Made by a program: the position numbers and the translations under genes | From: a virus | Length of the DNA: 64,000 nucleotides | IMG/VR virus record: IMGVR_UViG_3300013094_000027 | Span: 1 to 64,000 of that record | Strand: one strand, 5' to 3' | Shown: positions 1 through 64,000 of the stretch, one piece after another | Layout: the number at the start of each line of letters is the position of its first letter | Position numbering within the stretch: position 1 is the first letter of the stretch | The notes under the pieces: generated by a model | Seen by the model: the letters and a program-made list of their open reading frames with translations, nothing else | The model's database searches: none | What the model was told of the DNA's origin: nothing

Positions 1-1
1 T

Positions 2-181
2 ATACTTGAGTCATTATTGATTTCATTACATACTTCTAGATGGACTGCAAACAAAGTAAAATTTACAGAAATTTTAGAAAAAATAGGTGCTTTTTCTTAT
101 GCAAGAACAAATTCAAATGGATTTGAAGCTGAAGAAGATGCTTTACGTGAAAAAACATTACGTGATTTACAATATTTATAA
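2..181 (+). CDS. 3' end of hypothetical protein (truncated by window start)
   Basis: Frame 2 is open from base 2 to TAA at 179-181 (ILESLLISLHTSRW...LRDLQYL); not in ORF track. Confidence 0.6.
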   Translation: MLESLLISLHTSRWTANKVKFTEILEKIGAFSYARTNSNGFEAEEDALREKTLRDLQYL

Positions 182-325
182 TGCATAAAATAAAAAAATG
201 TAAAACATTTTAAAATCTATTAGAGAGATTATATATGAACTGAATCTTTTGGAAGATAAACCAAAAGATATTTATAGAAAATCTACCTATAATATCTAAA
301 GCTTTGAATTATTTTTAATAAAACA

Positions 326-357
326 TTTGGTAAATTGAAAAAGATGTTATATATTTG
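326..357 (+). promoter_or_regulatory. Bacteroidota sigma-A type promoter for 395..616
   Basis: TTTG (326-329), 20 nt spacer, TATATTTG (350-357): exact -33/-7 consensus. Confidence 0.8.
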
Positions 358-394
358 TGTTGTAAACACAATTTTTTAATATAAAACATATAAC

Positions 395-616
395 ATGCTT
401 TTTCAATTACCGAGTGGCAAAACAATAGAAATTCCTGCAATAATGATGATTGATCTTACAGACGATGAGTTTGATTTAGAAATTCAAGATCTAATGGCAG
501 ATGATCACGGAGAAAATATAGACGATGCTTTTTATAACTCATCTTTAGATGACGGAAAACAAAAAGAGAACCCTATAGAGGATTCTCTTAACGATTACAT
601 TTTTAATGAAAATTAA
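395..616 (+). CDS. Small highly acidic hypothetical protein
   Basis: 73 aa, 20 Asp/Glu vs 3 Lys, ATG start, own promoter. Confidence 0.8.
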   Translation: MLFQLPSGKTIEIPAIMMIDLTDDEFDLEIQDLMADDHGENIDDAFYNSSLDDGKQKENPIEDSLNDYIFNEN

Positions 617-921
617 CTTAAAGGATTAAAAGCTTCTTTTACATCAATAAAGTCTGCTTGATTTGAATCTACAGCAGTTTTTAAAATTCTTCTATAAAGA
701 AGATCCAGTATCATGTAACAATGGTATTCAATGTCTGTAAAAGGAGTTTTTTCTTCTAATTGTTTTTTGAACAATTCAATTTTTTCAGGACAGTATTTTT
801 TCCAATTGTTTGTTATAATGATTATAGCTTGTGCAATAGCACCGGCATCATTATAATTTAATACAACTTCTACCGAAGCATCTCTTTTAAGAGAAGGGAC
901 TTTTTCTAAATTTTCTGACAT
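613..921 (-). CDS. Hypothetical protein
   Basis: 102 aa ORF with ATG and upstream consensus promoter. Confidence 0.8.
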   Translation of the reverse strand: MSENLEKVPSLKRDASVEVVLNYNDAGAIAQAIIIITNNWKKYCPEKIELFKKQLEEKTPFTDIEYHCYMILDLLYRRILKTAVDSNQADFIDVKEAFNPLS

Positions 922-937
922 AATTTATTATTTTTTA

Positions 938-969
938 CAAAAATAAATAAAAAAATTAAGCCCTCCAAA
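938..969 (-). promoter_or_regulatory. Bacteroidota-type promoter for 613..921
   Basis: Minus strand TTTG (969-966), 20 nt, TATTTTTG (945-938). Confidence 0.75.
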
Positions 970-991
970 TAAATTTTGTGAGGGCTTTTTT
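958..991 (+). terminator. Intrinsic terminator, possibly bidirectional
   Basis: AAGCCCTC...GAGGGCTT stem followed by T-run on +; A-rich on the other flank. Confidence 0.65.
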
Positions 992-1055
992 AAATCTTTC
1001 TAATGAGAATTCATTAGATGATTTGAGGTGGGATTTAAATATTGTTATTAAAATG

Positions 1056-1376
1056 TTAACACCATTTATGAAATTCTCGCCAACATCCATCAGTAGGAGT
1101 TGTAGGAAAATTATAAGATGATATAAGTGAGTTAGGAACTACTTGTTGTGGTTTGCCTCGATCTACACGATAAAAATATCGCAAATTATTTGGGTGCAAA
1201 CATATAGATGAAGTACCTGCTGGTTGAACAGGATTTGGAACTATTGCTATCCAATCACAACCTTTATTTGCACAAGGAAGGCTTACATTAGGATTAAATC
1301 CTTGTAAAGTTCCTACAATTGGAAATCCAATTGCATCTTTTTTAGCAAAATATTGTAAACATGAGTTATTAGGCAT
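1056..1376 (-). CDS. Cys-rich small protein with internal duplication, probably virion-associated
   Basis: Two similar halves LQYFAKKDAIGFPIVGTL / LRYFYRVDRGKPQQVVPNSL; late-type promoter upstream. Confidence 0.7.
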   Translation of the reverse strand: MPNNSCLQYFAKKDAIGFPIVGTLQGFNPNVSLPCANKGCDWIAIVPNPVQPAGTSSICLHPNNLRYFYRVDRGKPQQVVPNSLISSYNFPTTPTDGCWREFHKWC

Positions 1377-1392
1377 AAAATTAACTTTATAC

Positions 1393-1425
1393 TATAATAT
1401 ACAAATTATTTTTTTATTTTCCAAA
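1393..1425 (-). promoter_or_regulatory. Putative late-class promoter
   Basis: TTTG (1425-1422), 20 nt, TATATTATA (1401-1393). Confidence 0.6.
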
Positions 1426-2106
1426 TTACTTCTTACTATAGACATTTAGTATATGAAATCCAATTCCTATACCAAATACAGGTTTTTGATTAAAAGGGTT
1501 TATTCCTACAAAAGCATCTAGATCTAAAATAGGTTTTGGTTCATTTATTGTATACGCATTTGCTAAAGAAGTATTTATGAACTTATTAGTGTGTGTCATA
1601 TCTATGATATTTTCAGTTGGTTTTAAAAAATGTGTTTTTTTACCAAAAACTAATTGTACCGTATCGGGAACTATTTTTAAGTTAAATACACCTGTATCTT
1701 GTTTGATATTTCCGTAAAAAGAGTTAATATAATATTTATTTGAATCTATTACATAGATTTCGTGATTTATTGAATCTATTGTTATTTTTACGGTGTCATG
1801 TACAATTTTTGCACGATCTACATAAACAACTACACCGTCTACTTTAGAAACATTATACACTTTTTTTACAGAGTCTGTATATTTTTTAAAGTCTTCTTTA
1901 GAATATGATTTTTCATTTATTTGATCGTATTCATTTCCTTTTGCATCTTTTTTAACAATAACAGTATCATGTGCTGAAGTGGTTATTGATTGTATTTTAT
2001 TGACTGGTTTTAAATGCAAAGTTGCCGTTAATGTCAAAAAAATGATCAAAATAGTCCATATAATGATCTTATAATTTTTTAAAATTATGTTTGTTGTATT
2101 GTTCAT
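1426..2106 (-). CDS. Putative spanin-like membrane protein
   Basis: N-terminal TM helix (IIIWTILIIFLTLTA), C-terminal amphipathic beta hairpin (FVGINPF...VFGIGIGFHILNVY). Confidence 0.55.
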   Translation of the reverse strand: MNNTTNIILKNYKIIIWTILIIFLTLTATLHLKPVNKIQSITTSAHDTVIVKKDAKGNEYDQINEKSYSKEDFKKYTDSVKKVYNVSKVDGVVVYVDRAKIVHDTVKITIDSINHEIYVIDSNKYYINSFYGNIKQDTGVFNLKIVPDTVQLVFGKKTHFLKPTENIIDMTHTNKFINTSLANAYTINEPKPILDLDAFVGINPFNQKPVFGIGIGFHILNVYSKK

Positions 2107-2108
2107 AA

Positions 2109-2118
2109 TATAATATAC
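2109..2118 (-). promoter_or_regulatory. Putative late-class promoter box
   Basis: GTATATTATA ending 2 nt before the ATG at 2106; no clear -33 element. Confidence 0.5.
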
Positions 2119-2133
2119 TAAAAATGTTTAAAT

Positions 2134-2160
2134 AAAAAAAGGGGCGTTTAAGCCCCTTTA
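2134..2160 (-). terminator. Intrinsic terminator after 2174..2599
   Basis: AAAGGGGC-loop-GCCCCTTT stem with T-run on minus strand. Confidence 0.8.
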
Positions 2161-2173
2161 TTGTTTTTGTAAA

Positions 2174-2599
2174 TTAAGGTTTAATAATTGTAGGTGGTGT
2201 TTCCATCCCTTTAGAGATAGGTTGAATTTTAGAAATATAAGGCATATACAAATTACCATTTTCATGATTAATAGCCATATGCTTAATAAAATCTATTATT
2301 CCTTCATTATCTGAAATATGAAGTTCAAACCATTCTGGAATAGTTCTTCGTTCTACAACTGTTGCACCAGTTTTTGTTTTTTTAAATTCTCCTGAATCAT
2401 TTATTGCAGGAATTGCTTGCAACTCTTCTTTCTTTTCTTTATGTAAAATTACCAGACGTGAATTAGTCGGATCAAATTCAGCCATAAGAAAAGGACAATC
2501 GTGATGAATTGGAATCATCCGAAAACTTGGTAAAGTGGAATTATCACGTAAACGTGTTTCACACCTTGTAATCATCATTGTTTTTGTACTTACTGACAT
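2174..2599 (-). CDS. Hypothetical protein
   Basis: 141 aa ORF, ATG, followed by terminator. Confidence 0.8.
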   Translation of the reverse strand: MSVSTKTMMITRCETRLRDNSTLPSFRMIPIHHDCPFLMAEFDPTNSRLVILHKEKKEELQAIPAINDSGEFKKTKTGATVVERRTIPEWFELHISDNEGIIDFIKHMAINHENGNLYMPYISKIQPISKGMETPPTIIKP

Positions 2600-2623
2600 T
2601 TTTTAATTGGTTTAAGTAGTTAA

Positions 2624-2833
2624 TTACGCTGTTGGTGGTGTAACAATATTAGTTACTTGTGTTGTAATAGTATTGATACCTGTTGTTATGTTTTCAATAC
2701 TTGTTACTATGTTTTGTGATTCTGTTTGAGACAAAACAATAGTGTTTGATTGCAAATTTGCAATTTCATTTTGAGCATTTGTAAGTGCTGTCTGTAATGC
2801 ACTAAGAGCATTGTTTAGATCTGTAATTGTCAT
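2624..2833 (-). CDS. Small coiled-coil hypothetical protein
   Basis: 69 aa with heptad pattern, consensus promoter upstream. Confidence 0.7.
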   Translation of the reverse strand: MTITDLNNALSALQTALTNAQNEIANLQSNTIVLSQTESQNIVTSIENITTGINTITTQVTNIVTPPTA

Positions 2834-2851
2834 TTTTTTATAAATTTTTTA

Positions 2852-2883
2852 CAAAGATAAAAGATTAAAATTAATTATCCAAA
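2852..2883 (-). promoter_or_regulatory. Bacteroidota-type promoter
   Basis: TTTG (2883-2880), 20 nt, TATCTTTG (2859-2852). Confidence 0.8.
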
Positions 2884-2887
2884 TTTT

Positions 2888-5800
2888 TTAGAAATATCCT
2901 GCAACATTTCCTGAATAACCCATATATTTTCTAAAATCCTCATCAAACAAAGAGATTATTTCAGCCATTGAACTTGCACCAGGTATAAATTTAATAGCTT
3001 CTCTTGTAGGATGTGCTGATTTAAGCATGGATTTATTTCCTGTTACAGAACCATATATTTCTTGAAATTCATTAGTCATTAAGTTCCTAAAGTTTTTCAA
3101 AAGTCCTATTGCTGGTATGGTATTATTAAATAACTGTTCAAATTCTCGTGGATCATAATAAAATGAAAACTCATTATAGAATTTTGCAAATGATTTATGA
3201 GCAAAATTAAGTCGTGCTCTTTCATTTTTATCTTGCACTTGTTTTGCAATAGATGCTGATAATAACATCAAACTCAATGTACCTGCTGTAATCATTGTTT
3301 CACGCATCATTGATTTAATAATTCCAACTGATTGATGAAAATACTCTTCTTTTGACATATGAAAATCTTGACCTCTTTTTGCAAAATCTGCTTTAATTTG
3401 ATCATATCTACGATAAGCAGCTTCTCTTATACCGGGATTTGTTATTTCAGAGCCTAATAAAGAACTTAATAAAAGTTGATGTTTCATAAATCCACCGATG
3501 CCTTCACCACTAAAGAAATTATTAAAAAATTCACGCCATCTACCTACAGAATAAGTATCTGTAGCAGATTCATATTTCCATTTACCTGTTCTTGATTCTA
3601 CCTGACCGGGTATCCAGTTACGAAAACTTGTAAAAGCTTTCATTACAGATAAAGTATGCATACCAGATCTATCTTCAGGATTCATGTTACCCAATACTTT
3701 ATAAGTAACTTGTAATGCTGTTCTACGCATTTGGGTGTATGGAGATTCTATTGCTGTAGGATTACCATCTTTGTCTGTTGGAATTTTATCTAAATCTATT
3801 TTATTTCCTTTAGAATCTTCCCAATAAGGATTATTGTCTTTATCTAATTTCATTGTTGCATATAATGAACTTTTTTTACTTTCTTCAGTAACCGCTTCTA
3901 AAAGATCTTTATCAGAAATAGTTTTATTTTCAGCAGAAAGTTTATGCAAAATTTCTTGTCGTATATTTACAATATTTCCTGAATCATCTAATTTATACAT
4001 TTGTAATATAGAACCACCAACATGATTTTCAACCAATTCATCTCCTTTTCTATGACCGATTAAAAGTATATCTGTTGGATTTGGTATTTTTTTTGTAGTT
4101 TGTGCTTCTTTAGATAATTCTTTTCCAAGATGACTTTCCATGCGAAAATCAAAATACTTTATGGCTGCTTTCATTTTTGAATCATTTGTAGCTAATTTCA
4201 TGTAAGTATTTTTGATCATTCTATCGTTGAAATACAAACCTGATTTACCTTGAAAACTAATGTTACCTTCACCACCAACAATGTTTGACAATATTGATTT
4301 TATTCTAAAGGCAAGACCAACAACAGTATTATACTGAATAGCAGAATTTATTAATTTTTGAGTTGACAATTTTCTATTTTCATCTAAATGCACTAATTTA
4401 TTTACAATAGGTATTTTAGATATAACTTTATTTATTTGAGGTGCTATATCTATTGAATTGTCAAAATCTTGTACTTTACCATACATTTGTAAATCTACAA
4501 GTTCTTTTAATAGAGCAGCATTAGTTTTATTAAATGCTTCTTGACTAGGCGCATCTCCCTTAGAAGGAACTAATACATTTTTATTTTCTTCAGTAATAAT
4601 AATTTTTTCTACATTATTTTCTATATTTTTTAATGCTTTATATTTTTCAAAAGATTCAATTGTTTGAGTATATACTTTTGTAATGTCTACATTTTGTGAC
4701 GAAGCGTCATCTGAAGCATGTAAAAAAGGCATTTTTAATTCACGCCATTCTTCATTTGTTAAAGGATTTACATCTTTTTTGTTATTTAATTCTTGATTGG
4801 AATTAGATAATTTTTCCCATACTCTATCTACAGCATTTATATTTTCTCCTTGCATTTTTGCTTCCATCATTTTTGTACTAACAGAAGGAAAAAATGTATA
4901 TATTTGATGATCTTCTATTAAACCTTCTTGCGCAAGAGATTTATTAAAAGCAATCATATTATTATATAAAGAAAGTAATTCTGGAGTTTTTAGTATTTCT
5001 TTATATTCTTCAGAATACCATTTCTCATTACCTATTAAATATTTATTACCATATGCGCCATTTCTTATAGCCTCTGGATTTTCAAAATTTTTACCAACAT
5101 CGTATTTGTTAACAAATAATTCTAACTCTTGATCCATTTCATCTTTTGTAATTTGATTTGAATCAACCATTTCTTTTAAAGATGTTTGTTTTTTATTTAA
5201 ATCATTTTCGTAACGAGTTCTATCAAAAACAGTATTATTTTCATACCAAGACTTCATTATGTCTGTTGGCATAGAAGCCATTTCTTTTTTGGCTTTAAAA
5301 AATTCTTTTGTAAAATTGTTTATAAGAAGATAATTTCCCTTATAATCTTTTCTTAAAAGTTTTTCTTTAAATACTTTAATAGGGTTTGTATATTTTTCTT
5401 TTATTTCTTTTGCATTTTGTATAAAAGGTTGTGATTCTTTTTCTTGATTTGCACGAGAAGTTTCTATTGCTTGAAAATATAATCTTGTAAATAATTGAGT
5501 AGTTCTCATTTGAGTTTGACTTTGTGTAGTAGCCCATCTTTGAGTAAAATCCAACTGTTGTTCAGGAGTAGTAATATTTCCTAAATTTGCAAGATTTGAT
5601 AATTTTTGAGTTTCTTTTATGGCAGCTTCTATTAAATATTTTTCTGCACGAGCAGCCCTACCAACGTATTCATCTAAAGTGCTTTTTCTATTCTTAATAA
5701 TATTTAATTCTTCTGCTGTATAAGAACTATCTTTTAATTGTTCTAAATATTGCTTATTTAAAGAATCTTTTTCAAAAGTTTGAATAGCTCTCATTCTTTC

Positions 5801-8332
5801 AATTAATCTTGAAAGATTTATATCTTTATCACCTTTATTTAATTTTTCTATTGATGCTGCTGCATTTTGTAATTCTGAATAAATATAATCTGTTAAACCA
5901 CTAAGATCTTTTCTAAAAGCAATCTTATAAGCAGCATTTTGTATTTTTTTTGCACGTATTTCAATAGCTGTTTTTTCACTATTAGACATTTTATTAAAAT
6001 TACGTACTTGTTGTTTATACAAATTATTTAATTTGTCAAGTGTTTGTTGTATTTGTTCATTATCACTTTGATAAAAATGCACAATATGTGGTCTTAAATA
6101 AGCATCTTCATCTTCAAGATTTTCAAAATTAAAAGAAGATATTTTAATATCTTTTGGTATAAATCTTGCAACACCATTTTCATCATCAACATGTTCTCCT
6201 TCCAATTTTAAAGGTACCATTAAGTCAACTCTCCTATCTTTAAGACCATAAGTTTTAGCTAAAATATCTGCTAATTTATTAGATTGTTCAGTAAAAGATT
6301 TTTTACGACCTTCATCCAAACCTTCTTTGGAAAGACTTGCTATAGATTTCCAATCATATTTATCATAAGAACCATCTTTATAAATAACAAGTAAGTCTAT
6401 TGTACCAGCTAAACCAAATCCTTTAGAAAAATCATTTTTCTTTTTTTCATCAAAATAATCTCTATCTGCAATTTTTGCTTCAGGAATTATTATAACATCT
6501 TCATTTTTATAATGTTCTATGATTTCATGTACAAAATTAGCTAATTTATAATAGGTTTCTTCAGGACTTATTCTTTCTAAAGGTTCTATTTGACCATTTT
6601 TTCTTATAGTACCATCAGGATTTAAATATGATCTTAATAAGTTTTCTATATCTTTGTGTATGTCTGTACCTGCTTGTGCAATATCTAAGTTTTTTTGTAC
6701 TAATTCAGGATTTTCTTTTGCTCTAAAAGGTTTATCTATAGTAGATGTTACTGAAGAAGCAAAATGTTTTTTTTCACCATTTACATCTTCCGAATAAGTA
6801 TGCCTTCTTTGACCAAAAAGTTTATCTTTAGGATCATCAATAATACTATCATCTAAATGTAGATTTTTTTGTTCTTTTAATATTTTATTTATAGAATCTT
6901 CAGGTGTTATAGGTACTGTATTTTTATATTTAAATCTTCCTTTGTTTTGAAATACGTCTGTAAATACTTGATGATATAAATATTGTGAAGGATCTTCTTC
7001 TATATCATTTGGTTTTAAATCTTCTATATTCTTATTATCAATAATTGAACGATCACCTTTTAATATTGATTCTGCAATTGAACCTGCTTTAGCTTCAAGA
7101 GAATTTCTGTTTGTAAAACTATCAAAGAATTCTTTTATTTTGTTTATAATTCTTTGTAAAAGAGATGCGTTTTTTTCATCTTTTTTTATTTGCCATTTAT
7201 CTACAATACATTTTGCTATTAACTGATCAACAGCTTCTTTACGAACATGTTGTTCATCAGAATATAAATCTCCATATTGATCTTTAATATTTTCATAACC
7301 AGACCACAAATGAATATTCTTCATTAATTCATTTAAAACAAAATGATTTTCTCCCATTAACATTGTTATAATATGCGCTGCTTCATGTGGAATAGTATCT
7401 AATTTTGCAGGATTATTTTTATTAAGATATATGATTTTATTTAAAACATCTGCAACACCAAAACTATCTAACCCAAATCTTTGTTTAAAATCATCAATAT
7501 CTTGTATTTTTATTCCAAAAGGTTCTAAAAACTTAATTATAGTGTTATTTAAATCTTTATCTACATTTTGAATTTGATCTGAAGTTAATTTATGATAAAT
7601 AGTATTAGTATCTCTTTTTTGATCTATTTTTAAATCATTATCCGAACCTTGATTAAATTGTTTTATGTTTAAAAATTGATCTTGAGAATCAGCATTTAAA
7701 GCATGTTTAAAATAATCTTCAGGTTTAAAATCACCATAATTTGATTCTAAAGCACGTAAAATATTTATTCCTTTTGAGTGGGTAAGAATTGCCTCATCTG
7801 TAGCAATATTTCTTAAACTCTGTACAGCATTTGTAAATCTGTTATAAAATTCATTAAAAGATTCTCCACTGGGCACTTGTATATCAGGATTTTTAACATA
7901 AAATTTTTCAGGAAATTCTTTAGTAGGTCTGCTTTGAAATTTACCTAAATTCCAAGGTTTTAATCCTTCTACTGTAACAACATTTGCACCATTATATTTT
8001 TTTAATATTTCTGCTGTTTCTTGTGCACGAACTGTTGGAGAACTATAAATTGTTCTTAATTGTTTTGCATCTTCTGTTTTTGCTGTTTCAGTAGTTTCTT
8101 TTATACCTTTTGGTGCAAGACCAATTGGATTATCACCTGAATTTTTATCTTGTATATCTTCTAATGTTTCTCCATGATGAATAACATTTAGTTTTTTTGA
8201 ATCAAGTAATTTATTTGCTTGATCTAAAGTAGGTGTTTTTTCTCCATTAAGATGCCATGCTGCAAGTGCATTTCCTTCACCTAAACTATTTTCAAGATCT
8301 AAATATTCTTTGTTTTTTACAGGACAACCCAT
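2888..8332 (-). CDS. Giant ejected/polyvalent protein: histidine-phosphatase-like + zincin HExxH + PD-(D/E)xK nuclease + helical C-terminal region
   Basis: Likely start is ATG at 8332 (TAATG coupling with vRNAP stop; MGCPVKN). Motifs IHHGET/YSSPTVRAQETA/PSGESF/LTHS; PHEAAH...E; GTDIH...E...AGTIDLL...YDWKS. Position downstream of vRNAP as in crAss-like phages. Confidence 0.8.
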   Translation of the reverse strand: MGCPVKNKEYLDLENSLGEGNALAAWHLNGEKTPTLDQANKLLDSKKLNVIHHGETLEDIQDKNSGDNPIGLAPKGIKETTETAKTEDAKQLRTIYSSPTVRAQETAEILKKYNGANVVTVEGLKPWNLGKFQSRPTKEFPEKFYVKNPDIQVPSGESFNEFYNRFTNAVQSLRNIATDEAILTHSKGINILRALESNYGDFKPEDYFKHALNADSQDQFLNIKQFNQGSDNDLKIDQKRDTNTIYHKLTSDQIQNVDKDLNNTIIKFLEPFGIKIQDIDDFKQRFGLDSFGVADVLNKIIYLNKNNPAKLDTIPHEAAHIITMLMGENHFVLNELMKNIHLWSGYENIKDQYGDLYSDEQHVRKEAVDQLIAKCIVDKWQIKKDEKNASLLQRIINKIKEFFDSFTNRNSLEAKAGSIAESILKGDRSIIDNKNIEDLKPNDIEEDPSQYLYHQVFTDVFQNKGRFKYKNTVPITPEDSINKILKEQKNLHLDDSIIDDPKDKLFGQRRHTYSEDVNGEKKHFASSVTSTIDKPFRAKENPELVQKNLDIAQAGTDIHKDIENLLRSYLNPDGTIRKNGQIEPLERISPEETYYKLANFVHEIIEHYKNEDVIIIPEAKIADRDYFDEKKKNDFSKGFGLAGTIDLLVIYKDGSYDKYDWKSIASLSKEGLDEGRKKSFTEQSNKLADILAKTYGLKDRRVDLMVPLKLEGEHVDDENGVARFIPKDIKISSFNFENLEDEDAYLRPHIVHFYQSDNEQIQQTLDKLNNLYKQQVRNFNKMSNSEKTAIEIRAKKIQNAAYKIAFRKDLSGLTDYIYSELQNAAASIEKLNKGDKDINLSRLIERMRAIQTFEKDSLNKQYLEQLKDSSYTAEELNIIKNRKSTLDEYVGRAARAEKYLIEAAIKETQKLSNLANLGNITTPEQQLDFTQRWATTQSQTQMRTTQLFTRLYFQAIETSRANQEKESQPFIQNAKEIKEKYTNPIKVFKEKLLRKDYKGNYLLINNFTKEFFKAKKEMASMPTDIMKSWYENNTVFDRTRYENDLNKKQTSLKEMVDSNQITKDEMDQELELFVNKYDVGKNFENPEAIRNGAYGNKYLIGNEKWYSEEYKEILKTPELLSLYNNMIAFNKSLAQEGLIEDHQIYTFFPSVSTKMMEAKMQGENINAVDRVWEKLSNSNQELNNKKDVNPLTNEEWRELKMPFLHASDDASSQNVDITKVYTQTIESFEKYKALKNIENNVEKIIITEENKNVLVPSKGDAPSQEAFNKTNAALLKELVDLQMYGKVQDFDNSIDIAPQINKVISKIPIVNKLVHLDENRKLSTQKLINSAIQYNTVVGLAFRIKSILSNIVGGEGNISFQGKSGLYFNDRMIKNTYMKLATNDSKMKAAIKYFDFRMESHLGKELSKEAQTTKKIPNPTDILLIGHRKGDELVENHVGGSILQMYKLDDSGNIVNIRQEILHKLSAENKTISDKDLLEAVTEESKKSSLYATMKLDKDNNPYWEDSKGNKIDLDKIPTDKDGNPTAIESPYTQMRRTALQVTYKVLGNMNPEDRSGMHTLSVMKAFTSFRNWIPGQVESRTGKWKYESATDTYSVGRWREFFNNFFSGEGIGGFMKHQLLLSSLLGSEITNPGIREAAYRRYDQIKADFAKRGQDFHMSKEEYFHQSVGIIKSMMRETMITAGTLSLMLLSASIAKQVQDKNERARLNFAHKSFAKFYNEFSFYYDPREFEQLFNNTIPAIGLLKNFRNLMTNEFQEIYGSVTGNKSMLKSAHPTREAIKFIPGASSMAEIISLFDEDFRKYMGYSGNVAGYF

Positions 8333-11300
8333 TATATACAAGTTTTAATTTTTTCTAAAATATTTTCTATTGGTTCATTTGTTTTTTGTAAAGCATTGTG
8401 TAATTCTATTGCTTTTTGTTTGAATTCTTCAAAAGATTTTGGATTTTGTTCGTTTTTATATTTTTCATCATAAATCTTTTTTAAATTATTATCATCTATT
8501 GTTGTTTTTGTAGCAGATATAGATTGTTTTTCCATAGGTTGCGAAGGTACATTAACTCTTTCAAAACTTGTCTGATAACTACCTATATGAACTGTAGAAC
8601 CGCCTAATACTTTTTGAAAATGTTCTGGTGTCCATTGTTCTTTTTGAGACCATTGTTTTATAAACTCTGGGTTAGTAACATCTTCTTTGGTTAATCGATG
8701 CACTCCTGTAATCCTGTATTGAGCAGGTCTGTTTTCAAAAGTTATTATATCCCCTACTTTACCTAATGGAAAACTCCTTGTAGTAGCTGTTCTTTTACCT
8801 TGTTCAGTAAGTTCTACAGTAGAAGTGTCTCTACCTATAAGATTTTCAGAAGCAGCCATTTTATAGGACATTGCGTGATTTTTCATTTTTTGACTTTGTT
8901 GCGAAGGTACAACATTTTCAGTAACTTTTGGAGTTATTTGTAATGCTTTTTCTTTATTTATTCTTTCTTTTAAAGAATCAATTATAGCTGTTATTCTAGG
9001 ATTATTTTCATCAAAATAACTATTTTTTTCTACTAAAGATTTAGTATTATCTTCAGGATATACTTCGTTAAACATTCCTCTTTCACCAAGAATATTTATT
9101 CTTTTATAATAAACGCTTGAAGTGCCAAGATCAGGAATTTTTTCATATAGTTTTAATTCAAAATTTTTATATGCTTCACCGGCATCTGTATTTTTGTTTT
9201 TTTGTTCTGTAGTAAGTTCTTTACGAAGATCATACTTACATATATAATCATTCTTTGTTATAGAATTTTCAGAATTAAATGCAACAACACTACCATCTCC
9301 AATAGGAGTATATTTTGATTTTTTAGTAAATTTTGGAACTAATGTTTGATCGTTATAGTTTAATTGATGAAATTGTTTATAATTTAATTCTATTTCTTTT
9401 TGAAATTCTTCAGGATCTTTTATTTTATTTTTCCATGTGTCTAATATTTTGCCGACCATTTCAGAATAAATTTCATGTGGTAAGATCTTTTGAATAGAAG
9501 ATCTTGTTCCTTGCATTCCATTTTGAATAATACTATAAATACCTAAATTTTTTACCCAATCTTTATATTTAGATTGTGGTAAAGCATCATGCAACATTAT
9601 TAAAGAATCTGTAAGATCATTTATTTCATAACTATCAGATGATGCTTTATATAAACGAATTCCTGAAGGCTTTGAAGGATCTTCATTAAATATATATTGT
9701 AACGATTTTAATACTTTTGCATTTGGATTAGACATTACTTTAGGATTGCTTTTCAATTCTTTTAAAATATTTGCAACTGAATTTTCACCAAAAAGCATTT
9801 TTTCATAATTTTCTGCCAAAGTAGTTCCGTTAGTATTATGTGTTTGCAAAATACGAGCAATACTAAAACTTAAAAATTTATTTATATATCTTTCTTTTTC
9901 GTCAGAAGTTGTATAAATATTATCTATTTTATCAAAAATTCTTTCTGTTAAAGCTATTGCATCAGAATTTGATGAAATAAAATAATTCTCTAAAACAGGT
10001 TGTAAAGACAATAAGTTTTTACGTAAAACTCCTAATTGAGTATTGTTAAATAAACAATCAATAGATTCTGGTTCTATGAATCCTTGTTCTTTTACTTTTT
10101 CATAATTTCTTTGTCTAAATCTATCTGAAGCAGATGTTTTAGGTTTTTGTGTATCTATGTTAATAAGATTGTTAAAATTAAATTCTTGTTGTGATTGCTT
10201 TTTATATTCTTCATAAGCAAACAACATATTTAATTGATCCCAATTTTTATCTTTTGAAGTGTTTGTCAAATTAGAAATTAAAGTTTCTTTTGAAATAGAT
10301 TTGTAATCATCTCTTGTAGAATTAATATCATCTAACATTGATTGAATAGTATTGTTTTTTGTATTAATACTTTCCCAAAGTTGAGATTTTAATTCTTTTA
10401 ATAGTTCTTCTTCTCTGTAAGAAGTGTTTTCTATTTCATTGCTTAAAGACACTTCTTCATTTGTATGTTTAATATATTCATCCCATGTTTTACCGTTATC
10501 ATAATATTGTGAAGCAGTTTTCCAAAAAATTTGATTTCTGTAAAAAGAATCTTCATTTACCTTATTTAATAATCTATTATTAATAGCAATGTTTTTAACA
10601 TAATCTACTAATATAGGTTGTGGGAAAAATAATGCTGCGTGATTTTCAGGAGAAACACCTTTATTTACTAAGTAAAGATATGGAGCAAATGTTTCATCAT
10701 TAATATTTAGTTTAGCCAAAGCAGGTTCTTTAGCACCGTCTACAGATGCTTGCACAGCATTATCAAGACTTACAGAAATCAATCTTCCTGTTACATCATA
10801 TTTAGAACCCAATTTGATTCTTCCGTTTTCATTAACATGTGGAAAAATTATATTTATATCTTTTTTTAATGATTCTTTGCTTTGTCCTGATATATATTTT
10901 TTCTTACTTGGTGCGTATAAAAAATGCAAATTTTCACTATCATACTTTCCTGTAAGATATACGTCAGATTGTTGACACATTGTATGCATTGTTACACCTC
11001 TTGCTCCAATACCTACCAATCGTTTTGCAGTAAGATATAAATGTCTTAAATATTGAGAAGTTTTTAACTGTTGTATCGCTGTTTTATTATTTTCTTCGTT
11101 TACAATACCTTTCTTTTTTTCTACAAAATCTGCCATTTCTGTTAAAACACCCATAGAAGTAGGAGACATCATACTAGCATAGTTTTCAGGTGCTAATAAT
11201 AATGTTCTCATATTTTTTAACAATCTGTTTTGTAAACCATCCATTGTGTTTTCATCAGAAACATATTCTATTCGTGGTGCATTTTTTGGAAAAAGTTCAT

Positions 11301-14300
11301 TGTATTTTTGTAATCCTTCTTTAATATCTTTAAAAAACTTTAAAAGTTTTTCATTACCTTTTGCATAGCTTTCTACAGAACCCGGTAAATCAATTCCTTG
11401 TTCTGCAAAATTTTCAAAACCTTTATCTGTCCAAGAAGATTTATTTAAATTATCTAAGTTTTTTGTATCCCATTTTTCTAATTCTGCTTCAGGATCAGAA
11501 TAATTTTTTTCTTCAAGATGTTTAATCATTAAATTTCTAAATTCTTCAGAATCATAGTTTTTTTCTTTGATTTTAAATTTAGACATTATTTGATTTAATT
11601 TATCCACATCAAAGTCAGAACCTGAAGTAACAACTACTCCCGGAGGAATTGTTGTAACATCACCTGTTTTAGAATCAAAGAAAGCACTATATTCTTGAGG
11701 AACAATAGAACTCATTGAAGCAGTGGGTATACGAAAACCCAATGCCTCAAAAAATTCTTTTGGTAAATTTTCATGCACATCACGCCACAAATTATCTTCT
11801 CCTTTAACAAGACCAAGTTGTTCAGGAGTAAATTCTTTATAAGGCCATACTGTAACACATTTTGGAGATTTTACCTGACCATTTTCAATATAAGGAACTA
11901 AACTTTTATTAGCGATGATTCTTAAACTCTTTTTTTCTTGAGGAGTTAGTCTTTTATTGTCTTCTTTTTTATATTCAACATAATCTTTTTTAGATTCATC
12001 CCAATATGCCATTCTTGTAGATCCTTTGCGTTCTGTACCTAAAGAAGATATTTGAACAGCAGGAACACCATATAATTCTCGATTAACAAGTTTTTTATTA
12101 ATAATAGACCAAACCATGTTTTCGATTCTTTCTCTAGAAGGAAGGGCATCTAATTTAGTACCTATTACATAATTTCCTGTTTGTGGATCTCTTGTTGCAG
12201 CCAAAGAATCTATTTGATTTTGAGAAATTCCCCAATCATTTGCTTTATCTGCAAGTGTTTTTATAAATGTGTTTGCATTATTTTTAGTAGAATAATATTC
12301 TTCACCATTTTGATCTGTATGTACTTCTAAACTTAAAGTATCACAAACATCTTTTTTAGCAAGATCATACATTTTATTTAAAGTATCAATATAATCTTTT
12401 ACTACAGGTTTATATTTTTCATCTGTATTTGACATTATTATTTTTAATACTTGACTACCTACAACATGCCTTTTTTCAACAGGAACTTCTGTTTGTTTAC
12501 CATAAAATTGTGGATACAAATCTTGTGCTACCGGCACTTGATTGTTGTATTCTCCATCTTCATTATAAAATGGAAATAATGAACCGTCTTGATTTATTTG
12601 AATTCCTATTTTCTGAGCACTTTCAAAACCAAAAATATCTGATTTTGCTTTTTGATGCGCTAAATAAACATTCTCCATTGAAGTACCTTCAACATCAATC
12701 CATGACAAAGGTCTTACTGACATTTTTAATGCTACTGTATGAGTAATACCTGTTTTTTTAGCATATCCAAAATACTGAGGTTTTTCAGAACCTTTTACAG
12801 CATCTATATCTTTATAATTTTCTAGATCTTCTAAAGATTGTTTATATAATTCAGGTTTTGTTTTTTGATAATCTAAATAACCTGGATGATCTTTTGGTAA
12901 TTCACTTCTTTTTACAATTTCATATGCACGCTCATACTTAAATAAATCCCAATCTTTAGGATCCATGTCTGAACGTAAAATGCGATTTCTCCAATAAAAA
13001 TCATGCATTATATATCCTTGACCATCAGCACCATCTATTCCTAACCAGTTTTTTATTTGACCTGTTGGTTTACCTTCTTTATCTAATATTAGATTTTTAA
13101 AAGAATAAGTACCATCATTATTTTTTGTAAAATTTGCACCTAAACTTTTTTCTAGATTAGATGTATCTTTTTGTGTTTTACTAAGAATGTTAAATATGTT
13201 TGTATATATTTCTTTGTAGCCTTCTTGATAAAATTTTGGTTCAGCATAACAATGCCATCTTACAAATTGATTTTCAGTGTCTTTTCTACCATCTAATCTT
13301 GGAAAATGTTGATCTAAAAAGTTTAAAGATTCTTTATCTAAAGACCAATGTTGTTTTGGTGCTTGTGGCATTGCACCCCTTTTTGCAAAATCTTTATATA
13401 AAGCAGGGTGACCATAAATTAATTTATTTTGTTCTTGTCTTATAAATTCATAATTCAAAGTAATAAACTTTACTACTTTTTCCATTTGATCTTTGCTTAA
13501 TTTTTTAGGATCAACATGATTATAAAACAATTCTGAAAAAATTCTATTTTCTATATAATCTGTAGAATAGGAATTTCCTTTTTTTGTAAACACACCTTCA
13601 TCAAGTAAATAATTAAAATAATCACTTACTGTTTTATTTATGTGTTTTTGTATTTGAGTGTCAAGTTGTTTTTGATTTTTTTCAAGCCAAAATTTTTTAA
13701 GATTTGGATAATCATTTATGACTTCAGCTCTTTGTTTATCTGTTGCATTTTCAAGATAAGTATTTTTTGAGTCTTTATTTAAACCCAATACTTTTTCTTT
13801 AAAAGATGCTTTTAATTCAGGACTTAATATTGTATTAAAATAACCAAAATCAAGTACTCCTTTTTTATAATCTTTTATATTTGAAGAATTTAATATTTCT
13901 TGAAAAGCAGTATCCATTTCATCATTTAAATATTTGATGAATTGCATTCTTTCTAAACCAGAATCTATATTATCAAAAGATATTATTGGATTTGAAACAC
14001 TCAAAGCCATCTCTCTTGATTTATCTGAATTTATACCAATATAAAATACTTTTTCTTGATTTTTTCCTGATCCTAATATATATGCAATTTCTTGACCAAT
14101 ACGATCTGTAAAAGATAATGAATCAGTACCTTTACCAAAAATACTATCACTAACACTCATTCCATTTACAAGAACATATTTAAATACTTTTTGTGTTCTG
14201 TTTCCATTCGCATCAAAATAATTACCACCATTACGTAAAAACTCTGAATTTTTTACATAAGGATTATTATTTAAATGTGGAAATAATTCAAATAGTTCTT

Positions 14301-15726
14301 GTTTTGTTTTAACATTATTTATTGAATCAAATATTTTAGAAGCGGTAGATTGTTCTATAATAGAATATGCAAGTTCTCCTTCAGATGTTAAAAAAGATGC
14401 TGTTTGTTCACCAGTATTTATTTTTTTATAAACATTTAACAAATCATTTATTCTGCTTAAAACAGTATTTTTTTCAAATAAATCAGAAAAACTTTTTATT
14501 TTATTTTCTTTAAAAAGTTGTGATATTGCTTGATAAGATTCATTTATTGCTTTTTCATAAGGAATTAAATTTTCTGCAGGAACACCAAAATCAATACCAA
14601 TGTATTTTAATTTAGTTAAAGAATCTTGTAATGTATTGTTGCCTTTATTATCTATGAAATGATTATATTCTTTATTTTTGTTTACAACTAATTTGCCGTT
14701 GTTATTTTTAAAAAATAATTCTCCTTCATCATTCGGATCAATTTTGCTTTTAACATTATTTTCCCAAATAGATCGTATATCAACATTATTTTCTCTTAAA
14801 ACAGGGTCTACCATATGCAGACCATCTTCATTAGCTATTGATTTAGTAACGTTTAATTTGTTGGTGGAATAACTTACTTCAAAAGCAGTTTTTAAACTCA
14901 ATTCGTTTTCATTTGTAACAATATTATCTACTTTTAATCTTTTTTTAAGTTCTGCAATCCACTCGTATCCATATTTGTATTTATTATTTATTAGATATTT
15001 ATTATCTAATTCATCAAACATGTCTTTAATATTTGTTTTTCCTGAAAGTGTTTGCAATAAAACTGCTTGCACTTTAGCAAAATCTACTACAGAAGTTAAT
15101 CCATAATTTGAACCTGTTTTTCTTTCTAAAAGCCCTTCTGAATTATATCTCATTTCAGGCAAAGTAGATAGTAAAAATTTAACATTATTTTTTAAAAATG
15201 TTTTTGGATCTGTAGATATAGGATCTTTAAGATAGTTTTCTTTTTGTGCGCTATCGGCTTCTCTTTTATTAAAAGATTCTACCATATTTTCTGGAGATTC
15301 AAAATCTGCACGCAAACCTATTTTTCTAAAAAAAGAAGTTATTCCATTTAATATTTGTTGTTTTTGATCAATAATATTATAATCTTGCCGTAAGCCTATA
15401 TATTTTTTTTCTAAAAGATTTAAAAGTTTTTCATGTTGTGCTTTATCTCTTAGATTTGTTATGTCATACGCTTTCATCAAAGTACTTAAACCACCAGGTT
15501 TAAATATTATTTTGTCTGTAAATTCTTTATATGCTTTATTTAAATAAAGCTCTTGATTATCTATAGATTTAAAAAGATCATCTATACTTTTACCATCTTT
15601 TTCAAGATGATCGTATATAAGAGACACAATTCCTTCTACCACTTCTTTTTTAACAAGTGGCGAAACTCTGGATAATTTGGTACTTAATGATTTTTCAATT
15701 CCGGGATTACAATTATCAAATAACAT
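8332..15726 (-). CDS. Virion RNA polymerase (crAss-like), with C-terminal ASCH-like domain
   Basis: 2464 aa; catalytic GSDFDVDK (DFDVD at 11616-11602) preceded by GFRIPT; GKRTATTR ASCH signature near the C-terminus. Confidence 0.9.
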   Translation of the reverse strand: MLFDNCNPGIEKSLSTKLSRVSPLVKKEVVEGIVSLIYDHLEKDGKSIDDLFKSIDNQELYLNKAYKEFTDKIIFKPGGLSTLMKAYDITNLRDKAQHEKLLNLLEKKYIGLRQDYNIIDQKQQILNGITSFFRKIGLRADFESPENMVESFNKREADSAQKENYLKDPISTDPKTFLKNNVKFLLSTLPEMRYNSEGLLERKTGSNYGLTSVVDFAKVQAVLLQTLSGKTNIKDMFDELDNKYLINNKYKYGYEWIAELKKRLKVDNIVTNENELSLKTAFEVSYSTNKLNVTKSIANEDGLHMVDPVLRENNVDIRSIWENNVKSKIDPNDEGELFFKNNNGKLVVNKNKEYNHFIDNKGNNTLQDSLTKLKYIGIDFGVPAENLIPYEKAINESYQAISQLFKENKIKSFSDLFEKNTVLSRINDLLNVYKKINTGEQTASFLTSEGELAYSIIEQSTASKIFDSINNVKTKQELFELFPHLNNNPYVKNSEFLRNGGNYFDANGNRTQKVFKYVLVNGMSVSDSIFGKGTDSLSFTDRIGQEIAYILGSGKNQEKVFYIGINSDKSREMALSVSNPIISFDNIDSGLERMQFIKYLNDEMDTAFQEILNSSNIKDYKKGVLDFGYFNTILSPELKASFKEKVLGLNKDSKNTYLENATDKQRAEVINDYPNLKKFWLEKNQKQLDTQIQKHINKTVSDYFNYLLDEGVFTKKGNSYSTDYIENRIFSELFYNHVDPKKLSKDQMEKVVKFITLNYEFIRQEQNKLIYGHPALYKDFAKRGAMPQAPKQHWSLDKESLNFLDQHFPRLDGRKDTENQFVRWHCYAEPKFYQEGYKEIYTNIFNILSKTQKDTSNLEKSLGANFTKNNDGTYSFKNLILDKEGKPTGQIKNWLGIDGADGQGYIMHDFYWRNRILRSDMDPKDWDLFKYERAYEIVKRSELPKDHPGYLDYQKTKPELYKQSLEDLENYKDIDAVKGSEKPQYFGYAKKTGITHTVALKMSVRPLSWIDVEGTSMENVYLAHQKAKSDIFGFESAQKIGIQINQDGSLFPFYNEDGEYNNQVPVAQDLYPQFYGKQTEVPVEKRHVVGSQVLKIIMSNTDEKYKPVVKDYIDTLNKMYDLAKKDVCDTLSLEVHTDQNGEEYYSTKNNANTFIKTLADKANDWGISQNQIDSLAATRDPQTGNYVIGTKLDALPSRERIENMVWSIINKKLVNRELYGVPAVQISSLGTERKGSTRMAYWDESKKDYVEYKKEDNKRLTPQEKKSLRIIANKSLVPYIENGQVKSPKCVTVWPYKEFTPEQLGLVKGEDNLWRDVHENLPKEFFEALGFRIPTASMSSIVPQEYSAFFDSKTGDVTTIPPGVVVTSGSDFDVDKLNQIMSKFKIKEKNYDSEEFRNLMIKHLEEKNYSDPEAELEKWDTKNLDNLNKSSWTDKGFENFAEQGIDLPGSVESYAKGNEKLLKFFKDIKEGLQKYNELFPKNAPRIEYVSDENTMDGLQNRLLKNMRTLLLAPENYASMMSPTSMGVLTEMADFVEKKKGIVNEENNKTAIQQLKTSQYLRHLYLTAKRLVGIGARGVTMHTMCQQSDVYLTGKYDSENLHFLYAPSKKKYISGQSKESLKKDINIIFPHVNENGRIKLGSKYDVTGRLISVSLDNAVQASVDGAKEPALAKLNINDETFAPYLYLVNKGVSPENHAALFFPQPILVDYVKNIAINNRLLNKVNEDSFYRNQIFWKTASQYYDNGKTWDEYIKHTNEEVSLSNEIENTSYREEELLKELKSQLWESINTKNNTIQSMLDDINSTRDDYKSISKETLISNLTNTSKDKNWDQLNMLFAYEEYKKQSQQEFNFNNLINIDTQKPKTSASDRFRQRNYEKVKEQGFIEPESIDCLFNNTQLGVLRKNLLSLQPVLENYFISSNSDAIALTERIFDKIDNIYTTSDEKERYINKFLSFSIARILQTHNTNGTTLAENYEKMLFGENSVANILKELKSNPKVMSNPNAKVLKSLQYIFNEDPSKPSGIRLYKASSDSYEINDLTDSLIMLHDALPQSKYKDWVKNLGIYSIIQNGMQGTRSSIQKILPHEIYSEMVGKILDTWKNKIKDPEEFQKEIELNYKQFHQLNYNDQTLVPKFTKKSKYTPIGDGSVVAFNSENSITKNDYICKYDLRKELTTEQKNKNTDAGEAYKNFELKLYEKIPDLGTSSVYYKRINILGERGMFNEVYPEDNTKSLVEKNSYFDENNPRITAIIDSLKERINKEKALQITPKVTENVVPSQQSQKMKNHAMSYKMAASENLIGRDTSTVELTEQGKRTATTRSFPLGKVGDIITFENRPAQYRITGVHRLTKEDVTNPEFIKQWSQKEQWTPEHFQKVLGGSTVHIGSYQTSFERVNVPSQPMEKQSISATKTTIDDNNLKKIYDEKYKNEQNPKSFEEFKQKAIELHNALQKTNEPIENILEKIKTCI
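8538..8911. repeat. 14-bp direct repeat GTTGCGAAGGTACA flanking the ASCH cassette
   Basis: Exact copies at 8538-8551 and 8898-8911, 360 bp apart (in frame). Confidence 0.9.
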
Positions 15727-15736
15727 GTTTGTTTAT

Positions 15737-18700
15737 TTATATTTCAATAATATTATTATCACAAGACTGGTGTTTATTTAATTCATCAATTTCTTTTTCT
15801 GATAAATTTTCTTTTGGAAAATCTGAAGATTCTTGTAATGATTCTATTGCACTTCCATTATCAGTAGCAATTACAGGTTCATCGACAGGATGAACTTCAC
15901 TTTGCGAAGATACAATATTATTTGGAATATTTATATTTTCTTCAGGTTTTTTTTCTTCTACTGTTTCTTGTTTAGCAACTTCTGAAGTTATTACATTAAA
16001 CTTTCCGTTTTTGTTTTCTAAAAGTGCTTTTTTAGACATTTCACCAATGTCTCCTGTTTCTTGAATTTTATATTCAAAATTATCTTTTTCTTCATTATAA
16101 CTTATTATTTCAGCATTTTGCAAACCTTTAGGTTTTTGTATAGTAAATTTAGTACCTACTAATTTTTCATTTTGATCCCAATCTATTTCATTAGAAGGTT
16201 TTGTTACAGATACTGTTTCTGAAGGTTTAGATTCAGCTTGTTTTGTTTTAGTTTCAGGTTTTGCTTTAACTTTTGTTTTAGGTGGTTGTTGAGTTGCTTG
16301 TTTAGTTTCTCTTTTTATTTCTTGTGGAGTTGGTTTATAACCACCTTCATTGTAATCATATGTCAAATTTACTTGTTTTAAAACAGGATGCAAAGAATTT
16401 GATTCATAATTATTTTTTCCATTTGCTTCTGGCTTTAAATTTTCAATTAAATCTGTATATAATACAGGTACTCCATTATTATCTTTTTTTACAGAAATGT
16501 AATGCAAATAATTATCATAAACATCTCCACCTTCAGAAACATTTTCTAAGTTTTGTTTTAATTGATAATCATAAAAATTATTTTTTTCATTTTTAGGACT
16601 ACTTGTTTCTTCTACATGTAGATCAATATATGGATCATTTGAACTTAGGAATTTATCGTTTACTTGATGAAACATTCCTTCTAATAAAGAGTCTTTGTTT
16701 TTATCTATTTCAGAAGGCTCAAAAGGCATTGACATAAAATCTAATTTACCATCTTTACCAAAAGATCGGTATAATTTTCCATTTATAACCCAAATTCTAT
16801 TTTTACCATATTTTCCTTCAACAAAATCTTTTTCAGAAGGTGCACCCCAAAATGTTACTGCATTTAAATATTTTTCAATTTTATTTAAATCATTAATTAT
16901 TTCTTTAGCTCTTTCTTCACCATATAAAGATGTTAATCTTTCTTTTTTTGCATCACTCGACAAATATTCTTTATACTTTGCATAATATTTTAATGCATTT
17001 AAAATATTTGTTTTTTCTTCTTCAGAAAAAGCTCTGTTATTAACAGGAAATTTTAAACCATCTTCTCTTACTAATACTAATCTGCCTGGTTTGACATTTT
17101 TAGTATCGTTATCTTTTTTATTTGCAATTTTTAATTTTATAGGAAGACCATTAGGAGCAACAGGATTTCCCCAATTACCATCTTTTATTAAAGAATTTGT
17201 AATAGATAATTTAGTTCTTTTGTTTTCAGTATTTTTTTCTGATCTGTTTGGTAACCCATCAGTTTTTCCTTTTATAGGAATAGAAACTAATCCTGATTTT
17301 GCGTCTTCTTTTATTTTTTCTCTTTGTGCTCTAAATCTTTTTAATTCATCATAAGCTTGTTGAAGTTGTTGATCTAAATATTGTCCTTTACTATCTTTTT
17401 GAAAAACAAACATTTGCTTTAACAATCGCCATGCTTCTGACTTTAAAAAAGATTCTTTATTAAATTCATTATCTAAAGGTGATTCTAATAAATCATCATT
17501 ACCATGTAAAGATCTATATATAATATTTTCACTTGTTGGATTTTCTATTACATTACCATTTATATCAACAGGTTTGTTTTCTTCATTTACATAAATTACT
17601 TTAATATCATCATGATATGCCTGTTCATTACGAACATCTTTTAACCAAGGAAATTTTTCTAATAATTCTTGATTTTGTTCTGTATCTTTAGTTACTACAA
17701 ATAATTTTATTTTATTATTTGTTGTATCTACATCAGCATTAAATTTGTATGCTTCGGCATTTTTTTCACGCTCATTTAATTGTTGATCATTATCATATCT
17801 GGTTACAGTATACTCTTTATCTCCTATAAGATATACTTTAGATTCTTTAAAAGGACTCGATAGTATTTCTTCATTTTTAGCAAGTGCTCTTAAAATATTG
17901 TAATGATTTTTTAAATCTTCAGGAGTATATGATTGTTTATCTAAAATTGCAAGTCGATCATTTTCTAGAAGAAGTTCTTTTGTTTTATTTCTTTTAATTC
18001 TGAATCTGACAATATTTCCTTGATCATCACGAAGTTCTAAATGTTCAGGATGATAATTTCTACCAACAACAATACTTAATTGTTTTTGATTTGCATTAAA
18101 CACAGGTCTTACTTCATATTTATCTGAACTATAATCAAAAACGTTATCTAAAAATCCTCTATCTTCTTCAGAAGATTGTGGAGTTTGTTCTGTTACAAAT
18201 TCTTTATTTTCATTATTATGTGCTGTTTTTTCAGTATCCCAAGAAATATTGTTTTTTATTTCTTGCAATTCTTCTTTAGGTAAAGTTGAAAAAACGTCAT
18301 TTAATTTTTTAAGAAAATCAATTCTATCTTTTATATCTGAAATTTCACGCAATTTTTGGTGTTCTTCTAAAAGACGTTGTTGTTTTTCTTGTAATTGTTG
18401 TTTTTCTTTTTGAGTTTGTTCTAATTCTTTTTGATATTTTCCAGATTCTAATAATACTTTTTGTACAAACAATCTTGCTGCTTGTGCTTGAACATCAAAC
18501 TCATCTGGTTCAATATTTACAAAAGAATCTCTATTAGAATCTTGTTTTGCACGATATTGTTCAGAAAGCATATTTGTTGCAAATTTGCGTTCTTCGGCAT
18601 TACCGTTATACATTAGATCAACTAAAAAATTCTTTAATGATTTTTCATCTGTAGCTGCTTTTACAACTCGTTCATAAAGATCTTTAATATCATTAACTTT

Positions 18701-21700
18701 ACCCAAATATTTTCTATTATCATCTATCATTTTTTGCAGATGATCAATATTCATATTAGCTAAATGAATTTGATAGTCAGTATCTTCTATGTATTGTTCT
18801 ATTCTTTCTTGAACTTGTGGTCTTGAAATAAGAGATGATTTTACATCTTCAAGATGTTTTTCTAAAGCATTATATAATGTTTCTTCACCATTTCTTTCAA
18901 AAGCATCTCCTGTAGTATTTAATTCATCTAATGCTTTTAAATAAAGTTCTTTAGAAGAATGTAAATTCTTTTGTAAGTCTTTTAAAGATTGTAAATCTTG
19001 TTTTTCTTGTTCGTGTGTTTTTTCTAATTCTAAAAGATGATTTTGTAAATTTTCTATATGTGTATTTATTTCTTTTGCTTGTTCTTTAATAACAGCAAGA
19101 TATTTTTTCTTAAATCCTTTTTCTGGATATTTTTGTTGACTATAAAGATGTTGTTCGTATTCTTTTGTTATTTGTTCATGTTTTTTTAACAAAGAATCTA
19201 TTTCATCTTTCATAGATTTAGTTCTAGATTCTAATTCTTGCAAAAGAGATTCTTTTTGAGATCTTCTTTGAGAAATTTCTTCTAGTTCTTTTTCATTTTG
19301 AATAATGCGTGATTCAAAAAGATTTTTTTGTATTTGAAAATCTTCTTCTAATTTACGTTGTCTTTCAATTGAAGCTATGTGTTCAATTTCAGATAAAGAT
19401 CTGTTTTTTGAAGAATACAAGACATCTCTTTCATTAAAGATTTTTCTTTTTTCTTCATTAGTTGTTGGATCTTTATAAACAACATAAAGATTTTTTTTAT
19501 CGTCAGCTAATTGTACTTTAGCATCTACATTTTCATATGTTTTTTCAGCATCATTCCATATTCTATATCTTATGTTTTGATTGCGATAATTTAAAAATAC
19601 TTTTTGATTTGTATTTAAATCTTTGTAATTTACCCAATTTCTTTTTATAGATTCTTCAATAAATTTATGTGCATCTATAGGATATGCTTGATCATTATTA
19701 ATTTGAACCATTAACATATCTTTGCCATTTTGTTTAAAAATACCAACAATTTTTATTTTATCATTAGTATTTATATTTACAGCTTCTCCTTTATATGATA
19801 ATCCTTTTTCTATTTCGTTTGCATCACCTACAAAATAATCTCCTTCAGTAATTGTTCTATTAGTTGTAGTACCATCTTTTAATGGTACATCAGATATAAT
19901 AATTGACTTTGGATTTTTTGGATCATAAGTGTGTATGATTATTTCATTAGGTTTATAATTTTTTTCAAATTCTTCATTTGTTATAGAAATCTTTGAATTT
20001 GTTTTTACATTTGGATCATTACTAATTTCTTTTAAAATAATATTTCCTTTATCGTCAACACCAGATACTTCAAATATTTTACCATCTTTAGAATATCTTG
20101 TTCCTAATAATCCTTTTTGTTTAGCATTATTTTCTTTTGTTATATTTTGTTTGTCTTCTTCGGCTTGTTTTGTTTGTTCAACATGTTCTTTAAAGGCATT
20201 TTTCCAAATTTTTGAATACTCCTCCCAATTACCTTGTGAATCAGTTATAATATTTGCTAATTTCAATTGACCTTTAGATTCAACATCTAATTTATAATAA
20301 TCTAAATACTTTGATATAGCACTTTCTTTTTCTGAAGGAGATAATACTCTTCCTGATTCTTTTAATTGTGCATCTACTGTTTGTGAAAAGGGTTCTTTTA
20401 AAAGTTTAGAATATTTTTCATCTAACGCTTGTATAGTAATATCTTTTTTACTAGCATCTGTTATAGCTAACGTATTATTATATTCTTCTTTGTATTTTGA
20501 TAAATGAGTTAAATATTCATTATGTGCGTCTATTAATTTATCAATCTGTGCTTTTTTTACAGAATTAGTTTCTGCTGCAGATTCTGCTTTTAATGTTTCT
20601 ATAGAACCTTTAATAGCATCTTCTTGAGTAAAGTTAAACATTGTTGAAAAAGAAAGCTGTTTAAAAGCATCCATACCACGAATACCTTTATCAGATCCTT
20701 TACCATTAAATAAGATTGTTTGTCTTTCAACACCCCTTTGTGCAATATCTTTATTCCAAACTACAGAATCTATAGCATGTTGAAATGCAAGATAATTTCC
20801 CATTTCTGTAGCCCTTTCTTCAGTACCTTCTTTATATTTAAAAGGATTGTGTGGATTTGGAAATTTTCTATAAACTTCTTTGTAAATAGAATTTATGTCT
20901 TTTGCACGTTGTTGAAATTCATTTATATGTTCTTGAAAAGAAACTGTTAAATCTTCATTTCCTTCATATGGAATATTTGGATGAAATTTTTCAAATAATT
21001 CTTTTGCACTAAGATTTTGTGTAAAATCTCTTAGATGATCTAAATATACATCTGCATATCCATTTTTTATTGCCGGTATAATAAAGCTTCTTAATGAATC
21101 ATCATGTAGATCATTAAATAGTTTGTTATTTTTAAATGCTGCAGCTACTTTTAAAAAAGAATCATAATGAGATTGTTCAGCAAGTTGTGCTAAATGATCT
21201 CTTATTGAAGAAGTAGGGTCTTTATAAAATTCATTAAATTTTTGTATAAATTCTGCAGCATTATTTTTATTTTCTTCTGTACGATTTTTCCATTGTTCTC
21301 TGTTTGTTATGTAATCTCTATTTTTAAAACCCTCACGAATACCTTCACCAACAACACCCATTGCAATAGCTCCTGTTAAAAAAGAAGATATAAATGTTTT
21401 TGCATTGTCTGGTGTAAACTGATTATTTATACTTTGTTTTAAAGAATCGGCAAAAGATAATTTGTCATTAGAAATTCCATACTTAGATTCATAAAATGCT
21501 TTTGCTGCATCATCTATTGTTTTAGTAGTTTCAACTGTTAATGCAAAACCTGCGCCATGAGAAATTTTACTAGGTATTGCATCTACTAAAGATCTCCAAG
21601 TAAAATATTTATCTTTTAAAAATAATTTTTCACCTGTTTGTTCAGCAATTTTTTCAGAATTAATACCAATCATTGATAAAAATTTTCCTTCACCTTGTTG

Positions 21701-22969
21701 TGCTATTAAAGCCTGAATAGATTTAGAAGGAGTAAGTATATTACCAAATGCTAATTTATTAGTATACATCATAGCTAAAGCATCTAAAGCACCATTTGTT
21801 TTTGATGCTTCTAATGCTTTCGCTTCTATATCATTTGTTTCAGATATAGTTAGATCTCTATTTTCAGTATTTCTTATTTTGTCTTTATAGTCTTGAATTA
21901 TTTGATGATATGTGTTTGAGGCATTTGATTGTGCCATTGAGATTCCTAAATTTAAATCTCTAAAATCAGCATATACAGCACCAACGCCATTTGCAAGAGC
22001 ACGTACTCTTGCACTTGATCTTGCAATATCTGCTGTTCCTATAGCAGCATCAGAAATACCCTGACCTAAAACATTTAAAGTATTACTAAAAGGAACTAAT
22101 TTAGAAGCAACTTGAATTCCTTTACCTACACCACCAACACCAGTAGACATTGCATTTTTTGCAACATCTAAACTATTTAAAAAATTTGGTGATTCTTTAT
22201 AAGCAGCGATTGATTTTTTTAAATTAGAAGTAGTATCAATTGTTTTACTCAAAACTTGTGATTCTTTAATTACTTGTGCAGTTAATCTTTCTGCTTCTAA
22301 ACCAATTACTTCTGGAGTTAACGCACCTGCAGTAGCTGTTATAAGTGCTGTTGTTGCATACATTTCAGCACCCATTTCAGTTACAGATCCCACTAAAGGT
22401 CCTGTTTCTTGAATACCTTTTAAAAAATTATTCCATGAAAAGAAACTGTTTTTATCATCTTCTGTTTGATATATAGCATATTGATTTTCATCTTGTTGAT
22501 TTTTTTTATAAACTTCTTCTAGTTCATCTTGATGAAAAGCACTTTGTAAAGTAGGATCTTGAAAAATAGAAGCAGTATCTTTCCATGATGTTATCTGATT
22601 TACAAAAGCATTTTTTGCACCAGACAACCAACCACCTATTGTATTTTTTAATTTTTGTCCTGTTGTTTGTGCTTGAGCATATCTTTGTTCATTTTCTTCT
22701 CCTAAAGAAGGGTCAAATCCTAATATATTATAATTATCTTTTCCTACGTATCTACTAGCGTTAGTTGCGTCCCAATTAAAAGTATATGTTTGTTGTTGTG
22801 CAGCTAAAGATGAAGGTTTATTAATAAAATCTTGCGCTCTTTGTTCAAAAGTAGATCCTTCTACAGAAGATGGTTGTTCTATAGGGCGTGGATTATAATT
22901 TATAGTATTACTTATATCTGGAGATGGTGCTTGTTGCACTTCATCAAATAGTCCTGTATCAAAAGGCAT
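15737..22969 (-). CDS. Giant ejected (cargo) protein upstream of vRNAP
   Basis: 2410 aa; Gly/Ala-rich hydrophobic helices at the N-terminus, long central coiled coil; synteny with crAss cargo cluster. Confidence 0.75.
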   Translation of the reverse strand: MPFDTGLFDEVQQAPSPDISNTINYNPRPIEQPSSVEGSTFEQRAQDFINKPSSLAAQQQTYTFNWDATNASRYVGKDNYNILGFDPSLGEENEQRYAQAQTTGQKLKNTIGGWLSGAKNAFVNQITSWKDTASIFQDPTLQSAFHQDELEEVYKKNQQDENQYAIYQTEDDKNSFFSWNNFLKGIQETGPLVGSVTEMGAEMYATTALITATAGALTPEVIGLEAERLTAQVIKESQVLSKTIDTTSNLKKSIAAYKESPNFLNSLDVAKNAMSTGVGGVGKGIQVASKLVPFSNTLNVLGQGISDAAIGTADIARSSARVRALANGVGAVYADFRDLNLGISMAQSNASNTYHQIIQDYKDKIRNTENRDLTISETNDIEAKALEASKTNGALDALAMMYTNKLAFGNILTPSKSIQALIAQQGEGKFLSMIGINSEKIAEQTGEKLFLKDKYFTWRSLVDAIPSKISHGAGFALTVETTKTIDDAAKAFYESKYGISNDKLSFADSLKQSINNQFTPDNAKTFISSFLTGAIAMGVVGEGIREGFKNRDYITNREQWKNRTEENKNNAAEFIQKFNEFYKDPTSSIRDHLAQLAEQSHYDSFLKVAAAFKNNKLFNDLHDDSLRSFIIPAIKNGYADVYLDHLRDFTQNLSAKELFEKFHPNIPYEGNEDLTVSFQEHINEFQQRAKDINSIYKEVYRKFPNPHNPFKYKEGTEERATEMGNYLAFQHAIDSVVWNKDIAQRGVERQTILFNGKGSDKGIRGMDAFKQLSFSTMFNFTQEDAIKGSIETLKAESAAETNSVKKAQIDKLIDAHNEYLTHLSKYKEEYNNTLAITDASKKDITIQALDEKYSKLLKEPFSQTVDAQLKESGRVLSPSEKESAISKYLDYYKLDVESKGQLKLANIITDSQGNWEEYSKIWKNAFKEHVEQTKQAEEDKQNITKENNAKQKGLLGTRYSKDGKIFEVSGVDDKGNIILKEISNDPNVKTNSKISITNEEFEKNYKPNEIIIHTYDPKNPKSIIISDVPLKDGTTTNRTITEGDYFVGDANEIEKGLSYKGEAVNINTNDKIKIVGIFKQNGKDMLMVQINNDQAYPIDAHKFIEESIKRNWVNYKDLNTNQKVFLNYRNQNIRYRIWNDAEKTYENVDAKVQLADDKKNLYVVYKDPTTNEEKRKIFNERDVLYSSKNRSLSEIEHIASIERQRKLEEDFQIQKNLFESRIIQNEKELEEISQRRSQKESLLQELESRTKSMKDEIDSLLKKHEQITKEYEQHLYSQQKYPEKGFKKKYLAVIKEQAKEINTHIENLQNHLLELEKTHEQEKQDLQSLKDLQKNLHSSKELYLKALDELNTTGDAFERNGEETLYNALEKHLEDVKSSLISRPQVQERIEQYIEDTDYQIHLANMNIDHLQKMIDDNRKYLGKVNDIKDLYERVVKAATDEKSLKNFLVDLMYNGNAEERKFATNMLSEQYRAKQDSNRDSFVNIEPDEFDVQAQAARLFVQKVLLESGKYQKELEQTQKEKQQLQEKQQRLLEEHQKLREISDIKDRIDFLKKLNDVFSTLPKEELQEIKNNISWDTEKTAHNNENKEFVTEQTPQSSEEDRGFLDNVFDYSSDKYEVRPVFNANQKQLSIVVGRNYHPEHLELRDDQGNIVRFRIKRNKTKELLLENDRLAILDKQSYTPEDLKNHYNILRALAKNEEILSSPFKESKVYLIGDKEYTVTRYDNDQQLNEREKNAEAYKFNADVDTTNNKIKLFVVTKDTEQNQELLEKFPWLKDVRNEQAYHDDIKVIYVNEENKPVDINGNVIENPTSENIIYRSLHGNDDLLESPLDNEFNKESFLKSEAWRLLKQMFVFQKDSKGQYLDQQLQQAYDELKRFRAQREKIKEDAKSGLVSIPIKGKTDGLPNRSEKNTENKRTKLSITNSLIKDGNWGNPVAPNGLPIKLKIANKKDNDTKNVKPGRLVLVREDGLKFPVNNRAFSEEEKTNILNALKYYAKYKEYLSSDAKKERLTSLYGEERAKEIINDLNKIEKYLNAVTFWGAPSEKDFVEGKYGKNRIWVINGKLYRSFGKDGKLDFMSMPFEPSEIDKNKDSLLEGMFHQVNDKFLSSNDPYIDLHVEETSSPKNEKNNFYDYQLKQNLENVSEGGDVYDNYLHYISVKKDNNGVPVLYTDLIENLKPEANGKNNYESNSLHPVLKQVNLTYDYNEGGYKPTPQEIKRETKQATQQPPKTKVKAKPETKTKQAESKPSETVSVTKPSNEIDWDQNEKLVGTKFTIQKPKGLQNAEIISYNEEKDNFEYKIQETGDIGEMSKKALLENKNGKFNVITSEVAKQETVEEKKPEENINIPNNIVSSQSEVHPVDEPVIATDNGSAIESLQESSDFPKENLSEKEIDELNKHQSCDNNIIEI

Positions 22970-25900
22970 TAGTTACTAAATTTTTGATTATATTGACGCA
23001 AATTTTCATTGTTGTTTTTAATATGATTTACTCCTTCTTGAGTTAAATAATCATATATTTCTTGTGGTGTTTTTGCTTTATCACCTATTAAAGGAAATAT
23101 CAATTCAATAGGATTTTGATCAAAACTACCTGTATTTCTATTTCTTGTTGAAACTGAACCTGAAACTATAATATTGTTTGGATCAGCTTGATCAGGAATC
23201 ATTGTCAAATCAAAACCATGTGAAGACAAAGTTGGACTTAATGGTATATTTTTACCATTATATAGATCAGAAAATAATTGTCTGCTTACTACATCTTTAG
23301 GATATGATCTTAGTAATCTTGATGTTGTAGAAGGATTAACTTCTATAAAAAATGATTTTCCATACAAATCAGATCTTTTTACATTACCCCACGTTAATTC
23401 AGGATCTAAATCTGCTTTTTTATCAGCAAGATCTAATTTAACTTCCCATAAATCTTTTCCATTAAATCCTATATTATGATAAGAAGCCGATTGTGTATAA
23501 TTTCCACTAGCTAATGCTTCTTGTATTGCTTTTTGTGTTTCAGGGTCTACAGGTTTTTTATCACTATCATAAACTGTTTTTTGATTTCCTGGTAAAGCAA
23601 GTTCTTGACTTGCATTTAATACAAATCTATTTGTTTTCTTTTCTTCAGTAGTTTTGGGTTGATCTGTTTTAATATATGACTGAACTGTTCCATATCTACT
23701 ACTTGCATTATCAGCATATTCAGGCATTTTACTTAAAACACTTTTTGATAGTTTTTGTTCAAAATCCTTATAATTTTCATTATATTGTTTTTGATATTTT
23801 TGTAATTTTTCGGCAACATCGTCATTGATAACATATTCTTTGTTATTTATTTGTAATGTACCGGGTGTATGTGTTGTAGGACCTTCGCCTTCAGAATAAA
23901 AATGACTTTTATCTACTTGTAAAGCATTGTTTTTAATGGCATCTACAATTTCTCTTCTAGATAAAAATTGATGTCTTCCGTATCCATCAACAAAATCAAC
24001 ATCTGAAACAACATCATCTATTTTTTTAGCAGAAGGTTCATATGTTTTTCCTTGAAAGATAATGTTTCCATTTTTATCTTTTTCCATTTTTTGCCCTGTA
24101 TCAGCATGTAAAATGTCATCAGGATTGTTTACATTTCTATAAACCATTGAATCTTTAAAAGCAGGATTTGTAGCTAATTCTGTTTTTGTATTGTTTTTTA
24201 ACATTTTATCTTTAGCATTATATTGCATTAATGCTGTTTCTGCTTTTAAAGCAGATGTCAGTTCAGATTCTATATTTGTTTTTTGAACTGATGTTAAATC
24301 TTTACGTTTCGCCTCATTTTGTGTAAAAATATTTATACCATGAATTAATTCTGGTAAAGTATTTCCTACAGGAACATTATTTTCTTTTAGTTTTTGTTGT
24401 AATTTTGTAATATTTTCTTTATCAGGATTACTTAATTTTTCAAAAGGAGTGTCTGCAAGTTTTTTAACAGAAGTGCAAATATTTGGCAAATCTGTCATAG
24501 GGATAATATTTCTACTTGTAAGTGCTTTTGCAACTCCTGTTGGACTTAAAACATTATCAACAGCAACACCTTTTAAAGTATTCATTTGTAATTGATAATT
24601 AGCCAAAGGATCTGATGTTTCTAAAACATCTGTTGTATCTTTTCCTACAATAGGTGTTGGATTAGTAGAAGTAGAAATAAATTTTCCATTTTCATCTAAA
24701 ACACCAGCATCCATTCCTTTTATTATATTACCGAAATGTTCTTCTTTTATTTTTGCAGAAGCTATTTCTCGTTCTCTTTTATCAGTAAGCATTGCAGACC
24801 ATACATTATTATTTTCTAATGTAACAGATGACAATGCTGTTATGCCTTTTGCAAAATTTGCAACATCTTTATTTTTTTGTAAATCTTCAAAATACTGTAA
24901 AGGATTGTTAGTAAGTCTTTCTATAAACGCATCTCTATTTCGATTATATATTTCTGAATTATCTTGTTTTAATTTTTCTTGCAATTGTTTTATATTATTT
25001 TTTGCAAGAGTGTATTGACTAAGTACTTGTTGTTCTTGTGGTGTATGTTTTCTAGGATTACCGTTTTTATCTACAGCCTGATTTTTTAATTCATTTATAC
25101 TTTCATCATATGTTTTAAGATTTGATTCATATGTTTTCATATTGTTTTGAATCATGTCTGTATATGAAGGTATAATATCTTTTGCTATTTCACTATCTAC
25201 ATCTTTATCAGCAATATTAGGATTTTGTTGTTTTATGTGATTTCTATATCTATCTAACCCTACTTGAGCAACCATTCGGTCTTGTTCTTCAAATTTATCT
25301 CCTAAAGCAGATTTTGCCCATATTTCCCAATTAGGTATTGTTTCAGCACCATTTTTTATTTTTTTAATATAAGGTGTTGGATTACCATGTTCATCTGTCG
25401 CATAATCATATTCTATTTCATAACCCGAATCATCTACAGCTTTCCGTAAATATTCCATTTTGTCTTGCCAAGGAACAATATTTCGTGGTCTTATCTTTTG
25501 TAAAGAACCATCGCCTCTTTTTGCATTTTGTAATTGCAAAATAGTTTGATTATTGTATTCTTCTTGAATAGGATTGTATTTAGCATATTCGTCTTTATCT
25601 GATGATGTTTTCCATTGATTAATTTGTGCAGCATTGTTAGAAACACCTTTTGTTGTGTACATATCAGCCATTATGTCCGAATCTTGATAGAACGGAGCGA
25701 AAAGTTGTCCTGCTTTATTAATATTTTGTGGTAAAGAGAGGTCTGCTTTTGACAATTCTTTCATACCTGATTGTGCATCAGCAATATATTCTTCTCTTGT
25801 TTTTTGATTATCTGCATTAGTAAGAGGTGAATTTAAAACAGAAGAATATATAGATTTTACTTGAGACAAACCTCTCTCATATTGAGATTCTTTTGTACTC

Positions 25901-25983
25901 AAAGCATAATTTAAAAACGAATAATCTAATGGTGTGACGCTAGGTGAAACTTGATCTATTTGCCCCGCTTGAAACCCTGCCAT
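22969..25983 (-). CDS. Cargo/ejection protein
   Basis: 1004 aa helical protein, TAATG-coupled to next giant gene; synteny. Confidence 0.7.
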   Translation of the reverse strand: MAGFQAGQIDQVSPSVTPLDYSFLNYALSTKESQYERGLSQVKSIYSSVLNSPLTNADNQKTREEYIADAQSGMKELSKADLSLPQNINKAGQLFAPFYQDSDIMADMYTTKGVSNNAAQINQWKTSSDKDEYAKYNPIQEEYNNQTILQLQNAKRGDGSLQKIRPRNIVPWQDKMEYLRKAVDDSGYEIEYDYATDEHGNPTPYIKKIKNGAETIPNWEIWAKSALGDKFEEQDRMVAQVGLDRYRNHIKQQNPNIADKDVDSEIAKDIIPSYTDMIQNNMKTYESNLKTYDESINELKNQAVDKNGNPRKHTPQEQQVLSQYTLAKNNIKQLQEKLKQDNSEIYNRNRDAFIERLTNNPLQYFEDLQKNKDVANFAKGITALSSVTLENNNVWSAMLTDKREREIASAKIKEEHFGNIIKGMDAGVLDENGKFISTSTNPTPIVGKDTTDVLETSDPLANYQLQMNTLKGVAVDNVLSPTGVAKALTSRNIIPMTDLPNICTSVKKLADTPFEKLSNPDKENITKLQQKLKENNVPVGNTLPELIHGINIFTQNEAKRKDLTSVQKTNIESELTSALKAETALMQYNAKDKMLKNNTKTELATNPAFKDSMVYRNVNNPDDILHADTGQKMEKDKNGNIIFQGKTYEPSAKKIDDVVSDVDFVDGYGRHQFLSRREIVDAIKNNALQVDKSHFYSEGEGPTTHTPGTLQINNKEYVINDDVAEKLQKYQKQYNENYKDFEQKLSKSVLSKMPEYADNASSRYGTVQSYIKTDQPKTTEEKKTNRFVLNASQELALPGNQKTVYDSDKKPVDPETQKAIQEALASGNYTQSASYHNIGFNGKDLWEVKLDLADKKADLDPELTWGNVKRSDLYGKSFFIEVNPSTTSRLLRSYPKDVVSRQLFSDLYNGKNIPLSPTLSSHGFDLTMIPDQADPNNIIVSGSVSTRNRNTGSFDQNPIELIFPLIGDKAKTPQEIYDYLTQEGVNHIKNNNENLRQYNQKFSN

Positions 25984-26004
25984 AATTTACAATTTAATTT
26001 ATAA

Positions 26005-26037
26005 TAAAATATACAAAAACTTATTAGGTTTACCTAA
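26005..26037 (-). promoter_or_regulatory. Putative late-class promoter for giant-protein operon
   Basis: TTAG (26037-26034), 20 nt, TATATTTTA (26013-26005); -33 lies within ATTAGGT-TT-ACCTAAT inverted repeat. Confidence 0.55.
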
Positions 26038-26056
26038 TTAAACTAACTTGGTTTAT

Positions 26057-27964
26057 TTAATATCCATAACCATAACCATAACCATATCCACCCATAGGAC
26101 CCATATTATAATTCATATAATCATTTCCATATCCAAAACTTTCTTGTTGAAGTCCGGGATTTGATCTTCTTGTTATAGACATACTATTCATCTTCATAGG
26201 ATTATATCTTATGCTTTCTCTATCAGACATCATTTCTCTATGTGCCATATCATAAGCATCTTTATACGATGCTTTAGAATCTCTTTTTAACATGTCTTTG
26301 TATATTTCGTCTGCACGACTTGCAACACGAGAACTACCTTCTTCTAAAGACATATTTCCTGCCCCTTGTAAATCAGCTTGATAATTTGGATTTCTAAGTA
26401 TTCTTTGTGTTGTAGGGTCTATATAAAAAGGTGAGTTTGGATGCATCATATTTAACATTTGATTTGTTGCAGCATTTTGTGCAGCCATACTTCTGTCTAT
26501 TGCACCTGTTTTTAAATAATTACGCATTGATTGGTCGTAATTAAATCTTGCTGTATCAACATCTCTCGCATACTGTTGTGCATATGCTTGATGTTTATCA
26601 AATGATTCTTGTGAATATTTAGCTGCTTGTGTTTGTCCTTCATTAAAAACATTTGCTTTTTGTTTTTGTGTTTCTCCAGAAATACCTGCAAGTTTTTCCA
26701 AACCTTGTCCAATAACACCATAATTAGAACCTCTTGCTCTTGAAGAATCTCCAAACATAGAATTTGATTGCATTGCATTTGCTATAGAAGATTGCATTGC
26801 AGCAATACTTGCTCTATCATCGGGTAAAGCAACTTGTGGAATAAAAGGTACTGATTGTGCTTTAATAGGCATTCCTTGTTTAGGAACTACGGCCATATCT
26901 GCAAACATTTTCATTCTATCACTCAAACTTATTCCATACGGAGGTATGTTTGAATAAGGAGTTATTGATTGATTACTATTTATATTTCGAATGTTTGCAT
27001 TTTGTTCTGATGTAAAAGGATTTATATTTCCCATTTTTTGTTGATCATCAGATGTATTTAAATCAACCATTGATGCAGTAGGAATTTTTTGTATTTGAAC
27101 TCGGTTTGTATTATTTTTTGGTATTGCTGGTGTAGGTATACTTTGTGCAGACAAACTATGAATATTTTTTAACCCACTCATATTTACATTATTAGAATAC
27201 TGTGTATCATCAAATACATCTTTATCATAATAGGGTTTTACTATAACAGGTGATGGTTGTTGTGGAGCAACATATCCTTGATAACCCATTCTTTGATTAC
27301 CAATACCACTATCAGACATTCCTGCTTGAGCTTTAGGTAAAAAACCACCATATTTAGCTTGAGCAACTCCTTTCTTATCAACATTAACTATTTCAGGTAT
27401 TCCTGTTGGAAATCCTTTACTTGCTTCTTGTACTATTGCTAAACCTCCTAATTTTTGCTGATATGATTGTATCATTTTTTCAGCAGTTGCTTTTTTTAGA
27501 TCATCTGAATCAGGATCATCAGCTATTGCACGATATTTATTTATATCGTATTGTTTTGCTAATTGAGCAGGTGTAAATTTTTTATTGGTGTTTGCATTTT
27601 TACCAAACATTTCTAAAATAGGTCCACCTATAGCAAGTTTTTTAAAATCACTAAAAATGAAATCTCCGGGTTCTGCTTGCAATGGAGTACCTCCTTCATA
27701 GTGTTTTTTACCACCTATATCAAAAGTATTAAGATCACCTGATTGTGATTTTCTTGCAAGCACTTCACCTTTTTCTGCTTCAACTGTTGCTTGATCTCTA
27801 GGAACAGCTTCCATAGTAGAAGTTGCTTTAAAAGGTTCTTTTAGAGACATGGTGGGGTCAAAGACACGACCTCCAGTATCGAGAGCCCATCCCGATTGGT
27901 TCGAGAAACCTGCTTTTCTTTGTGGTCTTTCTGATGGTGCTGCCATCACTTTTATTTTCGCCAT
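26057..27964 (-). CDS. Cargo protein with ExExGE...GxxHxxGG...FIFSD module
   Basis: 635 aa; VEAEKGE...GGKKHYEGGTPL...DFIFSD, AKYGG linker, low-complexity Q/M/N region, GYGYGYGY tail. Confidence 0.7.
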   Translation of the reverse strand: MAKIKVMAAPSERPQRKAGFSNQSGWALDTGGRVFDPTMSLKEPFKATSTMEAVPRDQATVEAEKGEVLARKSQSGDLNTFDIGGKKHYEGGTPLQAEPGDFIFSDFKKLAIGGPILEMFGKNANTNKKFTPAQLAKQYDINKYRAIADDPDSDDLKKATAEKMIQSYQQKLGGLAIVQEASKGFPTGIPEIVNVDKKGVAQAKYGGFLPKAQAGMSDSGIGNQRMGYQGYVAPQQPSPVIVKPYYDKDVFDDTQYSNNVNMSGLKNIHSLSAQSIPTPAIPKNNTNRVQIQKIPTASMVDLNTSDDQQKMGNINPFTSEQNANIRNINSNQSITPYSNIPPYGISLSDRMKMFADMAVVPKQGMPIKAQSVPFIPQVALPDDRASIAAMQSSIANAMQSNSMFGDSSRARGSNYGVIGQGLEKLAGISGETQKQKANVFNEGQTQAAKYSQESFDKHQAYAQQYARDVDTARFNYDQSMRNYLKTGAIDRSMAAQNAATNQMLNMMHPNSPFYIDPTTQRILRNPNYQADLQGAGNMSLEEGSSRVASRADEIYKDMLKRDSKASYKDAYDMAHREMMSDRESIRYNPMKMNSMSITRRSNPGLQQESFGYGNDYMNYNMGPMGGYGYGYGYGY

Positions 27965-27983
27965 AATATTATTTTAAAATTTA

Positions 27984-28015
27984 TTTGTAAATATCATAAA
28001 AAATTTGTACCTTTG
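27984..28015 (+). promoter_or_regulatory. Bacteroidota-type promoter oriented antisense to the lysozyme gene
   Basis: TTTG (27984-27987), 20 nt, TACCTTTG (28008-28015), intergenic. Confidence 0.65.
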
Positions 28016-28020
28016 CTCGC

Positions 28021-28066
28021 ACAAACAATCTCTTCAATAGAGCTTACAAAGCTACAAACAATCTCT
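28021..28066. repeat. 13-bp direct repeat ACAAACAATCTCT
   Basis: Copies at 28021-28033 and 28054-28066. Confidence 0.8.
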
Positions 28067-28526
28067 ACGAATAAAACAGAGAAATTTCTTTTTCTCTGCG
28101 TTTAGTTAAACCATCAACTACATTGCCTCCTGCATGATTCCATGCCATCCAGGATTGTTTTATTACATCTGGTGTAGCTTCATCGTTTATGTTTCTTGCA
28201 AGAGAAGATTTTGCAAATGCATTGCAACCAATATTATATACAAAACATCCTAACGCATCTATCATATGTTGATTAATATTTGTTTTGATTGTTTTTTGAA
28301 TGCAAGGTAAGAAATTTTTATTTAAATTGCAAAGTAATATTTGATTAGCGTAATCTTTTGAAATAGCTTTATCTTCTAATGTTACTTTTGTGCCGTCACA
28401 ATAATAAGTTGATCCGTATCCTATAGTTGGGATGCCGACTATATCTTTGTAAGGTGCTGCTTTGTATCCTTCACATGAAGCGATTAAGTTAATACAATCT
28501 TGTGAAAATTTTAATGTGTTGTCCAT
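28065..28526 (-). CDS. Lysozyme / endolysin (GH24 family)
   Basis: EG..APYKDIVGIPTIGYG catalytic E/D/T motif, YNIG, GLTKRREKE C-terminal motif. Confidence 0.93.
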   Translation of the reverse strand: MDNTLKFSQDCINLIASCEGYKAAPYKDIVGIPTIGYGSTYYCDGTKVTLEDKAISKDYANQILLCNLNKNFLPCIQKTIKTNINQHMIDALGCFVYNIGCNAFAKSSLARNINDEATPDVIKQSWMAWNHAGGNVVDGLTKRREKEISLFYS

Positions 28527-28538
28527 ATAGTTTTAGTT

Positions 28539-29789
28539 TTACATTTTTTGAATTTTGTATCCTAGTTTTTGAAGTCTTGCAATTTCTTCGTCTGAAATAT
28601 CATATTCACCACCAACTTCATATTCTCTTAACATCATACCACCTTGTTGTGCCATCATTTGTGGAGCAAAATAACCTGCATTTTGAAAACCATAAGCACC
28701 TGTTGGACCTGTTAAATTCATTTGACCATAACCTTGACCACTGATTCCTATTTCTCCTTTGCTGCCTGGTGTTGGATAATACATGTCGTTTGTTTGACCA
28801 TGTTGCATTAAATAATTTTGATAGTTGCGTGTTTTTTGATTTTGATTCATCATATAACCAATACCACTAAATAATCCTGCTGCAGAAGCAATTGCCGAAA
28901 GACCATAATGAGGATTTGATTGTTGTCCTGTTTCTTGTTCTGAATCATTACTCATTTGTTGTGGATGTGTTACAGGCATATCGTGCATTGCTGCTTGAGG
29001 TATATAAGAAATATTTTGTTTTTGTCGTGTAACTCCTGGTTGATTTTGACCATAATTAATATTAGGATGATGATAAGGATCATTACCTGTATTATAATTT
29101 ATTGCTACTGGTGGTGCTTTTTTTACTGATTCTTCTTCAGAAGTTTCACCACCATCTTCTTTTTTATGGAATCCGTGATGTTTTTTAAATGTTTGTGTAA
29201 GTCTCCATTGAGGACTTCCTTTAGGACAATCATAGTTTGGTGATCCTGGAGTACAACGACCAGGATGTTTAATAGCATCTTGAATCCAATGTCCTCCTTT
29301 TTTCATTTCTTCACATTCAGGACATTCACCACCTTCTTGTTTAAGAGGTTTATATTTTGAAGATTTTTTATATAAAGATTTGCCTGTTCCTTCATCAATC
29401 ATAGTACCACCTTCTTGATAATAACCATTTGTTCCAAGATCATATGTACCTGAATATTGACCACCTTTTTTTAAAGTTTGAGGAACATCGGTATAAGCAC
29501 CTGATTGTATAGGAAAAGGTACTTGTGAAGGTCTTTTATTACCAGAACCTCTTTTTTCTATTACATTGCGAAATTTATTATCAATACTTCTATCTTCAGG
29601 AAGTGCTTGATTTTGTTCTACATTTAATTGACCCCCTGCTTTATAAGAAGAATTTGTAGAAGTATCCCATGTATAAGAACCTCCTGTTCTCATATGTGGA
29701 TAATCTTTAAAAAAAGATTCTTTATCTGGATATTTGGAATAAAATTCTTTTTTATTTTTTATTCCTGCTTCTTTCATGAATGGATGCAT
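28539..29789 (-). CDS. Internal virion/cargo protein made of micro-modules separated by xxGG linkers
   Basis: 416 aa with nine GG-ended motifs; basic WIQDAIKHPG...RLTQTFKK module; one Gly/Ala hydrophobic helix. Confidence 0.7.
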   Translation of the reverse strand: MHPFMKEAGIKNKKEFYSKYPDKESFFKDYPHMRTGGSYTWDTSTNSSYKAGGQLNVEQNQALPEDRSIDNKFRNVIEKRGSGNKRPSQVPFPIQSGAYTDVPQTLKKGGQYSGTYDLGTNGYYQEGGTMIDEGTGKSLYKKSSKYKPLKQEGGECPECEEMKKGGHWIQDAIKHPGRCTPGSPNYDCPKGSPQWRLTQTFKKHHGFHKKEDGGETSEEESVKKAPPVAINYNTGNDPYHHPNINYGQNQPGVTRQKQNISYIPQAAMHDMPVTHPQQMSNDSEQETGQQSNPHYGLSAIASAAGLFSGIGYMMNQNQKTRNYQNYLMQHGQTNDMYYPTPGSKGEIGISGQGYGQMNLTGPTGAYGFQNAGYFAPQMMAQQGGMMLREYEVGGEYDISDEEIARLQKLGYKIQKM

Positions 29790-29793
29790 ATTA

Positions 29794-32700
29794 TTAAAAT
29801 TTATTTATTGCTGGATGTGGATTATATGTACTACGATCAACTTTTTTTTGAGTTCTTCCTTTATATTGTCTTTTTTTAGTATTGGGTAATGCAACAGGTT
29901 GTTCATCTTGATTTAACCAATCATATTGTTGTGGTTGTTGTTGTTCACCACCTTGTTGCTTTATATCACCACCATACTTCTTAGCCCAACCTCTTTCAGT
30001 TGGTAGTTTCTTTTCATATACAGGCAAAACAAATTGATCAGTATCTTTAGGGCCTTTAAGAACTTTTTGTTTACCTATTGCATCTATAATGGCTACAGGA
30101 ACTTGTGGGTTATCTAATCCTCTAAAAGTTGTTTGTTGTCCATTTCCTGGGAAGTACATTTCATTTCCCATAGTAGGATCATTTAAGCCTATGTATTTTT
30201 GAAAATGAGTTAATGGTACTGTTGGTCCACCCATTTGTTTTTTAGGTATAGAACCTCCGTATTTATTTTTATTCATAAAAAACTTATCATTTAAAAGATC
30301 AGTCATTTTTATAGGTTTTAAAAATAAATCTTCTGATTTACTTTTATTATACTGATTTACTCCTGCATCATAATCCTCTTTTTTAATAGGAATTCCATTT
30401 CTTTTATAAGTAGGTATTTGTCTAATTTTACCTGATTTTGTTTTATTTTTATTTATATAATATTCATATTGATCTCCATTTACTTTGAAAGATGGTGTTA
30501 TTTTTTGTTTGTCTGCTTGAGTTAATGCTCTATCTGGTTGATTATAAGTTCTTCCAAATTCTCCATTATCAAAAGTAGGCTCATGTCTCTCTGTAATTCC
30601 TAAATCTTTTAACATTTGAGGATTGTCAAATCCTAACATTTTTTGTGCCCTTGTATATCCTTTTAGTTGAATAGGCTTCAACTGTTTATTAAAAATATCA
30701 GCATCAGAACTATTTAATATTTCATTATACTTTTGAGCATTCCAATCAGGGTGTCCTTCTAAAGCAGATATAAGATTCTCTGGTATACTCTCATCTCTTA
30801 AAGGAACTTCTACTTTATTACCCCTATATTCATCAATATAGTATTCTGGTTTAAAAGGTTTATCATTAAACCACGCATTTGCTTGTTCTGATTGTAATCT
30901 GTCTCTATCTCCTTTGATTATATTAAACCTATTTTTAATTTTATCATTAATTGTTTTTAACTGTTCTGATGCTTTTTGATTAGCTTCTAAATATTTAGCT
31001 TTATTAGGATCTTCATATGGAATATTATATTGACTACCATACTCGTCTGTAACAGTTCTATAGTTTTTAAAGTTTAATTCATGAGGATTAGTTTTTACAT
31101 TATCCGAAATAATAGGGTAACCTCTTTCATCTAATTCTTGTCCTACATTATATATAGGAACTGTTTTAGGATCAATCTCTGTAACAAAAGGCATAGGAGT
31201 ATTACCCTTTGTTTTCTTTATAGTAGACATTGGGAATCCTCCTGTATAAGGTATGTGTTCTGCTGTTTGTACTATGGGAGCTTCTTTTGCAGCAGCTTTC
31301 ATATAGTTATATGGGTTAAACATTTCTCCAATAGTTCCTGCCGTAACTACTTTATCAGCAAAATCTGCTGCAACATTCCATTTGTTTTTAGGGTCTTGCA
31401 TTTCAGAAGTTACCTGTGCTTGTTTCTGGAGTTCATCCCAATCTACCATACCATGTTGTTGGGCATATTGATCTCTTACCCATTGGGGAGTATCTTGTGC
31501 TTTTTTTATATATGTTGGTGCAGGAGCATGATAACTTTGTAACCAATCGTTATAACCTAACTCCTGAAGTTGTTTGGCTGATTGATCGTCTCTACTTGGT
31601 TGTTTAAGGTAAGGTGTGGGTAGTGTGCCTCCTGTTTGATATTTTTGTAACCATCCTCCATTTCTTTTCTCTGGTATCCATTGATTCTCCTGTCCTGGTA
31701 AAAACCCTCTTTTATAGAAACCTTCCGGTCTTTCTAAATCATATGAACCTTTTTCTGGGTTAAATTTTGTTTTAGGGGATAACCATTCAGGACCATTGGG
31801 ATTAAGACTATTAATATCTACAGGGGATTGCTTTGTGTTGTAATTTATTGGTAAATCTTGAAAAGGTTGATTAGGTTGTTTATTTATATCTATACCTTTT
31901 TTGTATAAAATAGGTTGTATAGGCTTTTTATATACAACGTTTCCAGCATTATTCCCTTTATTCCTTTCTTCAAAAATAGGTAATATTTTCCTATGTGCTA
32001 AATCAGGTGAGCTTTCTGCATTATTCCAATAATAATTTTTATCTTTGTTTATTAATGCATTTCCTACTTTTTGTAATATTTGATCCTTTCTGTCACCTTC
32101 TAAAACAGAAGTACTGTCTGCTCCTAGTCTATTGTGGTTATTTCTAATTAAATTAACAAAATTATTATACCTTTCTAAATCCTCTTTACTGTCTGCTTTC
32201 CTCCAATCTTCTCTAGGATTATTATTTAAAAAAGGTATTCTTGTACCAGGCTCAATGCCTTCTAAAGATTCTTGTAATTTTGTATAATTATAAAGATTTA
32301 AACTATCATTATAACTTCTCAATCTTGGGTCATTAGGATCATGAGTTATAATAGGAGGTAATTGACCTCCTTGTTGCATCTTAGATTGTGTATTCTTAGT
32401 ACTATACTTATCCAGCCATCCCATATCAATTATCTTTAAACTTGTTATCGAATGGGTTGATTGATCATCTCTGCTTGGTTGTTTTAGGTAAGGTGTGGGT
32501 AGTGTGCCTCCTAATTGTTTTTTGGGTAATTCTACTCTACGCATCCAATCAACAGGTATAACTTTATCAATACTATCTTGTCTTATTATAGGAGATTTAT
32601 AAACAGAATTGCCCTTACTATCTATGTGCTCAAATTGAATTTTAGACCAATCTATTTTAGGAGAATCTATTGGAGTTGGTAAATATTGTTGTTTAGAAGG

Positions 32701-34071
32701 TTCTGATTTTTTAGAATTATTTTGTTTTAATTTTTTAATAGATTGTGCGGTTGTAGGTTGTTGTACAGGAAAAGGTATTGTATCTGATACAGTAGTAGTA
32801 TCAGAAGGTTGTATTTGATCATCTCTTTTATCTGTTTGAGTTGTTAGGTATTGTAATGGATTAGTGGGGTGATTAGGGTTATGAAAATCGAAACCTTTTG
32901 CAAATAATTCTAATTGTGCATCTTGTAAATCTCTAGCTATTTGATCGTGTACCCATGTATGAGGATCCAAACTATAATCACTAGGTAAATGATCAGCATT
33001 TACACTATAAGTTTTTCCACTTTTTGATGTATATGTAGAATTATTTTTTATACCTCCTTGAGAAGGTTTATCTATAAAATCATCGTTAAATAATTTATGT
33101 TCAGGCAAAGTATTATCTCCTACATATTCACCTTCTTCAAATATTGGTTTTTGAAACTGTTGCTTCCATTGATGTTCTGGTTTTAATACACGTTCCCCTC
33201 GTTGAAAAGGTTCATACTGTTTTGAATCTATTTCATCAAACTGTTTTAAATCATTTTTTGCTGTGTTTATTCTATCTTTTATATTATTTAATGTCTTTTG
33301 ATCCTCTGTTGAAAATTTTGCTTTTTTTATTTGTTCTATCTCTGTTTGAGATAATTTTCTTGATTTAGGAGTCCCATATAATTTATTAGGTGTACCATCG
33401 CTATTAAATGGCTGATCCCCGAAAATGCTTCCATGAGTGTATTCATTTACTACAGGATTACCATTTTCATCAAATTCTGAAAAATATGGTTTATCTCTAT
33501 AAAATTGTGCTCCATATTGGTTTACATGACTAGGTGTAGCAAATTTACCTTCTAAAGGTTTAGGAAAAAAAGAGTTTTGAAATTCGTTACTAACTCCTTT
33601 TATAGCCCCTACATCCATAAGGGTATTTATAAACTTATTTGGTAAGTTCTGAGTACTGTCTCTAAAATGCTCTAATGTTGCAGTTCTTTTAGCGGCATCT
33701 AAATAGGTCATTGGGTTTAAAACATCTATAGCAGCATCATATTTATTCCTATCTGCCATTCTATTAAAATAATCAGGCAAATTACCATAATCATTATAAA
33801 ATTGAATAGCAGTCATAGGATTACGTACAATATCACCAATTTTGTTTATTAAAGGTCTTTTAGGCTGAGAGGGTTGTACCTGCATATTATCCTGTTTGGT
33901 TTTCATATCCATTACATTCAACCATTGAGAATCTAAAGGAGGTAATTTAGGTGCAATATATTTAGTAGGTACTTCTTCTTTTGTACCTCCTTGTTGAAGA
34001 CGACTTAACAAACCTCCTTTTTTGTATTTTCCTTTCCATCCTGTCAGATCGAAATATTCATGGTACTTCAT
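29794..34071 (-). CDS. Mosaic cargo protein with repeated GG linkers
   Basis: 1425 aa directly after muzzle gene (TAATG coupling); KKGG, QQGG, QLGG, RNGG, QTGG, KYGG, QMGG motifs; duplicated GGTLPTPYLKQPSRDDQS. Confidence 0.75.
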   Translation of the reverse strand: MKYHEYFDLTGWKGKYKKGGLLSRLQQGGTKEEVPTKYIAPKLPPLDSQWLNVMDMKTKQDNMQVQPSQPKRPLINKIGDIVRNPMTAIQFYNDYGNLPDYFNRMADRNKYDAAIDVLNPMTYLDAAKRTATLEHFRDSTQNLPNKFINTLMDVGAIKGVSNEFQNSFFPKPLEGKFATPSHVNQYGAQFYRDKPYFSEFDENGNPVVNEYTHGSIFGDQPFNSDGTPNKLYGTPKSRKLSQTEIEQIKKAKFSTEDQKTLNNIKDRINTAKNDLKQFDEIDSKQYEPFQRGERVLKPEHQWKQQFQKPIFEEGEYVGDNTLPEHKLFNDDFIDKPSQGGIKNNSTYTSKSGKTYSVNADHLPSDYSLDPHTWVHDQIARDLQDAQLELFAKGFDFHNPNHPTNPLQYLTTQTDKRDDQIQPSDTTTVSDTIPFPVQQPTTAQSIKKLKQNNSKKSEPSKQQYLPTPIDSPKIDWSKIQFEHIDSKGNSVYKSPIIRQDSIDKVIPVDWMRRVELPKKQLGGTLPTPYLKQPSRDDQSTHSITSLKIIDMGWLDKYSTKNTQSKMQQGGQLPPIITHDPNDPRLRSYNDSLNLYNYTKLQESLEGIEPGTRIPFLNNNPREDWRKADSKEDLERYNNFVNLIRNNHNRLGADSTSVLEGDRKDQILQKVGNALINKDKNYYWNNAESSPDLAHRKILPIFEERNKGNNAGNVVYKKPIQPILYKKGIDINKQPNQPFQDLPINYNTKQSPVDINSLNPNGPEWLSPKTKFNPEKGSYDLERPEGFYKRGFLPGQENQWIPEKRNGGWLQKYQTGGTLPTPYLKQPSRDDQSAKQLQELGYNDWLQSYHAPAPTYIKKAQDTPQWVRDQYAQQHGMVDWDELQKQAQVTSEMQDPKNKWNVAADFADKVVTAGTIGEMFNPYNYMKAAAKEAPIVQTAEHIPYTGGFPMSTIKKTKGNTPMPFVTEIDPKTVPIYNVGQELDERGYPIISDNVKTNPHELNFKNYRTVTDEYGSQYNIPYEDPNKAKYLEANQKASEQLKTINDKIKNRFNIIKGDRDRLQSEQANAWFNDKPFKPEYYIDEYRGNKVEVPLRDESIPENLISALEGHPDWNAQKYNEILNSSDADIFNKQLKPIQLKGYTRAQKMLGFDNPQMLKDLGITERHEPTFDNGEFGRTYNQPDRALTQADKQKITPSFKVNGDQYEYYINKNKTKSGKIRQIPTYKRNGIPIKKEDYDAGVNQYNKSKSEDLFLKPIKMTDLLNDKFFMNKNKYGGSIPKKQMGGPTVPLTHFQKYIGLNDPTMGNEMYFPGNGQQTTFRGLDNPQVPVAIIDAIGKQKVLKGPKDTDQFVLPVYEKKLPTERGWAKKYGGDIKQQGGEQQQPQQYDWLNQDEQPVALPNTKKRQYKGRTQKKVDRSTYNPHPAINKF
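31579..32512. repeat. 55-bp direct repeat flanking an in-frame 879-bp module
   Basis: Copies at 31579-31633 and 32458-32512, 3 synonymous mismatches. Confidence 0.92.
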
Positions 34072-37000
34072 TATCTTATACTTTCTTGATTATTAGATTT
34101 TGATAAATATAATTGTAATCTACTGCCATTAGGGTTATTTTTTTTTAAGAAGATTTTTGCAAATTCTCCTCTGAATTTTTTTCTTTGTATTTGTTCTTTA
34201 TTATAATTCAAAGCATCAATATTTAAAGAAAAATCAACACCGTTATCACTTGTTATAATAGATTGTTGTTGTGCATTTGAATATTCCCCTCTGTCATTAG
34301 TAATATCCCAAAATTGTGATATTCTGTATTTACGTTCTTTAAATCCATATAGAATATCTATACTTGAAGTATTTACATTTGGATAATTAATTTCTAAATA
34401 AGGGTTTGCAGGTTTAGGATTTAAATTTAATAATCCACTACATTGCTCATTATTATAAACAATAAGATTATCAAAATTATTATCATATTCTAAAAATCTA
34501 TCCCATCCATTAGCTTTATAAATCCATGTATCTAAATAGTATTCTATGTTTTTTAGAGTTGTAAAATTATTTGGTGCTGTGTTTATAATATATTCAATAC
34601 TCATTTCATATTGAACACCATAATAATTTGCAAATAAATCTGTTCTTTGATTATGTGTCCAAAGTGCATTATTTTTACTTGTTATATTATGATTTCTTGC
34701 TGTAATAGAAAAATCAGGAAACCAACTATGATAACTTAACCAACAATCATTTTTACAATCATAAGAAACTGTCCAAGAGCAATCTTCAAAAAACTGAGTA
34801 TCTGTAAAAGGAATTGGTTTTTTAATGCTTTGTTCTGTTCCTAAAGTATCATAAAACAAACCATTACTAAGCTGAATTGCTTTTAAATTAATTGCTTTAT
34901 AATCTTTTTTAGAAACATATAAAATGTCATTAGTCTCATCATATGAGATCTGCATACCAACACCAGCAATAGGGTTATCATATAAAGGATAATTAGGAAA
35001 TTGTTGTAATAAATAAGAAGGCATATATTTTGCAAACCACCATTTAAGACCTTTTGCAGAAATTTCATCTAATGTTTCGCCTTTTCTAAAGACTTTACCC
35101 GATGCTTGAGAAACCCAAAATAAACCATGTGGTGTATTTAAAGCACTATATTTAGACTTAGTATTTCCATAATTAATTCCTTTTTCTGTATTAACTACAT
35201 TTTGTAAAGGTTGGTTAAATAAACCACCGTCACCAATTGTTATTTGCGTTGTAGTTGACTCACCTTGTTCAAGAACTTGAACACCTGTAAATTCTACAGG
35301 AGAGGATTCATCCATTAAAAAGATTGCACCTGTTTTAGAAACAGGTTTTATTGCTCTAACAGGAGTTGTAAAATCATAATAATTATTTGGCAAAAATTGT
35401 TTCCAATTATCAATTGTTAATTCTTCAGTTTGTGGTAAAGAGTATATAACTCGTCTAGGATAATAATTATCACAACTGTAAGCAAGAATAGGATCATAAT
35501 CATATGATAAAGTTTGACCAAATGAAATATATTGAGTATAAAATTTGTTTACAGAAAGCGAATAATCATATTTATAAAAAGGATCTGATTTTATTATGTC
35601 TGATCTAAATAATCTACTTAAATCTGAAAAGCCATAAGGGTCATAAAATTTTTGTGCATCTAAATCACCATAATCTCTAAAGCCTACATTAACATCAGAT
35701 TCTACATAAAAATCACGTACACCATTACAGAACAAATAAAAATTACCTGAATCAACATAAAAAGCAGAACCTAATAAATTATATCCTGTTTGTTCGTTAT
35801 CTAATCTTCTATAATTAGAAGCAAAATTTATTAAATGACCCGGCACTTGATAATTATCAATCCAAAAACCAGGATAAGGTACATTTATATAATCACGATA
35901 ATTATACATGTAATCTTCAACAACATCAATAAGCCAATCATTAAAAAATAACATTGGATTTTTTTCAGTATATCTGTTTATATATGTATCGCCACCAAAA
36001 AGTACTGGTGTAGAAGTTCCTGTTAAAGGACCATTAGAGATTAATAATTCTTTTACAGAATATATTTGTCCGTATTGTGAAGGCATATTTAATTTCAATC
36101 CTGTGTAATAACAAGAAGTTGAAGTATATGCCTGATTTGTACCACCATTAGGATTTTGTGATATTGTATATCTTGTTACATCTTTTGGTACACCATAATT
36201 TGCATCAGGTGCAGGTAAAGAATTACTAATAGCAAGTGCAACAAAACTATTGCGATACAAATTGTTTATTTCAAAACTGTTAAACATTTGCACCCTACTA
36301 TCTACATATTGATAATCATTTACATTACTAAGAGACCAATTATTATTTCCTAAATATTGATATTCGTTATAATAAGAATGACCGTTAAATTGAGCAGCAT
36401 ATTGTTTTGCCGGTATAAGACCTTTAATTACTCTATATATTTGTTCTTCTACCATTGCTGTTTGCATAGGCAACATTGCAGCAGCTAATGCTATATTAGC
36501 TACTTTATAAGCAACATACGCAGCTTCACTAAGAACACCAGTAGCATCTGAAGGATAAGTTATTGGACCACCTATTAATGTTGTCCAAGGCATACTGTCT
36601 GTTCCTGTTAATTGAACATTATATGAACCTCCTGCAGCAATTCCTGTTATTGTTGAAAAATCTACTAGTAATGCAACAAGTGTAGAAAGAATACTATCAA
36701 AATTAGTTGCAACTTTAAACATAGGATGTTTATAAGGTGTTTCAAAAATACCTTGTTGCAAACCATAAATTGCCTGATATACTTTTAATTGAGGTGAACC
36801 TAAGAAAGGTTTTTCAAAAACTGTATCTGGTGAATGAAAAGAATAATGTTCAAATAATATATTTTTATTATATGGATAAGCACTTCCGCCACCTAACCAA
36901 TTATTTGAAGTATTACCGTTTGTTCCACCTAAAGTTATTTGATTTATATTATATGTTAAATAAGGATCTGGTCGTAAATCATTTGCAGGATAATTTTGAA

Positions 37001-38729
37001 AAAGTCCAAATTGTTGTGATACACCTGCAACACCTGTACCATATATAGGATATTGGCACATGTTGTTTATTATACCTTTAGCAATAATAGATTTTTGACC
37101 TTCTCTAGAGCCTCTAAGTATTTCATAACCAACAATAGTTGTAATTACATTACCATGATTATCTACTGGAGGTTGTATATTATTAAATTGAACACCAAGT
37201 ACATTTATATATGCTGAATTAGGAGTTCTTGGTGTAAAGTGAGATACTCCTGAAACAGTTTGATCTGGAAATTTATGATGTCTAATAAATTGTCCACATA
37301 AATCCCATTCAGGATGTCCTGCAACATTTGCATTATATACTAAAGGTTGATCTGAAGGATACTGTTCTGTTGATTGCCAATAACCCATTAAACCTGTAAC
37401 AATCACTACACCACCATCAGGTAATGTAGAAGTAGCTGTAGATAATATAGAAGCTGTATTTTGTACAGACCAATTTAAATCGGTACTTGCATTATATGCT
37501 CTACCGGGTATATGATAAGAAGCACTTTTATCACCTGTATTATATATCCATCTTATAAAAAAACAATATTGTTCATCTGACATATAACTATAATTATTGC
37601 CAGAAAAATATTGTGTTGTTCCCGGTACTAATGCTGTACCTTGATAATATTTTTCAGGATACTGTACAAGCACCCATTCTGCATTTATTTGATTTGCAAG
37701 TGGTTGATAATTAAAATCAGGTCTTTCACTTATTCCACTACGAATAAGATAATTATTTACAGCCCAAATTGTATCTGATTTTTCAAAATGAGGTGTTTGT
37801 AAAGGCAATGTGTTTAAACTAACAACAGGTAGCGTTGTATTAATACTATCAATATGAATGGTAGATTCTGTTGTATAATATAATCCTAATTGACGTGCAA
37901 CTAATTGTCCATTATTATAACTTATAATAGCAATGATCATTTCTTCAAAATGAGTAGTGTCTGCATTTTGAATATTTAAAACTAAAGCACCTGCAATATT
38001 ATTATGGCTAAAAATAGCTTGAGTATTAGAAAATACTACATAATCAGTAACTTTAATTCCGTTTTGTGCATATGCCAAAGCAACCTGATAAGTACCATTT
38101 TCTAAAGTTCCTGCTGTTTGCGATTTATTTAATGTTATATTAGGAACATTTACTAAAGGAGCTAATTGTATATTATTACAATTTAATACGTCTGTATTTA
38201 CACAAGTAGTACAAGTTGTTGGTGGTGTACCTGTAGTAGTACAATTTTGAATCCAAATAAGATTATTTACATTAGAAGTATTTGTATCTACATATCTGTC
38301 AGGATTTCTTTTTCCGTCAGACCAATAAACATTAAAACCACAATCATAATTTCTTCTTGCAGCACCTGTTATAGGATTTGTTGTACTAAAATTAAGGCAA
38401 GGACAATTAGAAAATTTTGTATAAATACAATTATCTGTGTCCACAATACCTATTTCTGAATTACCGCTTATAGTGGGATCTAAAGAAGAGTTATCTGTGC
38501 AAAAAACCATCCATAAAGCTCCATCTAAAGGTATGGCTCCAATTAATTGATATGGTAAATTTACACATAATTGATTAGCACTTTCCGTAGAAAGTGTTAA
38601 TTGATCACCAGATTGAGTTGAATTAATAACATTTTTTGCAAAAGTCCACATTTCAGGATTTTGCAAATATGTTACTAAATCTCTATATAAACCTTTAGTG
38701 AATTTATTATTTGTTTCTGGATTAGGCAA
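34071..38729 (-). CDS. Tail muzzle / tail stabilization protein
   Basis: 1552 aa beta-rich; N-terminal FTKGLYRD, YWSDG.RNP, C-terminal WTVSY...WLSYHSW and KKFRG; position after tube gene as in crAss-like phages. Confidence 0.8.
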   Translation of the reverse strand: MPNPETNNKFTKGLYRDLVTYLQNPEMWTFAKNVINSTQSGDQLTLSTESANQLCVNLPYQLIGAIPLDGALWMVFCTDNSSLDPTISGNSEIGIVDTDNCIYTKFSNCPCLNFSTTNPITGAARRNYDCGFNVYWSDGKRNPDRYVDTNTSNVNNLIWIQNCTTTGTPPTTCTTCVNTDVLNCNNIQLAPLVNVPNITLNKSQTAGTLENGTYQVALAYAQNGIKVTDYVVFSNTQAIFSHNNIAGALVLNIQNADTTHFEEMIIAIISYNNGQLVARQLGLYYTTESTIHIDSINTTLPVVSLNTLPLQTPHFEKSDTIWAVNNYLIRSGISERPDFNYQPLANQINAEWVLVQYPEKYYQGTALVPGTTQYFSGNNYSYMSDEQYCFFIRWIYNTGDKSASYHIPGRAYNASTDLNWSVQNTASILSTATSTLPDGGVVIVTGLMGYWQSTEQYPSDQPLVYNANVAGHPEWDLCGQFIRHHKFPDQTVSGVSHFTPRTPNSAYINVLGVQFNNIQPPVDNHGNVITTIVGYEILRGSREGQKSIIAKGIINNMCQYPIYGTGVAGVSQQFGLFQNYPANDLRPDPYLTYNINQITLGGTNGNTSNNWLGGGSAYPYNKNILFEHYSFHSPDTVFEKPFLGSPQLKVYQAIYGLQQGIFETPYKHPMFKVATNFDSILSTLVALLVDFSTITGIAAGGSYNVQLTGTDSMPWTTLIGGPITYPSDATGVLSEAAYVAYKVANIALAAAMLPMQTAMVEEQIYRVIKGLIPAKQYAAQFNGHSYYNEYQYLGNNNWSLSNVNDYQYVDSRVQMFNSFEINNLYRNSFVALAISNSLPAPDANYGVPKDVTRYTISQNPNGGTNQAYTSTSCYYTGLKLNMPSQYGQIYSVKELLISNGPLTGTSTPVLFGGDTYINRYTEKNPMLFFNDWLIDVVEDYMYNYRDYINVPYPGFWIDNYQVPGHLINFASNYRRLDNEQTGYNLLGSAFYVDSGNFYLFCNGVRDFYVESDVNVGFRDYGDLDAQKFYDPYGFSDLSRLFRSDIIKSDPFYKYDYSLSVNKFYTQYISFGQTLSYDYDPILAYSCDNYYPRRVIYSLPQTEELTIDNWKQFLPNNYYDFTTPVRAIKPVSKTGAIFLMDESSPVEFTGVQVLEQGESTTTQITIGDGGLFNQPLQNVVNTEKGINYGNTKSKYSALNTPHGLFWVSQASGKVFRKGETLDEISAKGLKWWFAKYMPSYLLQQFPNYPLYDNPIAGVGMQISYDETNDILYVSKKDYKAINLKAIQLSNGLFYDTLGTEQSIKKPIPFTDTQFFEDCSWTVSYDCKNDCWLSYHSWFPDFSITARNHNITSKNNALWTHNQRTDLFANYYGVQYEMSIEYIINTAPNNFTTLKNIEYYLDTWIYKANGWDRFLEYDNNFDNLIVYNNEQCSGLLNLNPKPANPYLEINYPNVNTSSIDILYGFKERKYRISQFWDITNDRGEYSNAQQQSIITSDNGVDFSLNIDALNYNKEQIQRKKFRGEFAKIFLKKNNPNGSRLQLYLSKSNNQESIR

Positions 38730-39078
38730 TTTTTATATTTTTTGAAATTAAAAAATTGTATATTTTTTCTGTTATATAACCTACTATATAAGCTTTTGTT
38801 TCTTCATCTTTTATAGATGAATCATTTAAAATGTGTTCTGTAACATGTAATATCTCATGTGAAATATAATAATTGGTTATATATTTATCTTTTATGATGA
38901 TAAAATAATCTGCATTTTTTAAACAAAAAGTTACAGCAGCAGCATCTCCATCATAATCGTGCATTTGTTCATTACGTTTTTTAAGTAATGTTTTTATTTT
39001 CTTTTTTATATCTGACACTATATAAAAATAAATATCACTTTTTAAAAAGTCTATTTTTATTTTTGTTTGTAGATACAT
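38722..39078 (-). CDS. Small zincin-like HExxH protein
   Basis: ISHEILH...DEETKAY motif. Confidence 0.7.
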   Translation of the reverse strand: MYLQTKIKIDFLKSDIYFYIVSDIKKKIKTLLKKRNEQMHDYDGDAAAVTFCLKNADYFIIIKDKYITNYYISHEILHVTEHILNDSSIKDEETKAYIVGYITEKIYNFLISKNIKIA

Positions 39079-39087
39079 AAAAAATAT

Positions 39088-40089
39088 TTAAAAAGGAAGA
39101 CTATGATAGTATTGACGAAAAGCGTCTGTCTGAAATGTTCTATAATATTTTTGATATTGTGCTTCTCTATTTTTTCTAAATACTTGTTGCATTTCTTCAA
39201 AATTAGGAGTATTTACAATAGATAGTGCTTTTGCTCTTGCTTCTCTTGCTTCAAGTTTTGCTGCTTGATATTTTTGTGCAACTTCTTCACCAAGACTATA
39301 ATACATTATTTTAAATACGTATTCCATCATGGCAGCAATATAATAAAAATTTATTTCAGGATGATCTAAAACAAGTAAATTTCCATCTTCATCTTCTAAA
39401 GATCCCTGATAAGAAATATATACTTTTCCATGTTTTACTGAAGTATATAGAAATCCGTTTTTTATTTGTGCTGTATGCCTTGCTGTACATTTAGAATTCA
39501 TTGAATTAGGATCTAAGTATGTTTGAGGCAAAATATATAATCTTTCAAAAGAACTATATTCGTATGTATGATGATTCTTTTTAAGAATTACTTTTACATT
39601 ATTTGTGCCATTTTCACATACAGAATAGCAACTTCTTTGAAACCAAGGATCTTGTTCAGGAGTACATGTATTTATAGGATTATCATATGAATCAGAAACA
39701 CCACATGCATTATCATATGTTTTGTTTGGATTCAATTGATTTATATCATAAGTTAACGGTACTTCACAAGAAGTATTTCCTGATAAAAAGACGTTTTCTG
39801 TTGTTCTTCCTGCCCAAGTAATAGGTGTTGTACATCTTTCATGAGTAGTTAACATAGCACCATTAAGAACATAAAAATCTTCAGGCAACTTTGCTATAAA
39901 ATTATTTATATCTATAATAGTTTCTTTGTTTTGATGGATTCTCAAACCCAAATCATAGTTTACTCTTTGAGCAACTTTAATTAATTGAGAAGGTTCAATA
40001 AGACCTTCTTCATCTAAAACCCTTAGATCAACAAGAACATCATTTAACAAATCATCAAACGTTCTAAATTTTAATTCTAAATTACCCAT
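39088..40089 (-). CDS. Tail tubular / ring protein
   Basis: 333 aa; NGFLYTSVKHGKVYISY...DEDGNLLVLD motif; position before muzzle. Confidence 0.75.
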   Translation of the reverse strand: MGNLELKFRTFDDLLNDVLVDLRVLDEEGLIEPSQLIKVAQRVNYDLGLRIHQNKETIIDINNFIAKLPEDFYVLNGAMLTTHERCTTPITWAGRTTENVFLSGNTSCEVPLTYDINQLNPNKTYDNACGVSDSYDNPINTCTPEQDPWFQRSCYSVCENGTNNVKVILKKNHHTYEYSSFERLYILPQTYLDPNSMNSKCTARHTAQIKNGFLYTSVKHGKVYISYQGSLEDEDGNLLVLDHPEINFYYIAAMMEYVFKIMYYSLGEEVAQKYQAAKLEAREARAKALSIVNTPNFEEMQQVFRKNREAQYQKYYRTFQTDAFRQYYHSLPF

Positions 40090-40090
40090 T

Positions 40091-40771
40091 TTACTTTAAG
40101 TTAGATTTGTTATCGTTATCTTGATCTGATTGAATTTGAAGTGTCATTCCCAAACTTTGAAACAAAAGCGACTCAGCTCTGGCTAAAATATAATCTGGAA
40201 CATTAAATGATATTTGTTGTCTTGGTAAACATTCTTCTTCAGAGTTACATTTGTATTTAGAAATGTTACCTTCTGTAATTGCTTCTATTCTAACTGCTTT
40301 CCAAGAAATATTTGGAAAATATAAATAGTCATTCAAATACCAATAATATAATGTTTTATTATATTTAAATGAAGATGATTTAGATATTTTTAAATATCCT
40401 GCCGGTGTTATAGGTTGAAACTCTTCATATCCATCTAAAGATGTAACTGAACGAATCATCCCTCCCCAATAAGCTTCCATAAACAATTCTCCAACAGGAT
40501 CTTTAGTTCTCATAAAAGTATATCCTGTTTTTAGTCCTATACAACCCGCTTCTATTCTGTCTACTTCTATTAAAGGAACAACATCTAATGATTGAAAAAG
40601 AGCATTAAAAGACATAAGTCGATTCTTACTATCAAGTTCTTTCATAGTTTGATTAATCCAAGGCTTTAATAAAGCCCAGATTTCCCTGTCAGTAAGAAAA
40701 GGATCTTGTTTTACAGCTTTTAATTTAAAGCGTGTTCTCGACAAAACGTCAGAATACGTTAATTGGCTCAT
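40091..40771 (-). CDS. Tail ring protein
   Basis: 226 aa; YYWYLNDYLY, C-terminal DQDND; crAss synteny. Confidence 0.65.
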   Translation of the reverse strand: MSQLTYSDVLSRTRFKLKAVKQDPFLTDREIWALLKPWINQTMKELDSKNRLMSFNALFQSLDVVPLIEVDRIEAGCIGLKTGYTFMRTKDPVGELFMEAYWGGMIRSVTSLDGYEEFQPITPAGYLKISKSSSFKYNKTLYYWYLNDYLYFPNISWKAVRIEAITEGNISKYKCNSEEECLPRQQISFNVPDYILARAESLLFQSLGMTLQIQSDQDNDNKSNLK

Positions 40772-41334
40772 AAATCAGAATTTAATTTTTGTTGTTTTAT
40801 TATTTCACGAAGTTTTCTATTATGATCTCTAAACAATCGTGATATTCTGCTGTAGTGATCTGCATATAAATACATGTATGGATTTTTTGTAAATGCTTTG
40901 GAAGTTTTTTTTGTCATAGGTCTTCCTGGTTGAAAAGCCCATAATTTAGCATTTTTAAATCTGTACTTAGAAGCATAGTTAGAATAAAATATTTTACACA
41001 CCCATTCATTAGACTCCCAATTTTTATAATAAACTTTTCGATTATATTTTTTAGATGTCTGCTCATCAATAGGTTCAAAATCAGCAGATTTGAATTTTCC
41101 CAACAATATATAACCTAATTGTTCTGGAAGTTCTAAACCATCTCTGGTATTGGCTATTATATCGAGACAAAGAAGGTGAAATATTTTTAAAATATTTTTA
41201 ACATCTCTAAATGAAAAAAATAAATCAGGATTATCCTTCTTAAATTTTAAGAAGAAGTCCTGATTTATTGATTTAAAAGTACTATATCTAAATCTGGGTG
41301 CTTTTCGATCTGGTTCTCTATATTGGTTATTCAT
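40768..41334 (-). CDS. IHF/HU-like DNA-binding protein (crAss type)
   Basis: Basic 188 aa; GLELPEQLGYILL...YYKN...W motif; located upstream of ring/tube genes. Confidence 0.7.
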   Translation of the reverse strand: MNNQYREPDRKAPRFRYSTFKSINQDFFLKFKKDNPDLFFSFRDVKNILKIFHLLCLDIIANTRDGLELPEQLGYILLGKFKSADFEPIDEQTSKKYNRKVYYKNWESNEWVCKIFYSNYASKYRFKNAKLWAFQPGRPMTKKTSKAFTKNPYMYLYADHYSRISRLFRDHNRKLREIIKQQKLNSDL

Positions 41335-41338
41335 ATAC

Positions 41339-41371
41339 TAAAATATACGAAAAACCATTTACATTTGCAAA
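41339..41371 (-). promoter_or_regulatory. Putative late-class promoter
   Basis: TTTG (41371-41368), 20 nt, TATATTTTA (41347-41339), 4 nt before ATG. Confidence 0.6.
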
Positions 41372-41386
41372 ATAAACCTGTTGTGT

Positions 41387-42619
41387 TTAGATTCTTTCTT
41401 CAAATTCACAAACCTTGCCTTTTTCATGATCATATATTGTTGCAACAGCACATCTAATCGAACAAACATAGTTATTATCTTGATGCCATCTATCAGCACC
41501 TGTTAAAGAAGGAAGTTGTTTTACTCTTACACCTTTAATATCTTTTTCCATATAAAAATGCTTATCACCAGTATGTACTTCTTTGTATTTACATTTACCC
41601 CAATATTCCCAAAACTCAGTAGCTAATAGTAAAGGTAATTCATCTATCTTACAATTTCCATGATGATAACCTATTAGAGTATTTCCGTAGATTTTTATTT
41701 TTCTGTTTGCAGCAGATCTATCAAAACAAATGTCAGCGTTTTTTCTAAAATATGCTTCTAAAGCGTGACCTAAGAAAAACTCTTTCATTTTTGCATGATT
41801 TCCTTGAACACAAATAACATTTAATTTGTTGCAATGCAATTTCAAAATTTCAATAGCATGTACCAAAACATTAAATCCTACTTCATAAGATTTATCCCAT
41901 AAACAAATATTATCTTGAGTATGATTACTTATACTTGTTCCATTTTGGTAATTATCTGAATTAAAAAAGTCATTACCTATAACAAAAGTTATTTCTTCCA
42001 AATAATAAGAAGCCACTGCTTTTTCTAAAAGAGAAAATAATATTTTTATATATTGATCAGCTCTTTGTTGAATTGTTATATTTTCTCCATCCATTTTATC
42101 TATATGATAGTCTGCAATAGATAATTCTAACATTGTCTTTCTTTTGGAAACATGCTTTTCAACTATATTGAAAAGTGGTTTTTCACTTGGTTTAAATGTT
42201 TTAAGAAATTCTTGAAATTCTTGAAGTACGTTTTGTTCTTTTGAAATAGCAACTACTTTTGCAGCAGTTAACCATGTATCAGGTTTTCCTGAATTCCATA
42301 CAGAATATCTGGCAAGTTTCCATTTTGATTTATCTAACTGAATCAGAGATTCTATTTCTTCTGCTGTTTTTGGTTGAAAAGAACTTTCTATTTTAAATTC
42401 AGCAGTACCTTTTTCAAGATCTTCTATATAACCTGTTGCAAAACCATTTTTTTGTAATTCAAAATAATTGTCTTCAGCATCAGATTCTTCTTTTTGAAGA
42501 TTTAAAACTTCTTGTTTTAAAGAAAGAAATTCTTCTAAACTCATGTTTAATTTTTGTGCAGTTTCAATGTTACTTTTTTTCCATGAAATTGCTTTTGCAA
42601 CCGTTTCTAATTTAGTCAT
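41387..42619 (-). CDS. Calcineurin-like metallophosphoesterase with N-terminal HTH-like segment
   Basis: ADYH, GNDFFN, GNH, HHG, HTGDKH motifs in canonical order. Confidence 0.88.
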   Translation of the reverse strand: MTKLETVAKAISWKKSNIETAQKLNMSLEEFLSLKQEVLNLQKEESDAEDNYFELQKNGFATGYIEDLEKGTAEFKIESSFQPKTAEEIESLIQLDKSKWKLARYSVWNSGKPDTWLTAAKVVAISKEQNVLQEFQEFLKTFKPSEKPLFNIVEKHVSKRKTMLELSIADYHIDKMDGENITIQQRADQYIKILFSLLEKAVASYYLEEITFVIGNDFFNSDNYQNGTSISNHTQDNICLWDKSYEVGFNVLVHAIEILKLHCNKLNVICVQGNHAKMKEFFLGHALEAYFRKNADICFDRSAANRKIKIYGNTLIGYHHGNCKIDELPLLLATEFWEYWGKCKYKEVHTGDKHFYMEKDIKGVRVKQLPSLTGADRWHQDNNYVCSIRCAVATIYDHEKGKVCEFEERI

Positions 42620-42644
42620 TAGTTTTTAGTTTTAAAAATTTTTA

Positions 42645-42675
42645 CAAAACTACATTGATTTTTTATTATAGCAAA
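42645..42675 (-). promoter_or_regulatory. Bacteroidota-type promoter for the metallophosphoesterase
   Basis: TTTG (42675-42672), 19 nt, TAGTTTTG (42652-42645). Confidence 0.7.
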
Positions 42676-42695
42676 ATAAATTTTAAAAATTTATT

Positions 42696-42730
42696 AAAAA
42701 ATAAAGGGAGCCTAAGAATAAGCCCCCTTA
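42696..42730 (-). terminator. Intrinsic terminator ending the fibre operon
   Basis: Minus strand AAGGGGGC-loop-GCTCCCTT then T-rich run. Confidence 0.7.
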
Positions 42731-42770
42731 TAGTTGTACTTAAACCAATAAACGATACAACATTAATATT

Positions 42771-44243
42771 TTAAACAATTTCAACAACATTACCATTTCT
42801 CCATAAAGATCCTGAAACAAGACCTACAGAAGAAGTAGGTAAGTTGTATATTGTGGGCAAACCATTTATTATGTTATAACTACCTACAGTTCCACTTTGA
42901 TCACTATAACCTATAGCAAAACTTGAATTTTGAATACTACATCCAGAATATAAAACACAATTTTGCATGTTCAAATAATTAAACACATTGCTTGATCCTG
43001 TATATCTTATTACAGTATTGTTGCTAAAACAATTTTGATTTAAATATACATTTTTTAAAACAAAATCATAAGGTATTGGTTGTCCAAAATGCAATGAATC
43101 TGTTGTTATTACATTTGAATTGGGTATAGCAATATTTAAAAAACAAAGAGGTTGTGTTATTGTAGAACCAAAACTAATACTATGAACATTTTCTATTATA
43201 AAAGTATTTAATTTTCCTGAAACAACGATTACATCGTTATTATAAGCAGAAGCATAAAAACCATTTCTTATGATAACAAAAGAACTTCCAGGATTAACTG
43301 TTTCAGTAACATTATGATTAAATACATGACCCGATGTATTACCATTATATTTACCGGCAATTAAATCTACACCATAATAAATATAACCTCCATTAAGATC
43401 TATTGAAAAAGAACTTCCTGAATAGTATACACAATCGTTTTGTGAAGAAGAAATTACAGAATTGTTTCCAGATAATTTTATGTGTGTTGAAGGTCTTGCA
43501 TAACCACTACCTGAAGAATTAACAGTATGATTTATTAAAGGAGTACTATTATTATTAGTATTACCATAAATTTGATATGCTTCTATATACATTGATTTGT
43601 TGTAAGAAGCAGAAGAATAACCTCCGTTATTTCTTAAAAATCCTCCTGTAGAAGTTTGAAAATTTAAATAACCTGTTACTATAAATCCTGCAGCACCATC
43701 TGATACACTAGAAGAATCTATAAAATAGCCTGATCCTGTAAAAGTTACATTTGCTCCATTATAAAATGTCCAATAAGTAGTAGGAATGTAAATGTTGGCT
43801 GCTGTACTATATGACCCTGCCATTACATAAATTCCTGCATTAGCGTGTTGCGGTGAAGAAGTTGTTCCTGATCCAAGAACAGCATTGTATGCCAAATCAA
43901 TTGTTTTAAAAGGATTTGCTACAGAACCATCTCCATTGTTAGAATTATTGGAATCAACATAAAATAAATATAGAGGATTATATGTAGCCCCCGAACAAGA
44001 TCCGCATTGACATATTTTAGCATCCATTGTGCTAAGAATGGTTTGTAAATCGGTATTTGCAGGTAGCTTTGTGCAACTTAAATATGCTGTTGAAAAAACA
44101 CAAGGTGTTTGAATCGCATCTTCACATATTGTACCTTGACAAGGAATTGTTGCTGGATTTACACAATAATTTGGAGGACAACTGCAATTTGCATTTGCAC
44201 AACCATTATTATAGTTATAATTATTATTTTGACAATTACACAT
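42771..44243 (-). CDS. Tail spike / receptor-binding protein with beta-helix-like domain
   Basis: Cys-rich N-terminus, YVDSNNSNNGDGSVANPFKTI motif typical of pectate-lyase-like beta-helix starts, LPTSSVGLVSGSLWRNG terminus. Confidence 0.65.
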   Translation of the reverse strand: MCNCQNNNYNYNNGCANANCSCPPNYCVNPATIPCQGTICEDAIQTPCVFSTAYLSCTKLPANTDLQTILSTMDAKICQCGSCSGATYNPLYLFYVDSNNSNNGDGSVANPFKTIDLAYNAVLGSGTTSSPQHANAGIYVMAGSYSTAANIYIPTTYWTFYNGANVTFTGSGYFIDSSSVSDGAAGFIVTGYLNFQTSTGGFLRNNGGYSSASYNKSMYIEAYQIYGNTNNNSTPLINHTVNSSGSGYARPSTHIKLSGNNSVISSSQNDCVYYSGSSFSIDLNGGYIYYGVDLIAGKYNGNTSGHVFNHNVTETVNPGSSFVIIRNGFYASAYNNDVIVVSGKLNTFIIENVHSISFGSTITQPLCFLNIAIPNSNVITTDSLHFGQPIPYDFVLKNVYLNQNCFSNNTVIRYTGSSNVFNYLNMQNCVLYSGCSIQNSSFAIGYSDQSGTVGSYNIINGLPTIYNLPTSSVGLVSGSLWRNGNVVEIV

Positions 44244-44254
44244 ATTTATTATTT

Positions 44255-45436
44255 TTAGCTAGATGTTGTTGTAAAAGGAACTGAAGCACATATATAAGGT
44301 GCAATACCTGTTACTGTTGTTGTAACAACAATATTATAAGAAGTAGATCCTGTCAAATTAGTAAATGTTCCTGTGACAGGTAATGAAGGATTGGTATATG
44401 TTGCTGTTGCTATACTTGTTCCACCACTTGCTGCATATAAATTAAGTACATAAGTTACATTAGAAGTTATGTAAGGTGTCAAAGTATACGATACTGACGT
44501 ATGTGCCGGTGTAGTATTTAATGCAGGACAATATCCAATATTATTTGTTACAGTAGATAATGTTGTTTTATTACAAGTAAGACCTAGTGTAGAGTTTGTT
44601 AAAACAGAAATTACTTTTATTGTGTAATTAGATGTTGGTAACAAAGCTGTTCCGGAAATAGGAACATTTAATGGTGAAGTACTATTTGATAAAGTAACCA
44701 AATTAATACTTGTAGTATATGAATTTCCTGCAGAATCTGTTACAACAACAGAAGAACCTGTGTCAGAAAATCCTGAAGGAATAAAAGTGTATCCGTCAAA
44801 AAACAAATTAATACCTGAAGTATAACTTATTACTTGAGCAGCAAAATTTATAATTACTTGTGAACAAGTAGGTGTTACAGCATTTAAAGCATTTGTTATT
44901 CCTGATCTTGCGTCACACAATGTTAACCAAAGATTAGTTAAAGTGTCTGCTACAGTAGCGGGAGAATTTACCCATCCAGGAATTGCACTCATTGAAGATC
45001 TTGGATTAGCAAAAGAACTTGAACTATTTAAATTAGCACATTCTTTAGTAATAGCTGTAGCTAATGCTGATTGAGAACCTGTTACTCCGACATATGCACA
45101 CCATACTGATACCATTTCTGCTAAAACAACATCTATTGTTTGTGTTGTTCCACTATTACCTAAACATAAAGGATTAATTTTAGGAGTAGTATATGGAGCA
45201 GTAATACCTGATGTTATATTAAAAAGAGTATTTATATTAGTAGTGTTTGTGGCAACTTCGCTACTCAATGTTGTATAGTTAGTAAGTATAGTATTTACTT
45301 GTTGCCCAACTAATACTAAATAACTGTATGGATATAAAGTTTCAACAGGATTTCCATTACTATCATCATAAATTAAATTAGATGGTAATGTTATTAAATT
45401 ATTAGGAACCCATATAGGTATAATAGGCTGTGCCAT
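44255..45436 (-). CDS. Tail fibre protein with C-terminal Ig/FN3-like domains
   Basis: Thr/Ser-rich; TFTNLTGSTSYNIVV FN3-like motif. Confidence 0.6.
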   Translation of the reverse strand: MAQPIIPIWVPNNLITLPSNLIYDDSNGNPVETLYPYSYLVLVGQQVNTILTNYTTLSSEVATNTTNINTLFNITSGITAPYTTPKINPLCLGNSGTTQTIDVVLAEMVSVWCAYVGVTGSQSALATAITKECANLNSSSSFANPRSSMSAIPGWVNSPATVADTLTNLWLTLCDARSGITNALNAVTPTCSQVIINFAAQVISYTSGINLFFDGYTFIPSGFSDTGSSVVVTDSAGNSYTTSINLVTLSNSTSPLNVPISGTALLPTSNYTIKVISVLTNSTLGLTCNKTTLSTVTNNIGYCPALNTTPAHTSVSYTLTPYITSNVTYVLNLYAASGGTSIATATYTNPSLPVTGTFTNLTGSTSYNIVVTTTVTGIAPYICASVPFTTTSS

Positions 45437-45449
45437 AATTATTATTTAT

Positions 45450-45803
45450 TTAATTTGTTTCTAAAGAAGTACCTGCAACTAATTGATTTACAGTATTTTG
45501 TAATGCTGTGATATTTTGATTTGCCGTGCAAATAGCATTTACAATTATTTGTAAAACATCATTTAAATTTGTAGGATTTTGACAAGAAGGACATGGTGTA
45601 TAAATACAAGAAAGATTCAAAGTACTTAAATTCAATAATCCTTGAATATAACACGTTTCTTGTCCTATTTTTAATAAAACATCACTTACTGTATCTCCAT
45701 TGCATATATTAATGCATGGTATGGAATTACCATTATAAGTAACACAATTTGATCCTTCAACAGATCCACAACGAGTTGATTTATTAGGAATTATCGGTTC
45801 CAT
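45450..45803 (-). CDS. Cys-rich tail fibre base protein
   Basis: Likely start is ATG at 45803 (MEPIIPNK); SNCVTYNG..IPCI.ICNGD motif plus short coiled coil. Confidence 0.6.
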   Translation of the reverse strand: MEPIIPNKSTRCGSVEGSNCVTYNGNSIPCINICNGDTVSDVLLKIGQETCYIQGLLNLSTLNLSCIYTPCPSCQNPTNLNDVLQIIVNAICTANQNITALQNTVNQLVAGTSLETN

Positions 45804-46044
45804 CTGTAGTTTGTTTTTGCCAATGAAAAAATTGACAAATAAAATAAATTCCACCATTTGCAGAACCTATAATATTTGCTATTAATAATCTTAAATGTTC
45901 TGATATGTATTCAGAAAGATTTGGTGATACAACCATCAACCATATTCCACTTATTGCCATAATTATACGATAAATAAGTTTAATTGATGATGGTGTTTCG
46001 GCATTAAATGCTTCTTTTGAAAAGTCTAATTTAATATTAGCCAT
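45784..46044 (-). CDS. Putative holin
   Basis: 86 aa with two hydrophobic helices. Confidence 0.55.
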   Translation of the reverse strand: MANIKLDFSKEAFNAETPSSIKLIYRIIMAISGIWLMVVSPNLSEYISEHLRLLIANIIGSANGGIYFICQFFHWQKQTTDGTDNS

Positions 46045-46318
46045 GTTTGTAAGTTTCTATTGAAGTTACTCTTTTATCTATATGTTTGACAAATTCTTCA
46101 AGATCGTTTACTTTATCTAATACATTAAGTAATTTTTCATCATTTTTACCCATATGTATTAAAAGATCCCGAATATCTTTGTTCATTTCTTTTATTTCTT
46201 TGTTTGTGTTATCTTGGCTTTTTTTAATTCCGTTTAAAATAAAAATAGCCCATGTTCCAAGAAATGATAGTGTTATTCCAATTATAGCAATAATGCTTTC
46301 AGAACTTAAATTTGTCAT
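46037..46318 (-). CDS. Membrane-anchored coiled-coil protein (holin-associated)
   Basis: N-terminal TM plus coiled coil ending RVTSIE. Confidence 0.55.
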   Translation of the reverse strand: MTNLSSESIIAIIGITLSFLGTWAIFILNGIKKSQDNTNKEIKEMNKDIRDLLIHMGKNDEKLLNVLDKVNDLEEFVKHIDKRVTSIETYKHG

Positions 46319-46359
46319 TTTAATATTGTTTGTATTTTATAAATTTGTTGTGTTTATTA

Positions 46360-47991
46360 TTATAAAATAAAAGCTTTAGCTGATTGCATTGCAGAAGAAC
46401 TTAAATTATTCCAATTCAAAGTATTAGAAAGTGTAGGATTTCCAAAATCCCATATAGTTTGTCCTACTGATGAATTTATATCTGTTGCATTAACATAGCA
46501 AACTAATTGTGTAGCACCTTGAGAAAGAACAAGATTTGCTTGTGTTCCTGGGGTTGATGCATTTAATGTTATACTTTTTAAATTTGTACCATTTAAGGTT
46601 AAATTTGTATTAACTGTATAAGTAACACTCGATTGTAAGGTTACTGTCATCATGCCTGATGGTACTATTGTTGGAATGTAAGTAAATGTACCTACATTAA
46701 ATCCTGCCGTTCCAGAAAAAGTTACTGACCAATTACCACCTGATGTAGGAACTACTGTTGTTAATGTTGTTGCAGTTAATGTGCTATTTATTGTGACACC
46801 TATAGTTCCACCAGAAGCTAAATATACAGCATTCCATGAAATACCTGATGTATTTAAAACTACTGGGTATGTTGGTGTTGTTGTCAAAGATAAAGTTGAA
46901 CCTGTTGTAACAACAGTACCAGCAGTATAAGTAATATATTGAGTTATTGAATTGTATGTACTATTAAATATGAATGTTTGACCACTTTGAAATGTAACTG
47001 TTCCAGTTGTATTTATAGTAAATGAAGCAGCACCAAACCCTCCAGAATTTGAAGTTCCCATAGAAATAGTACCTGTACCACAATAAACCCATGCTGTAGT
47101 TCCTATTATACAAGGATTACCAAGATTTGTACCCAAAGCAATATTACCATTCAAATACATGGTGTAGCCATTTAAAGTAGTAGTAACACTTGCAGCAAAT
47201 GTGCAGTTTGTTACTGCACAAAGATTACTTGATAAAGTTATTGTACCACCACCAAATGTTACAGTTCCTGGATTGCAACCAGATGTATTTGTTGTTGAGT
47301 TTGAATTAGAAGAGTTTAAATTAAGAGTGCATGTACCAGATATGTTTAAAGTATTTGTAAATACAACTGTTCCAGAAACATAAGTGAAAGTGCAAGAAGA
47401 CAAATTAATCCCAAAAGAAGAACATGTAAAAGTGCCAGAACCTGCTGCTATTTGAACAGTCATAGAAGTAAACTTATTAGTAAAACTACTTACTGATGAC
47501 CCAGAACCATAAATATATGTTGATGATCCTGTTATTACAACTTGTGATAATCCTTGTGATGTTAATGTACCACCATTTACTGTTATAGATGTTGCACTTA
47601 AAAATAAAGTTCCTGATACTGTTAAACTATCGGAAATTGTAATCGTAATACCTGTTGTATTGCAATAAATTTGGTTTGTCCAAACTTTTCCATTTGATGT
47701 TATCGTTGAGTTTGTGTTGATAGCAAGATAACCACTACCTGAACTTGTCATACTTGTCCCTAATGTGATATTACCTGAAACAGTTAAGTTGTTAGTAAAA
47801 GTTATGTTGTGTGTATAGTTTGTAAAATCAACATTGTTACATACGGATGCTACGTTAACTGTACATGCTGGACTAGATGATGTAAACGTAGCGGTATTAC
47901 CATCTGTTGCAGTAGGGACTACTCCTAAAGACCAATTAGTAGACACATTCCAGTTAGAATTGGTTGTTCCTGTAAAATTGTTGGCAGCCAT
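46360..47991 (-). CDS. Tail fibre / adhesin-like beta-solenoid protein
   Basis: 543 aa, extremely T/S/G/N-rich, W...TNWS.G.VP start typical of autotransporter-like beta repeats. Confidence 0.65.
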   Translation of the reverse strand: MAANNFTGTTNSNWNVSTNWSLGVVPTATDGNTATFTSSSPACTVNVASVCNNVDFTNYTHNITFTNNLTVSGNITLGTSMTSSGSGYLAINTNSTITSNGKVWTNQIYCNTTGITITISDSLTVSGTLFLSATSITVNGGTLTSQGLSQVVITGSSTYIYGSGSSVSSFTNKFTSMTVQIAAGSGTFTCSSFGINLSSCTFTYVSGTVVFTNTLNISGTCTLNLNSSNSNSTTNTSGCNPGTVTFGGGTITLSSNLCAVTNCTFAASVTTTLNGYTMYLNGNIALGTNLGNPCIIGTTAWVYCGTGTISMGTSNSGGFGAASFTINTTGTVTFQSGQTFIFNSTYNSITQYITYTAGTVVTTGSTLSLTTTPTYPVVLNTSGISWNAVYLASGGTIGVTINSTLTATTLTTVVPTSGGNWSVTFSGTAGFNVGTFTYIPTIVPSGMMTVTLQSSVTYTVNTNLTLNGTNLKSITLNASTPGTQANLVLSQGATQLVCYVNATDINSSVGQTIWDFGNPTLSNTLNWNNLSSSAMQSAKAFIL

Positions 47992-47995
47992 TTAA

Positions 47996-48247
47996 TTAAA
48001 TTGTTCCTGTTTGCCCTATAAATGTAGTTGTATTTAAAAGATTAGTTAAAGCAGCAACAGTATTAAGTTCATTTTGAATAGATTGTCCTCTTGCAATAAC
48101 AGCGTTTATTACATCATTTTGAGTTTGTGGACTAAAAATAGCAACCACTACACCACTTTGTAAAGTACCATCATTTAATGTATAGTCTACTGTTACATTT
48201 AAACTATTTGAACTAACTTGTTGTTGTCCTGTGATTGTATATGTCAT
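47996..48247 (-). CDS. Small fibre-associated protein
   Basis: 83 aa between two fibre genes. Confidence 0.55.
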   Translation of the reverse strand: MTYTITGQQQVSSNSLNVTVDYTLNDGTLQSGVVVAIFSPQTQNDVINAVIARGQSIQNELNTVAALTNLLNTTTFIGQTGTI

Positions 48248-48250
48248 ATA

Positions 48251-50509
48251 TTATGATTTAGTTCCTGTAATTTCTACTGTTACATTTTGTACGGTTGTAG
48301 CAGATGTAACATAAAATAAAATAATAGTTCCTGATGATATGGCTGTTGTAGTCCATCCTGAAACAGAAGCATTAGCTGACGAAGCTGATGATAATGTTGG
48401 AGCATTACCTGATCCAACTAAAGATGTTCCTGAACTATTTCTAACGTCTACTACTATAGATCCTGATAATAAACCCGATGATCCTATAGACACAATATTC
48501 CACCCTGTAATTGTCATTGCATATGGAACAGTTATTGCAACAGCATATCCTGTATTTATAACACCTCCTGATCCTAATAATGATGCACCAAAACCACCAA
48601 TGGCATTAGATGTATTCATGTAAGCAATATCCCAAGCAGATGATGTATTACCAGAAGTGGATAAACAAGTAGCAACAACTTGTGAATTATATGCAATAGA
48701 TTGTAAAGCAACTCCTGTATAGGATTGTAAATAAATAGTTGTACCAGATGTACAATTACTCATTACTAAAAATGATTGCCCTACTGTTAGAGTAGAAGTA
48801 TCTGGTAATTGTACAATTTGATTTGTACTACCAGAAAATACTGTAAAATATGGAGAAGCAGATGTTAATAGTGTTGTACCTGAAGTTACTGCTATTTGTT
48901 GTATACCTGATATAAAGTTGTTGGCAAAATGATTTTTGTTAGTGTCCCAGGTAGTTAATGTATTGGCTGCAGGAGTGTAAGAATACCCTAATGCCTGATA
49001 AGGAGATGCCGTACTTCCTGATGTATTAGCAAGCACACTATTGGCTGATATAGGAGTAAGCCCTATAGTACCTGTAGAAGTTATTGGGCCTCCTGTAATA
49101 CCATTATTAGTGGCAATATTAGTAACACCTACATTAAGTGTAGCCCATTGAGGAGTAACACCATTTGATATAAGAGTTTGCCCTGATGTGCCTATAGCAA
49201 GATTAGTGAATAAACCTCCGCTATTATAGTATATATCTCCATTAGCATCTCCACCTAAAGCAAGTCCTATTTTAGGACCAAAATAAGCTCCTGTTGCCCA
49301 CGTACCTGTATTAATAGTACCAACAGTATTTATAGAGGTTTGTCCTACATAACCAGAATCTATTGAAATAACTTTAGTGGTTCCTGAAGTTGTTACATCT
49401 ATCTGTAAGGTTGTTCCTGATATAGAGGATATATAATCTGTTCCAGGAGTTGCTGCAACTAATTGACCAGAACCATTTGCTTTTATAAGAGAAGATAAAA
49501 CAGAATTTTGAGCTAAATATCCATTTACTGTTAATCCTGCTGTTCCCCAGGTAGAAGAAGACGTTCCTGAAATAAAACTATCCCATTGACCGGCAGAAAA
49601 AGAGGCTGATTGTAAAATTACAGTAGCATATCCTCCAGAAGGAATTGTAATTAATATCCCTCCTCCATATTGTTGTATTACAAGATTTCCTGTAGCGTTA
49701 TTATTAAAAATATATGTCGCTCCTACAAGAATAGTAGTTGCATTAGGAAGTACTATAGTAGTGGTTGTAGGAGCACCACTTTGTGCAACCCATATTTGAC
49801 CACTATAAGAATTTAAATTTGTTGTTGATCCTCCGGCAACTCCTGTAATAGTGGGTGCAAATAAATTAGCAGACATTATTCCAGAAAATGAACCACCAGT
49901 ACCGTATAATTCTCCTGTAAGTGTTCCTCCTGATAAAGGTAAATAGTTACCTAAAGCTGAAGAATAATTTGGGATATTTAAAACATTACTTATTAAAGTT
50001 GAAGGTCCTGTTGTACCAGATGTAGTAAGTGTCAAAGTACTTCCACTTCCAAAAACATCTGAAAGACCTATTAAATATTGTATAGGTACTTGCATCCATT
50101 TACCTAAAGAAGTATATATTACAGACGCACCTTGATTAAAATTAGTTAATCCACTACCGAGATCTTGTGATCCTGAAACAGATATTCTATAAACAGAATT
50201 TAAAGTACCTGTAGAATTTGAAAGATGTGGTATATTTAAATTTGCATTCCAATCTCCTAAAAAATTATAAGGACTTGTTCCTAAATATAAACTAACAAGA
50301 TCTAAAGTATAGAGTATTGGTTCTGCTTGCCAAGTACCACCTGAAGTATATATTATACTTTGATTTTGTAAATAACTAGTTAAACCAGAACCTAAATCTC
50401 TTGAATAAGAGTTTATAATATTATAAGTATCTCCTACCGTCCCTACACCATTTATAAGGACAGGATTATTTGCAATAGGGTCCCAATTTCCTTTATAGTT
50501 TAAAGACAT
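48251..50509 (-). CDS. Tail fibre protein
   Basis: 752 aa; tandem N-terminal G.W....N.P.L repeats, YLPLSGGTLTG motif, repeated .LP..TL.VG domains. Confidence 0.75.
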   Translation of the reverse strand: MSLNYKGNWDPIANNPVLINGVGTVGDTYNIINSYSRDLGSGLTSYLQNQSIIYTSGGTWQAEPILYTLDLVSLYLGTSPYNFLGDWNANLNIPHLSNSTGTLNSVYRISVSGSQDLGSGLTNFNQGASVIYTSLGKWMQVPIQYLIGLSDVFGSGSTLTLTTSGTTGPSTLISNVLNIPNYSSALGNYLPLSGGTLTGELYGTGGSFSGIMSANLFAPTITGVAGGSTTNLNSYSGQIWVAQSGAPTTTTIVLPNATTILVGATYIFNNNATGNLVIQQYGGGILITIPSGGYATVILQSASFSAGQWDSFISGTSSSTWGTAGLTVNGYLAQNSVLSSLIKANGSGQLVAATPGTDYISSISGTTLQIDVTTSGTTKVISIDSGYVGQTSINTVGTINTGTWATGAYFGPKIGLALGGDANGDIYYNSGGLFTNLAIGTSGQTLISNGVTPQWATLNVGVTNIATNNGITGGPITSTGTIGLTPISANSVLANTSGSTASPYQALGYSYTPAANTLTTWDTNKNHFANNFISGIQQIAVTSGTTLLTSASPYFTVFSGSTNQIVQLPDTSTLTVGQSFLVMSNCTSGTTIYLQSYTGVALQSIAYNSQVVATCLSTSGNTSSAWDIAYMNTSNAIGGFGASLLGSGGVINTGYAVAITVPYAMTITGWNIVSIGSSGLLSGSIVVDVRNSSGTSLVGSGNAPTLSSASSANASVSGWTTTAISSGTIILFYVTSATTVQNVTVEITGTKS

Positions 50510-50511
50510 TA

Positions 50512-50850
50512 TTATAAATAAATATAAGAAAGATTTGTGCTTCCTGAAACAGAAGTTGTATTATTGTAATTAACTGTTATTCCACTTGAACTTGGTATAG
50601 AAGCCGTTACCTCAATACCATACTTTTGAGATTGCACAATACTTATCATTGGTTGATAAGACAAAGGTATTGTTGTTACACCTGTAGTACCTGATGCATA
50701 TACTAAAGAATATAATCCTATATTTGGTACAAATTGTGCAATGCCATTTAAAGCTGTATTTAAAGATGCTCCTGTAATACTATTTGTTCCATTAGTATTA
50801 ACATACGCATTTAAATAAGCAACAACAGCAGATAAGTTAGAAAAAGTCAT
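50512..50850 (-). CDS. Small virion structural protein
   Basis: TNGTNSITGASLNTAL motif; within fibre operon. Confidence 0.55.
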   Translation of the reverse strand: MTFSNLSAVVAYLNAYVNTNGTNSITGASLNTALNGIAQFVPNIGLYSLVYASGTTGVTTIPLSYQPMISIVQSQKYGIEVTASIPSSSGITVNYNNTTSVSGSTNLSYIYL

Positions 50851-50853
50851 AAG

Positions 50854-51201
50854 TTATTTAAAAAAATCGTTATTAAAATCATTGTTAAAATCTCCCGATA
50901 AAGTATATGTGCAAATAGTAGGTTGTAAACAAACATGCAATTGTATAAAAGGATATGTAGGAATACTATTTGTACCAGATTGTATTTTTATACAATTTTT
51001 TGGTTGATATGATAAAGTACATTCGTTACAACAGTCACTTTCTTGTTGATATTCCAATAATTTTTTTTGAAACCAAACTATTTCTGGATCTTTTATATTA
51101 CAGTTAAGTTCAATACCCCATATTGATTTATAGGCTATTTTTTTAAATGTATTACAAAAACTACTTATAATTTCATCTTTATGTTGTAAAAAATTTACCA
51201 C
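50854..51201 (-). CDS. Putative tail hub protein
   Basis: GTG start overlapping upstream TAG; Cys-rich; ends GDFNNDFNNDF. Confidence 0.5.
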   Translation of the reverse strand: MVNFLQHKDEIISSFCNTFKKIAYKSIWGIELNCNIKDPEIVWFQKKLLEYQQESDCCNECTLSYQPKNCIKIQSGTNSIPTYPFIQLHVCLQPTICTYTLSGDFNNDFNNDFFK

Positions 51202-51353
51202 TATTGTTTGTTTTGCTGTTGAATCATTTTTTCTTGTTGAATTTTTGCTTCATATTCTTGAAGACAAGTATTACAACAACGTTGACCATTTGATGCAACC
51301 CTTTCTTGACATCCACAAGAAAGAGGTCTTTGACAATTGTTACATTTTTTCAT
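51201..51353 (-). CDS. 50-aa Cys-rich microprotein (missing from ORF track)
   Basis: MKKCNNCQRPLSCGCQERVASNGQRCCNTCLQEYEAKIQQEKMIQQQNKQ; ATG 51353, TAG 51203-51201, fills the gap exactly. Confidence 0.8.
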   Translation of the reverse strand: MKKCNNCQRPLSCGCQERVASNGQRCCNTCLQEYEAKIQQEKMIQQQNKQ

Positions 51354-51375
51354 ATTATTGGTTTTAAATTTAATC

Positions 51376-51771
51376 TTATACTTGTGCTACTAAAAGGTAA
51401 ATATCTACAGAACCTTGTGTTGCAGCATTTAAATTTGCAGAAGTAGAAGTTGCTGTAGCATATATTGTTGTTGCAACACTCATACTTTCAATACCTGTGT
51501 TTGTAGCAGGTGTTAAAGTAGCTCCTGTAAAAACGGTTTGTGCTGAAAGATACTTACTATAATTTCCAACAGTACCTATAGAAATAGTATAATTACTAAT
51601 ACTACCTCCTGAAAAAGTTGTTGTTGGATTTAACAAACAACCCATTATTACAGATCCTGCCGGTAAAGTATATCCTGTACTAACATTATTTGTTAAAGAA
51701 GCAGCAGAAAAATTACTATACTTTAAAGTAGCTATTTTTTGCCATTGTGGAACTGTAGGTAAATGAGACAT
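51376..51771 (-). CDS. Virion structural protein (beta-rich)
   Basis: 131 aa T/S/A-rich, YTLPAGSVI motif. Confidence 0.55.
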   Translation of the reverse strand: MSHLPTVPQWQKIATLKYSNFSAASLTNNVSTGYTLPAGSVIMGCLLNPTTTFSGGSISNYTISIGTVGNYSKYLSAQTVFTGATLTPATNTGIESMSVATTIYATATSTSANLNAATQGSVDIYLLVAQV

Positions 51772-51780
51772 ATTTATATT

Positions 51781-52218
51781 TTATAATATCCAATAATTAG
51801 AGCCATCACTTTGAAAACTATAAGCAGCATAAGTAGTATTTGTTGTTATTGAGCTACTACCATCTATATTTCCACTTACAGTATTTATTATTAAATTATT
51901 TGTTCCTGCAATAAGTTTTATATCAAACATCAAACCTGTTGCAGAAGAAGCTGAAGGTAATGTTATTGTTACAGCACCAGAAGTAGTGTTTACAAGAATA
52001 GTTCCATCTGAAAGTTGTACATTATAATTACTTGTTTTTGTACTTATATTGTATTCAATAGCTCCTTGAAAATATTGTGTTCCAGTCCAAACATTATTAT
52101 TTGAAGTTAAAAGATTTAAATTACCACGTAATTGATTTATGTTAAACACACACCAATTTACTTGATTTCCTAAATCAAGATACCCTACTGCACCTGCTGG
52201 TAAAAAATTATTAGGCAT
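51781..52218 (-). CDS. Short fibre protein
   Basis: NNVWTGTQ.F and VNTTSGAVTITLPSAS motifs. Confidence 0.6.
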   Translation of the reverse strand: MPNNFLPAGAVGYLDLGNQVNWCVFNINQLRGNLNLLTSNNNVWTGTQYFQGAIEYNISTKTSNYNVQLSDGTILVNTTSGAVTITLPSASSATGLMFDIKLIAGTNNLIINTVSGNIDGSSSITTNTTYAAYSFQSDGSNYWIL

Positions 52219-52228
52219 TATTTATAAT

Positions 52229-52777
52229 TTAACAAAAGTGACAACCTTGACTTAATTCTTCAACTTTTTTTTGAGCGTATCTATATATTTCAACTCCTTC
52301 TTCATATTGATGTTTGTCTTCAACAAGATGTTTTGCTGTTTCAATATGATTTTCAAGTAATTGCAATTGTCTTAAAACAGTCAATGTTTCATTAGTAGGA
52401 TCACACGGTTTATTGTTTACCCAACAAAGGACTTTATACCATGCGTTTTTAAGTTGTGTAATACGCAATTGTTTGTATTCAACAAATACTTGACTATTTG
52501 GACTAACAGAATATCTATAGTTATAGATACCATCAGGCAATGTCGGACATGTAAAATTACAGTTACCTACAAATCCTAAATCACATGCATTTAAAAATAA
52601 TCTAAATCCAGAAGATAGATTTGTAAATACTGTAGCAGTACTAAACCCAGGAGGTGTTATTTCCAAAGTATTGCAACTTACAGGAATAAAAGTACTATAG
52701 ATAGAACTATCTTCTACCTTTAATATTCCTTCATTAGTTGAATAAGGAAATTCTAAAAATAATTTATGTCGCTCCAC
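52229..52777 (-). CDS. Putative tail hub protein
   Basis: 182 aa, LPDGIYNYRYSV motif, Cys-rich; crAss synteny. Confidence 0.55.
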   Translation of the reverse strand: MERHKLFLEFPYSTNEGILKVEDSSIYSTFIPVSCNTLEITPPGFSTATVFTNLSSGFRLFLNACDLGFVGNCNFTCPTLPDGIYNYRYSVSPNSQVFVEYKQLRITQLKNAWYKVLCWVNNKPCDPTNETLTVLRQLQLLENHIETAKHLVEDKHQYEEGVEIYRYAQKKVEELSQGCHFC

Positions 52778-52779
52778 AA

Positions 52780-52812
52780 TAAAATATATGAAATTTTTTC
52801 AACAAAACCAAA
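52780..52812 (-). promoter_or_regulatory. Putative late-class promoter for fibre operon
   Basis: TTTG (52812-52809), 20 nt, TATATTTTA (52788-52780), 2 nt before GTG. Confidence 0.6.
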
Positions 52813-52817
52813 TTAAG

Positions 52818-52857
52818 AAAAAAAGCCCCAAATCCTTTTGGAATTCAGGGCTCTTTT
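52818..52857 (-). terminator. Intrinsic terminator after capsid operon
   Basis: AGCCC...TCC-TTTT-GGA...GGGCT stem with T7 run on minus strand. Confidence 0.7.
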
Positions 52858-52872
52858 AAGAAAAATTATAAA

Positions 52873-54258
52873 TTAGAAACTTTCTAAGATTACAGTGTTA
52901 CCTGCAGAAGAAAGTGAGTTTGCAATAATATTGGTAAAGTTTGTAGTTGATGTTCCTGTTGGTACATAAAATACTGCTTCCCATACACGAGCATTATCAG
53001 CAGGTTTAGGATTGAAGTCATCAGTGTTTAGATAACGAATGTGGATTTCATCATATGCTCCAGAAAGATTCACATTTGCAAGAACCACATCGTCTTCTAT
53101 TTGACGCATCCTGAACATGTCAATTTCATAACCATCAGGGAAGTTTTCCATCAAATACCTACGATATAAAACCCAATCCCTTGCTACAAATTGTCCCAAA
53201 CCAGATGCTTGTTGAACTGTTTGAGTTGTAACAACCATGTTTGGTACTGATGTATTAATAGTAGTTGTTACTTGACAAGGATCTGATTGTAAACCATCAT
53301 CCATACGAAGAGATGCATAAATCAAAAGAGCATCTACATAGTAGTAATCTGAAGGAGTGAAAGTACAAGTATTAAATACTGTATCAACATAAGCTGTTTG
53401 CAATTGTAAACCAACAGTGATTGTTGGAATAGTTGTTGCATTTGTACTTGGTACATATGCACCTACTGTTGCAGCACCACTACCAGCAGCTACTGAACCA
53501 TAAGTTGCACCACCTGCAACACCAGGAGCACTAATAGAAACATCATATGCTGAGAATACTTGTGCAACGTTTCCTGTATTATAAGTATAAGTTCCAGAAC
53601 CTGTAGTACCTGTAGTAGATCCATTGATAAATACAGCAGGATAGAACATTGTTGACAAGATAGGATCTTGTTTGATATAATCAGACCATTGCAACATTAC
53701 TGTTACAGGATCTACCAATTGACCTGTACAACCTGATTGACAGTTACCACCGCAACAGCCAGTCCAAGCTTCAGCATCACGATAAACTTCATGACCAAAA
53801 ACCCTCAATGCTGCTTCACCCTTTGCTTCAAGCAACAACCTATAATAAGTACCACACTGGAAAGTAGGTCCTACTAAAGCTGTAGATCCGCTAGTTGTTT
53901 GATTCCAACCAACAGAAATTACCATCGGTGCAGCAGATACTGCTGATTTTTTCCAAAAACGTTTGATACCACTAATCGGAATACGATGTGTTTTATCAGA
54001 CATTTTCATACCACCTATACCAGGGGCAATAGCATCTTTAGTATGATACGATCCTTCGACAATTATAATATCACTTGTAGTGCTTTGACCAACACCTACA
54101 GAAGAACCTATAATACTATTACGAACAGTAAATACACCAAGTTGACCTGGGGTTGTAATTGAAGTAGTACTAGTAAGACCTGAAGAAGCCATTAAAATAG
54201 TACCACCTGAAGTTGCAGGAAGAAATACTTCCCGAAAAGCACGAGTTCCGTAAGACAT
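52873..54258 (-). CDS. Putative auxiliary capsid protein
   Basis: 461 aa, codon usage like the MCP gene, followed by terminator; position matches crAss auxiliary capsid gene. Confidence 0.55.
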   Translation of the reverse strand: MSYGTRAFREVFLPATSGGTILMASSGLTSTTSITTPGQLGVFTVRNSIIGSSVGVGQSTTSDIIIVEGSYHTKDAIAPGIGGMKMSDKTHRIPISGIKRFWKKSAVSAAPMVISVGWNQTTSGSTALVGPTFQCGTYYRLLLEAKGEAALRVFGHEVYRDAEAWTGCCGGNCQSGCTGQLVDPVTVMLQWSDYIKQDPILSTMFYPAVFINGSTTGTTGSGTYTYNTGNVAQVFSAYDVSISAPGVAGGATYGSVAAGSGAATVGAYVPSTNATTIPTITVGLQLQTAYVDTVFNTCTFTPSDYYYVDALLIYASLRMDDGLQSDPCQVTTTINTSVPNMVVTTQTVQQASGLGQFVARDWVLYRRYLMENFPDGYEIDMFRMRQIEDDVVLANVNLSGAYDEIHIRYLNTDDFNPKPADNARVWEAVFYVPTGTSTTNFTNIIANSLSSAGNTVILESF

Positions 54259-54276
54259 GTTTATTTAATTTTTAAT

Positions 54277-54978
54277 TTAAGTATTTGTATTTTCGTTTTG
54301 TGTTAAACGCTGTTGTGTATTTTGCATTTCTAGATCTCCAGAAATGATAGAGGCAGCTTCCTCTACAAGAAGTTCAATAACAGAATCTCTAAATTCACAT
54401 TCAACGTCTGTTAAAGATATTAAACCTGTTTCAGTATCAGTACAACCTTGAAATTGCACACTTATAGGTTTTCTATAGTAAATTACTTCAGGATCAACTA
54501 TTTCAAACTGATTGTTTGTATAAATCCTAACCTTGTTTCCAAAAAAAGTGACTATTGTTTCAGCCCATTCAAAATTTGGATTTTTGTTAGGATCTTTTAA
54601 AATTATATCTATATCTGATTCTTCAGCTATATAAGTAACTAATTTTCTTGGGGGACAGCAATCATTTTTTGCAAATGCTGAAATTCGTGCAAAAACAATA
54701 TAATCATTTGGAAAATCACAAGATTCATAATATAAACCTTTATTGGTATAAGTGTCTTTCCAAGTAACAAGTAAATTTTGTAAATCAGCTATTACTTGTG
54801 AATCAGATTCTCGACCAGCCCTTTTTTGATTTATTCCATTTATTTGTCTTCTAACAAATTGTCTTTGAGCTTTATTAAAAGCTTCTTGAATTTGCCAACA
54901 CTGAATGTTATCGTAGTCTTCACTATCAAGTTTATTCAGTCTTTGTTTGACTTTGAGTTGAAGTAAAGTATTATTCAC
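54277..54978 (-). CDS. Tail ring / head-tail adaptor protein
   Basis: LNKLDS...IQEAFNKAQ, YYRKP, ELLVEEAA pattern; synteny. Confidence 0.65.
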   Translation of the reverse strand: MNNTLLQLKVKQRLNKLDSEDYDNIQCWQIQEAFNKAQRQFVRRQINGINQKRAGRESDSQVIADLQNLLVTWKDTYTNKGLYYESCDFPNDYIVFARISAFAKNDCCPPRKLVTYIAEESDIDIILKDPNKNPNFEWAETIVTFFGNKVRIYTNNQFEIVDPEVIYYRKPISVQFQGCTDTETGLISLTDVECEFRDSVIELLVEEAASIISGDLEMQNTQQRLTQNENTNT

Positions 54979-54989
54979 AATCAGTTATA

Positions 54990-56057
54990 TTAGTTATTCA
55001 TTTCTTGATCAACTTTCTTTTGCAGTCTTTTTAAAATATCTGCATTAAGAGGATTTTTAAGATAAGAAGCAACCTCTTCATTTGTACGTCCTACAGGAAT
55101 AGAATCTTCCATAAAATAAATAGTTCCTGTACGAGTGGCTTTATCTTCCATTTTATAATCTAAGAAGCGGTATTTAGTTGCGCATTTGATAATTGCATTA
55201 ATACTCAAATCTTCCATTGGCATATTACAAAGATCTAAAAACCTTTGAGCAGCCATTCTTTTATTTTTTTCCCAAAGTTCGCCATCAATACCTCTATCCA
55301 TATTAAGATATACAATATCTGCTGGTGTAGACCTTTTGTATTGTGTTGGATCAGGATCAAAATTGCGTGCTACAATAAACAACTTTTCAAGATTTTCATC
55401 ACGCAAAGCATCCAATTTAGATTTTGCTTTATTTACTATTTTACGATATTCTGTATTAATAGCAGCAGTATTTTCTAATTTATCTAAATAAAACTTGGGA
55501 GGATTCATATAAGGCCAGTTATAAGCATCTTCTAAAGATGAAGCCACAAGAGCCCTATAACCACCTGCACGAATCGCACGTTCAATTAGAATATCCATTG
55601 GATTGTTCATATCTAAAAACATTCCTGATTTAGATAATTGCAATGTAAAACCTTGAGGATATTCTTTATCATTACCCCAAAAAGCTATGTTAGTAGGAGC
55701 TAGTTCTTTGCATTGTTCCCAAAAACTTTTGTTCTTAAAAGAAGGGTCTATTTCATCACCTCCAAAAAGCAGATAATGTACATGTGCAACAGTCTCACGA
55801 ATATCTTTCCTTGCTGCTTCCCTTTCTTTTTCAGAAAGTTTTAAAATTTCCGGTGCTGTTTCATCTAATCCATTTACTGCTTTAAATGTAGCAGGTGTTG
55901 TTAATGTTCCAGGAGTAACTTCTTTAATAAAAAGTGTATCTTTTTGTACGGCTTCATCAAAAATAGAAATACCATAATTTTCAAGTCCTGAATTACTAAT
56001 GTTTGGATTTACAAAACATTTAATTGCTACGTTAGAACGTACTTTTTCTTTTAACAT
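54990..56057 (-). CDS. Conserved protein downstream of MCP, unknown function
   Basis: 355 aa, YLKNPLN C-terminal motif; synteny. Confidence 0.6.
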   Translation of the reverse strand: MLKEKVRSNVAIKCFVNPNISNSGLENYGISIFDEAVQKDTLFIKEVTPGTLTTPATFKAVNGLDETAPEILKLSEKEREAARKDIRETVAHVHYLLFGGDEIDPSFKNKSFWEQCKELAPTNIAFWGNDKEYPQGFTLQLSKSGMFLDMNNPMDILIERAIRAGGYRALVASSLEDAYNWPYMNPPKFYLDKLENTAAINTEYRKIVNKAKSKLDALRDENLEKLFIVARNFDPDPTQYKRSTPADIVYLNMDRGIDGELWEKNKRMAAQRFLDLCNMPMEDLSINAIIKCATKYRFLDYKMEDKATRTGTIYFMEDSIPVGRTNEEVASYLKNPLNADILKRLQKKVDQEMNN

Positions 56058-56097
56058 ATTTTATTGGTTTTAAGTAGATATTTAAGAAAATGTGATG

Positions 56098-56325
56098 TTA
56101 TATTTTATTCACATCATTTTTTATTTCTTTTGCAACAGATTCTACATTAGAGACATCTGATTTAATAGTACTAATAGTAGAATTGTATGTGTTAGATATT
56201 TTTGATTCTGTATTTTCAACATCTTCAATATACTCACCGGCAACTGCTTTTGCATGAACATTGCCAAGAATTATGAGTATAATAATAGAAGCTATTAAAA
56301 TAAAACCTACAATGTATGCTATCAT
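56098..56325 (-). CDS. Small membrane-anchored protein
   Basis: N-terminal TM helix plus amphipathic tail. Confidence 0.65.
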   Translation of the reverse strand: MIAYIVGFILIASIIILIILGNVHAKAVAGEYIEDVENTESKISNTYNSTISTIKSDVSNVESVAKEIKNDVNKI

Positions 56326-56363
56326 AATGTGATTTTTTTTAATTGTGATTGATTTAGTACACT

Positions 56364-56396
56364 AATAAGATACGATTTATTTCTGAAAATACCTAA
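56364..56396 (-). promoter_or_regulatory. Variant late-class promoter
   Basis: TTAG (56396-56393), 20 nt, TATCTTATT. Confidence 0.4.
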
Positions 56397-56448
56397 TTAG
56401 AAAACTATTTATTAAAATATTGTTAATAATCCGATGAATATTTTTGGA

Positions 56449-58134
56449 TTATAAGCTGAACCCGGTGATTGGATTTTTCATAACTATTTTCAACACTTTC
56501 GTTGGATCTTTAACCCAAATTGCTTTGTGTGGTTGACGCATAAATACTTTATAACCAAAGTCACCACCGTTTGATTGGAAACCAGTAGTACGTCCCATAT
56601 AGTCCATATTACCGTTTTCATACCACCAACGCAAGTTGCTATCCCAAGCTTTTTCAAGCAAGAAAATGTTATCGTTAGTATTATCTGTAATATCGAAAAT
56701 CAAGAATGAATAAGAAGAAAGATTAAAACCATTGATCTTTGGATTTTCAATATCGTTATTGTTTACATTATCAAATGCAGGGTTCAAAACAAAATTTACA
56801 TTTGCCAAGAAAGGAATAACGAAACCTGTAAATGCATAACCAAAGTTAAGATTCATTGCTTCGATACGACCACCACCAGCAGCATTGCTTGTTACAGCAC
56901 CAAGCTCGTGAGCATTCAATACAAGACCTGAGTTAACTGTTGATTTTTGAATTGCTTCGTTAATCAACTTCATACCACCCATACCTGTTTGTACTATGAT
57001 CTTACGTTGTGGATCTGGACCTTTAAATTCAATTTTACCATTGTAAAAATTGAACAATTCGGCTTTAAACATATCAAGAGTAAAGTTACCAAAATTGTAA
57101 ATTCTCTTATAGTTATTATCAAGTTGTTTCCACAAACCTGTAGAAAGACGAACTGAATCAGCACCATCACGTTGAGAAAGGATACCACCTTTACCCCACA
57201 TCAATTGATATTCAATATCATGAGATATTTGTGCAAGACATTTAGCTTCGATTGAAGTTACAAATGTACGAGACAAACGGCCTTCTTCCATTTGTTTTTT
57301 AGCCCAACCTGTACCATTACGTTTAATGGCTTCTTGAATATTTGGAATTGAAGGATCAGCACCCCAATCAAGCCATTTCCATATTTCTGTAACCAGTGAT
57401 TCACCTTTAGCATTCATACCACCTTTCATCATCAAATCTAACTTACCGTCAATTTGAAAAGAAGCATGAGCATCTGATTGACCTACATAGTTATAAAATT
57501 CACGATAACCACCACGCAATTCACCAAGATCATTGTATTGTGTACCATATTCACCAATAGTAGAACCTGCTGAGAATATCTTAGTACCAGGTGTAACATA
57601 TTGATTATTCAAATAATATGTACCATTGGTTGTGGTAGGACCTGTACCAAGTGTAGAACCTGCGTTGTTTACAAGTTTTACTGTGTACAACCAACCTTCA
57701 CCTTGTTGAATAATAGGTTCTGAAGTAACGTACATTTCAAGACCGTTGTACTTATCATAAGTGATAAGAGAACCATGACCAAATGCACGTTTGTTTAACA
57801 AAATTTGAAATGCCTGACCATCAGCACCTTTAGTAGTATTTGAAGGCTGAACATCATACAAAATGTATGGAAGTTCTTGTACAATAGGTAATTGCCATTT
57901 GTAACGACCTTGATAGTCTTCTACTTTCTTTACATTTTTGCCTCCAAAACTAGACATTTGATAAATAGGCATTTCTACCTTTTGTGTCATAGCCCAAAGA
58001 TCTACAGGACCCATATCATCTGGTCCGGCATCTTTCATAAAATTACGAAGGTGAAAAGAATCAATGTTTGATCCATCTAAACGATATTGGGTGTCACGTA
58101 AAAACACGCCATTATTCAAGCTCGGTGTTGCCAT
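56449..58134 (-). CDS. Major capsid protein
   Basis: 561 aa after portal and scaffold; strongly biased codons; EYQLMWGKG, GLWKQL, TGMGG, IWVKDP motifs. Confidence 0.85.
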   Translation of the reverse strand: MATPSLNNGVFLRDTQYRLDGSNIDSFHLRNFMKDAGPDDMGPVDLWAMTQKVEMPIYQMSSFGGKNVKKVEDYQGRYKWQLPIVQELPYILYDVQPSNTTKGADGQAFQILLNKRAFGHGSLITYDKYNGLEMYVTSEPIIQQGEGWLYTVKLVNNAGSTLGTGPTTTNGTYYLNNQYVTPGTKIFSAGSTIGEYGTQYNDLGELRGGYREFYNYVGQSDAHASFQIDGKLDLMMKGGMNAKGESLVTEIWKWLDWGADPSIPNIQEAIKRNGTGWAKKQMEEGRLSRTFVTSIEAKCLAQISHDIEYQLMWGKGGILSQRDGADSVRLSTGLWKQLDNNYKRIYNFGNFTLDMFKAELFNFYNGKIEFKGPDPQRKIIVQTGMGGMKLINEAIQKSTVNSGLVLNAHELGAVTSNAAGGGRIEAMNLNFGYAFTGFVIPFLANVNFVLNPAFDNVNNNDIENPKINGFNLSSYSFLIFDITDNTNDNIFLLEKAWDSNLRWWYENGNMDYMGRTTGFQSNGGDFGYKVFMRQPHKAIWVKDPTKVLKIVMKNPITGFSL

Positions 58135-58171
58135 ATTTTATTTTTTATTTACTTATTTGTTTATTTAATTA

Positions 58172-59434
58172 TTATCTTGAGAAAGGGTTTACAGGACGTG
58201 TTATTTTTGTGGCTCGTGATGCATTTCCTCCATCATCAAATGATACAGATGATGACCTGTCACCTTGAGTTGTTTTCAACTTGCGTGCTGTTTCTTCTGC
58301 TTTAGCATTTGCACCTTTTTTAATTAAAGCTGCCTCATAACTTTCTTCATCTTGAAGAAGCCATAATACTTTAGCAATTTTTTGATAATTAGGTTCTTGA
58401 TATTGATATTTTTCTAACAAATGACCTAACATATTGGTGTTTCCACCAGAAATAGATTTGTAATTTGCATTTACAAGTCCATTATAAAGATTAGATTGTG
58501 TCTTAGAATCTATTTTAATTCCTCCAATTTCTGAAGGTTTTAAAGCTTCGTATACATTTTGAACATATTGTTCAGCAGCTTTTCTGCGTTGTTCTGCAAA
58601 TTGTTTTTGTTCTTCAATTTGAGATTGAACATATTGTTCTTTTATTTTGTCCAATTTAGGTTTAAATTGAACAGCTTTTTTATCTATTAAATTAAGATCT
58701 TCCCACTCTTCGACTTGATTCCGCACTTCTTCTTCAGTCCAATCAGCATAAGCATTTCTTAAATATTCAGAAACAATTTCTTTTTGATCTGATTCTTTAG
58801 AAGGATCTAGATCTTTTATTTCTTGTACTTCGCCAAGTGCTTTGTATAAACCTTTTAAATCAGTACCACCGTTTGCAATATATTCGTAAGCAAGTTTAAA
58901 ATCTTCAGGAAGCATATTATAGAATTGAGTCGGAACTTCTTTCTTAATATTATCTTCTTTTAGTTTTAAATTTTCGTCTATTAATACATTAAGATCTTTG
59001 TTACTTAATTTTGAAAGATATTCATCAATTGGTAACTTTTCATCATAATCATCAAAAGTTACAAAATCTTTAGATTCTATTTTATCTTTGATGTATTCAA
59101 CAAGAGCCGACTTATCAGTTTTAGGTTTTCCTGTTGTGACTGGACGATCATCTACTGGTGCAGATCCATTATGTTCTGTTACAATAGAATTTAAAAGATC
59201 ATCTTGTTGAGATTTTGCAGAATTACTAGTGTCTGGAGTTTTTACATCTTCAGGATTTTTTGCATCAGGAGTTTTTGTTGTGTCTTCTGTAGCATCAGGA
59301 TCAAAATTAAAATCATCTGTTTGTCGTTTAAAAACAGATGATTGTGGTGGTGTTACCACATTTCCTCCACCAATTATCGGAAATCCATCAACATCAACTT
59401 CGATTTCTTGAAGATTTGTTTTATTTTCAGCCAT
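58172..59434 (-). CDS. Scaffold-like protein between portal and MCP
   Basis: Likely start is ATG at 59434 (MAENKTN); acidic disordered N-terminus, helical body, NPFSR end. Confidence 0.7.
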   Translation of the reverse strand: MAENKTNLQEIEVDVDGFPIIGGGNVVTPPQSSVFKRQTDDFNFDPDATEDTTKTPDAKNPEDVKTPDTSNSAKSQQDDLLNSIVTEHNGSAPVDDRPVTTGKPKTDKSALVEYIKDKIESKDFVTFDDYDEKLPIDEYLSKLSNKDLNVLIDENLKLKEDNIKKEVPTQFYNMLPEDFKLAYEYIANGGTDLKGLYKALGEVQEIKDLDPSKESDQKEIVSEYLRNAYADWTEEEVRNQVEEWEDLNLIDKKAVQFKPKLDKIKEQYVQSQIEEQKQFAEQRRKAAEQYVQNVYEALKPSEIGGIKIDSKTQSNLYNGLVNANYKSISGGNTNMLGHLLEKYQYQEPNYQKIAKVLWLLQDEESYEAALIKKGANAKAEETARKLKTTQGDRSSSVSFDDGGNASRATKITRPVNPFSR

Positions 59435-59489
59435 AAAATATTGGTTTGTTACTAGTTTTTGGTAGGAATCAGTTATACTTACTGACAAT

Positions 59490-59499
59490 TATAATATAC
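59490..59499 (-). promoter_or_regulatory. Putative late-class promoter box for scaffold-MCP operon
   Basis: GTATATTATA; an additional TACATTTG box at 59520-59513. Confidence 0.5.
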
Positions 59500-59576
59500 T
59501 AAAAAAACTTGTCAAATGTATTTTTTAAATAAAAAATTATAATTTCTTTTACAGATATAACTAATACTTGATCTTT

Positions 59577-62321
59577 TTATTTATTTTTTGATTGTTTACT
59601 TGCTGCTGTACGTTTAATATGAAGTTCTTCTCTTGTACGCATGTTTTCAGCATCAATCTTTTTTTGTTGTAATTCACGATCTTTTTGACGATCTTGTATT
59701 TCGTTGTAATGCTTTTCACGATCAAAATTCATTTGATCTGTCCATTGTTGTTGTTGTTGTAAATTCTTTTGTGCGTCTTGATAAGCACTTTCACTTACAT
59801 CAGGAGACATTGTTGTTGCAGCACGACCAGAAGATACTATTTCGGCAATTAATATTTTAGCTTGTCGTTCCTTTTCATTTTGAATATCTTGATGATCCCA
59901 CTCCATTTGTTTTAATTTTTCTTCTTGAGCAAGTTCTTCTTGATGTTGTTGTTGTTGCTGTTGCAATTCTTGTTCTTTTTCTTTTTGTAATCTTGCTTCA
60001 ATTTCACTGATTTTATCATTTAATTCTGCAAGATCTTCTACTTGACGAATTTTTGTAATATCAGGAAGAGTTGCTCCCATAGTATTATTTACTAAAAGAA
60101 CTTGTTGTATATCTTTTAAGATTTGACGAGCATTAACATTTACCATAGGAAATATGTTAAGATCTCGTAATAAAAGTTTTGTGCCGTCTATATTAAATTG
60201 AATTTTTTGATTACTTGTTGTAGTATATTGTAAAGATACGCTTGGGTTTTTAGATTGATAATATTGAGCCAGTTCTGTTCTCATTTGATGCACTCTAGGC
60301 ATTAAATAATCACAATGTTCAATAAATTGCATTTCTGTTTGATCATAACTCCTTCTAATAGATTCTTCATATTCTTTAGCAGAAGTTTCTTGACCTATAG
60401 GTTGTCCCATTCTATTTGCATTAAATCCTATAGAAGCTAAACCTTGCTGTTGAAAAAATGAAAATAGTTGCATTCGTGATTCAAGTCGTTTATATTGACT
60501 TAAATCTATTTGTTGATAATGTTGAAAATTAATATTTCCACCTCTTTCAGACAAGTTTTGCAAAGAAGTATCCATTGGTAAAAAACCAAATTGTTTCATT
60601 GCTGTGTAAGCTTGTTGATAAGGATTCATACCCCAATCTTCTCCCAACGAATGTTTTGGTAAAGCGTTTTGGTCAAATAATACTACAGGCCCTATTTCAT
60701 CAACAAGAATATCTAATATACCATTACCTACAGTATTCATACCTATTTGATAAGGCATTAATTTTGCAATCATTGGTACAGAAACAGTATTTCTATCACC
60801 AAAAACAGCACCCTCAACAGGTAGTTTTACACCATAAAAATTATTATCACCTTTAAATTGAAAAGGTAATCTGCCAGGTTTATTTTTTGTAACACCTATG
60901 TACATAGGTTGCATACCTCCAGGGTTATTCATACCCCACCATGCCGGTCTATTAGGTCCTATTTTTATACCGCCATATACGTCATTGATCCAAAACCAAT
61001 CTATGTGTTCACCATATGTTAGATTGTATTTTGTTTTTTCTTTATATACAGATGTGTCATAAACAGGTTTATCTGTTATTTTATAAAATTCATCTACAAT
61101 ATCTTCATTTGGTATGCCGTCAGGACCTATTTTTATAAGATGTCCAATTTTCCTAGCTGATTTCCAATAAATTGTAGAAACTCGCATTAGATTTGAATTA
61201 CCAAAATCTTGCAAATCTTCAGAACCTAATAAAATAGTTTGTACAATATCTCCATTATTATATGCAATATCGTATTTAGAAATAAATTGTCTGTATGCTA
61301 AACCAGGCATTTGTACATTCCATTCATGATCTCTTGACGCATCATAATATGAACCATCAGGATTTACGTTTCCTAAAAGATACCCTGCAGCACGTATTGG
61401 ATAAATAGCTTCAACATTACGAATTTGTTCTTCAGTCATTATCCAACCATACTTATCTATAATATCTGAAGCAGACATCAGATCTATATAACCTATCCAA
61501 TTAGATTGTGATAACCAACGTCTATCAGGTGATTTATGATAAAATGCTTGTAAAGGATTCCAAAGCTCTATTTCATAATCATCCTCTTTCATTTTAAAAT
61601 GCCAGAATTCACAATCAAAAATAAGTTTGTCTCGAAACGCCCTTTCTTCTAGTTCATCAAAATGAAACCTCCTCATATCCACTTCCATTTGATGTTGAGC
61701 CCATTCCACATAAATATTTCTGTATCCTGTTCTATACCATTGTTGTAAATTAGGAAGTTGTTTTAAAGCGTCTGGTTGTAATTGTTGTTGTACTTGAGGA
61801 TCATTTAAATTTTGACCAAGTTCTTGCAATTTTTGCATTGTTTTAAACTCAGCATCAGCAAGTAATATTTGTTCTAATTTATTTTGTTTATCTTCTTCCA
61901 TTTCAGAAGTAGACTCATCATCTATAGCAGTAAACATCAATTTTGTTTGACGCTTGCTAAATTCTGTTCTAAAAGAATCTATAATAGAAGGTATCCAAGG
62001 AAAAAATCGCAACTCTAATAGATTTTGAGAATTATCCATTAAAGATTCGACCATATCTGAATTTATATTCTGTGGTCCTACAATATAATCTTGTCTATCA
62101 ATAATACCTTTTGCAGCTTTTTCCCAACGCAATAACTTAGGAGCTCTCCTTTGAAGTTGTTTGATACCTTGCCATTCAAAAAAATCCATGCACCAACCAA
62201 GCCATTGTTCATCCTTTTCATTTTCAGGAATCATCTGCAGGGGTTGCACGAGGACGCCCATTCGATTATAAGAAGCCTTGGTCCCTTTTTTCAAATCTAA
62301 AGCATTGAGAATGCGTGCCAT
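59577..62321 (-). CDS. Portal protein
   Basis: 914 aa downstream of terminase; WKSARKIG, LMPYQI.MN, R.GQ motifs; Gln-rich coiled C-terminal barrel. Confidence 0.85.
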   Translation of the reverse strand: MARILNALDLKKGTKASYNRMGVLVQPLQMIPENEKDEQWLGWCMDFFEWQGIKQLQRRAPKLLRWEKAAKGIIDRQDYIVGPQNINSDMVESLMDNSQNLLELRFFPWIPSIIDSFRTEFSKRQTKLMFTAIDDESTSEMEEDKQNKLEQILLADAEFKTMQKLQELGQNLNDPQVQQQLQPDALKQLPNLQQWYRTGYRNIYVEWAQHQMEVDMRRFHFDELEERAFRDKLIFDCEFWHFKMKEDDYEIELWNPLQAFYHKSPDRRWLSQSNWIGYIDLMSASDIIDKYGWIMTEEQIRNVEAIYPIRAAGYLLGNVNPDGSYYDASRDHEWNVQMPGLAYRQFISKYDIAYNNGDIVQTILLGSEDLQDFGNSNLMRVSTIYWKSARKIGHLIKIGPDGIPNEDIVDEFYKITDKPVYDTSVYKEKTKYNLTYGEHIDWFWINDVYGGIKIGPNRPAWWGMNNPGGMQPMYIGVTKNKPGRLPFQFKGDNNFYGVKLPVEGAVFGDRNTVSVPMIAKLMPYQIGMNTVGNGILDILVDEIGPVVLFDQNALPKHSLGEDWGMNPYQQAYTAMKQFGFLPMDTSLQNLSERGGNINFQHYQQIDLSQYKRLESRMQLFSFFQQQGLASIGFNANRMGQPIGQETSAKEYEESIRRSYDQTEMQFIEHCDYLMPRVHQMRTELAQYYQSKNPSVSLQYTTTSNQKIQFNIDGTKLLLRDLNIFPMVNVNARQILKDIQQVLLVNNTMGATLPDITKIRQVEDLAELNDKISEIEARLQKEKEQELQQQQQQHQEELAQEEKLKQMEWDHQDIQNEKERQAKILIAEIVSSGRAATTMSPDVSESAYQDAQKNLQQQQQWTDQMNFDREKHYNEIQDRQKDRELQQKKIDAENMRTREELHIKRTAASKQSKNK

Positions 62322-62343
62322 ATATATGATATATTTTTATTAA

Positions 62344-63207
62344 TTAAATTAATTTTAAATTTGTTTTATTTTTATTTAAACCTTTCAATTGTTTATATAA
62401 ACACATATATTTATATCCAAGTTTATTACTTGCATCTTGAATTGATTCAAATATTTCTTGCGTATCTATATTAATAACTTTATCACCATTTTTATTTAGT
62501 GAATTTTTAATACCCTCTTTTATTTTATTTCTAATTTCTTCGGTAAATATTTTGTTTTTACCCGCAACCCTCATTTTTTCTATAGTTTCAAGAGATCGTT
62601 TTTTACCTAACCAATTTCCAGGTTTTCCTAATTTAGCCTTTGAGAGTTTTTCTTTATGTTCTTTAGATAGTTGTTTGCCTTTAAGTTTTTCTGCAATTTT
62701 ATTTTTGGTTTCTTCAGATTTTGTCTTACCAAATTGTGGATGATTTTCACCAGAATTGATTTTAGATAAATATTTCTTAAATTCTTCTGTATTTTTAGGT
62801 TTTCCCAATTGTGACTTCCTACTTTTTTCTCTTGATTCGAGTGTTACAATATGTCCTTTAAGAGCTTTAGATTGTTTTTCACGAGTTTCTTTTGTAGGTT
62901 TGTATCCAAGACTGCCTTCGCCACCATCTGTTAAATTTGCTAAAGTTCCTATACCTAAATCTATTCTTTCATAAAGTTTTATAAATTCAATTTCTTTAAG
63001 TTTTGCTTCCTCAAAAGATAAATCTTCTAACATTATTTCTACTTCGTAGTTTCCATTATTTTTAGCAACTATCTTTTTCCAAATATCATTTCTACCTACT
63101 TTACAATAGGCACGAGATTTCTTCTTTCCTAATCCCACATAAAACACTTCATCCTTATCAGGTCTGATGTGTCTGTAGAGTATGTATTTATTTTCTTCTT
63201 TATTCAT
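62344..63207 (-). CDS. Free-standing GIY-YIG-type homing endonuclease with NUMOD3 repeats
   Basis: YILYRH...FYVGLG...R, E.EFI, NLTDGGEG, repeated KSEETKNKI-type units, C-terminal IFESIQDASNKLG HTH. Confidence 0.85.
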   Translation of the reverse strand: MNKEENKYILYRHIRPDKDEVFYVGLGKKKSRAYCKVGRNDIWKKIVAKNNGNYEVEIMLEDLSFEEAKLKEIEFIKLYERIDLGIGTLANLTDGGEGSLGYKPTKETREKQSKALKGHIVTLESREKSRKSQLGKPKNTEEFKKYLSKINSGENHPQFGKTKSEETKNKIAEKLKGKQLSKEHKEKLSKAKLGKPGNWLGKKRSLETIEKMRVAGKNKIFTEEIRNKIKEGIKNSLNKNGDKVINIDTQEIFESIQDASNKLGYKYMCLYKQLKGLNKNKTNLKLI

Positions 63208-63583
63208 TGATTTCTCCTAAATTATGTACATCTATTATCATACCGTTTTTAACAGCATTTTCCAAATCTTCTTTTGACATAAATGAATTTCCCCCAATAA
63301 CTGTTATTTGTTCTAATTCTGATTCTGTCAATTTATGCATTCCATACAAAAAATTTGAAGGACAATATTCAAATTCAGAAACAGATCCGTCTGATGATTG
63401 TGATACAATAGGCGTACATGTTTTTGGTCTTTCTAAAGGAAAAGCACTTTCTCCATCTTCATTACGAATTCTTTCTTCAGAATAGATAATGCGCTGTATT
63501 TCAAAAATTTTTTTAGAAAATGAATGATTTATTTCTTCAAGGTCTGTTAACAGTTTTTTAACGTATTCTTTGTTATTAATCAT
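63200..63583 (-). CDS. Hypothetical protein
   Basis: 127 aa ORF overlapping the endonuclease start by 8 nt. Confidence 0.65.
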   Translation of the reverse strand: MINNKEYVKKLLTDLEEINHSFSKKIFEIQRIIYSEERIRNEDGESAFPLERPKTCTPIVSQSSDGSVSEFEYCPSNFLYGMHKLTESELEQITVIGGNSFMSKEDLENAVKNGMIIDVHNLGEINE

Positions 63584-63594
63584 AATTATTAATT

Positions 63595-64000
63595 TTAACG
63601 AAAGTTTTTAAATCCAAAAGCAGGTTTTGACCAAGGATTCACCTTTTTAGTTTGTTCAGGTCCCATTATAAATGTACGTAATTTATTTGGTTTGTCCAAA
63701 TCTTTTATTTTTTCTACTGTTTTTCTAAAACCTCTGTTTGCATTTTCTATTGTTACAAAAGCAACTAATGCTGCAAAAGCAACTAATCTGTCATAGTTTC
63801 CTTTTTCATCGTCATATTCTTGCATTTCACGTAAAAGCATTATATCAGGAATACGCTCTACTCCATAAATTGTTTTAACTACTTCACCATTTTCTTTAGT
63901 AATAGTGTCTAATTCTTCTTTTAAATAGTTTATAACATATGAAAGCAAATGTAAAAAAACAGGAGTTGAATTTTTCCAGCCATATTCTTGAAAAGTTTCA
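63595..64000 (-). CDS. terL: Terminase large subunit, C-terminal part (truncated by window end)
   Basis: Frame is open to the window edge (ETFQEYGWKNSTPVFLHLLSY...); LLREM..Y...GNYDRLVAF nuclease motif; upstream of portal. Confidence 0.8.
   Translation of the reverse strand, partial: ETFQEYGWKNSTPVFLHLLSYVINYLKEELDTITKENGEVVKTIYGVERIPDIMLLREMQEYDDEKGNYDRLVAFAALVAFVTIENANRGFRKTVEKIKDLDKPNKLRTFIMGPEQTKKVNPWSKPAFGFKNFR

What the first reader, a model, noticed from the sequence alone, without database searches (positions are those of the whole stretch)
8324..15763. Lone cysteines at facing termini of consecutive giant ejected proteins: possible head-to-tail disulfide chain
Seen: the only Cys I found in the 2410-aa protein is 8 residues from its C-terminus (15763-15761). 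The vRNAP has Cys at position 6 (15711-15709) and as penultimate residue (8340-8338), plus six internal ones. The next protein starts MGCP (8326-8324) and has only one other Cys. The outer ends of the series lack Cys. Inference: C-terminus of protein n is bonded to N-terminus of protein n+1, forming a covalent train for ordered ejection that is released in the reducing cytoplasm.
Basis: partly seen in the sequence, partly recalled or inferred. Interest (0 to 1): 0.72.

Follow-up and report, generated by a model that had tools for sequence, protein, structure and literature searches.

The report
Terminal cysteines chain crAss cargo proteins
Three giant proteins that this crAss-like phage most likely packs and injects (its RNA polymerase is the middle one) are almost free of cysteine except one at each end that faces the next protein; relatives keep this rule where the genes are separate and lack it where they are fused, which suggests an untested disulfide chain tying the proteins head to tail.

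Summary
Observation confirmed exactly. A (2410 aa) has one Cys, 8th from its C-end. B (2464 aa, DFDVD motif, profile match to PDB 6VR4) has Cys6 and a penultimate Cys. C (1814 aa) starts MGCP. The outer ends have no Cys.

The pattern is strongly conserved:
- All 120 B homologues have a Cys in the last 7 residues, with 1-4 Cys in 2000-4300 aa.
- In 73 non-redundant viral loci, 69/70 B proteins end with such a Cys, and 66/67 next proteins have Cys at position 3-6.
- 0/72 upstream control ORFs have a terminal Cys.

Fusions lose the pair. A-B fusions lack the A|B pair (upstream tail Cys: 12/13 split, 0/40 fused), and 7/7 independent contrasts on the tree agree. B-C fusions in Carjivirus and crAss002 lack a Cys at their own C-end. 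Extra small proteins between B and C carry Cys at both ends. phi14:2, crAss001, DAC15 and FpV4 conform.

Precedent: in cyanophage A4, cryo-EM shows a gp27 Cys1715-gp26 Cys5 disulfide (PMC12002296), and its genome shows the same signature.

The bond in crassviruses and its role in ejection are untested. I found no paper describing it. This scan's earlier notes report the same pattern in at least 55 other genomes.

The parts
15737..22969 (-). Gene A: 2410-aa first chain member. It is the positional and size counterpart of crAss001 gp47 and phi14:2 g067. Its residues 1726-2200 match the N-terminal half of A-B fusion proteins in relatives.
15761..15763 (-). Codon of Cys2403, the only Cys of A, 8th residue from its C-end (tail ...KHQSCDNNIIEI).
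   Evidence: All 4 A homologues also have a Cys 1-8 residues from the C-end.
8332..15726 (-). Gene B: 2464-aa virion RNA polymerase (DFDxD two-barrel RNAP of crAss-like phages).
15709..15711 (-). Codon of B Cys6 (head MLFDNC...), which faces the tail of A.
   Evidence: The closest relatives P0002-P0004 also have Cys6.
11602..11616 (-). Catalytic DFDVD motif of B (residues 1371-1375).
   Evidence: D1371, D1373 and D1375 are invariant in alignments A1 and A2.
8338..8340 (-). Codon of B Cys2463, the penultimate residue (tail ...ILEKIKTCI).
   Evidence: The column is nearly invariant in A1 and invariant in A2. All 120 homologues have a Cys in the last 7 residues.
2888..8332 (-). Gene C: 1814-aa last chain member, homologous to crAss001 gp49. 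Its ATG overlaps the stop codon of B by one base.
8324..8326 (-). Codon of C Cys3 (head MGCPVKNKEY...), which faces the tail of B.
   Evidence: All 22 C homologues have Cys at position 2-5 and none at the C-end.
7754..8182 (-). Histidine phosphatase (His_Phos_1) domain of C, residues 51-193, directly behind the Cys-bearing head.
   Evidence: E=5e-20; PHROG 12933

Best explanation
A, B (the virion RNA polymerase) and C are packaged cargo proteins joined head to tail in the particle by two inter-protein disulfides: A Cys2403 to B Cys6, and B Cys2463 to C Cys3. The resulting linear chain of about 6700 residues is topologically equivalent to the single fusion proteins that many relatives encode. 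Each Cys sits within a few residues of a chain end (in relatives at most 6 residues after a tail Cys and at most 5 before a head Cys), so each junction leaves only a tiny side stub. The rest of the proteins is depleted of Cys, so no other cross-links form. I infer that the chain secures 1:1:1 co-packaging, lets the partly unfolded proteins pass the portal and tail channel as one thread, and comes apart when the bonds are reduced in the host cytoplasm. What is shown: the sequence signature, its conservation, its covariation with gene fusion and fission, and a structural precedent in another phage. What is inferred: the bond chemistry in crassviruses, when it forms, the threading, and the release by reduction.
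For: (1) Conservation despite roughly 20% sequence identity. All 120 B homologues have a Cys in the last 1-7 residues and only 1-4 Cys overall. In 73 non-redundant loci, 69/70 B tails have a Cys in the last 7 residues and 66/67 next proteins have Cys at position 3-6. The one exception among the next proteins is explained: L058 has an inserted gene, and the true C homologue behind it has Cys3. L062, which the tally left out, also conforms once its GTG start is read as MACS. All 4 A homologues and all 22 C homologues conform.
(2) Specificity. 0/72 upstream same-strand ORFs have a terminal Cys. The N-end of the first chain member has one in 0/53 cases, and the C-end of the last member in 1/56.
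(3) Covariation with fusion. About 4000-aa homologues are A-B fusions without a head Cys. The upstream protein has a tail Cys in 12/13 split loci and 0/40 fused loci (Fisher p=5e-11). On a tree of the polymerase core the fused/split state changes at least 8 times, and 7/7 independent contrasts go with the head Cys (sign test p=0.016). The window's B nests in a fused clade. B-C fusions in CrAssphage LMMB and crAss002 keep the A|B pair but have no Cys at their own C-end. Apparent splits without Cys (L019, L040) look like frameshifts inside fused genes.
(4) Extra proteins between B and C carry Cys at both ends: L024 190 aa [3,189], L068 204 aa [3,203], L077 169 aa [4,167], L045, L049, L047.
(5) Cultured phages conform. 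phi14:2: g067 sole Cys is the last residue, g066 has only Cys3 and Cys2179, g065 has only Cys3. crAss001 gp47/gp50/gp49, DAC15 and FpV4 also conform. crAss001 gp47 and DAC15 gp61 lie on the opposite strand from the polymerase gene, so the rule acts on proteins, not on gene junctions.
(6) Precedent. Cryo-EM of cyanophage A4 shows a disulfide between gp27 Cys1715 and gp26 Cys5 (PMC12002296). In the A-4L genome these are the only Cys of the two proteins, 3rd from the C-end and 5th from the N-end.
(7) crAss001 particles do contain disulfides, in the tail and portal vertex, and gp47, gp49 and gp50 are packaged cargo (PMC10172136). gp66 is translocated into the host and is active as a monomer in DTT (10.1101/2020.03.07.982082).
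(8) Lys is enriched 2.3-fold and His is absent within 3 residues of tail Cys. This fits a reactive thiol and does not fit a metal site.
Against: No experiment shows the bond in any crassvirus, and the cargo proteins are unresolved in the crAss001 map. Particles assemble in a reducing cytoplasm, and gut crassviruses live in an anoxic habitat, so when and how oxidation happens is unknown. I found no thiol oxidase, thioredoxin or glutaredoxin in the 92-kb record, which is 76% complete, and the Erv1 control matched in none of the 14 control genomes, so that search is uninformative. In A4 the bond locks a folded pre-ejectosome ring, so threading is not required to explain it. The window's B has six internal Cys and some gut lineages have many (L075: 19), so Cys depletion is not absolute. 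The A4 proteins have no detectable sequence similarity to these proteins. The tree is a FastTree of very divergent sequences with some long branches.
Confidence: 0.62

Rival explanations
1. The same inter-protein disulfides exist, but they lock a folded, stoichiometric cargo complex inside the head, as in the 'mortise-and-tenon' pre-ejectosome of phage A4. They would serve packaging and stability, not threading or ordered ejection.
For: In A4 the C-terminal helix of gp27 inserts into a cleft of gp26 and the disulfide stabilises a pentameric ring. The tail of the window's B (...ENILEKIKTCI) and many relatives' tails (...EIGKILKSIC) look like amphipathic helices, and they tend to pair with CPNxN heads, which suggests docking.
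Against: A mere lock could use surface Cys anywhere. Here the Cys are always within a few residues of the ends, the junctions are always C-end to N-end, and a peptide bond can replace them. That is what a linear thread needs. The two roles do not exclude each other.
Confidence: 0.17
2. The terminal Cys do not bond to each other. Each binds a third partner (a Cys of a portal, capsid or tail protein), or several termini share a metal ion.
For: crAss001 tail and portal-vertex proteins contain Cys that form disulfides. The pairing itself has not been observed in crassviruses.
Against: Tail and head Cys appear and disappear together at each junction, and the outer ends never carry one. Extra chain members always have both. 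No His or second Cys lies near the terminal Cys. A4 shows direct tail-to-head pairing.
Confidence: 0.08
3. The Cys codons are a nucleotide-level or translational signal at gene junctions: ribosome hopping with matched take-off and landing codons, or re-initiation. This would fuse or couple the proteins during translation.
For: In most loci the two Cys codons lie 13-50 nt apart around a stop/start overlap. The A|B spacing in the window is about 50 nt, like T4 gene 60 (the T4 figure is from my own knowledge).
Against: Codon identity is 50/66, about what TGT bias alone predicts (roughly 50 by my arithmetic), and both TGT and TGC encode the conserved residue. The spacings fall in all three frames, and six are 0.5-0.9 kb. 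crAss001 gp47 and DAC15 gp61 are on the opposite strand yet keep the tail Cys. Homing-endonuclease genes or other genes can lie between partners.
Confidence: 0.01

Closest known systems
Cyanopodophage A4 (Anabaena phage A-4L) ejection proteins gp27 and gp26: Cys1715-Cys5 disulfide in the pre-ejectosome (PNAS 2025, PMC12002296)
   Same: Consecutive ejected proteins. The upstream one (1717 aa) has its only Cys 3rd from the C-end, and the downstream one (1114 aa) has its only Cys at position 5. Cryo-EM shows the two Cys disulfide-bonded in the particle.
   Different: No detectable sequence similarity to the window's proteins. A4 has one junction and no RNA polymerase. Its authors describe it as a stabilising contact in one phage, not as a general rule tied to gene fusion and fission. 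The host is a cyanobacterium and the phage family is different (Saffermanviridae).
RNA-polymerase cargo block of cultured crassviruses: phi14:2 g067-g066-g065 (gp66 = PDB 6VR4), crAss001 gp47-gp50-gp49, DAC15 gp61-gp63-gp62
   Same: B is homologous to gp66 and gp50 and C to gp49. All have three giant virion proteins, and all show the same terminal-Cys signature.
   Different: The papers I read on these phages do not mention the terminal Cys or any link between the three proteins. The window's phage is very divergent (about 23% identity in B) and its B has six extra internal Cys.
Cys-free ejection operon of N4-like phages (Schitoviridae: N4 gp50, DEV gp71-gp73; PMC11445570)
   Same: A giant virion RNA polymerase and its partner ejection proteins with strong Cys suppression, explained there by passage through the periplasm.
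   Different: The N4-like proteins have essentially no Cys at all. The crass-like proteins keep exactly the terminal ones.
Fused 'polyprotein' forms of the crass RNAP block (noted by Drobysheva et al., citing Yutin et al. 2018)
   Same: A-B fusions (about 3800-5300 aa) and B-C fusions (about 4100-4250 aa) are what the window's split genes correspond to.
   Different: The literature proposes that the fusions are cleaved into components. The data here suggest the reverse view: separate proteins are re-joined through Cys.

Membership tests
Crassvirales virion RNA polymerase (phi14:2 gp66-like, DFDxD two-barrel RNAP) | Catalytic DFDxD motif in a giant single-chain protein | tested here: met
   DFDVD at B residue 1371. 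The three Asp are invariant in A1 and A2.
Crassvirales virion RNA polymerase (phi14:2 gp66-like, DFDxD two-barrel RNAP) | Sequence homology to gp66 (PDB 6VR4) and crAss001 gp50 | tested here: met
   The profile of A2 hits 6vr4_A at E=3.6e-71. blastp of B against gp50 gives 1.8e-16. A single-sequence phmmer search against the PDB found nothing.
Crassvirales virion RNA polymerase (phi14:2 gp66-like, DFDxD two-barrel RNAP) | Packaged in the virion and translocated into the host | not testable with these tools
   Shown for phi14:2 and crAss001. Inferred here by homology and gene context.
Head-to-tail disulfide-linked ejection proteins (A4 gp27-gp26 type) | Near-sole Cys a few residues from the C-end of one ejected protein and from the N-end of the next | tested here: met
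Head-to-tail disulfide-linked ejection proteins (A4 gp27-gp26 type) | Disulfide observed in the particle | not testable with these tools
   Seen only in A4. The crAss001 cargo is unresolved.
Head-to-tail disulfide-linked ejection proteins (A4 gp27-gp26 type) | Sequence homology to A4 gp26 or gp27 | tested here: not met
   phmmer at E<=1 gave no hit between A4 gp26-gp29 and A, B, C, crAss001 or phi14:2 cargo. This is an analogue, not a family member.
Cys-free ejection proteins (Schitoviridae type) | Absence of Cys throughout the ejected proteins | tested here: not met
   Cys content is low (0.05% in B-type proteins; 11 in 6688 residues in the window), but terminal Cys are retained.
Translational bypassing (T4 gene 60 type) | Matched take-off and landing codons on one mRNA | tested here: not met
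   Codon matching equals expectation, spacings fall in all frames, and partner genes can lie on opposite strands.
Split intein / protein trans-splicing | Intein halves (tens to about 100 aa) flanking the junction Cys | tested here: not met
   The Cys lie 0-7 residues from the C-end and 2-5 from the N-end, which leaves no room for intein fragments.
Bacterial lipoprotein | Signal peptide ending in a lipobox Cys at about residue 15-25 | tested here: not met
   The head Cys is at position 3-6 and no signal peptide precedes it.

The most novel reading that the evidence does not exclude
Crass-like phages, and convergently other podophages such as A4, use a general 'cysteine clasp' rule. Any break in the giant cargo polyprotein gene, including breaks that accompany homing-endonuclease insertion, is healed at the protein level by a tail Cys and a head Cys. 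The order of proteins in the injected thread could then be read directly from the sequence. Reduction in the host cytoplasm would be the release switch that frees the active RNA polymerase.
Probability: 0.45. Interest if true: 0.82.

Novelty: new variant of a known kind. Interest (0 to 1): 0.72.

Why it matters
Crassviruses are the most abundant viruses of the human gut. How they pack and inject about 0.7 MDa of protein, including the polymerase that starts infection, is an open question, because the cargo is invisible in the crAss001 structure. A conserved covalent chain would explain three things: the stoichiometry of packaging, how giant proteins leave through a narrow channel in a fixed order, and why fused and split gene layouts are interchangeable. 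It also gives a cheap, decisive test on phages already in culture: non-reducing gels and disulfide mapping of phi14:2, crAss001 or DAC15 particles. Finally, it offers a sequence rule for annotating cargo chains and correcting start codons in metagenomic phage genomes (examples here: L062 and probably crAss002 gp33).

Tried and rejected
Separate homologue searches for A and C replaced this.
- The search for related loci with B alone found nothing in viral contigs. The alignment A1 was needed.
- PHROGs and Pfam give no family for A or B.
- phmmer of B alone against the PDB found nothing, and A1 was too large for that tool. The smaller alignment A2 worked.
- NC_024711 (p-crAssphage) is not in the phage collection, and megablast of L075 found nothing. 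CrAssphage LMMB stood in for Carjivirus.
- Ribosome hopping or an RNA-level signal: rejected (opposite-strand partners).
- Intein, lipoprotein and CaaX-like readings: rejected from the Cys positions.
- A phage-encoded thiol oxidoreductase: none found in the own record. This is inconclusive, because the record is 76% complete and the Erv1 control matched in none of the 14 control genomes.
- Homology of the A4 ejection proteins to crass cargo: none detected.
- Association of tail and head motifs (hydrophobic ...ILKxIC tails with CPNxN heads): suggestive, but confounded by shared ancestry, so not used as evidence.
- Structure prediction was not run.
Full report
**Observation.** Three consecutive minus-strand ORFs fill 2888-22969.
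- A (15737-22969, 2410 aa) has a single Cys, residue 2403, 8th from the C-end.
- B (8332-15726, 2464 aa) has Cys6, Cys2463 (penultimate) and six internal Cys.
- C, read from the ATG at 8332, which overlaps B's stop by one base (1814 aa), starts MGCP and has one further Cys (375).
- The N-end of A and the C-end of C carry no Cys.

The window is AT-rich (26-33% GC).

**Identity.**
- B carries DFDVD at residue 1371.
- B matches the 'putative RNA polymerase' gp50 of crAss001 by tblastn and blastp.
- A profile of its family hits the crystal structure of phi14:2 gp66 (PDB 6VR4) at E=3.6e-71. B is therefore the crass-type virion RNA polymerase.
- C is homologous to crAss001 gp49 and has a histidine-phosphatase domain at residues 51-193.
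- A has no family match. However, its residues 1726-2200 align to the N-terminal half of about 4000-aa relatives whose C-terminal half is B-like.
- In crAss001 and phi14:2 the three counterparts are virion proteins, and gp66 is translocated into the host (PMC10172136; 10.1101/2020.03.07.982082; annotation).

**Conservation.**
- All 120 database homologues of B have a Cys within the last 1-7 residues, yet hold only 1-4 Cys in 2000-4300 residues. The column is nearly invariant in alignment A1 and invariant in A2, although the surrounding tails are unalignable.
- Eighty loci from IMG/VR gave 73 non-redundant polymerase genes:
  - 69/70 complete C-ends have a Cys in the last 7 residues (70/70 in the last 14).
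  - 66/67 next large ORFs have their first Cys at position 3-6.
- The one exception among the next ORFs is explained. In L058 an unrelated Cys-rich gene is inserted, and the true C homologue behind it starts MAC.
- L062 was left out of the tally but also fits: its C homologue has a GTG start that gives MACS.
- All four A homologues have a Cys 1-8 residues from the C-end. All 22 C homologues have Cys at position 2-5 and none near the C-end.
- Controls in the same loci:
  - 0/72 upstream same-strand ORFs (also Cys-poor, 0.06%) have a terminal Cys.
  - The first chain member has an N-terminal Cys in 0/53 cases.
  - The last chain member has a C-terminal Cys in 1/56 cases.

**Covariation with gene architecture.**
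- Polymerase genes of about 3800-5300 aa are A-B fusions. They have no Cys at their N-end, and the gene upstream of them never has a tail Cys (0/40).
- Where A and B are separate, B has Cys at position 3-6. The upstream protein has its sole Cys within 6 residues of the end in 12/13 cases, including the window, phi14:2 and crAss001. The exception, L075, has the crAss001-like layout in which the A gene lies elsewhere. Fisher p=5e-11.
- The splits occur at two different positions, with DFDxD about 1300-1700 or about 2100-2550 residues from the B start.
- On a tree of the polymerase core the fused/split state changes at least 8 times. All 7 phylogenetically independent contrasts go together with the head Cys (sign test p=0.016).
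- The window's B nests, with strong local support, in a clade of fused forms. Its A|B split and Cys pair therefore look lineage-specific. The tree is unrooted, so direction is inferred, not shown.
- Two apparent splits without Cys (L019, L040) are overlapping reading frames that continue the homology, so they look like frameshifts inside fused genes.
- The other junction behaves the same way. In CrAssphage LMMB (Carjivirus) and crAss002 the polymerase is fused to the C-type protein (blastp). These 4070- and 4245-aa proteins have no Cys at their C-end. The upstream protein ends ...SC[MS], and the LMMB fusion starts MSC.
- The annotated start of crAss002 gp33 is probably 32 codons too early, because an internal MSC follows a similar AT-rich leader.

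**Extra links.** Where a gap separates B and C it often holds a small ORF with exactly two Cys, one at each end:
- L024: 190 aa [3,189]
- L068: 204 aa [3,203]
- L077: 169 aa [4,167]
- L047: about 105 aa (MANC...KKCS)

Larger pieces do the same: L045 (583 aa, Cys 4 and 581) and L049 (506 aa, Cys 5 and 506). GIY-YIG homing-endonuclease-like ORFs sit in the B-C gaps of L047 and L048 (motif read by eye).

**Cultured phages.**
- phi14:2: g067 (1797 aa) has its sole Cys as the last residue; g066 (2180 aa) has only Cys3 and Cys2179; g065 (1421 aa) has only Cys3.
- crAss001: gp47 has its sole Cys 3rd from the end; gp50 has Cys5 and a Cys 9th from the end; gp49 has only Cys5.
- DAC15: gp61, gp63 and gp62 show the same pattern.
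- Flavobacterium phage FpV4: the fused gp32 has its sole Cys penultimate, and gp33 has Cys3.
- In crAss001 and DAC15 the A-type gene is on the opposite strand from the polymerase gene. The rule therefore belongs to the proteins, not to the gene junctions.

**Rival readings.**
- *Ribosome hopping or an RNA signal.* Not supported. The two Cys codons are identical in 50/66 pairs, about what TGT bias alone predicts, and both TGT and TGC occur. The spacings fall in all three frames, and some are 0.5-0.9 kb.
- *Inteins, lipoboxes and CaaX boxes.* These do not fit the Cys positions.
- *A metal site.* Unlikely, because no His or second Cys lies nearby, while Lys is 2.3-fold enriched next to tail Cys.
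- *A third bonding partner.* Hard to reconcile with tail and head Cys always appearing and vanishing together.

**Literature.**
- The crAss001 atlas shows disulfides in the tail hubs, ring proteins and the gp57 dimer. It lists gp47, gp49 and gp50 as unresolved cargo in the head, and it says nothing about their Cys.
- The gp66 preprint notes that the three proteins are fused in some phages and proposes cleavage. The words 'cysteine' and 'disulfide' do not occur in it.
- For N4-like phages, complete Cys suppression in the ejection operon is known and is attributed to passage through the periplasm (PMC11445570).
- Four full-text searches found no description of a Cys-linked cargo chain in crassviruses.
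There, cryo-EM of cyanopodophage A4 shows a disulfide between Cys1715 of gp27 and Cys5 of gp26 in the pre-ejectosome.
- I checked the A-4L genome. gp27 (1717 aa) and gp26 (1114 aa) each have just that one Cys. These proteins show no sequence similarity to the crass cargo.

**Mechanism.** The most economical reading is a linear, disulfide-linked chain A-S-S-B-S-S-C that stands in for a fusion protein.
- The very short stubs fit a chain that must pass a narrow channel in a partly unfolded state. There are on average 1.4 residues after a tail Cys (at most 6) and 2.6 residues, including the Met, before a head Cys (at most 5). General Cys depletion fits the same need.
- The crAss001 study argues that the cargo must partly unfold to pass constrictions narrower than 50 Å.
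- Recombinant gp66 is active on its own in DTT, which fits release by reduction in the cytoplasm.
- Not shown: the bond in crassviruses, when it forms (assembly takes place in a reducing cytoplasm), the order of entry, and the release step.
- An A4-like role as a lock of a folded cargo complex is a serious alternative for the function.

**Novelty.** One tail-to-head disulfide between ejection proteins has been seen in A4. I did not find the multi-member chain around the virion RNA polymerase of crass-like phages in the literature, nor its strict coupling to gene fusion and fission. Earlier notes of this scan report the same pattern in at least 55 other genomes, with similar conclusions. All counts above are my own. 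The window adds a very divergent lineage in which the A|B split appears lineage-specific and B has unusually many internal Cys.

Noticed in passing
L014:23173-25364, L016:20831-23633, L021:22257-23921, L055:18075-21071, L060:19615-21318, L063:19099-20730 (and others): A gene family downstream of the C-type gene starts with a fixed Cys pattern at positions 5, 10 and 18 (M..xC....C.......C, e.g. MNVLCQATPCPV). It may be a metal- or disulfide-anchored N-terminus of a tail or fibre protein. No counterpart was looked for in the window.
   Followed up: no
window 11857-11859 (B Cys1290); homologues: A Cys about 81 residues upstream of DFDxD recurs in many B homologues (e.g. P0033 at 2893 against 2974; window at 1290 against 1371), but it is absent from phi14:2 gp66. 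It seems to be a separate core feature, unrelated to the termini.
   Followed up: partly
window 8332-15726 (B): The window's B has 8 Cys, whereas its closest relatives P0002-P0004 have 2-3. The gut-type locus L075 has 19. Internal Cys depletion is relaxed in some lineages, while the terminal Cys stay.
   Followed up: partly
L047:7300-8300 and L048:15200-15800: GIY-YIG homing-endonuclease-like ORFs lie between the polymerase gene and the C-type gene. In L047 the ORF sits next to a small protein of about 105 aa with Cys at both ends. Gene fission may be linked to mobile-element insertion.
   Followed up: partly
L019:11511-11551 and L040:9900-10260: These are apparent splits of the A-B fusion with overlapping frames and no Cys pair. 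They are most likely frameshifts (assembly errors or programmed). L019 is nearly identical to the fused locus L022.
   Followed up: partly
L009:17268-25367 and L010:17661-26639: A more complex layout follows the polymerase (which ends in Cys): a 583/883-aa protein (Cys3/4 plus a Cys about 65 residues from its end), then a CxxC protein, then a ~1500-aa protein starting MSC. In L009 that last protein (1485 aa) also ends ...ILKCHI. Chain order may differ from gene order here.
   Followed up: no
L086:13088-13190 (crAss002 gp33): The annotated start gives a first Cys at residue 35. An internal Met at residue 33 gives MSCTPS, like MSCGNI of CrAssphage LMMB, and it sits behind a similar AT-rich leader. 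The start is probably annotated 32 codons too early.
   Followed up: partly
junction list; window 8324-8380: Hydrophobic, helix-like tails (...EIGKILKSIC; window ...ILEKIKTCI) go mostly with CPNxN-type heads (window MGCPVKNKEY): 8 of 9 such tails. The same head type occurs at both A|B and B|C junctions. This could mean cognate docking peptides, but it is confounded by shared ancestry.
   Followed up: partly
window 22969-34071: The upstream cargo-like ORFs are also Cys-poor (1004 aa: 1 Cys; 635 aa: 0; 1425 aa: 0) and have no terminal Cys, so the chain does not extend to them. The 153-aa lysozyme-like ORF (28065-28526) has 7 Cys.
   Followed up: partly

Follow-up and report, generated by a model that had tools for sequence, protein, structure and literature searches.

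The window analysed here (64,000 nucleotides, positions 1 to 64,000 of the IMG/VR virus record IMGVR_UViG_3300013094_000027) belongs to a 92-kb record that is 76% complete. Gene calls and profile matches give the gene order ring 2, ring 1, muzzle-like protein, A, B, lysozyme, C, a 1004-aa protein and three giants, one of which has weak similarity to a region of crAss001 gp50 (Table 1). The A-B-C block has the muzzle-like protein upstream and the RNA-polymerase-associated giants beyond; this is the cargo position of crAss001 (PMC10172136), where a preliminary description of the DNA had placed these genes. Proteins A and B are probably cargo inside the particle of a marine-type crAss-like phage, and the Cellulophaga phage phi17:2 counterpart, gp041, carries the annotation "virion structural protein". 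Homologues of the muzzle-like protein are present in 92 loci; the related loci contain no GH24 lysozyme.

Neither P0001 (A) nor P0002 (B) has a Pfam or PHROG domain, an Atlas search with the large P0001 modules gave no match, and the region and P0001 found no match among GenBank phages by megablast or tblastn. Related-locus searches with P0001 or the muzzle as lone query returned no loci. In a word-based protein search the sole relative of P0001 is P0005, a protein with an HExxH module that both begins and ends with the tag described below, and the shared region is confined to aa 943-1269; aa 564-843 of A are homologous to aa 505-780 of protein A of a related locus (L021). Single-chain AF2 prediction of A (aa 480-1425, run without an alignment) is uninformative, with a mean pLDDT of 35, and that of B yields a confident small fold at aa 1-33 and at aa 395-416 with disorder between them.

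Table 1. Features of the cargo block and candidate processing proteins (window coordinates).
Feature	Position	Strand	Basis
Muzzle-like protein, 1552 aa, upstream anchor of the block	34071..38729	-	phrog_37948; PF25729 at 23.4 bits, below cut-off
P0125, 118-aa HExxH protein, candidate protease	38722..39078	-	HExxH present
HExxH at aa 319 of 1817-aa giant, second candidate	7373..7387	-	motif scan
Protein A, P0001, 1425 aa, first gene past muzzle; modular string, six motif clusters	29794..34071	-	translation, motif scan, shuffles
A Unit 1, aa 11-29, N-terminal G-W-x-x-K-Y then GG-x7-GG unit	33985..34041	-	motif scan; relatives also begin with tag
A Unit 2, aa 516-522, K-Q-L-G-G, then first copy of 18-aa repeat	32506..32526	-	motif scan
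A Unit 3, aa 548-569, G-W-L-D-K-Y ... M-Q-Q-G-G; module common to L021 begins here	32365..32430	-	motif scan, alignment with L021
A Unit 4, aa 800-815, canonical GG-W-L-Q-K-Y-Q-T-GG unit	31627..31674	-	motif scan, alignment with L021
A Unit 5, aa 1268-1282, K-Y-GG-x7-GG (P-K-x-Q flavour); module common to P0005 ends here	30226..30270	-	motif scan, homology
A Unit 6, aa 1361-1375, G-W-A-K-K-Y-GG-x5-GG	29947..29991	-	motif scan
A degenerate terminal tag, aa 1383-1391, D-W-L-N-Q	29899..29925	-	aligns with W-L-K-N-Y-stop end of L021 protein
Protein B, P0002, 416 aa, mostly disordered; nine Phi-x-x-G-G motifs	28539..29789	-	motif scan, AF2
B start module, aa 1-37, made of three short helices, with M-R-T-G-G at its end	29679..29789	-	pLDDT 78-90; alignment A2
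B Cys/His micro-domain, about 45 aa, aa 161-214, between invariant M-K-K-G-G and K-E-D-G-G	29148..29309	-	family alignment
B C-terminal end, aa 379-416, GG-x8-GG unit and conserved terminal helix	28542..28655	-	AF2, family alignment
GH24 lysozyme, P0004, 153 aa, an insertion separating B from next cargo protein	28065..28526	-	PF00959, E 2e-33
Protein C, P0003, 635 aa, core cargo protein, conserved	26057..27964	-	420 homologues
C aa 202-215, K-Y-GG-x-L-P-K-A-Q-x-G unit, positionally conserved in family	27320..27361	-	motif scan, family alignment

All ten x-x-G-G pentapeptides and all four G-W-x-x-K-Y motifs previously listed for A are present in its translation, as are the nine listed for B and the single one listed for C; A has two more GG sites, at aa 339 and 944. 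Enrichment was measured against 5000 composition-preserving shuffles, with GG counted when K, Q or R stands within the two preceding residues. By this count A has 11 motifs vs 2.0 in shuffles (p<2e-4) and B has 7 vs 2.15 (p=0.006), whereas the 2 vs 1.5 of C is not significant. G-W-x-x-K-Y occurs four times vs 0.01 in shuffles. The form [KQ][KQ]GG is found seven times in A, B and C together and not at all in the remaining 26,098 residues of the 92-kb genome, which bears out the claim that the neighbouring giants lack the motif. The GG and G-W-x-x-K-Y motif types are in fact one composite unit, GG-x-Phi-x-K-x-Q-x-GG (spacing GG-x(5-8)-GG), with four copies in A vs 0.06 in shuffles. The motifs fall in predicted coil or disorder, and AF2 draws one Phi-x-x-G-G copy as a hairpin turn. 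Plain Phi-x-x-G-G may be no more than a turn or hinge, and a motif of so few residues gives no basis for naming a partner.

Selection on the tag and the B module is at the level of the protein and not of the DNA, since codon identity among tag copies within one protein (112) is about that expected from codon usage (100.7), and nucleotide identity of the B module is 0.81 at codon positions 1+2 vs 0.61 at position 3. The same codon comparison rules out a DNA-level recombination signal. That the tag is a by-product of the translation-initiation region of the next gene was likewise rejected, because the tag is also internal and N-terminal and the following gene may begin anywhere from 1 to 27 nt further on. 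Likeness to choline-binding (GW-type) repeats, sortase LPxTG and transglutaminase sites is superficial and was dropped.

Among tag-bearing proteins gathered by an unbiased DNA-pattern scan in IMG/VR, all 13 complete ones end in W-L-x-K-Y plus 0-1 residue, their natural C-termini falling after K-Y-[K/N] and not after GG, and 2 of the 13 also start with the tag. The gene following these tag-ended proteins, 1-20 nt downstream, opens in 13 of 14 loci with the conserved 33-residue three-helix module (A2) that begins B. In the reverse direction, a search of IMG/VR by the B start module gave 214 loci, and in 78 of the 80 examined exactly one tag-ended ORF lies upstream of the module, directly adjoining the B-module gene in 71; tag-ended ORFs make up 78 of 422 in these loci, none on the opposite strand. 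Three loci have a small tag-type protein fused to B, and the tag there is without W and Y. Tag variants and B-module variants co-vary by clade only and are thus not independent evidence. The tag and the B start module mark these fast-evolving genes better than does whole-protein similarity.

The data show the motif, its enrichment, its place at protein ends and module joints, and an association with the B start module that holds in both genomic directions; from these we infer that the tag physically binds, which partner it binds and that it has a role in packing or ejection order. The explanation preferred here, to which we give somewhat less than an even chance, is that each motif is a small docking peptide, a handle, held on a flexible tether of glycines, and that such handles link virion cargo proteins to one another. 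Each handle would be a 5-8-residue x-Phi-x-K-x-Q-x segment between two Gly-Gly pairs; the W-L-x-K-Y flavour would end the first post-muzzle protein (A), with internal copies at module joints, and the likeliest partner of the tag would be the three-helix module that starts B (here aa 1-37). Proteins bearing handles would be packed in the virion and ejected first, with A, B and a C1-like protein held as an ordered non-covalent chain in the tail/portal region and leaving in that order, and the modules between handles would be swappable. The window itself departs from this pattern: its A has a degenerate terminal tag followed by a 34-aa extension (aa 1392-1425), so that only the internal handles of A are intact, yet its B keeps the start module, which counts against docking. 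The adjoining conserved gene ends need not mean contact; synteny that has been conserved, or anchors for recombination, could produce them too. A bolder version of docking, possible though on the doubtful side, is a peptide coupling code in which the A tag is gripped by the start of B and the end of B by a C1-like or C2-like start, giving a non-covalent train in which the ends of the genes encode the order of packing and exit; extra copies would attach by the internal tags, and the modules between tags would be carried along. That cargo-cargo interactions set the order is merely a guess in the crAss001 structure paper (PMC10172136).

The preliminary description's view of the motif as a boundary agrees with the relatives, where it marks both module junctions and protein ends: homology breakpoints lie <=5 aa from a motif in 24% of cases vs 6% at random, and in the B family the module enclosed by GG pairs is exchanged, whereas M-K-K-G-G and the remaining pairs do not vary. 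Such swapping, together with the coil or disorder predicted around the motifs and the need for cargo to unfold for passage through the tail (PMC10172136), would also suit passive seams, i.e. Gly-Gly hinges or turns where micro-modules have been joined by recombination, flexible for storage and threading and with no specific partner. We regard this as on balance unlikely: a hinge needs no conserved W, L, K, Y or Q and has no cause to stand at a protein's extreme terminus, the tag goes with one particular module of the adjoining gene, and there is no DNA-level conservation of the kind that would mark a recombination site.

The motif had been proposed to be either a protease cleavage site or a capsid-loading tag, making polyproteins that deliver many small effectors. 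A tag fits the comparative data, although not as a general capsid-loading signal, since the giant cargo proteins lack it; cleavage found no support; nor did the delivery of many small effectors, as no module has a recognisable enzymatic domain (Pfam, PHROG, Atlas), the smallest looking like binding or zinc micro-domains. On the cleavage reading, a protease of the phage or of the host would cut the polyproteins A and B behind GG or inside the unit, at assembly or after injection, and so set the modules free. Phi-x-x-G-G is similar to the GG-type sites of adenain, ASFV pS273R, Ulp-type and C39 proteases, and polyvalent injected proteins with zincin domains have reportedly been proposed to process themselves. 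The phage does encode three HExxH proteins, and natural C-termini after W-L-x-K-Y could mimic cut ends. Yet PF02902, PF00770, PF03412 and PF04586 have no match at E<=1 in the 76%-complete record, which contains no clan CE, C39 or HK97-type prohead protease (C48, C5, C39, S78 peptidases). P0125, the first enzyme suggested, belongs to no Pfam family (the nearest named cluster, Peptidase_M78 at 0.88, is only a lead), and it is not conserved alongside the motif system, with no homologue in 106 related loci, six of which span its position. The HExxH of the 1817-aa giant, the second suggestion, is not recognised by Pfam, whose sole match in that protein is His_Phos_1 at aa 54-196. Furthermore, cuts at residues 3-10 or at the exact C-terminus, where tags stand, would free just a few residues and make little sense, and the natural ends come after K-Y-[K/N] instead of GG.

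Virion data from crAss001 bear on the same question. A peptide-mass fingerprint of gel bands 1-9 of Shkoporov 2018 identified gp49, gp44, gp47 and gp50, with band 4 (gp49 and gp44) as control, whereas gp45 scored no better than reversed decoys in these bands; its non-detection at 85-100 kDa in these upper bands is at most weakly in favour of cleavage. Against this, three GG pairs of gp45 (426-448) lie inside the resolved 425-552 segment in mature virions, and processing is not mentioned in the crAss001 papers. Cleavage thus seems distinctly improbable. A peptide that, in relatives, closes one protein just ahead of the conserved opening domain of the following one looks more like a docking tag left uncut than like a protease site.

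Protein C is the probable counterpart of crAss001 C1 (gp45), whose N-terminus resembles that of the P0003 family, and short motifs common to the two are visible by eye. In profile comparison, PF25725 (crAss_CARG1) has no match in P0001, P0002 or P0003 at E<=0.1, and membership at the Pfam level was rejected, as 0 of 31 P0003-family members match it at E<=1 while gp45 itself scores 222 bits; hhalign of the A1 alignment against gp45 covers 36 columns at E 0.013 and a probability of 3%. Like the proteins of the block, gp45 follows the muzzle in gene position, and its long chain is likewise flexible, apart from short stretches that are ordered and dock on the portal and tail rings (PMC10172136). 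It has Phi-x-x-GG sites of its own, which flank its ordered segments 214-245 and 425-552, and one GG-W-L-x3-GG unit, which opens the portal-bound domain (PF25725, aa 424-555). In contrast to the phages with the tag, crAss001 lacks proteins A and B, the terminal W-L-x-K-Y tag and the B start module. The structure paper (PMC10172136) does not discuss the motif, and no description of it turned up when the literature was searched with the tag strings.

In crAss001 short gp45 helices dock on ring proteins and a 14-residue helix sits on the muzzle (PMC10172136), as would be expected if the handles bind outside the cargo chain, to the inside of the tail barrel or of the muzzle, to packaged DNA, or to a host envelope component after ejection. 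W, K and Y are typical of interfaces or membrane interfaces, and the lysozyme in the block fits an envelope-crossing role. Binding of this sort would leave unexplained both the tie of the tag to the start module of the next gene and the decay of the tag upon A-B fusion, and we consider it very unlikely.

With a tag that is conserved and portable and a module that is its candidate receptor, the question of how the large protein cargo of crAss-like phages is loaded, ordered and ejected becomes testable, and it concerns a group, the Crassvirales and marine relatives, that is among the most abundant phages known. If docking is correct, the tag would explain free module swapping without loss of incorporation, and foreign proteins could be loaded into phage particles by means of it.

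Encapsulin cargo-loading peptides and the capsid-targeting sequence of the T4 internal proteins bring unrelated proteins into an HK97-fold shell by a short terminal peptide and a flexible linker while the cargo body varies, and the T4 signal is cut off by the prohead protease. The tag resembles these signals as a short terminal peptide on a flexible linker with a free cargo body. It differs in that it is borne only by the first post-muzzle protein and not by all cargo, the giants being without it; in that it is also internal; in that its best candidate partner is another cargo protein and not the shell; and in that no prohead protease was found in the phage record.

Polyvalent proteins are said to be large, rapidly shuffled multi-module proteins delivered with the DNA, and to our knowledge their description includes no conserved peptide at junctions or ends. 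P0005 with its HExxH module is like the polyvalent proteins of Iyer et al. 2017. The modules of P0001 and P0002, in contrast, are without recognisable effector domains (Pfam, PHROG, Atlas). We know of no end tags common to the ejectosome proteins of T7, P22 and N4-like phages. The ejectosome or internal core proteins of T7 (gp14-16), P22 and N4-like phages such as DEV (PMC11445570) differ in being folded, conserved and not made up of swappable micro-modules; the likeness lies in storage within the particle, ejection before the DNA and association with a cell-wall hydrolase, for which the counterpart here is the GH24 lysozyme in the block, with P0118 as a fused form.

Every motif reported in the preliminary description for proteins A, B and C (P0001, P0002 and P0003) is present in their sequences. 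The claimed density holds for A and B, which carry 11 and 7 Gly-Gly pairs preceded by K, Q or R versus 2.0 and 2.15 in shuffles, and does not hold for C, whose 2 such pairs are not significant; G-W-x-x-K-Y occurs in A 4 times versus 0.01. The stated absence of the motif from the giant neighbours was confirmed, since [KQ][KQ]GG is found 7 times in A, B and C together and 0 times in the genome's remaining 26,098 residues. Both motif types form one unit, a 5-8 residue x-Phi-x-K-x-Q-x segment with a Gly-Gly pair on each side, that comes in two flavours, W-L-x-K-Y-Q and x-V/L-P-K-A-Q; A has 4 such units (0.06 expected).

Genes in their order along the record, followed by smaller features
Feature	Position	Strand	Length	Remarks
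Ring 2				PF25702
Ring 1				PF24228
Small HExxH protein P0125	38722-39078	-	118 aa	
Muzzle-like protein			1552 aa	phrog_37948; PF25729 at 23.4 bits, below cut-off
A (P0001)	29794-34071	-	1425 aa	
B (P0002)	28539-29789	-	416 aa	
GH24 lysozyme	28065-28526			Within cargo block, between B and C
C (P0003)	26057-27964	-	635 aa	
1004-aa protein	22969-25983		1004 aa	
Giant protein			2410 aa	
Giant protein			2464 aa	
Giant protein	2888-8341		1817 aa	N-terminal histidine-phosphatase domain PF00300 (aa 54-196, E 5e-20); HExxH at aa 319
Swapped slot of B	29148-29309			aa 161-214
Direct repeat in A	31576-31650; 32455-32529		75 nt	Copies 87% identical
G-Y repeat run, C-terminus of C	26060-26104			
P0125 paralogue	76474-76839 (G000 C1)		121 aa	Outside window, far from structural genes

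Protein A evolves fast; among 5.8 billion proteins it has a single homologue, which has the W-L-x-K-Y peptide (the tag) at both start and end, though only aa 943-1269 are in common. When IMG/VR was scanned for the unit in back-translated form, 24 loci were found, almost all with a muzzle homologue just upstream. The tag, with at most one further residue, forms the C-terminal end of all 13 complete motif-bearing proteins and is found at the N-terminus of 2 of them; after an internal copy comes either Q-x-GG or some other sequence. In the window's A the terminal tag is degenerate and 34 more residues come after it, which makes this phage atypical of the group.

The gene 1-20 nt 3' of the tag-ended gene opens in 13 of 14 loci with a strongly conserved module of ~33 residues (A2) that is kept even between loci whose muzzles share only ~25% identity. 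B opens with this module (63% identity to the relative L021), and AF2 predicts for B a start module of three short helices (pLDDT 78-90), a disordered middle and a last 22 residues that are confident again. In the reverse direction, searching IMG/VR with A2 gave 214 loci, of which 80 were fetched and their ORFs of at least 100 aa counted. Exactly one tag-ended ORF was found in 78 of these, upstream and on the same strand in every case, and none in the remaining 2; in total the tag ends 78 of 422 ORFs. The tag-ended ORF directly adjoins the A2 gene in 71 loci and lies 0.6-1 kb upstream in 7, separated from it by an inserted or fused gene. Three loci (L089, L096 and L101, about 6671-7100) carry an in-frame fusion of a small tag-type protein with B, in which the tag site reads N-I-K-K-S with W and Y gone; a separate tag-ended protein is still present 1 kb upstream. 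Judged from sequence, the tag is under selection at the protein level, which rules out both a DNA recombination signal and a side effect of the region where the next gene starts. We tentatively infer that the motifs may be uncut docking handles on flexible tethers, and that the start module of B would grip the tag of A, so coupling the first-ejected cargo proteins; that the handles bind some other partner has only a slim chance of being correct. No paper containing the tag strings was found in a literature search.

The linkers tend to coincide with module boundaries in relatives, as had been proposed: across 24 proteins, 24% of homology breakpoints lie no more than 5 aa from a motif versus 6% at random. 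That the motifs are passive seams at such boundaries appears rather unlikely. Residues 564-843 of A match residues 505-780 of the L021 protein; both proteins have a motif where the match begins, and GG-W-L-x-K-Y-Q-x-GG is kept ~30 aa short of where it ends. Members of the B family keep M-K-K-G-G and other GG pairs without change, and the module between these pairs is swapped; in the window's B the slot holds a ~45-aa micro-domain with two Cys and several His, C-x-x-C ahead, which is probably zinc-binding and has no Pfam entry. Copies of this micro-domain with 75-85% identity are present in 57 metagenomic proteins, anywhere along the chain. In 9 the copy is N-terminal, lying within the first 8 residues, in several proteins of just 38-74 aa it stands alone, and GG lies within 2 residues upstream in 27 cases. 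Many A proteins (L004, L007, L011, L013-L015, L020) begin with a zinc-ribbon-like C-x-C...C-x-x-C module of ~38 aa with the tag directly after, which again points to metal stabilisation of the smallest modules. The C family (420 matches) has four fixed Phi-x-x-GG positions in most members, residues 13-19 among them, the first of which is lost in C itself. The direct repeat encodes an identical 18-aa stretch in A (aa 521-538 and 814-831), each copy directly after a GG motif, and looks like internal duplication or gene conversion beside seams.

A second junction pattern is seen at the genes after B (L028-L107), where particular conserved B tails pair with particular next-gene starts. An N-G-S-I-V-K-A-I-K-N-L-type tail is followed ~87 nt on by a gene starting M-A-S-F-T-D, a G-Y-x-I-E-Y-L-D-type tail has a P0003-type start 4-5 nt downstream, and a third such pair is also present. 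Most P0003-family members end in an aromatic/Gly/Asp tail related to the G-Y run of C, possibly one more conserved end signal. C has a low-complexity middle rich in Q/N/S/M. The N-terminus of the 1004-aa protein is like the M-A-x-F start of crAss001 gp46 (C2) and of the genes after class-1 B proteins; Pfam did not recognise CARGO2 in it.

The motifs had also been taken for protease sites, with P0125 as a candidate processing enzyme, and nothing was found in support of cutting. C48, C5, C39 and S78 peptidases are not encoded in the IMG/VR record (92,018 bp, 76% complete by CheckV), and P0125, whose family comprises small viral proteins with no named fold, has 0 homologues in 106 related loci, 6 of them spanning its position. 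Cut sites would moreover be pointless at the extreme protein ends where tags sit. In Bacteroides phage crAss001, segment 425-552 of cargo protein 1 (gp45) is resolved in the virion structure (PMC10172136); it opens with a GG-W-L-x3-GG unit and has three GG pairs inside, so these matching pairs are intact in virions. In a mass fingerprint of published crAss001 gel spectra, gp45 scored no higher than reversed decoys in bands 1-9. We thus regard cleavage at the motifs of A and B as improbable, and favour uncut docking handles.

Nearly all genes of the record lie on the minus strand. The GH24 lysozyme of the cargo block was not found in any related locus fetched; P0118, a P0003-family member, has a fused GH24 domain, and gp042 of phi17:2 has a tail-lysozyme domain at its start. 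Among cultured phages the most similar muzzles, at 24-27% identity, are those of Cellulophaga phages phi17:2 and phi4:1, Flavobacterium Fpv-type phages and a Leptolyngbya phage. In crAss001 the packaged cargo is encoded by the genes after the muzzle (PMC10172136), and the gene order of the window is the crAss001 layout.
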